This document shows, piece after piece, positions 1 through 32,000 of a DNA stretch of 32,000 bases. Source of the stretch: Synechococcus sp. A15-28. Its GTDB lineage: Bacteria; Cyanobacteriota; Cyanobacteriia; PCC-6307; Cyanobiaceae. The stretch spans positions 390,001-422,000 of the forward strand of contig NZ_CP047931.1 in NCBI RefSeq assembly GCF_014280175.1. Reading direction: 5' to 3'. Numbering within the stretch: the stretch's first letter is position 1; each line of letters begins with the position of its first letter. The notes under the pieces were generated by a model, which did not search any database, was not told the origin of the DNA, and saw nothing but the letters and a program-made list of their open reading frames with translations. Made by a program: the position numbers and the translations under genes.

Positions 1-51
1 TCCTATTCAGGCTGACCTGATCGTGAATCGCCTTCCACAAGATCTTATTAT

Positions 52-606
52 TTAGAATGTGCAGAAGGGACTAGTCTGCATATCCCACAATGCATCAAGC
101 CCGCAATCAAAGCTATTCTCGGGATCAAACAATCTAGAATAACTTTGCCCGCGATATCCATAGTTATAATCGCCATAGCTGGTACTAGAAGAATCAGATG
201 ACGTAGATTCATCTGAACCTTGATATGATTCTCCTAAATCTCTATCACTGGAATTAGAAAATAGGAAGTCACTTGAATCAATATTTGACAAATTGCTAAG
301 ACGAGCAATTACGCCACCTTTCTTTCCAAACCCTTTGCCAGCTCCATTGCGATTCCTATAGAGAAAACCCTTCTTTTGATCAAAAATTAAATCAACATCA
401 TGTGTTGAATGAACCTTTCTTGCGTCTTTTCTGTTTTTAGCAAAGTGAATTGTTGTATCACCATCAAAGCTATAACTGATTAATTCAATTTTATTCGTAC
501 CCTTCGAAAAGAGTGACAGATTATATTCTAAATATTTAGCTTTTTTGTTGCGACCTTGAAGAAAGATCTGGAAATTGTCGTCATTGTTGAGTGAAGGTTC
601 TTTCAT
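52..606 (-). CDS. Hypothetical exoprotein-like protein with a KKGxLY...NG..KGFG...GG module and a Ser/Asp/Tyr/Gly-rich tail
   Basis: ATG at 606 is the internal Met of the 52..774 ORF. The segment is AT-rich. The stretch DLIFDQKKGFLYRNRNGAGKGFGKKGGVIARL resembles the C-terminal module of the 10471..11562 protease (DFVYFEKKGRLYFDGNGSDKNWGNSDEGGLVAIL). No family assignment is possible by eye. Confidence 0.55.
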   Translation of the reverse strand: MKEPSLNNDDNFQIFLQGRNKKAKYLEYNLSLFSKGTNKIELISYSFDGDTTIHFAKNRKDARKVHSTHDVDLIFDQKKGFLYRNRNGAGKGFGKKGGVIARLSNLSNIDSSDFLFSNSSDRDLGESYQGSDESTSSDSSSTSYGDYNYGYRGQSYSRLFDPENSFDCGLDALWDMQTSPFCTF

Positions 607-701
607 GAGAATGCAATACCTAACATTATAATGGCTAAGTACCGTCAAAAATGTGGATCTAGAACGCAAGTCGTTCAGAGACGCGCCCGATACCGATACC
701 G

Positions 702-893
702 ATGCCGAACATCCTTGATCACGTCTCACTAGCACCAGTCCTTGAAGTAGACGCCTGGCCACGCTCAGCATCACGCAAGGAATGGTTCGCCATCACAAGG
801 GGCATCATTCAAGACACCATCGCTGACATGAACCTCGATGCTGCTGCGGAAGCAGAAGTGATCGAAGCCTTCACTGGTGCAGAGCTGTTGTGA
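702..893 (+). CDS. Hypothetical small acidic protein (63 aa)
   Basis: ATG-initiated ORF that begins where GC content rises. It is convergent with the small ORF at 913..1014. No recognisable motif. Confidence 0.35.
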   Translation: MPNILDHVSLAPVLEVDAWPRSASRKEWFAITRGIIQDTIADMNLDAAAEAEVIEAFTGAELL

Positions 894-912
894 ATGATCA
901 GGAGCTGACTAA

Positions 913-1014
913 CTAATGGTCGTGCAGCAGCAGCTCAAGCTCTCCATAGAAGAGAGCCATAGCGCCAACGATGGCAACGCACAGGGTGGTGGTGAGAAGC
1001 AGTTCGTTGAGCAT
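913..1014 (-). CDS. Small hydrophobic peptide (33 aa, one predicted TM helix)
   Basis: Below the ORF-track cutoff and translated by hand as MLNELLLTTTLCVAIVGAMALFYGELELLLHDH. A strong SD, AAGGAGGA (complement of 1019..1026), lies 4 nt upstream of the ATG at 1014. The stop TAG is at 913..915. Confidence 0.45.
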   Translation of the reverse strand: MLNELLLTTTLCVAIVGAMALFYGELELLLHDH

Positions 1015-1334
1015 CTTTTCCTCCTTGTCGCTGTCCTTGGTCTAAGACAAATAGTCAGCAATTGTAGCTATTGTTACAAGTCAGAATGGAGTGAAAACCG
1101 GCCAGCAAGACCGATAGGCTCAAATCCGTCGCAGCGCAGTCAACCTCAGCGATTTGCACCCCTACAAGCGCCGGGTAACATCAGCCACCTGACCAGACAA
1201 ATGCTTCAAGCCGCACCAAAATCAACTGCGATCCTCCACCAATCTTTTACGTGATCTGAATAAACCGTCACGCCAAACAGCAAGGGCACTCAGAGGCTTG
1301 AGTAGTTTCGTCAGCACGATTGTGGATACAGGAA

Positions 1335-1442
1335 TCATTGATCGTCGCTCCACAACCTGGACGCGGCAAAACGCCAAGCGACGATTGAACTTGCAGAGGC
1401 ACCGAAAGCAAGAAATGCGATCAGCATCTGGGAAGTATTCAT
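1335..1442 (-). CDS. Small hydrophobic peptide (35 aa)
   Basis: Hand translation gives MNTSQMLIAFLAFGASASSIVAWRFAASRLWSDDQ. No clear SD. It shares an upstream 13-mer containing the palindrome TTGTNACAA with the 913..1014 ORF, at similar spacing. Confidence 0.3.
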   Translation of the reverse strand: MNTSQMLIAFLAFGASASSIVAWRFAASRLWSDDQ

Positions 1443-1584
1443 GGGTAATCTGAAGATGAAGCTTTTTTAGCTACTCACTAACGACTGGCGCTGTTGTTAC
1501 AAACTAGGAGCAGCAACCACTGGTTACGAAACTCCCGTGTCATCACCACTAAGTAGCTGACCCAATAAATCTCTTCTTAACACC

Positions 1585-1965
1585 ATGGCAATCACTACAC
1601 GCCAACAACGCCAGCAACGTCGTAACGAGGCTCTACAGCTGATCAGCAGTGGTGTTCCACCAACTGATGCTGCGTCTCAGCTGACTGTGAAGTGGGGGTG
1701 CAGCAGGCGAACGAGTCTGCGTGACATAGAAATTGCGCAGAGTGACCTAGCGAACGCCTTGGACTCGGTTGAGCTTCAGCAGATGGTGGGTTGGCTAGCG
1801 ACGAAATATCAACGGCTAGCCGCGAAAGCCGAACGCGATGGTCAGCAAGCCTCAGCTGTTGGTGCGCTGAACGCGTTGCGAGCAATGGTTGTGCAACCGC
1901 AACTGGATGCGCAGTTTGCATCTCACTTCCGTGGCCGGTTTACGCACCATTCCTACCGGCGGTGA
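1585..1965 (+). CDS. Hypothetical protein with an N-terminal HTH-like segment
   Basis: ATG start. The N-terminus RRNEALQLISSGVPPTDAASQLTVKWGCSRRTSLRDIE has the pattern of a resolvase/Hin-type helix-turn-helix. The rest is Ala/Gln-rich and helical. Confidence 0.5.
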   Translation: MAITTRQQRQQRRNEALQLISSGVPPTDAASQLTVKWGCSRRTSLRDIEIAQSDLANALDSVELQQMVGWLATKYQRLAAKAERDGQQASAVGALNALRAMVVQPQLDAQFASHFRGRFTHHSYRR

Positions 1966-2294
1966 CATGGCAATGTTCGGGGCTTGCTCAATGCCCCATG
2001 GATCACAAGGATTTTTGCCTCACCTGTCTGGTTACGTTGGCGGCCATCAACACGTTGCTGAATGTGCGCGCTCTTCGAAGACGCTGAGCAGCGGCAAAGG
2101 AGCAAAGGCCCGTGTGCCAGTCCCACTCCGATCTCATTAGCTGGCTGAGTCTCAAGATTGCAGGACTCCATTTGGACGCGGCGAAGGCTGTCTCGTCGCG
2201 ACCCATTCCCATCTCAGCAGTGGGGATAACAAGCCGCACGGCCCGAGTCTCACCGGATCAGTTGAACTGTCCTGCGTCACTGTGTTTGTGGCCG

Positions 2295-2456
2295 TTACGC
2301 AGCACTGTCTCCCATCAGTTCTGAGACGCTGGGCATCGGGTCTGGCTTGCCATCGGCAATGGCTCGAGCGCGGAGGTAGAACCAACTTTCCGTGTCGCCC
2401 TTGGCTTCCATGCTTTCGGCGATGGTCTGCCAGTTGTTGATTTCGGCTTGGTCCAT
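2295..2456 (-). CDS. Small conserved hypothetical protein (53 aa), paralog of 9944..10108
   Basis: Hand translation gives MDQAEINNWQTIAESMEAKGDTESWFYLRARAIADGKPDPMPSVSELMGDSAA. It aligns along its length with MSTEVRNWAIVAKAMEAAGATSSQMYVRAKALAQGKLDPMP... at 9944..10108. Confidence 0.55.
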   Translation of the reverse strand: MDQAEINNWQTIAESMEAKGDTESWFYLRARAIADGKPDPMPSVSELMGDSAA

Positions 2457-2788
2457 AGGGGGTGTGTCTTTGAAAAGATCCCCGGGCTCTTACCCCCGGG
2501 ACTGTTGTCCGTCTTCTCGCAGCTCCGTAAGAGACGGCAGAAAACTAAAAACCTTGATCTGGACCTGTCGGTTCGGATGACCGACGCCAAGCCTTGTCGT
2601 TGCATTTCCTGCTACAGAAAATCTTTGGCCGCCCAAGCTTTTTGGCCTCACTTAGCACGCCGCACTCATCGCACAGCTTCATGCCATTCACCAATTGCCG
2701 AGGCTATCGACACAAATGGCACCAATACCGACGTTGAGGCAACTTAAGACCCTTGCATGGAACGCCCAAAGTGGTCGACGCCTAGCCC

Positions 2789-3010
2789 TTAGGAGTGACC
2801 TGCTTCTAGGACCAACACTTGAGCCATTCTCTTTTCCTCAGCAGTGAGAAAATCGGCCCACATGCCAATGAGGAAGCTGAGAGTCGCTAAGGCCTGTATC
2901 TGCTCTTTCGAGCCAGGGTGGGTGTATTTGAAGTCCATAAACATGCGGTCAGCGGCTGATCGCTGTTCTTGGCATCGGGCATCAATAGACATGGGCAGGC
3001 CTTGACTCAT
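2789..3010 (-). CDS. Hypothetical protein (73 aa)
   Basis: Clean ATG ORF with balanced composition. The 10-bp palindrome ATTACGTAAT lies about 25-35 nt upstream. Confidence 0.45.
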   Translation of the reverse strand: MSQGLPMSIDARCQEQRSAADRMFMDFKYTHPGSKEQIQALATLSFLIGMWADFLTAEEKRMAQVLVLEAGHS

Positions 3011-3547
3011 GCCATTACTTTACAAGTATTCGTTACATTACGTAATGGACTTGGGGTAGGTGAGGAATTCCTGGCAAAAGTTGCAGCCCAAGCCGTTGCG
3101 GAGGCAACATACTTATGTAGCTACCGCTACCAAGCGTTCACCTCACTTATTCGAGGCGCAGCTCGATCCAAGCCATGGAACGGGGGCTTGGGCTCTGCAG
3201 AAGCTGTGTGATGACTTCTTTGTATTGGAACGGTTTAGCATTCGCACCAATTAACAAGACCGCTGCAAAAAAAGAGGCAGTTGTTCTGCGTCTTGAGACT
3301 GCCCTCATGGCGCCTGACGCCACCCCTTCTCCGAAATACCGCGGCATCAGCTATCTGCGGCAAAACGGGTTCGCTACAAAGCTCTGATCGTTTCAACGAT
3401 CCATGGGGAAACGGCCCCGCGTTGGACTCCTAAAAATCTTTTGCGAATCAAGTGCTTCTTCCCCCGAGTTCAAGGCCTCAGGAGTCAAGCCAGTCCTGAC
3501 TCGATCATTGCTAGGACTTCTTAACAAGACCTACGAACTTAAGAGAG

Positions 3548-3865
3548 GTGAGCACCAACAAAAAACGTTTGCCTGGGTTGCTCATTGCTCCTTTGCTGAT
3601 AGCGGTCTCCTTGCCTATGGCCAGCTCTACAGCAGATGCAGCAAGAGGCGGCCGAATTGGAGGAAGCAGTTTTAGAAAATTCTCTAGGCCAAATTATGGA
3701 GGAGGGCTACGGCGTGGAGGTGGTTATACAAGAAGCTACAGGAGAGGAAGATTTGGCTTTCCATTTATAATTCCAATTCTTGGATTCGGAGGCGGAGGTA
3801 GTTTATTTAGCCTGCTTATCTTGATTGCATTTCTAGGAGTTTTTTTAAATGCAAGAAGATATTAA
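3548..3865 (+). CDS. Signal-peptide, Gly/Arg-rich membrane protein (resembles the N-terminal part of the DUF1517 family)
   Basis: GTG start preceded by AAGAGAGG. The protein has an N-terminal signal (LLIAPLLIAVSLPMASS), then GGRIGGSSF...GGGLRRGGGYTRSYRRGRFGFPF, then a C-terminal TM (LFSLLILIAFLGVFL). Confidence 0.6.
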   Translation: MSTNKKRLPGLLIAPLLIAVSLPMASSTADAARGGRIGGSSFRKFSRPNYGGGLRRGGGYTRSYRRGRFGFPFIIPILGFGGGGSLFSLLILIAFLGVFLNARRY

Positions 3866-4058
3866 GTACTACATTAGCACGCTCACGCAGTATCCACAGC
3901 TCGTAAAGCTCGGTGTATTAACAGCTTTTGCGCTGCTGGGTCGTTGGTTGTTCTTCACTGGAAGCCAGCTAGCAATTGTGCTTGGCTGCTTGATCTACGT
4001 TGGCGTAGCTGTCTACTTGGCATTGTGTGTGGTGAGATATTTTGCAAAGCGCCGATAG
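3849..4058 (+). CDS. Small two-TM membrane protein
   Basis: The ATG overlaps the 3' end of the upstream gene by 17 nt. There are two hydrophobic helices and a basic C-terminus. Confidence 0.5.
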   Translation: MQEDIKYYISTLTQYPQLVKLGVLTAFALLGRWLFFTGSQLAIVLGCLIYVGVAVYLALCVVRYFAKRR

Positions 4059-4074
4059 TGGACTTGTACGGTAC

Positions 4075-4278
4075 TCAGATGAGGCAGTAAGCCTTCAACA
4101 CCTGAACACGGATACCTCCAAGCTTTTGCCATGATTCCAGTGCTTCCTTTTTTGACTGAAAAGGCAGCCAGTCGTCTTCTTCTATGCGGCGTTTGATGTG
4201 AGCCGCGACTCTTTTGGCTACTACCGCGTCGCTTTTAAAGCGTACGCTTATTGTGCTGCCGTTAATTGTCAACTTCAT
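4075..4278 (-). CDS. Hypothetical protein (67 aa)
   Basis: ATG ORF of plausible composition with no recognised motif. Confidence 0.4.
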   Translation of the reverse strand: MKLTINGSTISVRFKSDAVVAKRVAAHIKRRIEEDDWLPFQSKKEALESWQKLGGIRVQVLKAYCLI

Positions 4279-4381
4279 CAGTGAATCAAGAGTGTCGTCT
4301 GTTAGGCGCTGACAGCTGTTGTTGCTGCATCTGTCCTACCAGAAGTTGGATAAATTCAAGAGTTAGGTTGGGATTGAGTGG

Positions 4382-4585
4382 CTAGAGCTCTCGAGCCTGG
4401 CGAAAGGCCGTTGAGTAAGGGAAGAGAAATCCCGTCTCAAAGGCGTCTAACTCTTGCTCTGCAGAATAAAGGCTCCTTGTGAAGCGGCAATGGTTTTCAC
4501 AGTCGCATACCAAGAAATGGCCGTCATCTGTCCTTTGGATGGTGGCACCATGAGGAGTCTCAACTATGAAGTCAGATTTCGCCAT
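4382..4585 (-). CDS. Hypothetical Cys/His-containing small protein (67 aa)
   Basis: The second Met (MAKSDF...) is preferred as the start. Contains CDCENHC. No recognised family. Confidence 0.45.
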   Translation of the reverse strand: MAKSDFIVETPHGATIQRTDDGHFLVCDCENHCRFTRSLYSAEQELDAFETGFLFPYSTAFRQAREL

Positions 4586-4832
4586 GCTGATGTATCGCGA
4601 CAACCTTGTAATGGCCCTGGTCGTACTTAGGTTGGCGTAGCTGACAACACCGATCTAGAAATCAGCTCGCTCCCATACCCGCCTTAGGTGCATACGGTGC
4701 TGCTGTTGCTGGCATGAACCAGATTTACCAAGCGGTGCTGTCACGCGAGCTGGACAGTATTCACAGCAATCGGCATCGGGGATACGGCAGCGCCACGGCA
4801 ACATCCTGCGCTGAGGCGGTAGGGCGAGAGCC

Positions 4833-5027
4833 TTAGAAGCAGCCCTCTGTCTTCAAATCAGCGGTCACCTTCAACAGATCCTGTGAAGGAGCAGGATCAG
4901 AGACGGCATCTCTGAGGCGCTCCTCTACACGAGCCTTAGCGCGGAACATGGCATCGCATCTCAGGTAATCAACCGGAGTGGTGCAGGCGCTGAGCAGAAG
5001 CGGCAGGATCAGGACAAGTCGTTTCAT
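4833..5027 (-). CDS. Small lipoprotein
   Basis: MKRLVLILPLLLSAC is a type II signal peptide with the lipobox LSAC. Confidence 0.6.
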   Translation of the reverse strand: MKRLVLILPLLLSACTTPVDYLRCDAMFRAKARVEERLRDAVSDPAPSQDLLKVTADLKTEGCF

Positions 5028-5051
5028 GCCATCAGTGTCGCGTCAACCGCG

Positions 5052-5435
5052 TTGATCGCACCAGTGGCAGCTCTTACTCCATTGCCAGCTCTTGCGGGGC
5101 TCTCTGACCCAGGTGTGGTTTTCCGCAGTGCTTGCAGCCATGGCTCCTATCTCTTCGAAGTCAGAATTAATGGTGTGAAAAACAAGAATCCCCAAACCTA
5201 CAGACCACGTGGCCACAGATGGCTGGTGAATGTTGACCAGCACAAGGTCGTTGAGTTCAAGCCTGAAGAGCCAACAGCAGATGGTCAGTGGGTGACACTG
5301 CGCACCTTTTACTGGCGCCCGCCTGATTCCCCGATTCCTGCGACGCGTCGACGGATGGCTAGACACAAGGCCATTGAGGCTTGGGAGATAATGGTCAAAA
5401 CCGGATGGCGGCGATGTTCACCGCCTGTCAGATAA
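5052..5435 (+). CDS. DUF1651-like protein (family typical of marine Synechococcus/Prochlorococcus)
   Basis: The C-terminal pattern ARHKAIEAWEIMVKTGWRRCSPPV matches my recollection of the DUF1651 signature (W..l...GWrr..P). The start is uncertain: TTG at 5052 lies only 24 nt from the divergent lipoprotein start, and GTG at 5115 is an alternative. Confidence 0.5.
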   Translation: MIAPVAALTPLPALAGLSDPGVVFRSACSHGSYLFEVRINGVKNKNPQTYRPRGHRWLVNVDQHKVVEFKPEEPTADGQWVTLRTFYWRPPDSPIPATRRRMARHKAIEAWEIMVKTGWRRCSPPVR

Positions 5436-5485
5436 GCAGACACCTGCCTAAATCCATGGAAGACTCAGGCACCGCCTGAGAGCCA

Positions 5486-5875
5486 ATGGCCAGTTTCGAC
5501 AAGTCCACACCCTTCATGTTGCTGGCGCGAATGCACGTCAAGCCAGATTGTGTTGACCAATATCTGGAGCTTGCCCGCATCACCGACGCAGCTGTTCAGG
5601 CGACTGAGCCGGGCATGATTCACCACACCTTTGATCAGGACCCAGACGATCCCTTGGCTTTTGTGTGGTCTGAGGTTTACGCCAACGATGAGGCGTTTAG
5701 CGCCCACGTCTCTAACCCACCTGTTCAGGAGTACATGCAGAAACATGCTGAGCTTGGAGATGGCTTCAGCGTTGAGGTCTACGGCACTGTTGGTGATGAG
5801 TGTCGGCAACTGATGGAGTCGTTCGGCCTCCCGCTCAAGTTCTTTCAAACCAAGCTTGGTTACAGCAGGGTTTAG
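5486..5875 (+). CDS. Antibiotic-biosynthesis-monooxygenase (ABM/Dabb) domain protein
   Basis: FMLLARMHVKPDCVDQYLELA...EPGMIHHTFDQDPDDPLAFVWSEVYANDEAFSAHVSNPPVQEYM fits the ABM ferredoxin-like fold pattern. Confidence 0.7.
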   Translation: MASFDKSTPFMLLARMHVKPDCVDQYLELARITDAAVQATEPGMIHHTFDQDPDDPLAFVWSEVYANDEAFSAHVSNPPVQEYMQKHAELGDGFSVEVYGTVGDECRQLMESFGLPLKFFQTKLGYSRV

Positions 5876-5954
5876 GGGGGCTGGAGACGCTGCCTGATGA
5901 AATCGACTTACAGCACTGCAAGGAAATGCAGCAGAGGTGCGTACTGCGGGACTG

Positions 5955-6075
5955 CCCTGACGGCGTGCTGGGAAGGCTTTGGCGCTGGGTTAGTCGTTAG
6001 GTCTGCAGCGGGGAACACTTCAGGCAGTCACGTCTGACCAATGACCCAAGACACTCGCATTGCCCTGTTCCTACT
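5955..6075 (+). repeat. Composite intergenic repeat, copy 1 (unit R1 5955..5988 plus unit R2 6006..6075)
   Basis: R1 is ccctgacggcgtgctgggaaggctttggcgctgg and recurs at 6803..6836. R2 is cagcggggaacacttcaggcagtcacgtctgaccaatg... and recurs near-identically at 10321..10390. A diverged R2 copy is at 8620..8712. Confidence 0.8.
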
Positions 6076-6378
6076 GGCTGAACCTATTGCAGAACTGCAA
6101 GCCAACAACCCTGACACCTTCAAGCGGTGACTGTATCGCGGCATTCAAGACCTAGGAGAAGCTGCCGTGACTTAGATGCTGCTGGATTGGATTGACCTGT
6201 TCATCACACGAGTCGAGAGGGACAGGATGGTGGCTTGGCACCTGTGAGTGAGCCTTTGAATTTTCTTGGGAGACCAGCGCAGTTCTTTTTGACAGTCAGG
6301 TTCCATGTTTAATTGCACACAACTTGCTGTTCTCAAGTTCAGCTATGGCTACCTTAGGAAAAATTTTTCTACAGACCT

Positions 6379-6696
6379 TTGCAGCACTACCTCATCGTTT
6401 GGAACTTCCCTACCGTTGAAGGATCCTGGGAGTCATGCCCAGGTTTTGCCGATTACATCAATGCAGGAGCACCTGGCGACAACTTCGACGGATTTGAATT
6501 GAAGTACCGAGTATGTGAACCAGTCAGCGGCAGCGGTGTGGCAATCGCTGAAGCAAGCGATATCGGTAAAGTGTGGGCTCATCTTGGCCCTTGGATTAAG
6601 GGCTACGGAATAGAGTTTGACGTAAAAGCTGTCGTTTCTGATTCTCAGTTTGCTGCCATGTGGCCTGGCGTAGAAGCCGCTGCGGCTGTGGAATAA
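6379..6696 (+). CDS. DUF3303-like small protein
   Basis: TTG start. The overall pattern (VAIAEASDIGKVWAHLGPWIKGYGIEFDVKAVVSD) resembles the DUF3303 family. The gene is followed by a terminator. Confidence 0.55.
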   Translation: MQHYLIVWNFPTVEGSWESCPGFADYINAGAPGDNFDGFELKYRVCEPVSGSGVAIAEASDIGKVWAHLGPWIKGYGIEFDVKAVVSDSQFAAMWPGVEAAAAVE

Positions 6697-6740
6697 AGAG
6701 CCTCAGTCTCCAATCCATCTTCCGAGAAAACACTCACCAG

Positions 6741-6766
6741 CCCCGTCAGCATTGGCGTGTTTTTTT
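6741..6766 (+). terminator. Putative intrinsic terminator (part of repeat unit R3, copy a)
   Basis: The hairpin ccccgtcagcattggcgtg is imperfect and is followed by a 7-T run. It is homologous to the terminator at 11588..11612. Confidence 0.4.
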
Positions 6767-6850
6767 GCCTCCTGCGCTTAGCATGCCTGCCCATTGCATT
6801 CGCCCTGACGGTGTGCTGGGAAGGTTCTGGCGGTGGTTGCGTGAGTGAGC
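6741..6850 (+). repeat. Composite intergenic repeat, copy 2 (R3 6741..6782, R1 6803..6836, gtgagtgagc 6841..6850)
   Basis: R3 (terminator plus tgcctcctgcgcttagc) matches 11588..11631. R1 matches 5955..5988. gtgagtgagc also occurs at 6244..6253. Confidence 0.8.
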
Positions 6851-7348
6851 TGATATTTCTGCGGCAGAATCAGTTCGACTGCTGTCGAGCGCATGAAACG
6901 TCTGCTCTGCTACTACCAGTTTTGTTGAGCTCAGTCGCCTGTCTATCCGCGAAAGCTCAGTTAAGTTCATATCATTTTTATTTATCTCATAATGCGATCC
7001 ATTACTGCCTTTACCAAGAAGGTTATTACTCCGTTGATGAGTACATCTCCGAGGTGACGTCATTTGTAGAAAAGACTGATATATCTCACAGGCAGGCTGC
7101 TAACTTTATCGAAAGGCCTTCTTTTAAGTCAGATCGAAAACATCTTATTAAACAAATGGGTGGCTGCAAATTTGTTGCAAGATCATGGAACAAAACATCA
7201 TTGCAGCAAGGACGTTGAGCACAAGTGCAATATTTAGGGAAGTGGCTATAGCTACGTAGTCGCAAGGGACAGGTCAGTGGTGATTTCACAGCACATAATT
7301 TTTGCCGAGCTAATGTATGTCAGCATCCTTGTCTAGTTATCTAGCGTA

Positions 7349-7762
7349 ATGAAGCACCCTTCTAGCCAAGCTGCTCTCTGTGAATATTTTGTCGAACGCG
7401 GTGAAAACTATTGGACTAATATTCCAGATGCAGCCTTTGCGACTTATATCACATTTACTTTATTAGCCAATCACCTTTACGTTGATGATGAAGTTGAGGT
7501 CGTTTCTGAACATGGCGAGGAGCGAACTCTGCCTTGGCATGAAGTGCAGAAAGCTATTTGTGATAAACTTCAAACTCCAGATGGTTTGGTAAGGACAATA
7601 ATTGATCTGATTTCTGATGTTGAGGAAGACGATGTGCTTGGTATTGGAGATGACGACCACCCTTATAAAACAAGGGATGAATTTTTTGGTGATATTAACT
7701 GGGAAAAGCTAGCTGACAGTTCAAAAATGTGTTGGCTGTTAGTTTGTATGAACTCAAAGTAA
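7349..7762 (+). CDS. Hypothetical acidic protein (137 aa)
   Basis: ATG ORF in an AT-rich segment with coherent composition. No recognised motif. Confidence 0.5.
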   Translation: MKHPSSQAALCEYFVERGENYWTNIPDAAFATYITFTLLANHLYVDDEVEVVSEHGEERTLPWHEVQKAICDKLQTPDGLVRTIIDLISDVEEDDVLGIGDDDHPYKTRDEFFGDINWEKLADSSKMCWLLVCMNSK

Positions 7763-8070
7763 ATATGGATAAGGACAATCGTAATGTATTGATTTTTTGG
7801 GCTGCAGTTGTAATTGCGCCATCACTCTTAGTTTCGTGCTCAACGAAGTACGGCAGCAAGCTTGAGGCTTCCCGTGCTGCCTAATGATGGTCTCTTCTTC
7901 ACCTGTTGCGACCTCTGAATTATTGGTTATAGAAAGTTGTGCGGATAGCCAACCGTCTTCGGGCTTACGCATGGCAAGCAATTTACATAAATCGTAAAAT
8001 TTTTACATCGTATCGATGGCAACAATCGAGTGGACGGCCATCAGGTTAATGTGAAAAAAATTTATTTAAA

Positions 8071-8490
8071 ATGCTAAATTTCATTGTCACAACGCTCTTT
8101 TCCCTAATTGTTTTTGTGCTTCCAGCTGTTGCCAGCGCTGAACCAATTACAGTTACTGATATGTTCAGTTCATCCACAACTATTGAGGGAGATACGTTTA
8201 ACTATCCCTCCGGTCAAGCCGAAATGCGTCTGGTGCGCGCTGAATTTGAGGAAGGTGCAACTTTTCCCCTTCACACTCATGCAACGCCATTGCTTGGCTA
8301 CATCGAACAGGGGGAATTGACCTTAACTAAGGAGGATGGAACGAGTCAATCGTGGGGAACGGATGAGTCCTTTGTTCTTGGTCCCAAAACTCCTCCTCAC
8401 ACAATGGGAAACACTGGCAAAGGCACTGCAGTGATGTGGGTGACTTTCGCGGCTACCAAAGACCTGCCCAATCTTGATCTGGCATCTTGA
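8071..8490 (+). CDS. Secreted cupin-domain protein
   Basis: Signal peptide MLNFIVTTLFSLIVFVLPAVASA. The cupin motifs are GATFPLHTHATPLLGYIEQGELTL and ...PPHTMGNTGKGTAVMWV. Confidence 0.8.
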   Translation: MLNFIVTTLFSLIVFVLPAVASAEPITVTDMFSSSTTIEGDTFNYPSGQAEMRLVRAEFEEGATFPLHTHATPLLGYIEQGELTLTKEDGTSQSWGTDESFVLGPKTPPHTMGNTGKGTAVMWVTFAATKDLPNLDLAS

Positions 8491-8619
8491 TAGACTGCTT
8501 TGTAATTGTTGGCTCGCAAAAATTTTTCCTACAGAATTGACAGGATGAGATGTTTGCTATTAATTCTGAAGATCTAATTGAAGTCACTTGATGTGATTGT
8601 CACTTGGTCTGCATAACTA

Positions 8620-8712
8620 GGGGACTAGCGGCTACACTTGCTGTCAAAGTATTAAGACACGCATCGCAATGTTCTTGATTGCGGAGCCTCTTGCAGCCCC
8701 GCAGCCAATGAC
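8620..8712 (+). repeat. Diverged, AT-shifted copy of repeat unit R2
   Basis: aagacacgcatcgcaatgttcttgattgcggagcctcttgcagccccgcagcc aligns by eye (roughly 70 percent) with 6049..6105, aagacactcgcattgccctgttcctactggctgaacctattgcagaactgcaagcc. Confidence 0.55.
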
Positions 8713-8855
8713 TCTTAGACATTTATGGCTTGGCTATCCGGTAGACTTCATTCGCCTTGCAAACGATATATTCCAAAATATATCGTCAATATTCTTCACT
8801 CCGTTTTTTCACAAAGTTTAGCCTAATTTTGGCACATTTTGAATATGTTATTAGA

Positions 8856-9413
8856 ATGAACCCAACCATTGTAGAGTACGATTCAGCCCGCTATGACTTC
8901 AGGAAGTGGGCTTGCGAGGTTTTGGGAGTCCAGGAACTTGAGATAATTCATCGTTTGAATAAAGTCAAGACTTGCAATATCAGTCCAACCGCCAATCAGT
9001 TGGCTAAGTCGTTCTCGTCCATTCTGGAAATCTATAAGTCGTTTGTGCTGAATGTGCTAGACAAGGAAATTGGTGGTGTTGCTAATTTCCAGAGCCCGCC
9101 TTCGTTTCGCTTTCATTACAGCGGACTAGGAAGCAGCGTTTTTCATCGCGATCGGGATTTTGGGGTTGAGCAGGGTAAGATTAATGTTTGGGTACCATTG
9201 ACTGATGTGTGGGGAGATAATTCTCTTTGGATTGAAGGGACAGAAGGTGCTGAAGATCACGAGCCCATTACGATGAAATTTGGTCAGATGCTTCTTTTTG
9301 ACGGTGTAAATATCAGCCATGGAACTAAAATCAATACGACATCATCAACTCGTGTTAGTTTTGATCTCCGCGTTCTTCTTGGCGAAGGGCCTCCTCGGCC
9401 AGCTTCATACTGA
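8856..9413 (+). CDS. Fe(II)/2-oxoglutarate-dependent oxygenase-like protein
   Basis: Start at the internal ATG (MNPTIVEY...). A putative facial triad is present: HxD (FHRDRD), a distal His (ISHGT) and Arg (TRVSFDLR), with spacing typical of the 2OG oxygenase double-stranded beta-helix. Confidence 0.55.
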   Translation: MNPTIVEYDSARYDFRKWACEVLGVQELEIIHRLNKVKTCNISPTANQLAKSFSSILEIYKSFVLNVLDKEIGGVANFQSPPSFRFHYSGLGSSVFHRDRDFGVEQGKINVWVPLTDVWGDNSLWIEGTEGAEDHEPITMKFGQMLLFDGVNISHGTKINTTSSTRVSFDLRVLLGEGPPRPASY

Positions 9414-9569
9414 GACTTTCAACGAATAGGATATTTATTAAAAATTAGTTTTAGTTGGGAAATTTTCAGATAATGAGACATGAGGAATAACCGCTTGGCC
9501 GGATTTTTGAGTGCCTGATTGATTATCCTCCCGAAATTTTACGACAAAACCTCTCACGTATATATGCAA

Positions 9570-9596
9570 CCCTGTTTGCAATGGCGGGAGTTTTTA
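9570..9596 (+). terminator. Putative intrinsic terminator (R3-like, copy c)
   Basis: ccctgtttgcaatggcggg forms a 6-bp stem that includes G-U pairs, followed by agttttta. It is similar to the hairpins at 6741 and 11588. Confidence 0.35.
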
Positions 9597-9654
9597 CATG
9601 GACCACCAAGGAAGCTGGCGAAAGTCACTGACTTGATGAAGCGAATCCAAGCTT

Positions 9655-9879
9655 TTACTTCTGGCCCCAGTTGAATCCGAACCGCTGCTGAGCAGAAGCT
9701 TCCATCTCCCTGCGGATCTGCTGCATCGCTTCGCGAGCAAATGCCTTTTCATTCTCCTGTGCAGTAATGATCTGCTTCGTAAGAGCACGGAGCTTTTCAA
9801 TGTCCTCGCAGCCATCGATCTCTCTGAAGGCTGCTTCCAAATGAAACCTTTGCTCAACTGACAAGAAATGATTGGTCAT
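9655..9879 (-). CDS. NblA-like (phycobilisome degradation adaptor family) small protein
   Basis: FLSVEQRFHLEAAFREIDGCEDIEKLRALTKQIITAQENEKAFAREAM aligns with my recollection of S. elongatus NblA, FSLSVEQQFDLQKYRQQVRDISREDLEDLFIEVVRQKMAHENIFKGMI. The LSVEQ.F.L motif, ED.E.L and EN..K are shared. Confidence 0.6.
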   Translation of the reverse strand: MTNHFLSVEQRFHLEAAFREIDGCEDIEKLRALTKQIITAQENEKAFAREAMQQIRREMEASAQQRFGFNWGQK

Positions 9880-9943
9880 TAGAGATACGTAAAGGAGTAC
9901 AGCCCTGCTGATATGGCAAGGCTGCTAATCAATCGGTGATGAC

Positions 9944-10108
9944 TCAGGCTGCAGAAATGCTGTATGGAGCTTCAGGGGCGCTGGTGGGCATGGGGTCGAG
10001 CTTGCCTTGTGCCAATGCTTTGGCGCGGACATACATCTGACTTGATGTGGCACCAGCTGCTTCCATTGCCTTGGCGACGATGGCCCAGTTACGAACTTCG
10101 GTAGACAT
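9944..10108 (-). CDS. Small conserved hypothetical protein (54 aa), paralog of 2295..2456
   Basis: Start at the internal Met (MSTEVRNW...) of the 9944..10333 ORF. It is homologous to the 2295..2456 product. Confidence 0.55.
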   Translation of the reverse strand: MSTEVRNWAIVAKAMEAAGATSSQMYVRAKALAQGKLDPMPTSAPEAPYSISAA

Positions 10109-10273
10109 TTGAGGCTGAATTGAAGACGAAATAACTATCGCCAGCCAACAGACCTGGCCGTGACGGTGAAAACCGCCAAGGGACCGAACACGCGAAACGA
10201 GAAGTTCGCTGCTATGTACCTGGTTTCTCCGAGTGTTCGTCTGGCTTTGGGCGGTAACGAGACATGGCACATA

Positions 10274-10299
10274 ACAGGCCAAAACGCCTGTTTTGCGTT
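10274..10299 (+). terminator. Orphan plus-strand terminator-like hairpin
   Basis: The acaggc/gcctgt 6-bp stem has the loop caaaac and is followed by tttgcgtt. No annotated plus-strand gene lies upstream. Confidence 0.35.
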
Positions 10300-10320
10300 G
10301 CCACTGCATCACCAGCGCAA

Positions 10321-10390
10321 CAGCGGGGAACACTTCTGGCAGTCACGTCTGACCCATGCCTCAAAATACCGCATTGTACTGTTCCTCTAG
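10321..10390 (+). repeat. Repeat unit R2, copy b
   Basis: cagcggggaacacttctggcagtcacgtctgacccatg differs from 6006..6043 at only 2 positions by eye. The 35-nt offset to an ATG is the same in both copies. Confidence 0.8.
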
Positions 10391-10421
10391 GAGGGGTAAT
10401 ATCAAGAAATAGTGACATTGA

Positions 10422-10449
10422 TTGACTCGGCGTAAGTCAATTCTAATAT
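10422..10449 (+). promoter_or_regulatory. Sigma70-type promoter candidate for the metalloprotease gene
   Basis: TTGACT (10422..10427), a 16-nt spacer, then TAATAT (10444..10449), about 20 nt upstream of the ATG at 10471. A 7-bp inverted repeat, ATTGACT/AGTCAAT (10421..10441), overlaps the -35 box and spacer. Confidence 0.45.
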
Positions 10450-10470
10450 TTTGTATGTTGCAAATTATCA

Positions 10471-11562
10471 ATGAAACAGATTGAGCCAATTGAGCTAATT
10501 ATGTCTCAAGGCGAAATTGACGACATGAAGTCTGTTGTCGACAGCGACTTAATCCTGAACATATATATATCACCAGGAGGAGAGCCTCACACAGCATGGG
10601 ATGATAGAGCGCAAGAGGACGTGAAAACTATAACTAAAAAGCCGGCTGAATGGCAATATAAAGTAATGCGTGAAGCCATGGAGAGAGTCAACAGGGAATT
10701 TGATATTACCCTTAACGAGGTGGAATATGAACAGCTTTCAGACACACAAATAAAGCTAACGACCGTTCCTAATGCGGATGCCGTTAATGGCTGGTGGATT
10801 CGTCCCTGGGACGGCATTACTGATATTTATTTATCAATGACATATCAAAGCGGTCTTGATGGAAGCAAGTATCCTGATGCCCATGACAATCCCGATAATT
10901 ACACGCATGACGAATGGGAAAAATCCGAATGGTCAAAAATTTTTATTCATGAATTAGGTCATCTACTCGGTCTTGAACATCCTTGGGACAAGGATGATGG
11001 AGATTGGGCAGTTGACGGACCAAACGATATGACTGAGTACACGATAATGGGATATGAGAGTAGGGATGCCAGCGGTAAAGTAATGGATTGGTTCCAGGAT
11101 GTAGATCAGCGCGCTTTGAGACAAATTTGGGATGCATCAACATCTACCCCAGAGCCTGAGGGCGGCATCATTGAATCGGTTCGCGGCAAGGGCAAACTAA
11201 AAGGAACTAGCGTCGCAGATGCTTTTACTTTTGACAGCCTTGAAGCCTACACCAGGAAGACTGCTGACAAGATCATCGGTTTTGATGCATCAGAAGGTGA
11301 CACAATTGCCGTCAGCGCTGTCGCGTTCCCTGGGTTGGAGAATGTCTCCGATATCAGCTTTGCATCGACTAAGCGCAAGAAGAAATTAAAGCAATTATCT
11401 AAGAATGATTACGACTTTGTCTACTTTGAGAAGAAGGGTCGGCTCTACTTTGATGGAAACGGTTCTGACAAGAATTGGGGAAATAGTGATGAAGGAGGTC
11501 TTGTGGCAATCTTGAAAGGAAAGCCTGAGCTAACTGTTGAAGACATAACACTTCTTGCTTGA
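10471..11562 (+). CDS. Metzincin-type zinc metalloprotease with a C-terminal cyanobacterial exoprotein module
   Basis: HELGHLLGLEH matches HExxHxxGxxH, followed by the Met-turn-like YTIMGY. No N-terminal signal peptide is visible. The C-terminal DFVYFEKKGRLYFDGNGSDKNWGNSDEGGLVAILKG module is shared with the 52..606 product. Confidence 0.85.
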   Translation: MKQIEPIELIMSQGEIDDMKSVVDSDLILNIYISPGGEPHTAWDDRAQEDVKTITKKPAEWQYKVMREAMERVNREFDITLNEVEYEQLSDTQIKLTTVPNADAVNGWWIRPWDGITDIYLSMTYQSGLDGSKYPDAHDNPDNYTHDEWEKSEWSKIFIHELGHLLGLEHPWDKDDGDWAVDGPNDMTEYTIMGYESRDASGKVMDWFQDVDQRALRQIWDASTSTPEPEGGIIESVRGKGKLKGTSVADAFTFDSLEAYTRKTADKIIGFDASEGDTIAVSAVAFPGLENVSDISFASTKRKKKLKQLSKNDYDFVYFEKKGRLYFDGNGSDKNWGNSDEGGLVAILKGKPELTVEDITLLA

Positions 11563-11587
11563 TAAACACTCAATACCGAACGCATGG

Positions 11588-11612
11588 CCCCGTCAGCAAT
11601 GGCGGGTTTTTT
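11588..11612 (+). terminator. Intrinsic terminator (R3, copy b)
   Basis: cccgtc/ggcggg forms a 6-bp stem with one G-U pair and the loop agcaat, followed by TTTTTT. It lies 26 nt after the protease stop. Confidence 0.6.
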
Positions 11613-11631
11613 ATTGCCTCCTGCGCTTAGC
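11588..11631 (+). repeat. Repeat unit R3, copy b (terminator plus tgcctcctgcgcttagc)
   Basis: Aligns with 6741..6782. Homology already begins at aaacactca right after each stop codon (6728..6736 and 11564..11572). Confidence 0.8.
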
Positions 11632-11752
11632 CGGCTTGTGGGTAGTGCCTTGCCTGAGGCACTGCTCATGGCATCATCAGCAGCGTTGGGCCGAATTGGA
11701 CGTCATCTAGATGTACTCTGAAGCCCACATGCTTTATGAACTACCTGTTCCT

Positions 11753-12046
11753 ATGAGGATGATATCGCTGTTAATGGTTCTATTAGGCGTCCCTGCGATG
11801 GCACAAGGCTTCCAAAAGCTTGATAGTGTTCACGGGTGGTTAATTGAGAGAAAACTATCGGATCAGCAGGAACCTATTTGCCGTGCATCGGTTAGTGGTG
11901 GCGGGACTTGGTTCTCAGCAAGAGTGCACTTAAACCCCAAAAATGATCTGGTGATCCCTGAAGGTCTAACTGCGCCAACGAAGAAATCAGTTGATGCAGC
12001 AATAGAAGCGCTTCGATTATGTCGCTCAAGCATTCTGTATTTCTAG
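11753..12046 (+). CDS. Secreted hypothetical protein
   Basis: The internal ATG gives the signal peptide MRMISLLMVLLGVPAMAQG. No recognised domain. Confidence 0.5.
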   Translation: MRMISLLMVLLGVPAMAQGFQKLDSVHGWLIERKLSDQQEPICRASVSGGGTWFSARVHLNPKNDLVIPEGLTAPTKKSVDAAIEALRLCRSSILYF

Positions 12047-12113
12047 GAATCAATCCTAACCGGTATTACGCAAGGCTGGATTTGCAAAAGTATCAAAGGA
12101 AGAACAAGGGTAT

Positions 12114-12965
12114 CTAAAAATTCACAGATTTCCTCATAAAATAATCAATTGCAAAGTCTGGCAAGATTCGCGCCATTAAAGAACCAACGCGCGCAGGGTA
12201 GGTTACTAGATATCTTCGTTTTGGATGGTCACTTGTTAGCGCGTGAGTTACTTTCTCTGCAACATGCTTAGGATCCAGGGTAAACTTTGTATTTCTCTGA
12301 GAACTACCTAATTTGCGCCTCAAAGTCTTTTTGTAGTCATTGTAAAAATGGTCTTCTATGCATATTTTTTTGTGCAAGCTTTCATAAGCATTCTTCCGAA
12401 AACTTGAGAGGATAGGGCCAGGCTCTACAAGGCTCAATGCAACGCCACTATTGCCAAGCTCCATCCTCTGGGCATTAGAGAGGGCTTCAAGTGCATACTT
12501 GGAGGCACAATAACCACCCACCATTGGCGCTGTGAGAACGCCGTAAATTGAACTAATATTAACTATTCGGCCCCACCCCTGGGCGCGAAATGTGGGCATA
12601 AGCTTGTTTGTCAACTCCTGTAATCCAAAAACATTTACCTCAAACTGAGTCCGCAAATCATCGCGAGATAAATCTTCAACGGCTCCAGGAATTGCAATTC
12701 CAGCGTTATTTACTATTGCTCCAATCCCTGAAGGCGTTTTTCGCATCAAACTTGATACGCAATCATCAATAGATATTGAATCTGTCAGATCCATGTACAA
12801 GGCATCAAAGCCCTTGGAATGCAGCCTTTGGAGATCCGACCCCGATCTAGCAGTTGGGAACACATCCCAACCACTATCACGCAGACAATTGGCGATGCTT
12901 TCTCCAATACCTGAAGAACATCCTGTAACTAATACAGTTTTTGAATGAATCTTGGATGCGCGCAT
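12114..12965 (-). CDS. Short-chain dehydrogenase/reductase (classical SDR)
   Basis: TGCSSGIG matches TGxxxGIG, NNAG is present, and the catalytic YCASK matches YxxxK. ATG at 12965; the track start at 12974 is a TTG. Confidence 0.9.
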   Translation of the reverse strand: MRASKIHSKTVLVTGCSSGIGESIANCLRDSGWDVFPTARSGSDLQRLHSKGFDALYMDLTDSISIDDCVSSLMRKTPSGIGAIVNNAGIAIPGAVEDLSRDDLRTQFEVNVFGLQELTNKLMPTFRAQGWGRIVNISSIYGVLTAPMVGGYCASKYALEALSNAQRMELGNSGVALSLVEPGPILSSFRKNAYESLHKKICIEDHFYNDYKKTLRRKLGSSQRNTKFTLDPKHVAEKVTHALTSDHPKRRYLVTYPARVGSLMARILPDFAIDYFMRKSVNF

Positions 12966-13065
12966 TGAATGCAATTTACGTTATTTATCGAAAATAGTAT
13001 TGCTCCAAAATAACGCATCAAAAACCCGACGTTGTTAATGGTGCGGCCATTAATTTTCAGCTCTA

Positions 13066-14299
13066 TCAGCTCGCCTCCGCAAAGGCTTTTCGAACGCTTC
13101 TCCATTCAGAGGTTCGGTAGCTGCGGTGATGCACCTCCACCGTGTGCCCCATGGCCGCGGCGATCAGAGTCGTCTTGCACGATCCCGTGCGCCCGAACGC
13201 TGAAAGTGTCTCTGAATGAGTAGGGCCGGAGCCATTCACCCTTGGCTTTGTATTGAGCCACCAGTTGCTGCCAGTAGGGCAGGCGTCGCAGGACATTACC
13301 CAGTGTTTTGCCGCTGACAGTGGGCGGCAGCTTGAGCTGGTCCCAGTTCTCCACCAGATCGAAACTGGTGCCGTCGACTGCAACTGCTTCCAGCCAGCGT
13401 GGATCGGTTTCTTCCTTGACGCCTCCGCGGGTGTTGTACGTCTTGCCCTTGGTGACACGAAGCTGGGGCTCGCCATCGTCGTTGCTTACTCGGGCGATAA
13501 ACGCGACCTCCCAGGAGCGGACACCAAACACCCGGCAGATCTTGATGACGTTTCCCCAGGCCTCCGGCAGCAGCCGGATCAGCTCCAGCACCTCTGCGTC
13601 AGTAAGAACGGCCTTTTTCCTGCTTTTGGAATCTGCGCCACGGACCTCCAGATAGTCCTTTTCAGAGATGAGGAACGCTCGCGGCTGTCGATGCTCGGCT
13701 ACCGCGTATTCCAGGAACTTCTTCAGTGCCAGGCAGCACTCCAGCCGGCTTTTCGGCATCTCGATCCAAGGCTTGAGTTCCTCGCCGTGCTTCTTGCCTG
13801 GCTTCTGGTTGAGCCTCGGATGGGTCAGAACCTTCTCCATTAGCTCTTTGCCTGTCTGGGCTGCTTTGCGGCCTTGTAGGCGCAGCAGGGCCACGTTCAG
13901 GTAACGCCCGTAGCTGGCCTCAAAGGTCTTCGGTGCGATGCGGTTGCCGAGGGTGAGCTTGTAGTGGCGAAAGGCCTTGAGGATGCCGGGCCATGGGGTC
14001 ACGACCTCTTCGGCTTTGTGATCGCTGATCGCGAGCACGTCGGCGATGGCTGCCATGAGAGTCACTCCGCCTTCCATGACCGGCCCGTAGATGCGGCTCA
14101 GTAGGCCTTGAACTGGGCCAATGGATGTCTCGTCCCAGGGATAGGGAAGCGTTGCTGAAGCGTTTGCGATACCAGCGCCTGGTGGGAACTGCAGCTTGAG
14201 ACGCACCTTCCCGTAGTGCTCAGACAGGCCCCATCCACGCCAATGCGCCGTGGCGTGCAGCGCTCTCTCCCAAGGCTGCTTCTTGGACTGCCGAGGCAC
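13066..14299 (-). pseudogene. Tyrosine recombinase (phage-type integrase) with a frameshift separating the catalytic C-terminus
   Basis: Frame 1 (13106..14299, GTG start) carries ...LRPYSFRDTFSVRAH and then nonsense. Frame 2 (ending at 13066) carries TTLIAAAMGHTVEVHHRSYR, which holds the conserved His and the Tyr nucleophile. The frames must switch at about 13165..13195. Confidence 0.75.
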
Positions 14300-14302
14300 G
14301 CT

Positions 14303-14324
14303 TCGGGATAAATCTCGGGATAAA
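14303..14324. repeat. Tandem 10-bp direct repeat TCGGGATAAA x2 immediately upstream of the integrase start
   Basis: Copies are at 14303..14312 and 14315..14324, separated by 2 nt. The nearer copy is 3 nt from the GTG at 14299. Confidence 0.7.
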
Positions 14325-14599
14325 ACTACTCTCCTCGACTCTCCAACGCAACTGACGACTCTTGAAAACTACAGTGCTGGAGAGGGTTTGCTTTGATACC
14401 CGTTGCGGTGACTGGGCCAGATTCAGTGCTATCACCCAAATGACTCATGGGTCCTGGAAGGGCCCTTCCAATCCTGTTGAAGTCGCTGGTCAACAGAACC
14501 AACAGACCGGCAAGCGTCCCCGCTGATCAAGGGACATGTCTGGAACCTGGGACCTACGGCGGTATGGTGAATTGATTATGAAATCGACGGATCGACGCG

Positions 14600-14896
14600 A
14601 TGGCCGCTGAGCACGAACTGCTGAAAGAAGTTGCACTGGAACTCTGGACCACAACCAAGAAACTTCGTCCAGGATTGCCGAAGGCTCCGCGGGCTCAACT
14701 GGTGTTGAAAGCATTGCTGATTCTTGGTGATATGCAAGATCAGCTCGAAGCTTCGATGGTTTTGGGTCTTATTGCAGAACAGGAGCCTGATGATGAGCCT
14801 GAGGTTGTTGATAATGGAACTGATAAAACAGTTGAGGAAACTTATGAAAGCCGATCAACGCCAAGGGTCGTACGGAAGCGTTCAAGTAATCGCTAA
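14600..14896 (+). CDS. Hypothetical protein (98 aa) spanning a compositional junction
   Basis: ATG ORF with a GC-rich 5' part and an AT-rich acidic 3' part. Its stop (14894..14896) abuts the stop of the convergent cyclase gene (14897..14899). Confidence 0.35.
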   Translation: MAAEHELLKEVALELWTTTKKLRPGLPKAPRAQLVLKALLILGDMQDQLEASMVLGLIAEQEPDDEPEVVDNGTDKTVEETYESRSTPRVVRKRSSNR

Positions 14897-17023
14897 TCAA
14901 GCAGACGTGGAGCAAGTCTGCATTAACTGTTGTTTGAGCTGAATCAGCAAAGGTTGTAGCTGCAGCGTCTCACTAAGAGCAGACAATTGCTCTAGTGCGA
15001 CATTGGAACCCTGGTCGATCCTAATTTTCATGATCTGATTCCAAGTATCCAAAGCTTCAATCTGGCAATCGCGCAAAGACGATCGATGGTCGTATAACTC
15101 ATAGATCAACGTCTCTTCTTTCTTGCCTTTCACAGTGATTTTGCCGATCATTTTGAAGGCAAATTTGTGGGTCGCATTTTCCTGTGCAAGCTGTATAAGA
15201 ATTGCTTCGCTTACGATAATATTCGTCTTGAACTCCTTGTTGGCACCTTCAAGGCGACTAGCCAAATTGACTGTGTCACCAACGATTGTGTAGTTAAATC
15301 GATTTTCAGATCCAACATTGCCAACAATAGCTTCCCCAAAATGGACGCCAATACGTGTGTCAAACTTAAGAGGTGACTTTCGAACAGACCACTCATCACG
15401 AAGTCTATTGCTCGCGTTGCGAACGGCAATCGCCGTATCACACGCGAGTTCGCATGGGTTCGGCAGCGGTGTTGGCATCCCCCACATCACCATCAGAGAG
15501 TCTCCGATGTATTTGTCGACCGTTCCGCGGCTGGCTAGAACTTGCTCGGTAAGTTCTGTGAAATATTCATTCAGATAACTGAACAGTTCTTGGGTCTCTA
15601 TTGATTCTGTATAGGACGTAAAGTTTTCAATATCAGTAAACATCACAGCAATATTTTCTGAATTGCCACCTAGCTCCGCAGTACGATCATCCAGAAGCAG
15701 CAACCTCACGACTTCGCGTGGTAGGTAACGAGAGAAAGATTCAATTGCTCGTGTAAGCCGGTTGGTGGCTTGAGAAACATTATTGATTTCGCTGATCCAA
15801 GCCTTGTTAATTGCATAGCGTTTGCTCAGCTCTAAATCCAAACTGCTGAGCGCTTGAATGCGGGCAACGATTTGATTCAATGGCCGTGTCAACTGACGGC
15901 AAACAAAATAAATTGCAATACTTGTGATCAATAAAGTTGATAGTTGAAGTAATAATAATGATTTTAATGATCGATTGAGTGGAGCAAAAACTGTCTCTTT
16001 GTCGATGGCATTCACTGCAATCCAGTCGGAATTCCCTGCAGATGAAGACATGGCAAATGTGAGAAGAGGAATGCCATCAAGATTGATTTCTTGAAATGTG
16101 TTGAAGTTGCCTCTTCTTGTGATCAGCTTATTGAGACGCCCCCATGCCGTTGTCGATAATCGATTCGGCGAAAGGATTGAAATCCTGACAAATCGAGAAT
16201 CTGTTGCGGTTGGGAAGACAATATTACCACTCTCAAAAATTAGGTACGTAACACGACCATTGTAGTCTCCACGATGAAACTCTAAATAATCCTGAGACGC
16301 TTTCGGTTCAGACTGATCATTCGATCTGGTGCTTAACTTGAGGTTTTCATCATTCCTAAACTGATCACTACCAGCAACTCCAATGGCAGAACCAAGCTTC
16401 TCCAAAGGCAGGCAAAAGCTAAGGATGCCAATAACCTCTGATGATTTTTCCGGATTTGGACTGAAGATGGGTTGATCGGCACTTAAGCATCCTTCTGTTT
16501 TAAAACCAGCCTGCTGATATGCCACACTCCAGGTGAAATTACCCTGACTTGCCTTCTTAAAACCATCGTATGCCGTATGCCTGAGCTCAAGCAACCGTTT
16601 CTGATGAGAGGACTTTTCACGTTTGAAGCTGGTATAGAGAAGTTTGCCATTAATATCAAAGACACGCCACACTCGATCAGGGGTAAGTTGTGTTATTTCA
16701 TTGAGGGATGCTGAGATTTGTTTGTCATCAAGTTGAACAATTCCAGGGAGTTTGCTGAGACCATTCATCAACAAAATAGTTGACTCTTTCCATTGATTGA
16801 TATTTCCCACCAAGCCCATAACTTGATCTCGATTTCTGAGGTGCGTATTGCGGATCAGGCGTTCCGAAGTGGCACGAAAAATAATGATATTACCTGCAGA
16901 AAATAGCAATATGATCACTAAAGTAATCTGAGTTGTGAATGTGAATTGAAGTGACTTGACGAATTTAAGCTTTTGCTTGATGCTCGAGCTTGTAAATAGT
17001 TTTTGTCCGAGGTTAACTTTCAT
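14897..17023 (-). CDS. Membrane-bound class III adenylate cyclase: TM, about 300-aa periplasmic Cache-like domain, TM, HAMP, cyclase domain
   Basis: Cyclase motifs are IAVMFTDIENFT, VDKYIGDSLMVMWG (metal Asp residues, with a Lys at the adenine-specifying position) and IVGDTVNLASRLEG. The two hydrophobic helices are LVIILLFSAGNIIIF and LLLLQLSTLLITSIAIYFV. An amphipathic HAMP-like linker follows. ATG at 17023. Confidence 0.9.
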   Translation of the reverse strand: MKVNLGQKLFTSSSIKQKLKFVKSLQFTFTTQITLVIILLFSAGNIIIFRATSERLIRNTHLRNRDQVMGLVGNINQWKESTILLMNGLSKLPGIVQLDDKQISASLNEITQLTPDRVWRVFDINGKLLYTSFKREKSSHQKRLLELRHTAYDGFKKASQGNFTWSVAYQQAGFKTEGCLSADQPIFSPNPEKSSEVIGILSFCLPLEKLGSAIGVAGSDQFRNDENLKLSTRSNDQSEPKASQDYLEFHRGDYNGRVTYLIFESGNIVFPTATDSRFVRISILSPNRLSTTAWGRLNKLITRRGNFNTFQEINLDGIPLLTFAMSSSAGNSDWIAVNAIDKETVFAPLNRSLKSLLLLQLSTLLITSIAIYFVCRQLTRPLNQIVARIQALSSLDLELSKRYAINKAWISEINNVSQATNRLTRAIESFSRYLPREVVRLLLLDDRTAELGGNSENIAVMFTDIENFTSYTESIETQELFSYLNEYFTELTEQVLASRGTVDKYIGDSLMVMWGMPTPLPNPCELACDTAIAVRNASNRLRDEWSVRKSPLKFDTRIGVHFGEAIVGNVGSENRFNYTIVGDTVNLASRLEGANKEFKTNIIVSEAILIQLAQENATHKFAFKMIGKITVKGKKEETLIYELYDHRSSLRDCQIEALDTWNQIMKIRIDQGSNVALEQLSALSETLQLQPLLIQLKQQLMQTCSTSA

Positions 17024-18017
17024 TGTCAATCAACTGCTTTGTGTTTTGGTAGGATTTAAACCACTTCAAAGATGCGAAGGCGATCAAAGATGCTAGGCCT
17101 CCAAATAACAAGATAGAAACTAGACGTTGACGAGCCTTTTTGAACAGAATGGCTTGTTCTCTTTCAACGAGAAGTGCCATATTCGCTGCTGGAATATATT
17201 GATATGCGCCAACGACCGGCTTCTGCTCATGATTCAGGTACAAATAGGTGCCTTTGCGATTACTAAGGGCATTGGTAATCCCTTCACTTTTAAGCGCAGG
17301 ATATTCAGTGGCATTATTAGGGTTATAAATTTCTGTTGTGCGACTTAAGGATGTATACGCAATCGCCAATGTCCTTTCAGGAGGGTCTAGCTCGCGAACG
17401 TCTCCAGGAGTGAACATAGACTCATAAAGTGTTTTTGGATTGACGTCAACTGCGTAATAGCCTCGACGCTTATTTGTGTTATCGCGAATCGGAAATGCCA
17501 GTGTGGTTGTGGGGCGCCCTGAAAGTGGATCTTTGAAGAATCTCAGACTGCTATTAACTGACTTTTGGGGATCAATGTACGTCGTTGTATTTTGAACAGG
17601 TTGATAGCGTCCGACTTTTTTAATATCTGTAGAAAGGGAAAAAATGGCACCAGGAGTTAGTATGGAAATACTTTCCGCAGCAATATTTTGCTGGAATATT
17701 TTGCTGGTGTCTATGTTGCCTGTGAGTTTGGTTTGAGTATTGTTCGTACCTGGACGGAAGCGACGTTTGGATGATAGAACTTTGATAGTTTGATCTTGAA
17801 ATTCTGGATCTCCAAGGTGATTGATGATCGTTGATATTAAACTCTCTTTGGCGTTCTTAAATAAATCGGCACGAGACGTCAGCACATTTTTTTGAGCTTG
17901 ATAAGCCTCACGACCCAAGTTTTGAGTCTCACCATAGTATGTGATGAGTCCGATGGACCCCGTTATAGAAAGAGAAACGATGAGAATTTCCGTGCATGAA
18001 TAATTTCGCATTTTCAT
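17013..18017 (-). CDS. Stand-alone two-TM periplasmic sensor-like (Cache/CHASE-like) protein without a cytoplasmic output domain
   Basis: The N-terminal TM is ILIVSLSITGSIGLITYY, followed by about 290 aa of extracytoplasmic sequence ending ...KGTYLYLNHEQKPVVGAYQYIPAANMALLVERE (Cache-like end pattern). The C-terminal TM is LVSILLFGGLASLIAFASL, with only about 15 cytoplasmic residues. The ATG at 18017 overlaps the SBP stop as ATGA. Confidence 0.7.
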   Translation of the reverse strand: MKMRNYSCTEILIVSLSITGSIGLITYYGETQNLGREAYQAQKNVLTSRADLFKNAKESLISTIINHLGDPEFQDQTIKVLSSKRRFRPGTNNTQTKLTGNIDTSKIFQQNIAAESISILTPGAIFSLSTDIKKVGRYQPVQNTTTYIDPQKSVNSSLRFFKDPLSGRPTTTLAFPIRDNTNKRRGYYAVDVNPKTLYESMFTPGDVRELDPPERTLAIAYTSLSRTTEIYNPNNATEYPALKSEGITNALSNRKGTYLYLNHEQKPVVGAYQYIPAANMALLVEREQAILFKKARQRLVSILLFGGLASLIAFASLKWFKSYQNTKQLIDNES

Positions 18018-19390
18018 GACCGCTCCCACTTTTTGAAGATTGATTCAATGGAATCTATGGCGTTATCTACAGCGCGCTCAACTGGGATACCATTCTCGCA
18101 AACCTGTTGGATTGCCTGGGCCCAAATATTTTGTCGCCTCACTTCCGTGTATGCGGGATTATATATTTGATAGGCAAGCTTGTAGTTATTGACCGTTTCT
18201 CTTGAAGCCTGTATGTGGGTGTTTCGTAGTTCGTTCCAGAAAGGATTCTCGAGAATACTGATGGAAACTGGTAAGTACCTTCCCTGGGATCCTTCCACGT
18301 AACGAGAAAGATTTTCTGGCTTGATCAGGTGTCGTGCAAAAGACTTAGCTTCATTTATCTTTGCTCCATCAAAAATAAACATTTGTTTGACAGAAATATC
18401 TGTACGGACAGGTTCGCCGTCGAGTCCCTTCGGCCATCCAACAGAGGCTATTCTTTCATAATAAGCGACTTCGTCGGCTGTTTGAGACCCTGGAATTGAA
18501 AGTGTTGGATTAGCTGTCATTAACGATAGGCTGCTGAGAAAGTCGATATTGTTGTCTACATCTCCCCATTCAGTCGCTTTTTTCGAGACCCATCCCTTCT
18601 TATAAAAGCTTATATAATCTTTCATTGCAGCAATAATTTTACTTCTTTCATCTGCATCGCTCAACATGAGCTTGCCATCATCGCTAAGGATTTTCGCACC
18701 GTGTGCCTCAAGGAAAAAGTCAAATAGAATGTGGGTATCTGATGTTGAACTGGCCATGGGTAGGCCGATCCCCTTGATATCTACAAACCCAGCATCAATA
18801 GCTCTTTGCTGGTTATCCCCCCAGAATGTCCAGAACTCATTCCAAGTGTCGGGAATACTGATGTCTAATTCGGTATTATTCGCTTCCTGGAGAAGGTCTT
18901 TCCAGTAGTGAATGTATGCAGAGCTAACGGATAGTGGTACAGAGTAAGGGGAGCGAAGTCCAGAAGATTTATTGAGGAACGTAATGTTTTCAATGATGCC
19001 CGGGGAGTAATCGTCAATAAATTTGTTGATAACATCATCGGTTGGCACCACAAATCCCTTGTAGGCAAAAGTTGGACCATGACTGTCTCCCACGCTGTAG
19101 CCATACATCAAGTCTGGCTTAGGACCTCCATTCAAAATTTGTGTTGCTCGCTGTGAAATCTCTCCATCATTGAAAAAGACAAGGTCGACTTTTTTACCGC
19201 TTTCTTTCTCCCATTTCCTTGTAATGGCCTCGATGGCATCTGTTTCTTCAGGGTAATACCCCTCAGACCACCAAACCAGCAGATCTCGCTCAGTGGAATT
19301 GTCAGTTGCCACCGGATTTAGGCCTGTCATGCCACAACCACCCAGCATCAGGCTGAAGAGTAGTGAAGTAAGGGGAAGATGAAGTTTCAC
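18014..19390 (-). CDS. Extracellular solute-binding lipoprotein (ABC-type family 1, sugar-like) without a cognate permease or ATPase nearby
   Basis: The GTG start gives MKLHLPLTSLLFSLMLGGCG, with the lipobox LGGC. The length of about 458 aa and the sequence pattern (LLVWWSEGY...KKVDLVFFNDGE...) are typical of SBP_bac_1/8 proteins. Confidence 0.8.
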   Translation of the reverse strand: MKLHLPLTSLLFSLMLGGCGMTGLNPVATDNSTERDLLVWWSEGYYPEETDAIEAITRKWEKESGKKVDLVFFNDGEISQRATQILNGGPKPDLMYGYSVGDSHGPTFAYKGFVVPTDDVINKFIDDYSPGIIENITFLNKSSGLRSPYSVPLSVSSAYIHYWKDLLQEANNTELDISIPDTWNEFWTFWGDNQQRAIDAGFVDIKGIGLPMASSTSDTHILFDFFLEAHGAKILSDDGKLMLSDADERSKIIAAMKDYISFYKKGWVSKKATEWGDVDNNIDFLSSLSLMTANPTLSIPGSQTADEVAYYERIASVGWPKGLDGEPVRTDISVKQMFIFDGAKINEAKSFARHLIKPENLSRYVEGSQGRYLPVSISILENPFWNELRNTHIQASRETVNNYKLAYQIYNPAYTEVRRQNIWAQAIQQVCENGIPVERAVDNAIDSIESIFKKWERS

Positions 19391-19471
19391 GCCTGATAGG
19401 CCTAGTTTAATTATCCTAGCAATCTTTTTTGGCTTTGCAGCACGATGAGAACGTTAAAAACCTTTGAAACG

Positions 19472-20452
19472 TTACCAAGAGGTTAAGGCGATTACCCAGA
19501 TCGGAAGAGTGAAGATCAAAATGATATTGCTGATGATCAGGGATTGCACAATCAGGGCTCGATCTAGGTTGAAGTTTTCAGCCAAGACAAGCGTCGCAAA
19601 GGCGCAGGGCATTCCTGACTGAAGAACGAGAATCAACCTTTCTGGGCCCGCAAATCCAGTTGCAGTAAGTAATGCCCCTACCAGGATTGGCACGGCAATC
19701 ATCTTGATCAAGACAGCTTTCAAAGGCAGTTGGAATGAGCCGGAACCGCTGAGCTGTTCGATTCGCATTCCCATGGTGAGGAGTGCGAGCATGATTGAAG
19801 TCCAAGCGATAACGCTGAGGATGTTGCTCAGAAGATCTGGGATTTCAACCAGCTTCAGAAGAAGGCCTACGCCAAAAGCGATGAGCGATGGATTTTTATA
19901 GAGGAGTTTGCTTGTCCTGACGAGTGCGCTAAGAAAGCCATTGCTGTTATCACCACCATCCCCTCGAGTCGCAATCCAGGAGCCCAGTCCATAGCCACCT
20001 AAAATCGTCCCAAAAATATCGTATAAAACTGCGATGCCAAAGTAATTTGGGCCAAGCTGAGGTAGTAATAAGACGACTGGAAATCCAATATAACTTGTAT
20101 TACCGATATAACTGCTGAGCTGGAAGCTTCGTCGGGTATTCAATGAAATCGATTTTCTTGATCCCAGAACGTATGACGAAAAAAGCAGACCGAGGCCGAT
20201 GACCAAGCAAGCAGTGACTGGAGCTATCCAGGCATTTGCGCTTAATTCGGCGTTGCGAACGAAATTGGCAATTCCGATCGGGATGCCAACACGCAGTAGA
20301 AATTGTGCAAGGAAAGAAGGGATGCTGCGGCTGTACCGCTCTCCGGTGGCTCCTCCATAGGACACCAAGAGTTTGCTGATCAGAATTCCGCTGCCCACAG
20401 CTGCCACGATGGGCAGGTAGACAGAGGTGACAATGGAAGAGAGGTTGGTCAA
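19472..20452 (-). CDS. Auxin efflux carrier (AEC) family membrane transporter
   Basis: About 10 hydrophobic helices in two halves separated by a hydrophilic loop, with length and C-terminal pattern (VLQSGMPCAFATLVLAENFNLD) typical of Mem_trans. TTG start. Confidence 0.75.
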   Translation of the reverse strand: MTNLSSIVTSVYLPIVAAVGSGILISKLLVSYGGATGERYSRSIPSFLAQFLLRVGIPIGIANFVRNAELSANAWIAPVTACLVIGLGLLFSSYVLGSRKSISLNTRRSFQLSSYIGNTSYIGFPVVLLLPQLGPNYFGIAVLYDIFGTILGGYGLGSWIATRGDGGDNSNGFLSALVRTSKLLYKNPSLIAFGVGLLLKLVEIPDLLSNILSVIAWTSIMLALLTMGMRIEQLSGSGSFQLPLKAVLIKMIAVPILVGALLTATGFAGPERLILVLQSGMPCAFATLVLAENFNLDRALIVQSLIISNIILIFTLPIWVIALTSW

Positions 20453-20542
20453 ACGTCTTCGATCCTGATGTCCAGGATTAACTGATTAAACGTTGGCACG
20501 CGAGTGGGCGATGGTCAATCTTTTGTTGGTTTGATGTGACGC

Positions 20543-21238
20543 TCAAGGGCGGACAAGCTGATCGATTGAAATTTCACCATAAAAAACCTTCAAGTCTTGT
20601 TCGTATCGCTGCAAGACAAGATTCTTCAGCCCTGAATCATGGAAGTATTGGCTGACATCTGTTCGGTCTTCTGCACGTCTACGGTTTTTTTGTGGAAGGT
20701 CCCCCAGCGAAGGCAGGCCTTCGCGCTGCAGTTGTTGTTGAAGGGCTTTCCAATCTTGATTCATGTGTTCAATTCTTCCGATGAATCCTGGGATAATTTG
20801 TTCGTCAAGGCAGAGGATTGATGTCTGAGGAAGTAAATGGATGTCGATCTCTTGATCAGGCGTGCTATTGACCCGCTCAAGAAACTGGGCAAATGGCATG
20901 TCGCGCCAGAGTCCCATCGCTTGCATGGGAGCGGGCACCTCGTCGAGTTCAAGGATTTTGTTGTTGTAAGCGGAAACCAGCCGGTCGAACGGATTTCGGA
21001 CAAAGCTGAAGCAGAAGTGCGTGCCACGACACATCCTTGCTGTGTGGTTGTTCACCATGCAGGTTTCCCCTTTGGTGGCTTTGCTCCAAAACGCATCCGA
21101 GGTGGTCCGCAATCCTTGCTCCGGGTTCTGCGTCAGTAGTCGGCTGAGACTGGCTTTGATCGAACTGTTGGCCACCTTCGGGACGCGTCCGTAAAGGAGA
21201 GGCAGGTCTCGGAACTGAATGAAGTGACGCTCGTTCAC
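20543..21238 (-). CDS. Carbohydrate sulfotransferase (Sulfotransfer_2-like), paralog b
   Basis: RVPKVANSSIKASL is a 5'-PSB-like element and FVRNPFDRLVSAYNNKI a 3'-PB-like element. The GTG start overlaps the upstream stop as GTGA. Paralog of 22074..22850. Confidence 0.8.
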   Translation of the reverse strand: MNERHFIQFRDLPLLYGRVPKVANSSIKASLSRLLTQNPEQGLRTTSDAFWSKATKGETCMVNNHTARMCRGTHFCFSFVRNPFDRLVSAYNNKILELDEVPAPMQAMGLWRDMPFAQFLERVNSTPDQEIDIHLLPQTSILCLDEQIIPGFIGRIEHMNQDWKALQQQLQREGLPSLGDLPQKNRRRAEDRTDVSQYFHDSGLKNLVLQRYEQDLKVFYGEISIDQLVRP

Positions 21239-22077
21239 AGCTCCCAGTAGTCGATGGGTTTACCCATGTAGGCCAGCATCTGCTCGCTGTCTGGCCGAAT
21301 GCGACGCAGAACACGGCGCTTCAACCCGTCTCTCCACTGTGGCTTTTCGACGTGACCGCGACCTTTCTCGCCGGCTTGATTTTCCCTGGGCAGCTGTCCA
21401 TTGCTATCCAGAAGCCTTTTAACCCTCGGCTTGACGCCAAGAAACCGCATCATCTGGCGTAAGGAACGCCGGGGTGAGCTCAGCAGATCTTCAAATGTCA
21501 TGCAGTGAATCTGCTCATCTGGATAGAAACGACGGAATGCCGATAGACGTTGGTAGTACATCGAACAACCCACGATGAGTCGACGCAGGTGACGGTCGCG
21601 CATGAGTTCGCTGAAATCAGCGCACTCCGGATTTCGCCCGCGGTAGTGACGCCACTGGGACACGATCCGATCCAAAGGATGGCGAACGATGTAAATCAGT
21701 TTGAGATCCGGAAGGTAGCGATGCATCAATTCCGGCGTGCTGCTGAAGGAATGCAAGCCACTGGCATACATCGTGCTGCCTTCCCCCCTGAGAAGGTGAT
21801 TCTTGCCTTTGTTGAATCTTGATGCATACCAATCCCAACCCTTTTTGTAGTAACGGCCGAAGAACTTTGGCTCTTTGGGTTTACTGATGAAAACGTCTGG
21901 ATGCTGCGGAAGGATGGTGGTCAGGGTTGTTGTGGCGGATTTAGCGGCGCCAATGATGATGAAGTTGGGCAAGGAGTCGCGATATTGATCAACGATCTCA
22001 GCATGTTGGCCGCGAATGCCCTTGCGGATCAATTTCGTTGAACACAGATCGGATGGCATGACGAGGATGTTGGTCAA
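21235..22077 (-). CDS. Sulfotransferase (Sulfotransfer_1/3-like, PAPS-dependent)
   Basis: FIIIGAAKSATTTL is the 5'-PSB loop and VRHPLDRIVSQW the 3'-PB motif. The TTG at 22077 overlaps the upstream stop as TTGA. ATG at 22059 is an alternative start. Confidence 0.8.
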   Translation of the reverse strand: MTNILVMPSDLCSTKLIRKGIRGQHAEIVDQYRDSLPNFIIIGAAKSATTTLTTILPQHPDVFISKPKEPKFFGRYYKKGWDWYASRFNKGKNHLLRGEGSTMYASGLHSFSSTPELMHRYLPDLKLIYIVRHPLDRIVSQWRHYRGRNPECADFSELMRDRHLRRLIVGCSMYYQRLSAFRRFYPDEQIHCMTFEDLLSSPRRSLRQMMRFLGVKPRVKRLLDSNGQLPRENQAGEKGRGHVEKPQWRDGLKRRVLRRIRPDSEQMLAYMGKPIDYWEL

Positions 22078-22850
22078 GCGTTGACTTGGGCTCTCTGGCG
22101 TTTCTTGGCTTTGGCCACACCCCGTTGCAAAGGGGGCAATTTGTTTAATGGCTGGCCATCGAGAAGCGTGTCAATGCTGTAGTCGCCATAGAAGCGATTG
22201 AGATCCTGCTGGTATCGCTCGATCACCATGTCAATCAGGGCTATGGAATGGAAGAGAACACGAATGTCGCTGCGCCCTTCACGACGCACATTCTTCTGCG
22301 GTATCGCACCCAGCGTTGGCAGGCCTTCCAGCTTCATTCGGCATCGTAACCGACGCCAATGGTCGGTCATGTGCTCCATTCGGCCGACGAATTTTGGCAC
22401 AAGCTTGTTGCCCGCAAGCAGCATATCGGCTTGCGGACGCACATGATTATCGATTAGTTCTGGATCTGCCTTGCAGACAATTTCGATGAATTGGTCAAAG
22501 GCCATGCCGTGATGCAGTCCCATTTTTTTCATGGGCAATGGCACATCGTCGATTTCCAGAATCTTGTTGTTGTAAGCGGCAACGATTCGGTCGAAAGGAT
22601 TGCGGACGAAGCTGAAACTGAAGTGGCTTCCGCGAAGACGTCTGGCTTGTTGAGGTGTGACGAGCTGAGTTTCACCATTGGTGTTTTCGCGCCAAAAACG
22701 GTCGGATGTGGTCTTGATTCCGCCGGTGGGCTTTTGATTCAGAAGTTTGCATAGCGTGGCCTTGATGGAGGAGTTGGCCACCTTGGGAACACGCCCGTAC
22801 AGAAGCGGGATGTCACGGAACAGGATGAAGTGTCGAGGTGATTTGCTCAT
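22074..22850 (-). CDS. Carbohydrate sulfotransferase (Sulfotransfer_2-like), paralog a
   Basis: The internal ATG at 22850 (MSKSPRHFILFRDIPLLYGRVPKVANSSIKATL) overlaps the neuB-fusion stop as ATGA. FVRNPFDRIVAAYNNKI is present. Confidence 0.8.
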   Translation of the reverse strand: MSKSPRHFILFRDIPLLYGRVPKVANSSIKATLCKLLNQKPTGGIKTTSDRFWRENTNGETQLVTPQQARRLRGSHFSFSFVRNPFDRIVAAYNNKILEIDDVPLPMKKMGLHHGMAFDQFIEIVCKADPELIDNHVRPQADMLLAGNKLVPKFVGRMEHMTDHWRRLRCRMKLEGLPTLGAIPQKNVRREGRSDIRVLFHSIALIDMVIERYQQDLNRFYGDYSIDTLLDGQPLNKLPPLQRGVAKAKKRQRAQVNA

Positions 22851-25111
22851 GCCCTCGCTGCAGCTTCCAGGCGTTCCAACGCCAGCCATGCCGCTTCGCC
22901 GCCATTTTTGTGCCCTTGCCAGATCTCGGGGATAAACGATGCCTTTGGGCAGTGTTGGTCGATCTGTTCGAACAACTGCACCCAATCAATGTCTCCATCC
23001 AAAATCTGCAGGCCCTCGCCATCCACATCCTTGGCATCCGCCAGATGCAGGTGAGCTGTGAAGGGGAGGATCTGATCGAGGAACTGACGAAACGGAATGT
23101 GGAGATGGTTGCAAGCCAGTTTTGAGTGGGAGACATCCAGGCAGACCCGCATGTCCTGCTCTTCACAGAACTGCCGGATGAAATCCGTGTCCACAAACAG
23201 GTTGTGGAAGCGTTGCCCGCCGAAGTGCCAGGGGAAGGGGGGCATCGTCTGGGGAATGATCTCCACCTCGCCTGCGGTGTTGATCTTCTTCAGGCTTGTA
23301 ATCAGTCGCTCCCGCAGCGGTTTCCGTTCGCTGCGGTTGAGGTGATGGTGTTCGGAAAAACCGCCGACGTTGGTCACCAGCAACACCGGGTCTGAGCACT
23401 GGAAGCGATTTCTCAGGTCCCGCGAAATGTCGATCACCCGCTGCAGTTCTGCAATGGAGTGATTGCGATAGCTGGAATCCTCCGTGCAGAGGTCCAGAGT
23501 GTGGTCTCCCGCGAACAATTCGGGGGCATGAATCACCAGCCCAATGTTCTGCCGAACCGGTAGGACTTGATTGAGGTCAACCTCCAGATCCTTGTAACTG
23601 AGGTGAATCTCCACCAGATCCAGATTACTCACCTCGGAAAACACCTTGATGTCGTGGTACCGGACAGGTAAACCAAACGGCTGGTTGAACTGATACCTGC
23701 GCGGGGTGGCCGCAGGTGTTTCCAGATCGGATGGGAAGAACACCTCCCCTTGGCTCTTGGCCACCGGCAGGCGACGACCGATCAGATCCTTGAGCCGGTT
23801 GGGTTGCAGACCCTGGCCTGGGCTCTGGATGCGCACCATCGCTTCGGTGATCTCTGTTCCGGCTGGTACATCGCAGGCCGCCACAAGGCTCTTGGCCAAC
23901 ACCTCACGGTTCATCATTTCGCCCTGGCTGATGCTGCGCTCTCCGCCCTGGCCCATGGACTCCTCCACGCGGCGGATGCCCTGCATCATCTGAGCGAATT
24001 CATCCGGCAGCAGGCTCACCTTGTGATCGTTGCCTTCCATGCCGCGATCCACGGTGATGTGTTTCTCGATCACCGCCGCCCCCATGGCGACCGCCGCAAT
24101 CGGCACCTCAATTCCTCGTTCGTGACCGGAATAGCCCACGGGAGCATCGGCCAGTTCCCGCAGCCGCTCCAGATAGCGCAGGTTCACGTCCTTGAACGGC
24201 GTGGGATAAGTGGAGTTGCAGTGCAGCAGAACGTAGTTCGCCCCTTCCTGCTGTAGGTGGCGAATGCCAGAGCGGATTTCCAGTTCGCTGGCCATGCCGG
24301 TGGAGCAGATCAGCGGTTTCCCCGTCGCGGCCAATTGGCTGATCAGGGCGTGGTTGGTGAAATCGGCGGAGGCCACCTTGAAGCCCTCCATGCCCCAGCC
24401 ATTCAATTTCTCCAGACTGGTTTCATCCCAGGGGGTGCAGAGCGGCACCAGACCCTTGGACGCTGCGTAGTCAAAACAGCGGAATAACTCCTCGTCGCTC
24501 AGCTGGAAGCGCTCCAGCAGATCCAGGGTGTACTGGGTCCCCAGATCGGAGGCCATGTCATTGCTGTCGCCAGCATTGCTGTACAGATTGGACATGTCCC
24601 GCATCTGGAACTTGGCGCAGTCAGCGCCGGCGGCATGGGCGGCATCGATCAGCTCAAGGGCGATGTTGATGTCGCCGTTGTGGTTGTTGCCAATTTCGGC
24701 GATCACGAAGCTCGGTTCGCCGTCTCCGATGCGACGGCTGCCCAGTTGCAGGCCATCGGTGGCGGGCAGGGCCACCGCCACGATGCGGCCGTGGCTGTCC
24801 AGCAGCGGCAGGGCGATGATGCGCGAGGTCAGCAGACCAGCCAATTCCGCGGGAGCTGTTCCCTCCGCAGCACTGCGGCAATCGGGGTTCATCGCCGCCG
24901 TCACAGGACGGTTCAGATCGATGTCACCGCAACTGGCGATCCAGCGCCGGAAATCGCCATCGGTGAGAACACCCTGCAGGATCCCGGATTCCGAGACCAC
25001 AAAAATCAACCGCGATTGGTTGGCGGTGATTTTGCTCAGGGCAGAAAGAATCGTGTCCTCGGCAAAAACAACGAACTGGGTGAAGTTCCTCTCGATCTGG
25101 ATGCCCTTCAC
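22847..25111 (-). CDS. neuB: Fusion protein: CBS pair, N-acetylneuraminate (nonulosonate) synthase NeuB, SAF domain and xylose-isomerase-like TIM barrel
   Basis: The CBS element is ILQGVLTDGDFRRW...GRIVAVA. The NeuB signature is PSFVIAEIGNNHNGDINIALELIDAAHAAGADCAKFQ ... GYSGHE. A SAF-like segment is VAACDVPAGTEITEAMV. The C-terminal roughly 270 aa (IHLSYKD...VIHAPE...LDVSHSKLA...HLHLADA) looks like a sugar-phosphate isomerase/epimerase TIM barrel. GTG start. Confidence 0.85.
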   Translation of the reverse strand: MKGIQIERNFTQFVVFAEDTILSALSKITANQSRLIFVVSESGILQGVLTDGDFRRWIASCGDIDLNRPVTAAMNPDCRSAAEGTAPAELAGLLTSRIIALPLLDSHGRIVAVALPATDGLQLGSRRIGDGEPSFVIAEIGNNHNGDINIALELIDAAHAAGADCAKFQMRDMSNLYSNAGDSNDMASDLGTQYTLDLLERFQLSDEELFRCFDYAASKGLVPLCTPWDETSLEKLNGWGMEGFKVASADFTNHALISQLAATGKPLICSTGMASELEIRSGIRHLQQEGANYVLLHCNSTYPTPFKDVNLRYLERLRELADAPVGYSGHERGIEVPIAAVAMGAAVIEKHITVDRGMEGNDHKVSLLPDEFAQMMQGIRRVEESMGQGGERSISQGEMMNREVLAKSLVAACDVPAGTEITEAMVRIQSPGQGLQPNRLKDLIGRRLPVAKSQGEVFFPSDLETPAATPRRYQFNQPFGLPVRYHDIKVFSEVSNLDLVEIHLSYKDLEVDLNQVLPVRQNIGLVIHAPELFAGDHTLDLCTEDSSYRNHSIAELQRVIDISRDLRNRFQCSDPVLLVTNVGGFSEHHHLNRSERKPLRERLITSLKKINTAGEVEIIPQTMPPFPWHFGGQRFHNLFVDTDFIRQFCEEQDMRVCLDVSHSKLACNHLHIPFRQFLDQILPFTAHLHLADAKDVDGEGLQILDGDIDWVQLFEQIDQHCPKASFIPEIWQGHKNGGEAAWLALERLEAAARA

Positions 25112-25149
25112 AGTTCGCCTCGCAGGTGCCTAAGCAGAACCTGGAGACA

Positions 25150-26463
25150 CTACCCCACGTTCCTGTAGGTGATGCTCAGAAAAAGGCGCCTGATGATCCG
25201 GTTGCGTGTCTGAACAGCGCCCAATCTGCGGGCCACATTGCGATGGCTGGGTCGCATCAGGGTCCCAAGTTGCAACAGGCTTTCTGCTTCTTTCCAGTTC
25301 CTCTCTTGAATAGCACGTTCTGCATCGCGACGTAGCTGGGTGAAGCTGAGATTGGCGTTACTCAGATAGCCGGATTTTGCTTGGAGGCGATCCGGAGGGC
25401 AGGCACGCAGTTGCAGCAGAGCCTCGATCAATCGATCCGGCTCAAGCTTGGTGCCGTAGCCCATCCATGCCAGCCAGTCGGGATCCGGTTGTGGAAGCTC
25501 CTCGTCCAGAACGTCGAGATCCTCCATGGCATCCAGAGGTCTCCAGACCCCCGATCCGGCGAACACATGGCTGCCGTTGCTGGGATTGATCCCGAAGTCG
25601 GCCATCGCCAGGGGCCGGCAGCCGAAATCGAGAGCATCGAAGAAGGCGGTGGAGGAGATGGTGGCCATCAACCGGGCCTGACGCAGCAGGACCGGTAAGG
25701 GGCGGTAATCCAGCTTCAGGTTCACCGGGGCATGGCCAAGGGTCTGTTTCAGGGTGGTACTGATGTGGTCATCGATGCTGTGAAAGGTTTCCTCTCCCGG
25801 GGCGATTCGCGGCTTGATCAACACCTCCCAGTTCGGAGAGCGTCGGGCCAGATCCGCCAGGATCCGAACCATCTCGGCGCGATCGACCGCTGTTGAGGGC
25901 ATCACCACCTGTTCAGCGAAGATCAGCTGCTTGCGGCGCTGGTCACGTCCCTTGGGGTGCTGATCAGGGGCTGTGTTGCGGTGCAAACCGGTCAGAACCG
26001 CGCGCTGATCAGCAAATGGCGTGCCTTCCAGCATGCGTTCCAGGGCGTCACGGTCCCGTGGACCACTGAGGCCGATCAGGTCGTACCCCAGGCGCCAGCT
26101 GACGCCCTCGACGAACTTTTCCAGCACAACACCGTTGAATCCGCAGAAGAGCAAGGGCCTCTCGTTGCTGGGGAGCAATCCCAAGGCCAGGCGGAAATCG
26201 CTGATCTTGCTGCCGGTGAGGTAAACCCCGATGGCATCGAATTGGCGCAGCTTGTGGTGAGTCAGCAACTGCCCCATGTCCAGTCGCCAAAGCTCACCGA
26301 GGGCAGCGGCGCGCGTCAGAATTGCCTCAGGCGTTCCCTCCCTTGGGATGGCATTGATTGTGACCTGAACGTTGCGTTCTGAAGGGAAGCGGCACAACGC
26401 TTCACAGGCCAACAGTTGGCTGTCGCTGTCGCCGATCAGCAGCAGTTTGAACGGTTGATTCAT
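25150..26463 (-). CDS. Uncharacterised GT-B/Capsule_synth-like protein, tandem paralog 1
   Basis: Homologous to the two upstream genes, for example LLRQARLMATISSTAFFDALDFGCRPLAMADFG versus LLRQCGCAITVSSTAALEAMALGISTRIVGDLG. The ATG overlaps the upstream stop as ATGA. Confidence 0.7.
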   Translation of the reverse strand: MNQPFKLLLIGDSDSQLLACEALCRFPSERNVQVTINAIPREGTPEAILTRAAALGELWRLDMGQLLTHHKLRQFDAIGVYLTGSKISDFRLALGLLPSNERPLLFCGFNGVVLEKFVEGVSWRLGYDLIGLSGPRDRDALERMLEGTPFADQRAVLTGLHRNTAPDQHPKGRDQRRKQLIFAEQVVMPSTAVDRAEMVRILADLARRSPNWEVLIKPRIAPGEETFHSIDDHISTTLKQTLGHAPVNLKLDYRPLPVLLRQARLMATISSTAFFDALDFGCRPLAMADFGINPSNGSHVFAGSGVWRPLDAMEDLDVLDEELPQPDPDWLAWMGYGTKLEPDRLIEALLQLRACPPDRLQAKSGYLSNANLSFTQLRRDAERAIQERNWKEAESLLQLGTLMRPSHRNVARRLGAVQTRNRIIRRLFLSITYRNVG

Positions 26464-27515
26464 CGGATCAGCGCCTCCAGGCGGCGGATCAGGCGCTTCG
26501 CCCCGTCATGCACCCCCCAGCCCGTGGACTGAAGCCAGAATGCGTTCACCGGGGGCAACTCCAGCAGCTGATCCAGCCGGTCGATGGCCTGCAATCGATG
26601 CATGCAGCCGCTGCCGAAGAACGCGGTGGTGCCTTGGTCGGTGTGAATGCCGTAGTCACCGATCAACAGGGTAGGTCGCCCCCAGGCCATGGCGGCCAGG
26701 GTCCAGGGTGAGCTGACGCTGAGGCAGGCGCTGCAGCTGGCCAGTTGGCTTAACAGCTGACCTGGCGCACCGAACACCAGGTTGTCGGGGAAGGACCAGT
26801 CGTCGGGTTCGAATTTGGCGATCCAGGGCTGGCCACGCTCCCAGGACTGGTCGCGTTGGATGACGATGGACCAGTCCGGCGAGGTTTCGGCCCAACGGAT
26901 CAGTTGCCTGAGGAGCTGTGCCTTGGCTCCAACCTGGATGGGAATGCTCTCCTGCGCCAAAGCGAGCAGCGTGTAAGGCGGTTTTGGTGTGCCGCCGCTC
27001 AGGGCCCCGAGAGGGGGACGTTCTGGAAGGAACCACAGCCCCATGGACTCGATCTCTGGAGTCCCAGAGGTTGTTGGCCAAAACTGCGTGATCGCTTCGA
27101 GCTCCCGTCGTTGACGATCCCCTGGCACCACCAGGAGGTCACAGCAGTGGCGATCACTGAGCTCTTGCACCAGCTGGTCGCCAAGGGACGCTTGCAGGGG
27201 CCCGCTGAACACCACTGCCGGGGGTTCCCCACGTTGGCGGGCGAGCTCGCGGTGGGCATGGGTGAAGCGCTGCAAGTAGTCGCTGCGATGGATGAATACC
27301 CCCACGGCGCTGGCGGAGTTCAGCAGTTCATGCCCCAGCAGATCCATTAGGGCTAAAGGGATCTGGGGGGTCACGGCTGGCAGCGGACTGTCTCGAAGTG
27401 AGGACAGCGCTGGACCAACGGTCAGACAGGCATGACCGCCCTGCCGTAGCTGCTGCGCCAACAGCTGGCAGGCGAAAGCGCTGCGGTCGTCATCACTGAC
27501 CAAAAGGATCGTCAT
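26460..27515 (-). CDS. Uncharacterised GT-B/Capsule_synth-like protein, tandem paralog 2
   Basis: The internal ATG at 27515 (MTILLVSDDDRS...) overlaps the upstream stop as ATGA. The conserved SACLSVSSPWTLAAMAWGRPTLLIGDYG block is present. Confidence 0.7.
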   Translation of the reverse strand: MTILLVSDDDRSAFACQLLAQQLRQGGHACLTVGPALSSLRDSPLPAVTPQIPLALMDLLGHELLNSASAVGVFIHRSDYLQRFTHAHRELARQRGEPPAVVFSGPLQASLGDQLVQELSDRHCCDLLVVPGDRQRRELEAITQFWPTTSGTPEIESMGLWFLPERPPLGALSGGTPKPPYTLLALAQESIPIQVGAKAQLLRQLIRWAETSPDWSIVIQRDQSWERGQPWIAKFEPDDWSFPDNLVFGAPGQLLSQLASCSACLSVSSPWTLAAMAWGRPTLLIGDYGIHTDQGTTAFFGSGCMHRLQAIDRLDQLLELPPVNAFWLQSTGWGVHDGAKRLIRRLEALIR

Positions 27516-28819
27516 CGCTCCCGCAACCACCTGGACAACCAACCGAAGCCCACCAGCCCGTCGCGGAGGCGGCGTAGAGCGGTACGGGTTTTGTGCCGTT
27601 TGCGCTGACTGGAGCGCGCCCCGGCGCTGCTCAGCATGCGTCGGCCACCATGGCGAAGGGCGTAGGTCTGCCACTGGCGACTACCCCAGCTGCCTGGACC
27701 CAGGCCCTCGGTGGGCAACGGGGAACGCTCCTGATGGAGTCGCTCCAACAGGGCGGTGAGGAAGGTTTCGCGGCCCTGGGGCTGGAGGCCACTGCGTTGA
27801 AGCCATTCCACCCTGTGGCTTGGGGTGAACGGATCACGGGTGATAGAGGCAAAGTCCGCCACGGCACCCGAATCGGCGAAAAAGTGATTACCAAGGGTCT
27901 CGGTGACGCCGAGATCGCCAACGATGCGGGTACTGATGCCCAGGGCCATGGCTTCAAGGGCTGCGGTGGAGGACACGGTGATGGCGCAGCCGCACTGCCG
28001 TAGCAGGCGGGTGGCTGGTTTGAAGCTGAGCTGCAAGTTGGGCACCGTTTCGCTCATGCGTTCGATCACGCCGGCCATCTCACCGTGGCGCCGGTGCAAG
28101 GTGCTTTCGATGCTGGAGGTGCGCGGCTTGAAAATCACCGGATGATCAGGCCAGGCTTCCGCCAGGGCCTTGAGCTGCTTGCAGATGTAGCGCCGTTGCA
28201 GCGGGTGGGCAGGTATCGAGGGCTGCTCGAAGAACACGATCGACGGTTGGTCCGGTGCGGCTCGATGGGGGTCGGCATTCCAGAGCAAAGGCAGGCCCGT
28301 CACCACAGCGTTGTCGCTGGACAGCCCCAAGGCATGCCGGCCGAGCTGATAGGTGCTGAGGTCCTGTTCACTGTTGAGGCAAAGAAGATCGGCGCCGGAA
28401 CGGTCCAGCATTCCCTCGAGGGCAAAGCGAAACAGGATCCCCGGATAGGCGCTGACCAGAACAGGCCGATCCGTGCGGCCACTCCATTCCTTGGCGAGCA
28501 TCAAAAGTGCATCACGGCTGCGCAGGCCGTCCAACCCCAGAATCAGCACATCCACATCGCCGGCCATGGCGGCCGTCAGGCTTCGGAAGTCACCCCAAGC
28601 ACCCTTTTTCACCGCGGTGCGGCGGTCGGTGCGGTGGATTTCCAGCCTCTGGCGGCGAGACAGGGCCCGGTTCGAAACCTGCAACAGATGCAATGTGGTT
28701 TCGGCGCCCTCTTTGCGGCAGGCGGCAAGCAGGGTCATAGCCACCTTGCCGAAGGAATCGAAGCAGGCGACGGCTGCCACTTTTCGGCCAGAAAGGCGCT
28801 TGTCGGCAGCGGGCGCCAT
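27512..28819 (-). CDS. Uncharacterised GT-B/Capsule_synth-like protein, tandem paralog 3
   Basis: ATG at 28819 is preceded by GGAG and lies 27 nt after the neuA stop. The GTG at 28879 from the track would overlap neuA by 34 nt. Contains HPVIFKPRTSS... and ITVSSTAALEAMALG. Confidence 0.7.
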   Translation of the reverse strand: MAPAADKRLSGRKVAAVACFDSFGKVAMTLLAACRKEGAETTLHLLQVSNRALSRRQRLEIHRTDRRTAVKKGAWGDFRSLTAAMAGDVDVLILGLDGLRSRDALLMLAKEWSGRTDRPVLVSAYPGILFRFALEGMLDRSGADLLCLNSEQDLSTYQLGRHALGLSSDNAVVTGLPLLWNADPHRAAPDQPSIVFFEQPSIPAHPLQRRYICKQLKALAEAWPDHPVIFKPRTSSIESTLHRRHGEMAGVIERMSETVPNLQLSFKPATRLLRQCGCAITVSSTAALEAMALGISTRIVGDLGVTETLGNHFFADSGAVADFASITRDPFTPSHRVEWLQRSGLQPQGRETFLTALLERLHQERSPLPTEGLGPGSWGSRQWQTYALRHGGRRMLSSAGARSSQRKRHKTRTALRRLRDGLVGFGWLSRWLRER

Positions 28820-28845
28820 CGTCGGGCTCCGGGATTCCGGCAAAA

Positions 28846-29526
28846 CTAACCGGGGGTGAGAGCTGCAAGGCTGCGACACAGGGCCAGATCAGCCGGTGTG
28901 TCGATCTCCGGCCCCGAGTCCTCTATCACCACCGGTTGCCAGGGGGCACAGAAGCGGCTGCCTTCGGCGCGGAAACAGTCAATGCTCATGGCGTAGATCG
29001 CACCGGTTTCAAGAAAGGCTGGCTCCAGGTCCTGCCGGCGCTGGCGCGGTTGCTGGGGGTCGTGGTTGATCCCGCAGCCGTCATGGCGCCAGAGGAAGCC
29101 ATGCCAAGGGGCCACCGCAAAGCTGCTGTTGATGCCCGGGGTCGCCAGAGCCGCCAACACCTTGTCGATCTGTGCCCCGGTGGTGAAGGGGGAGGTGCAC
29201 TGCAGGAACACCAGCTGCTGGGGGAGTGCTCCCTGCTGTTCCAGAGTCTCCAGGGCATGGAGAAGGGCTGATTCGGAGCTGGCGGTGTCTTCAGCGATGG
29301 CTGCCGGACGGCGTACCACCTCGGCCCCATGGGTCCGGGCCTCCTCGGCGATGGCGTCAGCATCGGTGCTGACCACCACCCGCTCCACCCTGCGGCTGGC
29401 CAGGGCCGCCTGCACGCAGCGCGCTACCAGGGAGAAACCACCAACCATCTGCAGGTTCTTGCCAGGAATGCCCTTGGAGCCGCCCCGCGCTGGAATCAAA
29501 GCCAGGGCTCCAGGGGACGCGGTCAT
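28846..29526 (-). CDS. neuA: CMP-N-acylneuraminate (nonulosonate) cytidylyltransferase
   Basis: The internal ATG at 29526 gives MTASPGALALIPARGGSKGIPGKN, the CTP_transf_3 P-loop-type motif. The length of about 226 aa is typical. The upstream in-frame Pro/Ala-rich extension is an artefact of GC-rich DNA. Confidence 0.85.
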   Translation of the reverse strand: MTASPGALALIPARGGSKGIPGKNLQMVGGFSLVARCVQAALASRRVERVVVSTDADAIAEEARTHGAEVVRRPAAIAEDTASSESALLHALETLEQQGALPQQLVFLQCTSPFTTGAQIDKVLAALATPGINSSFAVAPWHGFLWRHDGCGINHDPQQPRQRRQDLEPAFLETGAIYAMSIDCFRAEGSRFCAPWQPVVIEDSGPEIDTPADLALCRSLAALTPG

Positions 29527-29558
29527 CGGAGAGGATTTAGTTCGTTCCCTCCTACCCG

Positions 29559-31544
29559 ATGATTCAGCGCTTCGGGGTGCCGGAGACCGGTCTGCTGGCT
29601 CACCGGACCGTGCCGGCGTTGCTGGCTCCGGCCCAGTTGCTGCGCGGACGTCGCAGGGATGTGGAGGCGTTGCTGGCCTGGGGGCGTCGACCCAGTGCCC
29701 AGCGGGTGGAGCGACTGGGGCGTCGTTGGCAGCTGCCGGTGTGGCATCTGGAGGATGGTCTGTTGCGATCATTGGCCAAGGGCCGCCAGCATCCGCCGCT
29801 GGCGCTGTTGGTGGATGACCTGGGGGTCCACTTCGATGCCAGCCAGCCCAGCCGGATGGAGCAGCGGATCCAGCGACCGCTGACCCCTGCACAACACAGC
29901 CGTGCCTGTGAACTTCAGCAGCGGTGGTGCGCTCAGCGGTTGAGCAAGCTCAACCCAGCCCGAGAATCACCGGCTCCAGCCGAGCCGTTTGTGCTGGTGG
30001 TGGACCAGTCCGCCGGAGACCTGTCCATCGGCCTTGGGCAGGCCGGGCCGGAGAGCTTCCGGCGCATGTTGCAGGAGGCGCTGCGGGATCAGACGGACTG
30101 TCTGGTGGTGGTGAAGGTGCACCCGGATGTGATCCGGGGCCGCGCCCGGGGCCATTTCCGCCGTCAGGATCTGCAGCACCCGCGCATCCGCCTCTGCGCT
30201 GACGGATTGCACCCTGCCGCCCTGTTAGAGCAGGCCCAGGCGGTGTATGTGGTGACCTCCCAGATGGGGTTTGAGGCGCTGTTGTGGGGACGGACCGTCC
30301 ACTGCTTCGGCATGCCTTTTTATGCCGGGTGGGGACTCACCGTGGATCGTTTGCCGGCTCCGGCCCGTCGGGGAGCGTCGGTGCCGTTGGCGGCGGTGGT
30401 GCATGCGGCGCTGGTGGAGGGCACCCGCTGCGTGGACCCCCATCGGCATCAACCCTGTCAGATCGAGACGCTGATGGACGCCATCGGCCTGCAACGTCGG
30501 CAGCAGGGGGCGGATCCCCTGCGGGTGCAGGCCTTTGGCTTCACTCCATGGAAGCAACGCAGCCTCAAGCGCTTTCTGGCCGGCAGTGAGCTGCGCTTTC
30601 GCCTGCCGCGGGCGCTGCCGGGGCCGCGGGCGGAGGCCGTGGCGGTGTGGGGCCGGCGGGCTCGACCGCGTCTGCTGGCGACGGCGCGCCGTCGGGGGCT
30701 GCCGCTGCTGCATGTGGAGGACGGTTTCCTGCGCTCGGTGGGCCTGGGGGCCGATCTGATCGACCCCATCTCCTGGGTGGTGGACCGCCGCGGCATGTAT
30801 TACGACGCCACGGAGGCCAGCGATCTGGAGCAGCGGCTGGCCACAGGAATCTGGAGTGAGCCGCAGTTGCAGCGGGCCGAGGCCTTGCGCCAGCAGCTGG
30901 TGGCGCAGGCCATCACCAAATACAACCTCCCAGGGGGCGGATGGCAGCGCCCCGACGCTGCCAGGCGGGTGGTGCTGGTGGTGGGGCAGGTGGAAAGCGA
31001 CGCTTCCATCCGCTATGGCGCTCCGGGGCACTCCAGCAACCTGGCACTGCTGCAGGCGGTGCGTGCGGCGGAACCGGAAGCGTTCCTGGTGTACAAACCC
31101 CATCCCGACGTGGTGGCGGGTCTCTGCCGCTCCGGTGATGGGGAGCAGCGGGCGGCCCAGGTATGCGACTGCTTGCTGCGCGATGGCTCGATCCATGCCC
31201 TGTTTGAGCAGGTGGATGCCCTGCATGTGCTCACCTCCCTGGCAGGGTTTGAGGCGCTGTTGCGGGGAGTGGAGGTGCATTGCTGGGGACTGCCCTTTTA
31301 TGCGGGTTGGGGGCTGACCCAGGATCGGTTGTCCTCGCCCCGGCGGGGCCGGTCGCTGCCTTTGGCGGCGTTGGTGCATGCCGCCTTGATTGATTACCCC
31401 CGCTACGTCAGCCGCCGCAGCGGTTGGTTCATCACTCCAGAGCAAGCCATTGAGGAGCTAGTGGCATGGCGGGATGCACCTCCAGCCCGCCGCACCCTGG
31501 TGCAGGCCCTGTTCCGACACTGGGGGCGTCTGTTCAATCGTTAG
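29559..31544 (+). CDS. kpsC: KpsC-like capsule polysaccharide protein (two Capsule_synth modules; beta-Kdo transferase family)
   Basis: The architecture is duplicated. The N half has HLEDGLLRS ... VVVKVHPDV ... VTSQMGFEALLWGRTVHCFGMPFYAGWGLT. The C half has HVEDGFLRS ... LVYKPHPDV ... LTSLAGFEALLRGVEVHCWGLPFYAGWGLT. The length of 661 aa is typical of KpsC. Confidence 0.85.
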   Translation: MIQRFGVPETGLLAHRTVPALLAPAQLLRGRRRDVEALLAWGRRPSAQRVERLGRRWQLPVWHLEDGLLRSLAKGRQHPPLALLVDDLGVHFDASQPSRMEQRIQRPLTPAQHSRACELQQRWCAQRLSKLNPARESPAPAEPFVLVVDQSAGDLSIGLGQAGPESFRRMLQEALRDQTDCLVVVKVHPDVIRGRARGHFRRQDLQHPRIRLCADGLHPAALLEQAQAVYVVTSQMGFEALLWGRTVHCFGMPFYAGWGLTVDRLPAPARRGASVPLAAVVHAALVEGTRCVDPHRHQPCQIETLMDAIGLQRRQQGADPLRVQAFGFTPWKQRSLKRFLAGSELRFRLPRALPGPRAEAVAVWGRRARPRLLATARRRGLPLLHVEDGFLRSVGLGADLIDPISWVVDRRGMYYDATEASDLEQRLATGIWSEPQLQRAEALRQQLVAQAITKYNLPGGGWQRPDAARRVVLVVGQVESDASIRYGAPGHSSNLALLQAVRAAEPEAFLVYKPHPDVVAGLCRSGDGEQRAAQVCDCLLRDGSIHALFEQVDALHVLTSLAGFEALLRGVEVHCWGLPFYAGWGLTQDRLSSPRRGRSLPLAALVHAALIDYPRYVSRRSGWFITPEQAIEELVAWRDAPPARRTLVQALFRHWGRLFNR

Positions 31545-31758
31545 ATGTTGTACTTAGTGCGACTATTTATAACGAATTTTTATAGGGTCTATTAGTTAGT
31601 TGATCGTCGACAAGGTTTTCTTCTTCTGCTTGTGGTGCTCTTTTGTTGTGAATTGTTGGCGTCGGGGTGTCTCGCGTCATTCAGATTTGCGGAAATGTCT
31701 GTCAATGTTGCTGCTTTAGGCGTGGCGAATGGCTAGAGGGGATATGCATCGAGATTGT

Positions 31759-31944
31759 TTAGTTGGTGCCAGAGAAATTTCTTTCAAGGAATCTGCGGAA
31801 TAATTTCCACTCTTCTTCTGTGAAAAAGGTGTGGCATTTGATGGCAAGATCAAGGCCACGTTCATTTAGTCTGGGGTTTGGGTTTTTGTTGCTGATTTTG
31901 AGTCTTGGGTCAGTGGATAGATTTTTGGCTTGTTCTGGTAACAT
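31759..31944 (-). CDS. Hypothetical protein (61 aa)
   Basis: ATG ORF in the AT-rich segment that begins right after kpsC. No motif recognised. Confidence 0.3.
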   Translation of the reverse strand: MLPEQAKNLSTDPRLKISNKNPNPRLNERGLDLAIKCHTFFTEEEWKLFRRFLERNFSGTN

Positions 31945-32000
31945 TGCATTAAGTAAGTTCCTAAAATACTGTTGTGGCTGTTGGTTATTGCTTACAAGCT

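What the first reader, a model, noticed from the sequence alone, without database searches (positions are those of the whole stretch)
20543..31544. Surface-polysaccharide cluster combining nonulosonic-acid synthesis, KpsC and three sulfotransferases
Seen in the sequence:
- kpsC lies on the plus strand and is divergent from a minus-strand chain. The chain runs neuA, three paralogs, the CBS-NeuB-TIM fusion, then sulfotransferases of type 2, type 1/3 and type 2.
- Five of the seven junctions in the chain are 4-nt start/stop overlaps (ATGA, TTGA or GTGA). These are at 27512, 26460, 22847, 22074 and 21235. The other two are short gaps.

Established knowledge: NeuB and NeuA make and activate sialic-acid-type sugars. 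KpsC extends the poly-Kdo lipid linker of group-2-type capsules. PAPS-dependent sulfotransferases O-sulfate glycans.

Inference: the cluster specifies a lipid-anchored, sulfated, nonulosonate-containing capsule or EPS. That is an animal-glycan-like surface chemistry not established for marine picocyanobacteria, and it would be relevant to grazing and phage adsorption. No neuC, kpsS, kpsMT or kpsDE genes are visible here.
Basis: partly seen in the sequence, partly recalled or inferred. Interest (0 to 1): 0.7.

Follow-up and report, generated by a model that had tools for sequence, protein, structure and literature searches.

The report
Capsule gene cluster in marine Synechococcus
This is half of a capsule-type surface-sugar gene cluster of an open-ocean Synechococcus. 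It probably makes a sulfated, acidic, lipid-anchored polymer, but the cluster is already listed in the literature and its chemistry has never been tested.

Summary
All nine genes, their order, their strands and the five 4-nt start/stop overlaps are in the sequence.

The window matches Synechococcus sp. A15-28 (clade III).

HMM searches keep the family calls:
- KpsC has two GT107 modules, each with a QxxxD and a KxHP motif.
- The cytidylyltransferase is NeuA-like.
- The synthase is a CBS-NeuB-SAF-TIM fusion.
- Three sulfotransferases are present.
- The "three paralogs" are DUF6716 proteins with a GT-B fold.

NeuB and NeuA both score below the Neu5Ac and Pse equivalog cut-offs, and no neuC is present. 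The sugar is therefore an unidentified ulosonic acid, not shown to be sialic acid.

The "missing" genes lie just outside the window. kpsS, fused to an acyltransferase, starts about 1.36 kb after kpsC. Relatives continue with fabF2, ACP, an OlsB-like acyltransferase and kpsD.

DUF6716 also sits beside neuB/neuA and kps genes in Aeromonas and Sinorhizobium, which supports a role as the nonulosonate transferase.

Doré et al. (2020, 2023) already catalogued this locus as a kps-like capsule cluster, including neuA, neuB and a sulfotransferase. It is a plausible known candidate, biochemically untested, and of moderate interest.

The parts
20543..21238 (-). Sulfotransferase, type 2 (231 aa), last gene of the chain
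   Evidence: PF03567 at 124.9 bits. The 5'-PSB motif (PKVANSS) and 3'-PB motif (RNPFDRLVS) are present. 55.8% identical to the other type-2 copy.
21235..22077 (-). Sulfotransferase, type 1/3 (274-280 aa; start at 22077 TTG or 22059 ATG)
   Evidence: PF00685 at 69.3 bits and PF13469 at 69.4 bits. Motifs GAAKSATTT and RHPLDRIVS are present. Gene callers chose the ATG start.
22074..22850 (-). Sulfotransferase, type 2 (258 aa from the ATGA overlap; callers used a start 39 nt upstream)
   Evidence: PF03567 at 116.2 bits. The 5'-PSB motif is present. The 3'-PB motif reads RNPFDRIVA, with Ala in place of the usual Ser (sequence; motif scan).
22847..25111 (-). Four-domain ulosonic-acid synthase (754 aa): KpsF/GutQ-type CBS pair, NeuB PEP-condensing barrel, SAF domain, and a metal-dependent sugar isomerase/epimerase-type TIM barrel
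   Evidence: Pfam: NeuB 268.7, AP_endonuc_2 58.7, SAF 36.4, CBS 27.6 bits. NCBIfam NeuB_NnaB 312.9, below the 399.65 cut-off. Roughly equidistant from solved NeuB, SpsE and PseI structures. The TIM-domain model (pLDDT 85.6) is closest to ketose 3-epimerases, UlaE and endonuclease IV. 166 residues are at least 98% invariant across 55 orthologs from several phyla.
25150..26463 (-). DUF6716 paralog c (437 aa), putative CMP-ulosonate glycosyltransferase
   Evidence: PF20471 at 171.5 bits, plus a weak Capsule_synth hit (E 3.5e-4). Motifs Q-x-x-x-P, K-P-R and ISST.
26460..27515 (-). DUF6716 paralog b (351 aa), the most divergent copy
   Evidence: PF20471 at 72.1 bits. Orthologs are only 28-76% identical across picocyanobacteria. 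It has Q-R-D where the other two copies have K-P-R.
27512..28819 (-). DUF6716 paralog a (435 aa), putative CMP-ulosonate glycosyltransferase
   Evidence: PF20471 at 205.3 bits. 100% identical to a protein of Synechococcus sp. A15-28. The model (pLDDT 84.7) has a GT-B fold. Remote profile similarity to KpsC-N and KpsS (hhalign probability 60-65%) and to WbbB GT99.
28846..29526 (-). NeuA-like CMP-ulosonate synthetase (226 aa; the 348-aa ORF extension is not used)
   Evidence: PF02348 at 77.7 bits. Best NCBIfam hit is PseF at 120, below the 205.7 cut-off; KdsB models score 53 or less. Called as 226 aa on identical contigs. Adjacent to the fusion synthase in 47 of 54 non-picocyanobacterial loci.
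29527..29558 (.). 32-bp divergent intergenic region between neuA and kpsC
   Evidence: Read directly from the sequence. The same 32-bp spacing occurs in two other marine strains. No promoter-like match was found.
29559..31544 (+). KpsC (661 aa): two GT107 retaining ulosonate-transferase modules
   Evidence: Capsule_synth at 263 bits. Aligns to the solved E. coli KpsC N-domain (6mgc, 208.6 bits) and a KpsC C-domain (6mgd, 215.4 bits). The Asp changed to Asn in entry 8fuw aligns with D154 of the window protein. QxxxD at 150 and 477; KxHP at 186 and 513.
31545..32000 (.). Start of a ~1.3-kb low-GC (42%) insert that separates kpsC from the kpsS-acyltransferase gene lying beyond the window
   Evidence: On contig L087, whose KpsC translates exactly to the window protein, the 1428 bp after kpsC match window 31545-32000 at 98.7%. 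They hold two small ORFs with no family match. The last ~70 bp match the 5' end of kpsS in L007, L089 and other loci.

Best explanation
The region is the biosynthetic half of a group-2-like (ABC-transporter-dependent, kps-type) capsule locus of Synechococcus sp. A15-28.

Proposed mechanism:
1. The four-domain NeuB fusion condenses PEP with an aldose to give a 2-keto-3-deoxy ulosonic acid. Its TIM domain may supply or modify the sugar.
2. NeuA activates the product to the CMP-sugar.
3. KpsS and KpsC build a short beta-ulosonate linker on a lipid acceptor. KpsS lies just outside the window and is fused to a PlsC-type acyltransferase. The lipid is made or remodelled by the adjacent ACP, KAS II and OlsB-like acyltransferase.
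4. The three DUF6716 GT-B enzymes extend the serotype-specific chain from the CMP-ulosonate.
5. The three PAPS-type sulfotransferases O-sulfate it.
6. KpsMT, KpsE and KpsD export it.

Shown: gene content, domain families, motifs, synteny and cross-phylum association.
Inferred: every substrate, the sugar identity, the lipid, sulfation of this particular polymer, and export.
For: - Family calls are confirmed by Pfam, NCBIfam and PDB sequence searches.
- KpsC keeps both catalytic motifs in both modules.
- The whole block is syntenic next to purB in marine subcluster 5.1 and in Cyanobium 5.2. The order is kpsD, OlsB-like acyltransferase, ACP, fabF2, kpsS-acyltransferase and kpsC, then divergently neuA, three DUF6716 genes, the NeuB fusion and the sulfotransferases.
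- kpsS is present about 1.36 kb beyond kpsC in the window's own population. The protein scores 300.9 bits on the KpsS model and carries a PlsC domain.
- DUF6716 lies inside a classical kpsMTED-neuBCA-kpsCS locus in Aeromonas hydrophila. In Sinorhizobium fredii it lies directly after neuB-neuA, beside two Capsule_synth genes and a KpsM-like gene.
- DUF6716 shares the Q and SS motifs with GT99/GT107, and there is weak but reciprocal profile similarity.
- Sulfation machinery travels with relatives of the system: ATP sulfurylase next to the fusion gene in L048, and CysD, CysNC and CysQ next to DUF6716 in Cohaesibacter.
- The sulfotransferases keep PAPS-binding motifs.
- Doré et al. reached the same capsule reading from comparative genomics and metagenomics.
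Against: - No chemistry exists for any strain.
- The NeuB and NeuA domains fail the equivalog cut-offs, so the sugar is unknown.
- No neuC, phosphatase or Kdo-supply gene is in the cluster.
- Cyanobacterial LPS lacks Kdo (PMC3087551), so the donor for KpsS and KpsC is uncertain.
- DUF6716 lacks the Asp nucleophile and the His-Pro motif of GT99/GT107. Its best solved-structure matches are UDP-GlcNAc 2-epimerases, at TM about 0.5.
- kpsM/T/E were not seen in any locus I fetched. In M16CYN, a marine MAG (L093) and Cyanobium usitatum, only kpsD lies between purB and the lipid genes.
- Outside picocyanobacteria the neuA-fusion pair sits in Wzm/Wzt O-antigen-type loci, not kps loci.
Confidence: 0.65

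Rival explanations
1. Kdo-free variant. KpsS and KpsC do not use CMP-Kdo. They polymerise the cluster's own ulosonate directly on the lipid, giving a sulfated poly-ulosonate glycolipid. The DUF6716 proteins only elaborate or branch it.
For: - The only PEP-condensing enzyme and the only cytidylyltransferase in the conserved block are the fusion and NeuA.
- Cyanobacteria lack WaaA, and their LPS lacks Kdo.
- Locus L048 carries the fusion, NeuA, KpsC, KpsS-acyltransferase, two sulfotransferases and ATP sulfurylase, but no DUF6716.
- A KpsS homolog that transfers pseudaminic acid is cited in PMC12887879.
Against: - The window KpsC is very close to the E. coli and T. dismutans Kdo transferases: 208-215 bits per module, with the same motifs.
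- Whether kdsA and kdsB exist elsewhere in the genome could not be checked.
Confidence: 0.2
2. Not a capsule. The ulosonate decorates or caps LPS O-antigen, or a surface protein, as nonulosonic acids do on flagellins and O-antigens elsewhere.
For: In 47 of 54 non-picocyanobacterial loci the neuA-fusion pair is adjacent. It often lies with Wzm, with Wzt carrying a carbohydrate-binding C-domain, with methyltransferases and with GT2/GT4 genes, which is the pattern of ABC-type O-antigen loci with a terminal cap.
Against: In picocyanobacteria the pair is always flanked by kpsC, kpsS, kpsD and lipid-anchor genes. No Wzm, Wzt or ligase gene is in the block.
Confidence: 0.1
3. The DUF6716 proteins are not glycosyltransferases. 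They are nucleotide-sugar epimerase-like enzymes that replace the missing NeuC and supply the aldose substrate.
For: The top 37 solved-structure matches of the DUF6716 model are UDP-sugar 2-epimerases, mostly UDP-GlcNAc 2-epimerases, with E about 1e-9. The cluster has no neuC.
Against: - TM is only 0.44-0.56 at 10-16% identity, which is generic GT-B similarity.
- Sequence profiles point to Capsule_synth and GT99, not Epimerase_2.
- In Aeromonas, DUF6716 coexists with a genuine Epimerase_2 NeuC.
- Three ancient paralogs fit several linkages better than one epimerisation.
Confidence: 0.05

Closest known systems
Synechococcus 'Kps cluster' / Syn-eCAG_008 and 009, genomic island Syn_GI125 (Doré et al. 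2020 PMC7522525; Doré et al. 2023 PMC10119275)
   Same: It is the same locus. The published gene list is kpsD, acyl-CoA N-acyltransferase, ACP, fabF2, kpsS, kpsC, neuA, three unnamed genes, neuB and a carbohydrate sulfotransferase, followed by DUF1997, kpsM, kpsE and kpsT. It is reported for clades III, WPC1, 5.3 and part of clade II, and is enriched in Fe-replete, N- and P-poor waters.
   Different: [quoted passage not shown] I found no dissection of the four-domain NeuB fusion, the DUF6716 identity of the unnamed genes, the KpsS-acyltransferase fusion or the sulfation aspect. No experiments are reported.
E. coli group 2 capsule loci (K1, K5): kpsFEDUCS, region 2, kpsMT
   Same: KpsC has two GT107 modules with the same motifs. 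KpsS and a KpsD-type exporter are present. The layout places a serotype-specific block between conserved kps genes.
   Different: - No kpsF or kpsU.
- No neuC, neuS (GT38), neuD or neuE.
- KpsS is fused to a PlsC-type acyltransferase and accompanied by ACP, KAS II and an OlsB-like enzyme.
- Three sulfotransferases are present.
- NeuB carries extra CBS and TIM domains.
Aeromonas hydrophila kps locus with neuB-neuC-neuA and DUF6716 (locus L096)
   Same: DUF6716 sits in the serotype-specific region between kpsMTED plus neuBCA and kpsC-kpsS.
   Different: That locus has a standard two-domain NeuB and a true NeuC, one DUF6716 copy, and no sulfotransferase in the 21 kb seen.
Sinorhizobium K-antigen (rkp) capsule loci (locus L095; rkp biology from my own knowledge)
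   Same: The order is neuB, then a cytidylyltransferase, then DUF6716, beside Capsule_synth genes and a KpsM-like permease. From memory, the rkp-1 region encodes fatty-acid-synthase-like proteins thought to make a dedicated lipid carrier. That would parallel the ACP, KAS II and acyltransferase genes here.
   Different: The Capsule_synth proteins are single-module, and there are no sulfotransferases in view. The link to rkp gene names was not tested here.
Synechan, the sulfated exopolysaccharide of Synechocystis PCC 6803 (xss cluster; from my own knowledge, not checked here)
   Same: A cyanobacterial surface polysaccharide whose cluster encodes dedicated sulfotransferases.
   Different: From memory it is Wzx/Wzy-dependent, with no ulosonic-acid synthase and no KpsC or KpsS.

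Membership tests
Group 2/3 kps-type (ABC-transporter-dependent) capsule locus | KpsC with two GT107 modules, each carrying a QxxxD nucleophile motif and a K/RxHP CMP-binding motif | tested here: met
   Capsule_synth at 263 bits. Aligns to solved KpsC N- and C-domains at 208.6 and 215.4 bits. QxxxD at 150 and 477; KxHP at 186 and 513.
Group 2/3 kps-type (ABC-transporter-dependent) capsule locus | KpsS, the initiating transferase | tested here: met
   Not in the window. The 5' end of kpsS appears about 1.36 kb after kpsC on a contig whose KpsC is identical to the window's. Orthologs score 300.9 bits on NF050054 KpsS (below the 600 cut-off, because the protein is a fusion) and 190 bits on Capsule_synth.
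Group 2/3 kps-type (ABC-transporter-dependent) capsule locus | KpsD-type outer-membrane export protein | tested here: met
   A Poly_export/SLBB gene lies at the end of the block in M16CYN, a marine MAG and Cyanobium usitatum. It was not seen for the window strain itself.
Group 2/3 kps-type (ABC-transporter-dependent) capsule locus | KpsM/KpsT ABC transporter and KpsE | not testable with these tools
   These genes are absent from every locus fetched, and the A15-28 genome could not be retrieved. Doré et al. list kpsM, kpsE and kpsT in the same island.
Group 2/3 kps-type (ABC-transporter-dependent) capsule locus | Supply of CMP-Kdo for the linker (KpsF/KpsU or KdsABCD) | tested here: inconclusive
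   There is no SIS-domain isomerase, KdsA or KdsB in the conserved block. NeuA scores 53 bits or less on KdsB models. The rest of the genome could not be searched.
N-acetylneuraminate synthase NeuB (equivalog TIGR03569) | Score at or above the curated equivalog cut-off | tested here: not met
   312.9 bits against a cut-off of 399.65. PseI scores 230.5 against 340.25. The Pfam NeuB and SAF domains are met.
E. coli K1-type polysialic acid pathway | NeuC (hydrolysing UDP-GlcNAc 2-epimerase), NeuS (GT38 polysialyltransferase) and NeuD/NeuE | tested here: not met
   No Epimerase_2 or other such domain occurs in any gene of 20543-31544, nor in the syntenic blocks of relatives.
CMP-nonulosonate synthetase (NeuA/PseF/LegF) | CTP_transf_3 fold and an equivalog-level score | tested here: inconclusive
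   PF02348 at 77.7 bits is met. The best equivalog, PseF, scores 120 against a cut-off of 205.7, so it is not met.
PAPS-dependent carbohydrate sulfotransferases | Sulfotransferase domain above cut-off, with 5'-PSB and 3'-PB motifs | tested here: met
   All three score above the Pfam cut-offs. The 5'-PSB motif is in all three. The 3'-PB motif with Ser is in two; the copy at 22074-22850 has Ala at that Ser.
Retaining beta-Kdo transferases GT99/GT107 (as a home for DUF6716) | QxxxD Asp nucleophile and K/RxHP motif | tested here: not met
   The family consensus is Q-x-x-x-P and K-P-R, from 176 sequences. Only remote similarity is seen in the C-terminal half: hhalign probability 42-65% and WbbB at E 0.75. 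A GT-B fold is predicted.

The most novel reading that the evidence does not exclude
Warm-water, nutrient-poor Synechococcus clades may carry a phosphorus-free, Kdo-free version of the group-2 capsule pathway.
- An aminolipid-type anchor would be built by the OlsB-like N-acyltransferase, the dedicated ACP and KAS II, and the PlsC domain fused to KpsS.
- KpsS and KpsC would polymerise a previously undescribed ulosonic acid on that anchor. The sugar would be made from a central sugar by the widespread four-domain CBS-NeuB-SAF-TIM enzyme.
- DUF6716 would be a new family of CMP-ulosonate glycosyltransferases that use a catalytic arrangement different from GT99/GT107.
- The polymer would be heavily sulfated.
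Probability: 0.15. Interest if true: 0.8.

Novelty: already known. Interest (0 to 1): 0.4.

Why it matters
If the product is confirmed, some of the most abundant marine phototrophs would carry a sulfated, ulosonic-acid capsule.
- According to Doré et al. 2023, these populations live in Fe-replete, N- and P-poor waters.
- Such a layer would bear on phage adsorption, grazing, cell aggregation, and sulfur and carbon export.

The analysis also gives three testable leads of wider reach:
- a four-domain NeuB enzyme conserved from cyanobacteria to Proteobacteria and Firmicutes, with an unknown product;
- DUF6716 as the missing nonulosonate transferase of several capsule loci;
- a possible non-phospholipid capsule anchor.

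Tried and rejected
Led nowhere:
- A literature search for DUF6716 found 0 papers.
- The search on NeuB, xylose-isomerase-like and CBS returned only noise.
- The searches on Synechococcus with nonulosonic acid or neuB found nothing specific.
- Snyder et al. 2009, on Synechococcus LPS, is not held.
- The A15-28 genome record could not be fetched, although protein P0121 is from it. Presence of kdsA/kdsB and kpsMTE in that strain therefore stays unchecked.
- Promoter and terminator scans were at chance level.
- No tRNA gene is in the window.

Considered and rejected:
- K1-like polysialic acid: no neuC or neuS, and NeuB is below the equivalog cut-off.
- DUF6716 as a NeuC substitute: only generic GT-B similarity, and it coexists with a true NeuC in Aeromonas.
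- A strain-specific horizontally acquired island: the core block is syntenic next to purB in subclusters 5.1 and 5.2. Only the sulfotransferase end is variable.
- The Mem_trans, solute-binding-protein and cyclase genes at 14897-20452 as part of the system: they are conserved only in the same population.

Full report
**Observation**

- kpsC lies at 29559-31544 on the plus strand.
- The minus-strand chain runs, in order:
  - a NeuA-like cytidylyltransferase (28846-29526);
  - three paralogs (27512-28819, 26460-27515, 25150-26463);
  - a 754-aa CBS-NeuB-SAF-TIM fusion (22847-25111);
  - sulfotransferases of type 2, type 1/3 and type 2 (22074-22850, 21235-22077, 20543-21238).

The five 4-nt overlaps are in the sequence: GTGA, TTGA, and ATGA three times.
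- Three coincide with independent gene calls on identical metagenome contigs.
- The two around the middle sulfotransferases depend on the choice of start codon.
- The other two junctions are gaps of 38 and 26 nt.

**Source and conservation**

One paralog is 100% identical to a protein of Synechococcus sp. A15-28. Doré et al. 2020 treat this strain as clade III. Contigs encoding an identical fusion protein occur in BATS, Tara and other ocean metagenomes.

The block from kpsC to the sulfotransferases is conserved in marine subcluster 5.1 and in Cyanobium-type 5.2 genomes.
- Each of the three paralogs has its own ortholog in these genomes, so the triplication is old.
- The number of sulfotransferases varies from one to three.
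- The sulfotransferases are the least conserved genes. Against the nearest species representative, the type 1/3 enzyme is 64% identical while the NeuB fusion is 92% identical.

**What lies just outside the window**

Relatives continue beyond kpsC with:
- a 664-677-aa protein made of a KpsS module and a PlsC-type acyltransferase domain. It scores 190 bits on Capsule_synth and 300.9 bits on the KpsS model NF050054. An H-x4-D motif is visible in the sequence printed;
- a KAS II (fabF2);
- an ACP;
- an Acetyltransf_5 protein that matches the OlsB-like half of OlsF;
- a KpsD-type Poly_export gene, followed by the core gene purB.

In the window's own population, kpsS is displaced by a 1.3-kb insert of 42% GC that carries two small ORFs. 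The 5' end of kpsS reappears about 1.36 kb after the kpsC stop.

**KpsC**

Both halves align to solved KpsC domains: E. coli N-domain at 208.6 bits and a C-domain at 215.4 bits.
- The Asp that is changed to Asn in PDB entry 8fuw is conserved here.
- QxxxD and KxHP motifs occur in both modules. They correspond to the motifs described for GT99/GT107 in PMC12887879.
- Membership of the KpsC family is solid. Use of Kdo is not shown.
- Cyanobacteria lack WaaA and their LPS lacks Kdo (PMC3087551).
- Pereira et al. already noted the odd, confined distribution of KpsS/C, KpsU and KpsF in the phylum (PMC4594306).
- No Kdo-supply gene is in the conserved block.

**The synthase and the cytidylyltransferase**

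- The NeuB domain is unmistakable at 268.7 bits. It misses the Neu5Ac-synthase equivalog cut-off (312.9 against 399.65) and scores lower still on PseI.
- It is about equally distant from solved NeuB, SpsE and PseI structures.
- NeuA is closest to PseF, also below cut-off, and is far from KdsB.
- The N-terminal CBS pair is of the KpsF/GutQ kind.
- The C-terminal domain folds with pLDDT 85.6 as a metal-dependent TIM barrel. It is closest to ketose 3-epimerases, UlaE and endonuclease IV.

The full four-domain protein is widespread. It occurs in filamentous and unicellular cyanobacteria, Alpha-, Beta-, Gamma- and Deltaproteobacteria, Thalassobacillus and a spirochaete.
- 166 residues are at least 98% invariant across all four domains.
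- Outside picocyanobacteria, its only constant neighbour is the NeuA-like gene, adjacent in 47 of 54 loci.
- It often lies with Wzm, with Wzt carrying a carbohydrate-binding domain, with methyltransferases and with GT2/GT4 genes.
- Several of those loci also hold a second, ordinary neuB-neuA pair, so the fusion presumably makes something different.
- No NeuC, aminotransferase or dehydratase is a constant partner. I infer a non-amino ulosonic acid, Kdn-like or new, but the sugar identity is open.

**The three paralogs**

They belong to PF20471 (DUF6716, 'putative glycosyltransferase'), a family with no literature.
- The family has about 964 clusters at 50% identity in a 1.8-billion-protein library.
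- The model (pLDDT 84.7) has a GT-B fold.
- The best solved matches are UDP-GlcNAc 2-epimerases, at TM about 0.5 and 10-16% identity, which I read as generic GT-B similarity.
- Sequence evidence instead links the C-terminal half to CMP-ulosonate transferases:
  - reciprocal weak Pfam hits with Capsule_synth;
  - WbbB GT99 as the only PDB sequence hit;
  - hhalign probability of 42-65% against KpsC and KpsS.
- The family keeps the Gln and the Ser-Ser motif. It has Pro where GT99/GT107 have the Asp nucleophile, and K-P-R in place of K-x-H-P. It is therefore not a member of those families.

The strongest functional evidence is genomic context.
- In Aeromonas hydrophila, DUF6716 lies between kpsMTED-neuB-neuC-neuA and kpsC-kpsS.
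- In Sinorhizobium fredii, it directly follows neuB and a cytidylyltransferase, beside two Capsule_synth genes and a KpsM-like gene.
- In Cohaesibacter, two copies sit next to CysD, CysNC and CysQ, the PAPS-supply genes.

I conclude that DUF6716 is most likely the serotype-specific nonulosonate transferase or polymerase.

**Sulfation**

- All three sulfotransferases exceed the Pfam cut-offs and carry the 5'-PSB motif. Two carry a canonical 3'-PB motif.
- A related locus (L048) lacks DUF6716. It has ATP sulfurylase directly upstream of the fusion gene, followed by two sulfotransferases, neuA, kpsC, kpsS-acyltransferase and fabF2.
- This suggests the sulfate goes onto the ulosonate-containing chain itself.

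**Comparison with the literature**

Doré et al. 2020 describe a 12-gene 'Kps cluster' shared by clades III and WPC1, likened to the E. coli K1 genes.

Doré et al. 2023 define Syn-eCAG_008/009 in island Syn_GI125.
- The gene list is kpsD, acyl-CoA N-acyltransferase, ACP, fabF2, kpsS, kpsC, neuA, three unnamed genes, neuB and a carbohydrate sulfotransferase, then DUF1997, kpsM, kpsE and kpsT.
- They call it a capsule locus most similar to E. coli groups 2 and 3.
- They report it enriched in Fe-replete, N- and P-poor waters.

The locus and its capsule reading are therefore already published. Neither term search found the domain-level detail reported here, and neither paper reports chemistry.

**Verdict**

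A kps-type, probably lipid-anchored and sulfated, ulosonate-containing surface polymer is the best reading (confidence about 0.65). 'Sialic-acid-type' and 'poly-Kdo linker' are unproven, and the novelty claim does not hold at the gene level.
- Interest is moderate. The system is real, abundant in the ocean and testable, but already catalogued.

Noticed in passing
window 31545-32000, continued on L087 6481-7908: A 1.3-kb insert of 42% GC lies between kpsC and kpsS. It carries two small ORFs (108 and 88 aa) with no family match. It is absent from the nearest species representative, where kpsS follows kpsC directly.
   Followed up: partly
window 20543-31544: GC content climbs steadily along the cluster, from about 48% at the last sulfotransferase to about 70% in kpsC. 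The low-GC sulfotransferase end is also the least conserved between strains (64-75% identity against 92% for NeuB).
   Followed up: partly
window 29527-29558: Only 32 bp separate the divergent start codons of neuA and kpsC. The same spacing is seen in two other marine strains. No promoter-like site fits, so transcription must start inside the neighbouring genes or rely on unusual signals.
   Followed up: no
window 28846-29892 (minus strand): The longest neuA ORF has a 122-residue Pro/Ala-rich N-terminal extension that overlaps the start of kpsC. Gene callers and orthologs use the internal ATG at 29526. The high GC content also creates many long spurious ORFs on both strands here.
   Followed up: yes
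window 1-14500: This is a low-GC, gene-poor, island-like stretch. It holds a serralysin-like metalloprotease (10471-11562), a 'sporadic carbohydrate cluster' 2OG-Fe(II) oxygenase (8757-9413), a short-chain dehydrogenase (12114-12974) and a high-GC 397-aa ORF with no family match (13106-14299). No tRNA gene is present.
   Followed up: partly
window 14897-20452: Directly after the sulfotransferases come a Mem_trans permease, a solute-binding protein, a Cache-like protein and an adenylate/guanylate cyclase. They are co-linear on all identical metagenome contigs but are not found next to the cluster in other strains.
   Followed up: partly
L029-L086 (genome-contig loci): The four-domain CBS-NeuB-SAF-TIM protein and an adjacent NeuA-like gene form a two-gene module spread across many phyla. 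It often lies beside Wzm/Wzt, a Methyltransf_23 gene and a TylF-like O-methyltransferase. This suggests a methylated ulosonate cap on O-antigens.
   Followed up: partly
L048 (contig binned as Mesorhizobium carmichaelinearum MAG): The contig carries the picocyanobacterial-type block at 59-66% identity, with ATP sulfurylase and no DUF6716. It is either a mis-binned contig or a transfer to another lineage.
   Followed up: no
L092 2727-7233, L093, L094: An OlsB-like N-acyltransferase plus a PlsC-type acyltransferase fused to KpsS, with a dedicated ACP and KAS II, mirror the two-step ornithine-lipid pathway. This hints that the capsule anchor may be an aminolipid rather than phosphatidylglycerol.
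   Followed up: partly
L097 6238-11260 and 15398-16444 (Cohaesibacter): Two DUF6716 genes lie next to cysD, cysNC and cysQ among many transposases. This is a second link between the family and sulfation.
   Followed up: no

Follow-up and report, generated by a model that had tools for sequence, protein, structure and literature searches.

The three genes considered here lie in tandem on the minus strand of the 32,000-nucleotide stretch of Synechococcus sp. A15-28 DNA that was analysed (the window). In the direction of transcription they are paralogue C (27512..28819, 435 aa), with a strongly basic C-terminal helical tail; paralogue B (26460..27515, 351 aa), which is divergent, has no tail and has lost most donor-site residues; and paralogue A (25150..26463, 437 aa), with a TPR-like basic C-terminal extension. 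Coordinates and lengths match the sequence-only reading of three open reading frames between neuA and neuB, and a series of 226 (neuA), 435, 351 and 437 aa is also found when genes are called independently on metagenome contigs. Two ATGA overlaps can be read directly on the minus strand, one between the stop codon of C and the start codon of B (27512..27515) and one between the stop codon of B and the start codon of A (26460..26463). Since these overlaps join C to B and B to A, the genes form one translationally coupled operon.

The first gene of the operon is neuA (28846..29526, minus strand), which encodes a 226-aa CMP-nonulosonate synthetase (CTP_transf_3 at 1.4e-21). Downstream of A lies the gene for a 754-aa NeuB fusion protein (22847..25111, minus strand), in which Pfam identifies CBS, NeuB and SAF domains and a xylose-isomerase-like TIM barrel. 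Three tandem, co-oriented sulfotransferase genes follow (20543..22985, minus strand), at 22074-22985, 21235-22077 and 20543-21238, with matches to Sulfotransfer_2, Sulfotransfer_1/_3 and Sulfotransfer_2, respectively. Divergent from neuA and adjoining the operon within the window is kpsC (29559..31544, plus strand), which encodes a two-module Capsule_synth protein (PF05159 at 5.4e-78, four matched stretches). The best NCBIfam match of the neuA product is PseF (1e-34, below the PseF cut-off), and the NeuB fusion scores 313 bits with NeuB_NnaB and 230 bits with PseI, both under cut-off. These scores lie below the equivalog cut-offs and do not identify the sugar. A domain search of the operon found no glycosyltransferase candidates other than kpsC and the three genes. 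The closest related genome, L013, has genes for a KpsS-acyltransferase fusion and for Poly_export after kpsC; KpsM/T was not found in the window or in that genome.

All three proteins belong to Pfam family PF20471, "Putative glycosyltransferase (DUF6716)". Nearly the whole model is covered, with 205.3 bits for C (E 1.6e-60), 171.5 for A (3.2e-50) and 72.1 for B (5.4e-20), relative to a gathering threshold of 27 bits. The model is also matched by 47 of 47 diverse relatives, and orthologues already carry the name "DUF6716 putative glycosyltransferase" at NCBI. The earlier statement that the proteins could not be placed in a named family is thus superseded: DUF6716 is catalogued and named, but uncharacterised, and literature and structure searches found no characterised member, paper or solved structure. 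The mutual homology proposed in the sequence-only reading was confirmed by BLASTP between the paralogues (A-C 1e-24, A-B 2e-13, B-C 2e-9) and by profile-profile comparison of the three orthologue groups (99.8%, 99.9% and 97.8% probability), values that indicate a relationship far beyond chance. Its shared motif blocks held in part; the quoted strings are present, but most are common to only two of the three proteins. The (F)xEQ and V(I/L)(I/F)KPR blocks occur only in A and C, their counterparts in B being LALAQ and IVIQRDQ, and the xxVSS...AMAxG form describes C and B but not A, which reads TISSTAFFDALDFG.

The AF2 models of C (pLDDT 86, pTM 0.83, two alpha/beta domains) and B (pLDDT 91.5, pTM 0.90) both contain two Rossmann-like domains, the GT-B arrangement that had been made the structural test of the transferase proposal. 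C and B are confidently predicted as two-Rossmann GT-B folds; the models cover these two proteins, and the GT-B fold of A rests on its 99.8-99.9% profile homology to them. Foldseek returned more than 220 PDB matches at E<=1e-3, and among the matches listed all are GT-B transferases or epimerases; C matches GT-B enzymes and UDP-GlcNAc 2-epimerases at E about 1e-9. For both C and B, UDP-GlcNAc 2-epimerases and glycosyltransferases are equally frequent among the best structural matches, and the top 50 contain no sialyltransferase, KpsC or WbbB. The best global superpositions are those with the epimerases (Epimerase_2, including NeuC/SiaA; TM 0.5-0.64, E about 1e-9), with which there is no significant sequence match: C scores 11.5 bits (E 0.13) with Epimerase_2 (PF02350), whose cut-off is 30.6, and A and B have no match. 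Foldseek is unable to separate epimerases from GT-B transferases because the fold is common to both.

KpsC and KpsS, of the Capsule_synth family, are CMP-Kdo and CMP-Pse retaining transferases of capsule biosynthesis. Like DUF6716, they are found in this type of locus and in a CMP-ulosonate gene context. In hhalign, the DUF6716 family profile matches the C-terminal domain of KpsC with 84% probability (E 7e-6, score 49), compared with scores of at most 20.6 for 11 shuffled or reversed controls. The similarity spans only about 116 columns in one domain, and the narrower orthologue-group profiles reach 8% probability or less. The aligned pairs are Q/Q, K-P/K-x-H-P, SS/TS, EAL/EAL and G.H.F.GSG/GMPFYAGWG, corresponding to the Q, K..P, (T/S)S, EAL and G..F.G.G positions of the C-terminal Rossmann domain shared with KpsC/KpsS (GT107), whose relatives include WbbB (GT99), KpsS1 (GT118) and KrkA (GT140). 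In searches with PF05159, A gives 20.6 bits (cut-off 20) from a stretch confined to residues 185-279, neither B nor C matches, and 5 of the 47 relatives match weakly; precomputed Capsule_synth matches exist for many A orthologues. Taken at the level of sequence, the C-terminal domain appears to be remotely but specifically homologous to the CMP-binding domain of KpsC.

The sequence-only impression of a KpsC-like layout in a clearly different family also stands, as the profile match is confined to the C-terminal domain and two catalytic residues of KpsC are missing. The HP histidine is absent, K-P-R aligning to K-x-H-P across a two-residue deletion that leaves no His at the site. The aspartate nucleophile of QxxxD is likewise absent; the motif reads QxxxP, its Q being invariant (141 of 142 family representatives), and four KpsC residues, the Asp among them, lie opposite a gap. 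A KpsC-type double displacement through those residues is thereby excluded. Furthermore, the N-terminal domain does not align with that of KpsC, and the predicted canonical GT-B fold differs from that of the beta-Kdo transferases, a GT-B fold that is strongly modified and includes a helical subdomain (PMC10148158, PMC12887879). Among the relatives of Capsule_synth are the CMP-Kdo transferases of GT107 and GT99 and, in GT118, an enzyme that transfers pseudaminic acid from its CMP form (PMC10148158, PMC12887879).

The bacterial GT38, GT52 and GT80 sialyl- and polysialyltransferases share the GT-B fold and the CMP-nonulosonate (NulO) gene context with DUF6716, and the position of the trio between neuA and neuB is as in polysialic acid loci. 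Bacterial sialyltransferases of these families carry an HP motif and a D/E-D/E-G motif (PMC2169525). A similar element, x-E-G, is present in the N-terminal domain of A and C, with E-E-G in some relatives; the acidic residue of this element survives in only 92 of 142 family members and is lost in B. However, DUF6716 has K-P-R in place of the HP motif, and none of the 47 relatives searched matched a Pfam sialyltransferase family.

The K-P-R motif is K231-P232-R233 in C (28121..28129, minus strand), after the second strand of the C-terminal domain, and its counterpart in A, located by orthologue and family conservation and by the KpsC alignment, is K217-P218-R219 (25807..25815, minus strand). It is 100% conserved in C and A orthologues, and among the 142 family representatives K is found in 124 and R in 133. 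Both proteins end in a basic tail, the last 75 residues containing 17 K+R versus 4 D+E in C and 15 versus 5 in A, and A-type relatives have TPR_16/TPR_19 tails.

About 40 picocyanobacterial genomes share the gene order kpsC | neuA-C-B-A-neuB-sulfotransferases. Related genomes keep kpsC beside neuA, and the sulfotransferase genes are syntenic in most of them. C orthologues are 55-86% identical in 49 genomes, and the NeuB fusion is 69-93% identical across picocyanobacteria. Outside the cyanobacteria, about 16 DUF6716 contexts were compared, and 11 of them have a gene for NeuB or a CMP-sugar synthetase no more than 10 kb away: Stappia, S. meliloti pSymB, S. fredii, Marinovum, Pseudorhodobacter, Maritalea and the metagenomic L007, L010/L011, a contig with P0305, a deltaproteobacterial MAG and a Polyangiaceae MAG. 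Kps-type ABC export genes are often present, with KpsM/T adjoining DUF6716 in other phyla; C-type and A-type (TPR-tailed) genes form a recurrent pair; and the genes of the module NeuB + CMP-synthetase-HAD + DUF6716 often overlap. The three genes are paralogues of the GT-B family DUF6716 in a picocyanobacterial, probably Kps-like ("group 2"/ABC-transporter type) surface-polysaccharide locus. The argument that their position implies use of the activated sugar gains from the recurrence of the NeuB, CMP-synthetase and Kps-export linkage across phyla, whereas the donor and the activity themselves are read from fold, remote homology and context.

On that reading, A and C are reasonably likely to build a Kps-type sulfated capsule as CMP-nonulosonate transferases or polymerases, with B as a degenerate partner. 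The nonulosonic acid, a nine-carbon acidic sugar, would be made by the NeuB fusion protein and converted by NeuA to the CMP-sugar, which would be bound in the C-terminal Rossmann domain of A and C; candidate binding residues are the K-P-R motif, the E.T.H loop, the N-terminus of the S-S-T helix and the helix Glu/Asp. A and C would transfer the sugar to a lipid-anchored, KpsC/KpsS-primed acceptor at the cytoplasmic membrane face, where their basic C-terminal helices would tether them. The two probably divide the work, one starting the chain or forming one linkage and the other elongating it or forming a second. The polymer would then be modified by the three downstream sulfotransferases.

A different donor is an unlikely alternative, yet the strongest of those considered. 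In this case, the proteins would be capsule-pathway GT-B transferases using UDP-/GDP-hexose, for a heteropolymer backbone, or CDP-alditol phosphate (TagF-type), and the NulO would be added by a KpsC/KpsS-like or elsewhere-encoded enzyme. The Foldseek neighbours are UDP- and TDP-sugar enzymes, and weak PDB profile matches point to GT1 enzymes. About 5 of the roughly 16 non-cyanobacterial contexts (L008/L009, L012, L056, L062 and a contig with P0370) have no NulO gene nearby, and some of these carry GT4, GT2 or GT8 genes instead. Several alphaproteobacterial loci also encode a separate GT42-type "alpha-2,3-sialyltransferase", which could be the actual NulO transferase there, and pseudaminic acid can be transferred by KpsS-family enzymes (GT118, PMC12887879). 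Conversely, neuA is the only sugar-activation gene that the domain search found in the Synechococcus operon, where it detected none for UDP/GDP-sugars or CDP-alditols; Capsule_synth, which is CMP-dependent, is the one family that recurs as a sequence relative; and the NeuB + CMP-synthetase-HAD + DUF6716 module is tightly conserved.

The proposal that A and C use a CMP-nonulosonate does not extend to B. The sequence-only reading had put the three proteins forward together as candidate transferases, but B has lost most of the donor-binding-domain residues conserved in A, C and the wider family. Missing from B are the equivalents of K217/P/R219, E224/T226/H228, D14/S15, D137, E184 and E276. Of the 142 representatives, 80-95% keep those at K217, R219, the E.T.H loop, D14/S15, D137 and the helix Glu. 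B is also the fastest evolving of the three (28-76% identity, compared with 55-86% for C over the same genomes) and has no basic tail, and its named relatives are all picocyanobacterial. These features suggest a degenerate DUF6716 sub-branch, seen only in picocyanobacteria, whose product is probably not a working transferase of the A/C kind. With its fold and the most invariant core residues kept, its likely nucleotide-binding set lost and its gene translationally coupled to both neighbours, B would most likely assist A and C, either without catalysis of its own or by binding the acceptor. B could nevertheless be catalytic, given that R124, D128, Q185, P189, N248, SS and D289 are retained. That all three are active transferases with different specificities, such as three linkages or acceptors, with B binding its donor differently, would agree with the intact state of B in every picocyanobacterial locus examined, its very confident GT-B model and its possession of those residues that vary least in the family (R, D, Q, P, N, SS, D-x-G, GSG, W); the residue losses, the rapid divergence and the missing basic tail make this improbable.

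That at least one of the three is instead a sugar-nucleotide 2-epimerase or hydrolysing epimerase, a NeuC analogue supplying the hexosamine substrate to NeuB, is very improbable: epimerases are the top Foldseek matches for C and prominent for B, and the domain search found no neuC or AGE epimerase in the operon within the window, but the shared fold keeps Foldseek from telling the two enzyme types apart, the Epimerase_2 score of C is far under the cut-off and no more than 2 of 47 family members match even weakly, DUF6716 occurs alongside an AGE epimerase in alphaproteobacterial loci, loci with a synthase and a HAD-phosphatase-CMP-synthetase, which would need no epimerase, still keep DUF6716, and two to three paralogues per locus with membrane-type basic tails better fit transferases.

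A more far-reaching version of the preferred reading, in which A and C are CMP-nonulosonate transferases, can be offered only tentatively. DUF6716 would be a new CAZy-level family with a canonical GT-B fold and a CMP-binding domain related to that of the aberrant beta-Kdo and Pse transferases of GT99, GT107, GT118 and GT140, in which K-P-R and a mobile E.T.H loop replace HP/QxxxD; A, the pseudo-enzyme B and C would form a membrane-associated hetero-complex polymerising a sulfated poly-nonulosonate capsule in marine and freshwater picocyanobacteria. Such a capsule would then be conserved across a globally abundant phototroph lineage, and an acidic, sulfated nonulosonate coat on cells so numerous would matter for phage adsorption, for grazing and aggregation, and for marine dissolved organic matter. 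DUF6716 could reveal how CMP-ulosonate transferases act without the HP and QxxxD residues, and B could be a natural example of a pseudo-glycosyltransferase subunit. If the assignment of A and C is correct, DUF6716 would be a class of transferase or polymerase for sialic-acid-type sugars that had not been assayed before, filling the missing "polymerase" slot in a surface-polysaccharide locus that essentially all Synechococcus/Cyanobium-type picocyanobacteria conserve; otherwise, the genes are nothing more than members of a catalogued domain of unknown function. The family would likewise fill the slot in strain-specific rhizobial K-antigen regions and on roseobacter plasmids. In S. meliloti pSymB, the DUF6716 gene is surrounded by capsule genes in an arrangement similar to the rkp-3 region of PMC5429615.

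The sequence-only reading had placed three mutually homologous open reading frames between neuA and neuB. The ORF listing confirms that they are real and consecutive on the minus strand: paralogue A at 25150-26463 (437 aa), B at 26460-27515 (351 aa from an ATG starting MTILLVS) and C at 27512-28819 (435 aa from an ATG starting MAPAADK). Their homology is far beyond chance (BLASTP, 1e-24 for A-C, 2e-13 for A-B and 2e-9 for B-C), and the orthologue-group profiles of A, B and C match one another at 97.8-99.9% probability. The motif strings picked out by eye are all present, although most blocks are common to two of the three proteins only; neither (F)xEQ nor KPR occurs in B. Upstream of C lies neuA (28846-29526, minus strand), encoding a 226-aa CTP_transf_3 cytidylyltransferase that, among NCBIfam models, matches PseF best and the KdsB models much more weakly. 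Downstream of A is the neuB fusion gene (22847-25111, minus strand), whose 754-aa product combines CBS, NeuB and SAF domains with a xylose-isomerase-like TIM barrel (AP_endonuc_2). Metagenome contigs that carry identical proteins have independent gene calls of 226 (neuA), 435, 351 and 437 aa. At both junctions, C/B and B/A, the stop codon of one gene and the start codon of the next share an ATGA; therefore, A, B and C are translationally coupled inside an operon running from neuA to the sulfotransferase genes. The start codons of neuA and the divergent kpsC are 32 bp apart (29526-29559), a layout also found on one metagenome contig. With so short a gap, each promoter must sit within the coding region of the opposing gene, unless the true starts are elsewhere.

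The family, which could not be named by eye, is in fact already catalogued. A, B and C all score far above the threshold of Pfam PF20471, "Putative glycosyltransferase (DUF6716)", and NCBI names the orthologues "DUF6716 putative glycosyltransferase". It is a mid-sized family, with 961 clusters at 50% identity recovered by an exhaustive profile search (E<=1e-3). No NCBIfam model matches A, B or C. Searches of PDB sequences with C, A and a 47-member family profile gave insignificant matches only, the best being the GT1 enzyme CalG4 (E 0.078) in the generic C-terminal GT-B motif. A full-text literature search for DUF6716 or PF20471 found no paper, the literature on Synechococcus with nonulosonic acid, kpsC or neuB yielded nothing on this locus, and phage genomes contained no homologue. 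Since Pfam and NCBI already guess a glycosyltransferase, there is no novelty in the basic call. The present analysis contributes the tie of DUF6716 to CMP-ulosonate and Kps export genes across phyla, the statistically supported homology of its C-terminal domain to Capsule_synth with both KpsC catalytic motifs lost, the recurrent pairing of A-type and C-type proteins, and a probably degenerate B paralogue specific to picocyanobacteria.

The relationship to KpsC emerged from a Pfam scan of 47 diverse members, in which the one recurrent secondary match besides TPR tails was Capsule_synth (KpsC/KpsS), found in 5 members; A is just above its cut-off. Against module profiles built from the window KpsC and 39 orthologues, the DUF6716 family profile reached 84% probability for the KpsC N-module (E 7e-6, score 49) and 52% for the C-module, while 11 shuffled or reversed control profiles scored at most 20.6. 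The 84% value was obtained with the diverse family profile only, single-sequence KpsC and narrow orthologue-group profiles giving 0.5-8%. The earlier suggestion of a family that parallels KpsC but is distinct from it is thus correct and now has statistical support from profile alignment.

The alignment spans the C-terminal Rossmann domain; the domain common to both families is the CMP-binding domain of KpsC. In A numbering, the invariant Q185 pairs with the Q of QxxxD in KpsC, K217-P218 with K-x-H-P, S270/S271 with T-S, E-A-L with E-A-L, and G.H.F.GSG with GMPFYAGWG. The catalytic His and Asp of KpsC both fall opposite gaps in DUF6716; in KpsC, the His protonates the CMP phosphate and the Asp is the nucleophile (PMC10148158). 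A CMP-pseudaminic acid transferase, GT118, also belongs to the Capsule_synth superfamily (PMC12887879). Among 142 representatives of DUF6716 (A numbering), R124, D128, Q185, P189, N248, S270, S271, D289, G291 and W330 are near-invariant, and D14-S15, N133, D137, R195, K217, R219, E224, T226, H228, T272 and E/D276 are strongly conserved. Reading the E-G element that A and C share, which is E-E-G in relatives, as the sialyltransferase D/E-D/E-G motif was rejected as a family feature, the acid being kept in only 92 of the 142.

A genome scan with protein C alone as the query matched mostly picocyanobacteria and returned 49 loci, about 40 of them long enough to read gene order. These ~40 keep the order kpsC (divergent)/neuA-C-B-A-neuB fusion-sulfotransferases in marine Synechococcus, Cyanobium, Vulcanococcus, Aphanothece and freshwater "Prochlorococcaceae", and so represent a conserved Kps-like locus and not a strain-specific island. 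In the closest genome, Synechococcus sp. AG-670-A05, the genes after kpsC encode a KpsS-acyltransferase fusion, a ketoacyl synthase, a GNAT protein and Poly_export. The 450 bases after kpsC in the window (31545-32000) have no similarity to that KpsS fusion (5228-7354 in its locus) and contain stop codons in all three plus-strand frames. The neuB fusion is kept at 69-93% identity in picocyanobacteria, and its C-terminal TIM-barrel domain has no PDB sequence relative. The operon has no neuC and no AGE epimerase, whereas alphaproteobacterial DUF6716 loci have the latter, so the TIM-barrel domain may provide NeuB with its substrate. Downstream of neuB come three sulfotransferase genes in tandem (20543-22985, minus strand). 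Sulfotransferases also occur near DUF6716 genes in a metagenome locus, on a Marinovum plasmid and on another contig, hinting at sulfated acidic polysaccharides. The L049 and L056 contigs, deposited under the rhizobial MAG names Bradyrhizobium ivorense and Mesorhizobium carmichaelinearum, carry loci that are picocyanobacterial-type or DUF6716-rich; because L049 shows full cyanobacterial synteny at 55-71% identity, its bin is probably contaminated.

Of about 16 independent contexts outside cyanobacteria, 11 have a CMP-sugar synthetase gene, a NeuB gene or both no further than 10 kb from DUF6716. In Stappia, two DUF6716 paralogues, one of them with a TPR tail, are accompanied by two NeuB genes, PseB/PseC-like genes and KpsM/T, and two metagenome loci combine NeuB, a CMP-synthetase and two DUF6716 genes with KpsD/E/M/T, KpsS and a methyltransferase or sulfotransferase. 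At locus L007 the CMP-synthetase is fused to a HAD domain, as judged from gene calls and a tblastn match, and one further contig carries an overlapping CMP-synthetase gene. A CMP-sugar synthetase and/or NeuB gene also accompanies DUF6716 in a deltaproteobacterial and a Polyangiaceae MAG and on plasmids of Marinovum, Pseudorhodobacter and Maritalea. On S. meliloti pSymB and in S. fredii, short NeuB, CTP_transf_3-HAD and DUF6716 genes follow RkpZ-like Capsule_synth genes, a neighbourhood resembling the rkp-3 K-antigen region (PMC5429615; background also in PMC4881576). The exceptions are an isolated DUF6716 gene in a metagenome lineage, a short Kps-export contig, L056 with three DUF6716 paralogues and no NeuA or NeuB match, a GT4-rich cluster and an ABC-transporter/sulfotransferase cluster. 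A three-gene module of short NeuB, CTP_transf_3 protein and DUF6716 recurs in Sinorhizobium, Stappia and MAGs (L064 9712-13053; L063 11712-15047; L005 7877-11215; L010 7931-11290). Its NeuB is ~300 aa without a SAF domain and its CTP_transf_3 protein ~390 aa; the latter carries a HAD-phosphatase domain in S. fredii, which would imply a phosphorylated ulosonate intermediate. A GT42-type "alpha-2,3-sialyltransferase" is also encoded at the S. meliloti locus and at three loci of marine alphaproteobacteria; DUF6716 need not be the sole nonulosonate transferase there.

We propose, as the probable reading, that A and C are CMP-nonulosonate-dependent GT-B enzymes that would transfer this sugar or polymerise with it, lengthening a lipid-linked acceptor started by KpsC/KpsS, with B as a degenerate partner and the sulfotransferases decorating the polymer. 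The donor and acceptor named here are putative assignments, as would be any division of roles between A and C or any stereochemical outcome. It is conceivable, if unlikely, that the same fold instead serves a donor other than a CMP-nonulosonate. As GT-B capsule transferases from an uncharacterised family, A and C would offer directly testable polymerase candidates in a very abundant organism.

The paralogues were compared in orthologue-group alignments of 116 C, 113 B and 117 A sequences. A and C keep D-S, E-G, D137, E-Q, K-P-R, E.T.H, S-S-T and the helix acid at ~100%. In B, D137 and K are replaced by Q, T by P and the helix acid by A, and P-R is not conserved; the E.T.H loop is shortened, its His position being deleted and neither E nor T conserved. 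Still present in B are R, D128, Q, P, N, SS, D-x-G, GSG and W. Of all genes in the operon, B evolves fastest, with 28-76% identity in the same genomes in which C has 55-86%, A 47-78% and NeuB 69-93%. The last 75 residues of A and C form a basic tail (net +10 and +13, respectively; that of A includes a TPR-like segment), which B lacks, and all named B-type relatives are picocyanobacterial. On this evidence, B is a degenerate and probably non-catalytic partner, and translational coupling suggests a putative complex with A or C. That all three are catalytic is improbable.

The AlphaFold2 model of C, built from a 41-sequence alignment (pLDDT 86, pTM 0.83), is confident and shows two alpha/beta domains with a helical tail after them; the still more confident model of B (pLDDT 91.5, pTM 0.90) likewise carries the two alpha/beta domains, so the Rossmann pair expected of nucleotide-sugar binding is predicted in both. 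For each model, Foldseek against the PDB gave over 220 matches with E<=1e-3, and those listed were all GT-B enzymes (UDP-GlcNAc 2-epimerases, GT1 natural-product transferases, PimA, BshA, MshA, MurG and HepE). The best 50 included no sialyltransferase, KpsC, WbbB or KrkA structure, consistent with the strongly modified GT-B folds of beta-Kdo transferases (PMC10148158, PMC12887879). An epimerase or NeuC-like function, favoured only by the Foldseek ranking, is very improbable, since Foldseek cannot separate epimerases from transferases inside the GT-B fold, and sequence scores, paralogue number and the loci that already hold an AGE epimerase speak against it.

Elsewhere in the window, the 800-6700 stretch has a GC content of 0.43-0.55 and many short ORFs but none of at least 150 aa, compared with 0.58-0.70 for the capsule operon (23000-31000), and looks like a variable island beside the conserved locus. 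A Glutamine-II riboswitch aptamer (3132-3192, plus strand; Rfam RF01704, 66.5 bits with the gathering score set at 33) lies directly upstream of a 70-aa ORF (3175-3387), overlapping its start. A possible signalling cassette (14897-19390, minus strand) encodes an extracellular solute-binding protein, a weak Cache-like protein and a 710-aa adenylate/guanylate cyclase; a transporter of the Mem_trans family (19472-20452) lies between this cassette and the sulfotransferases.
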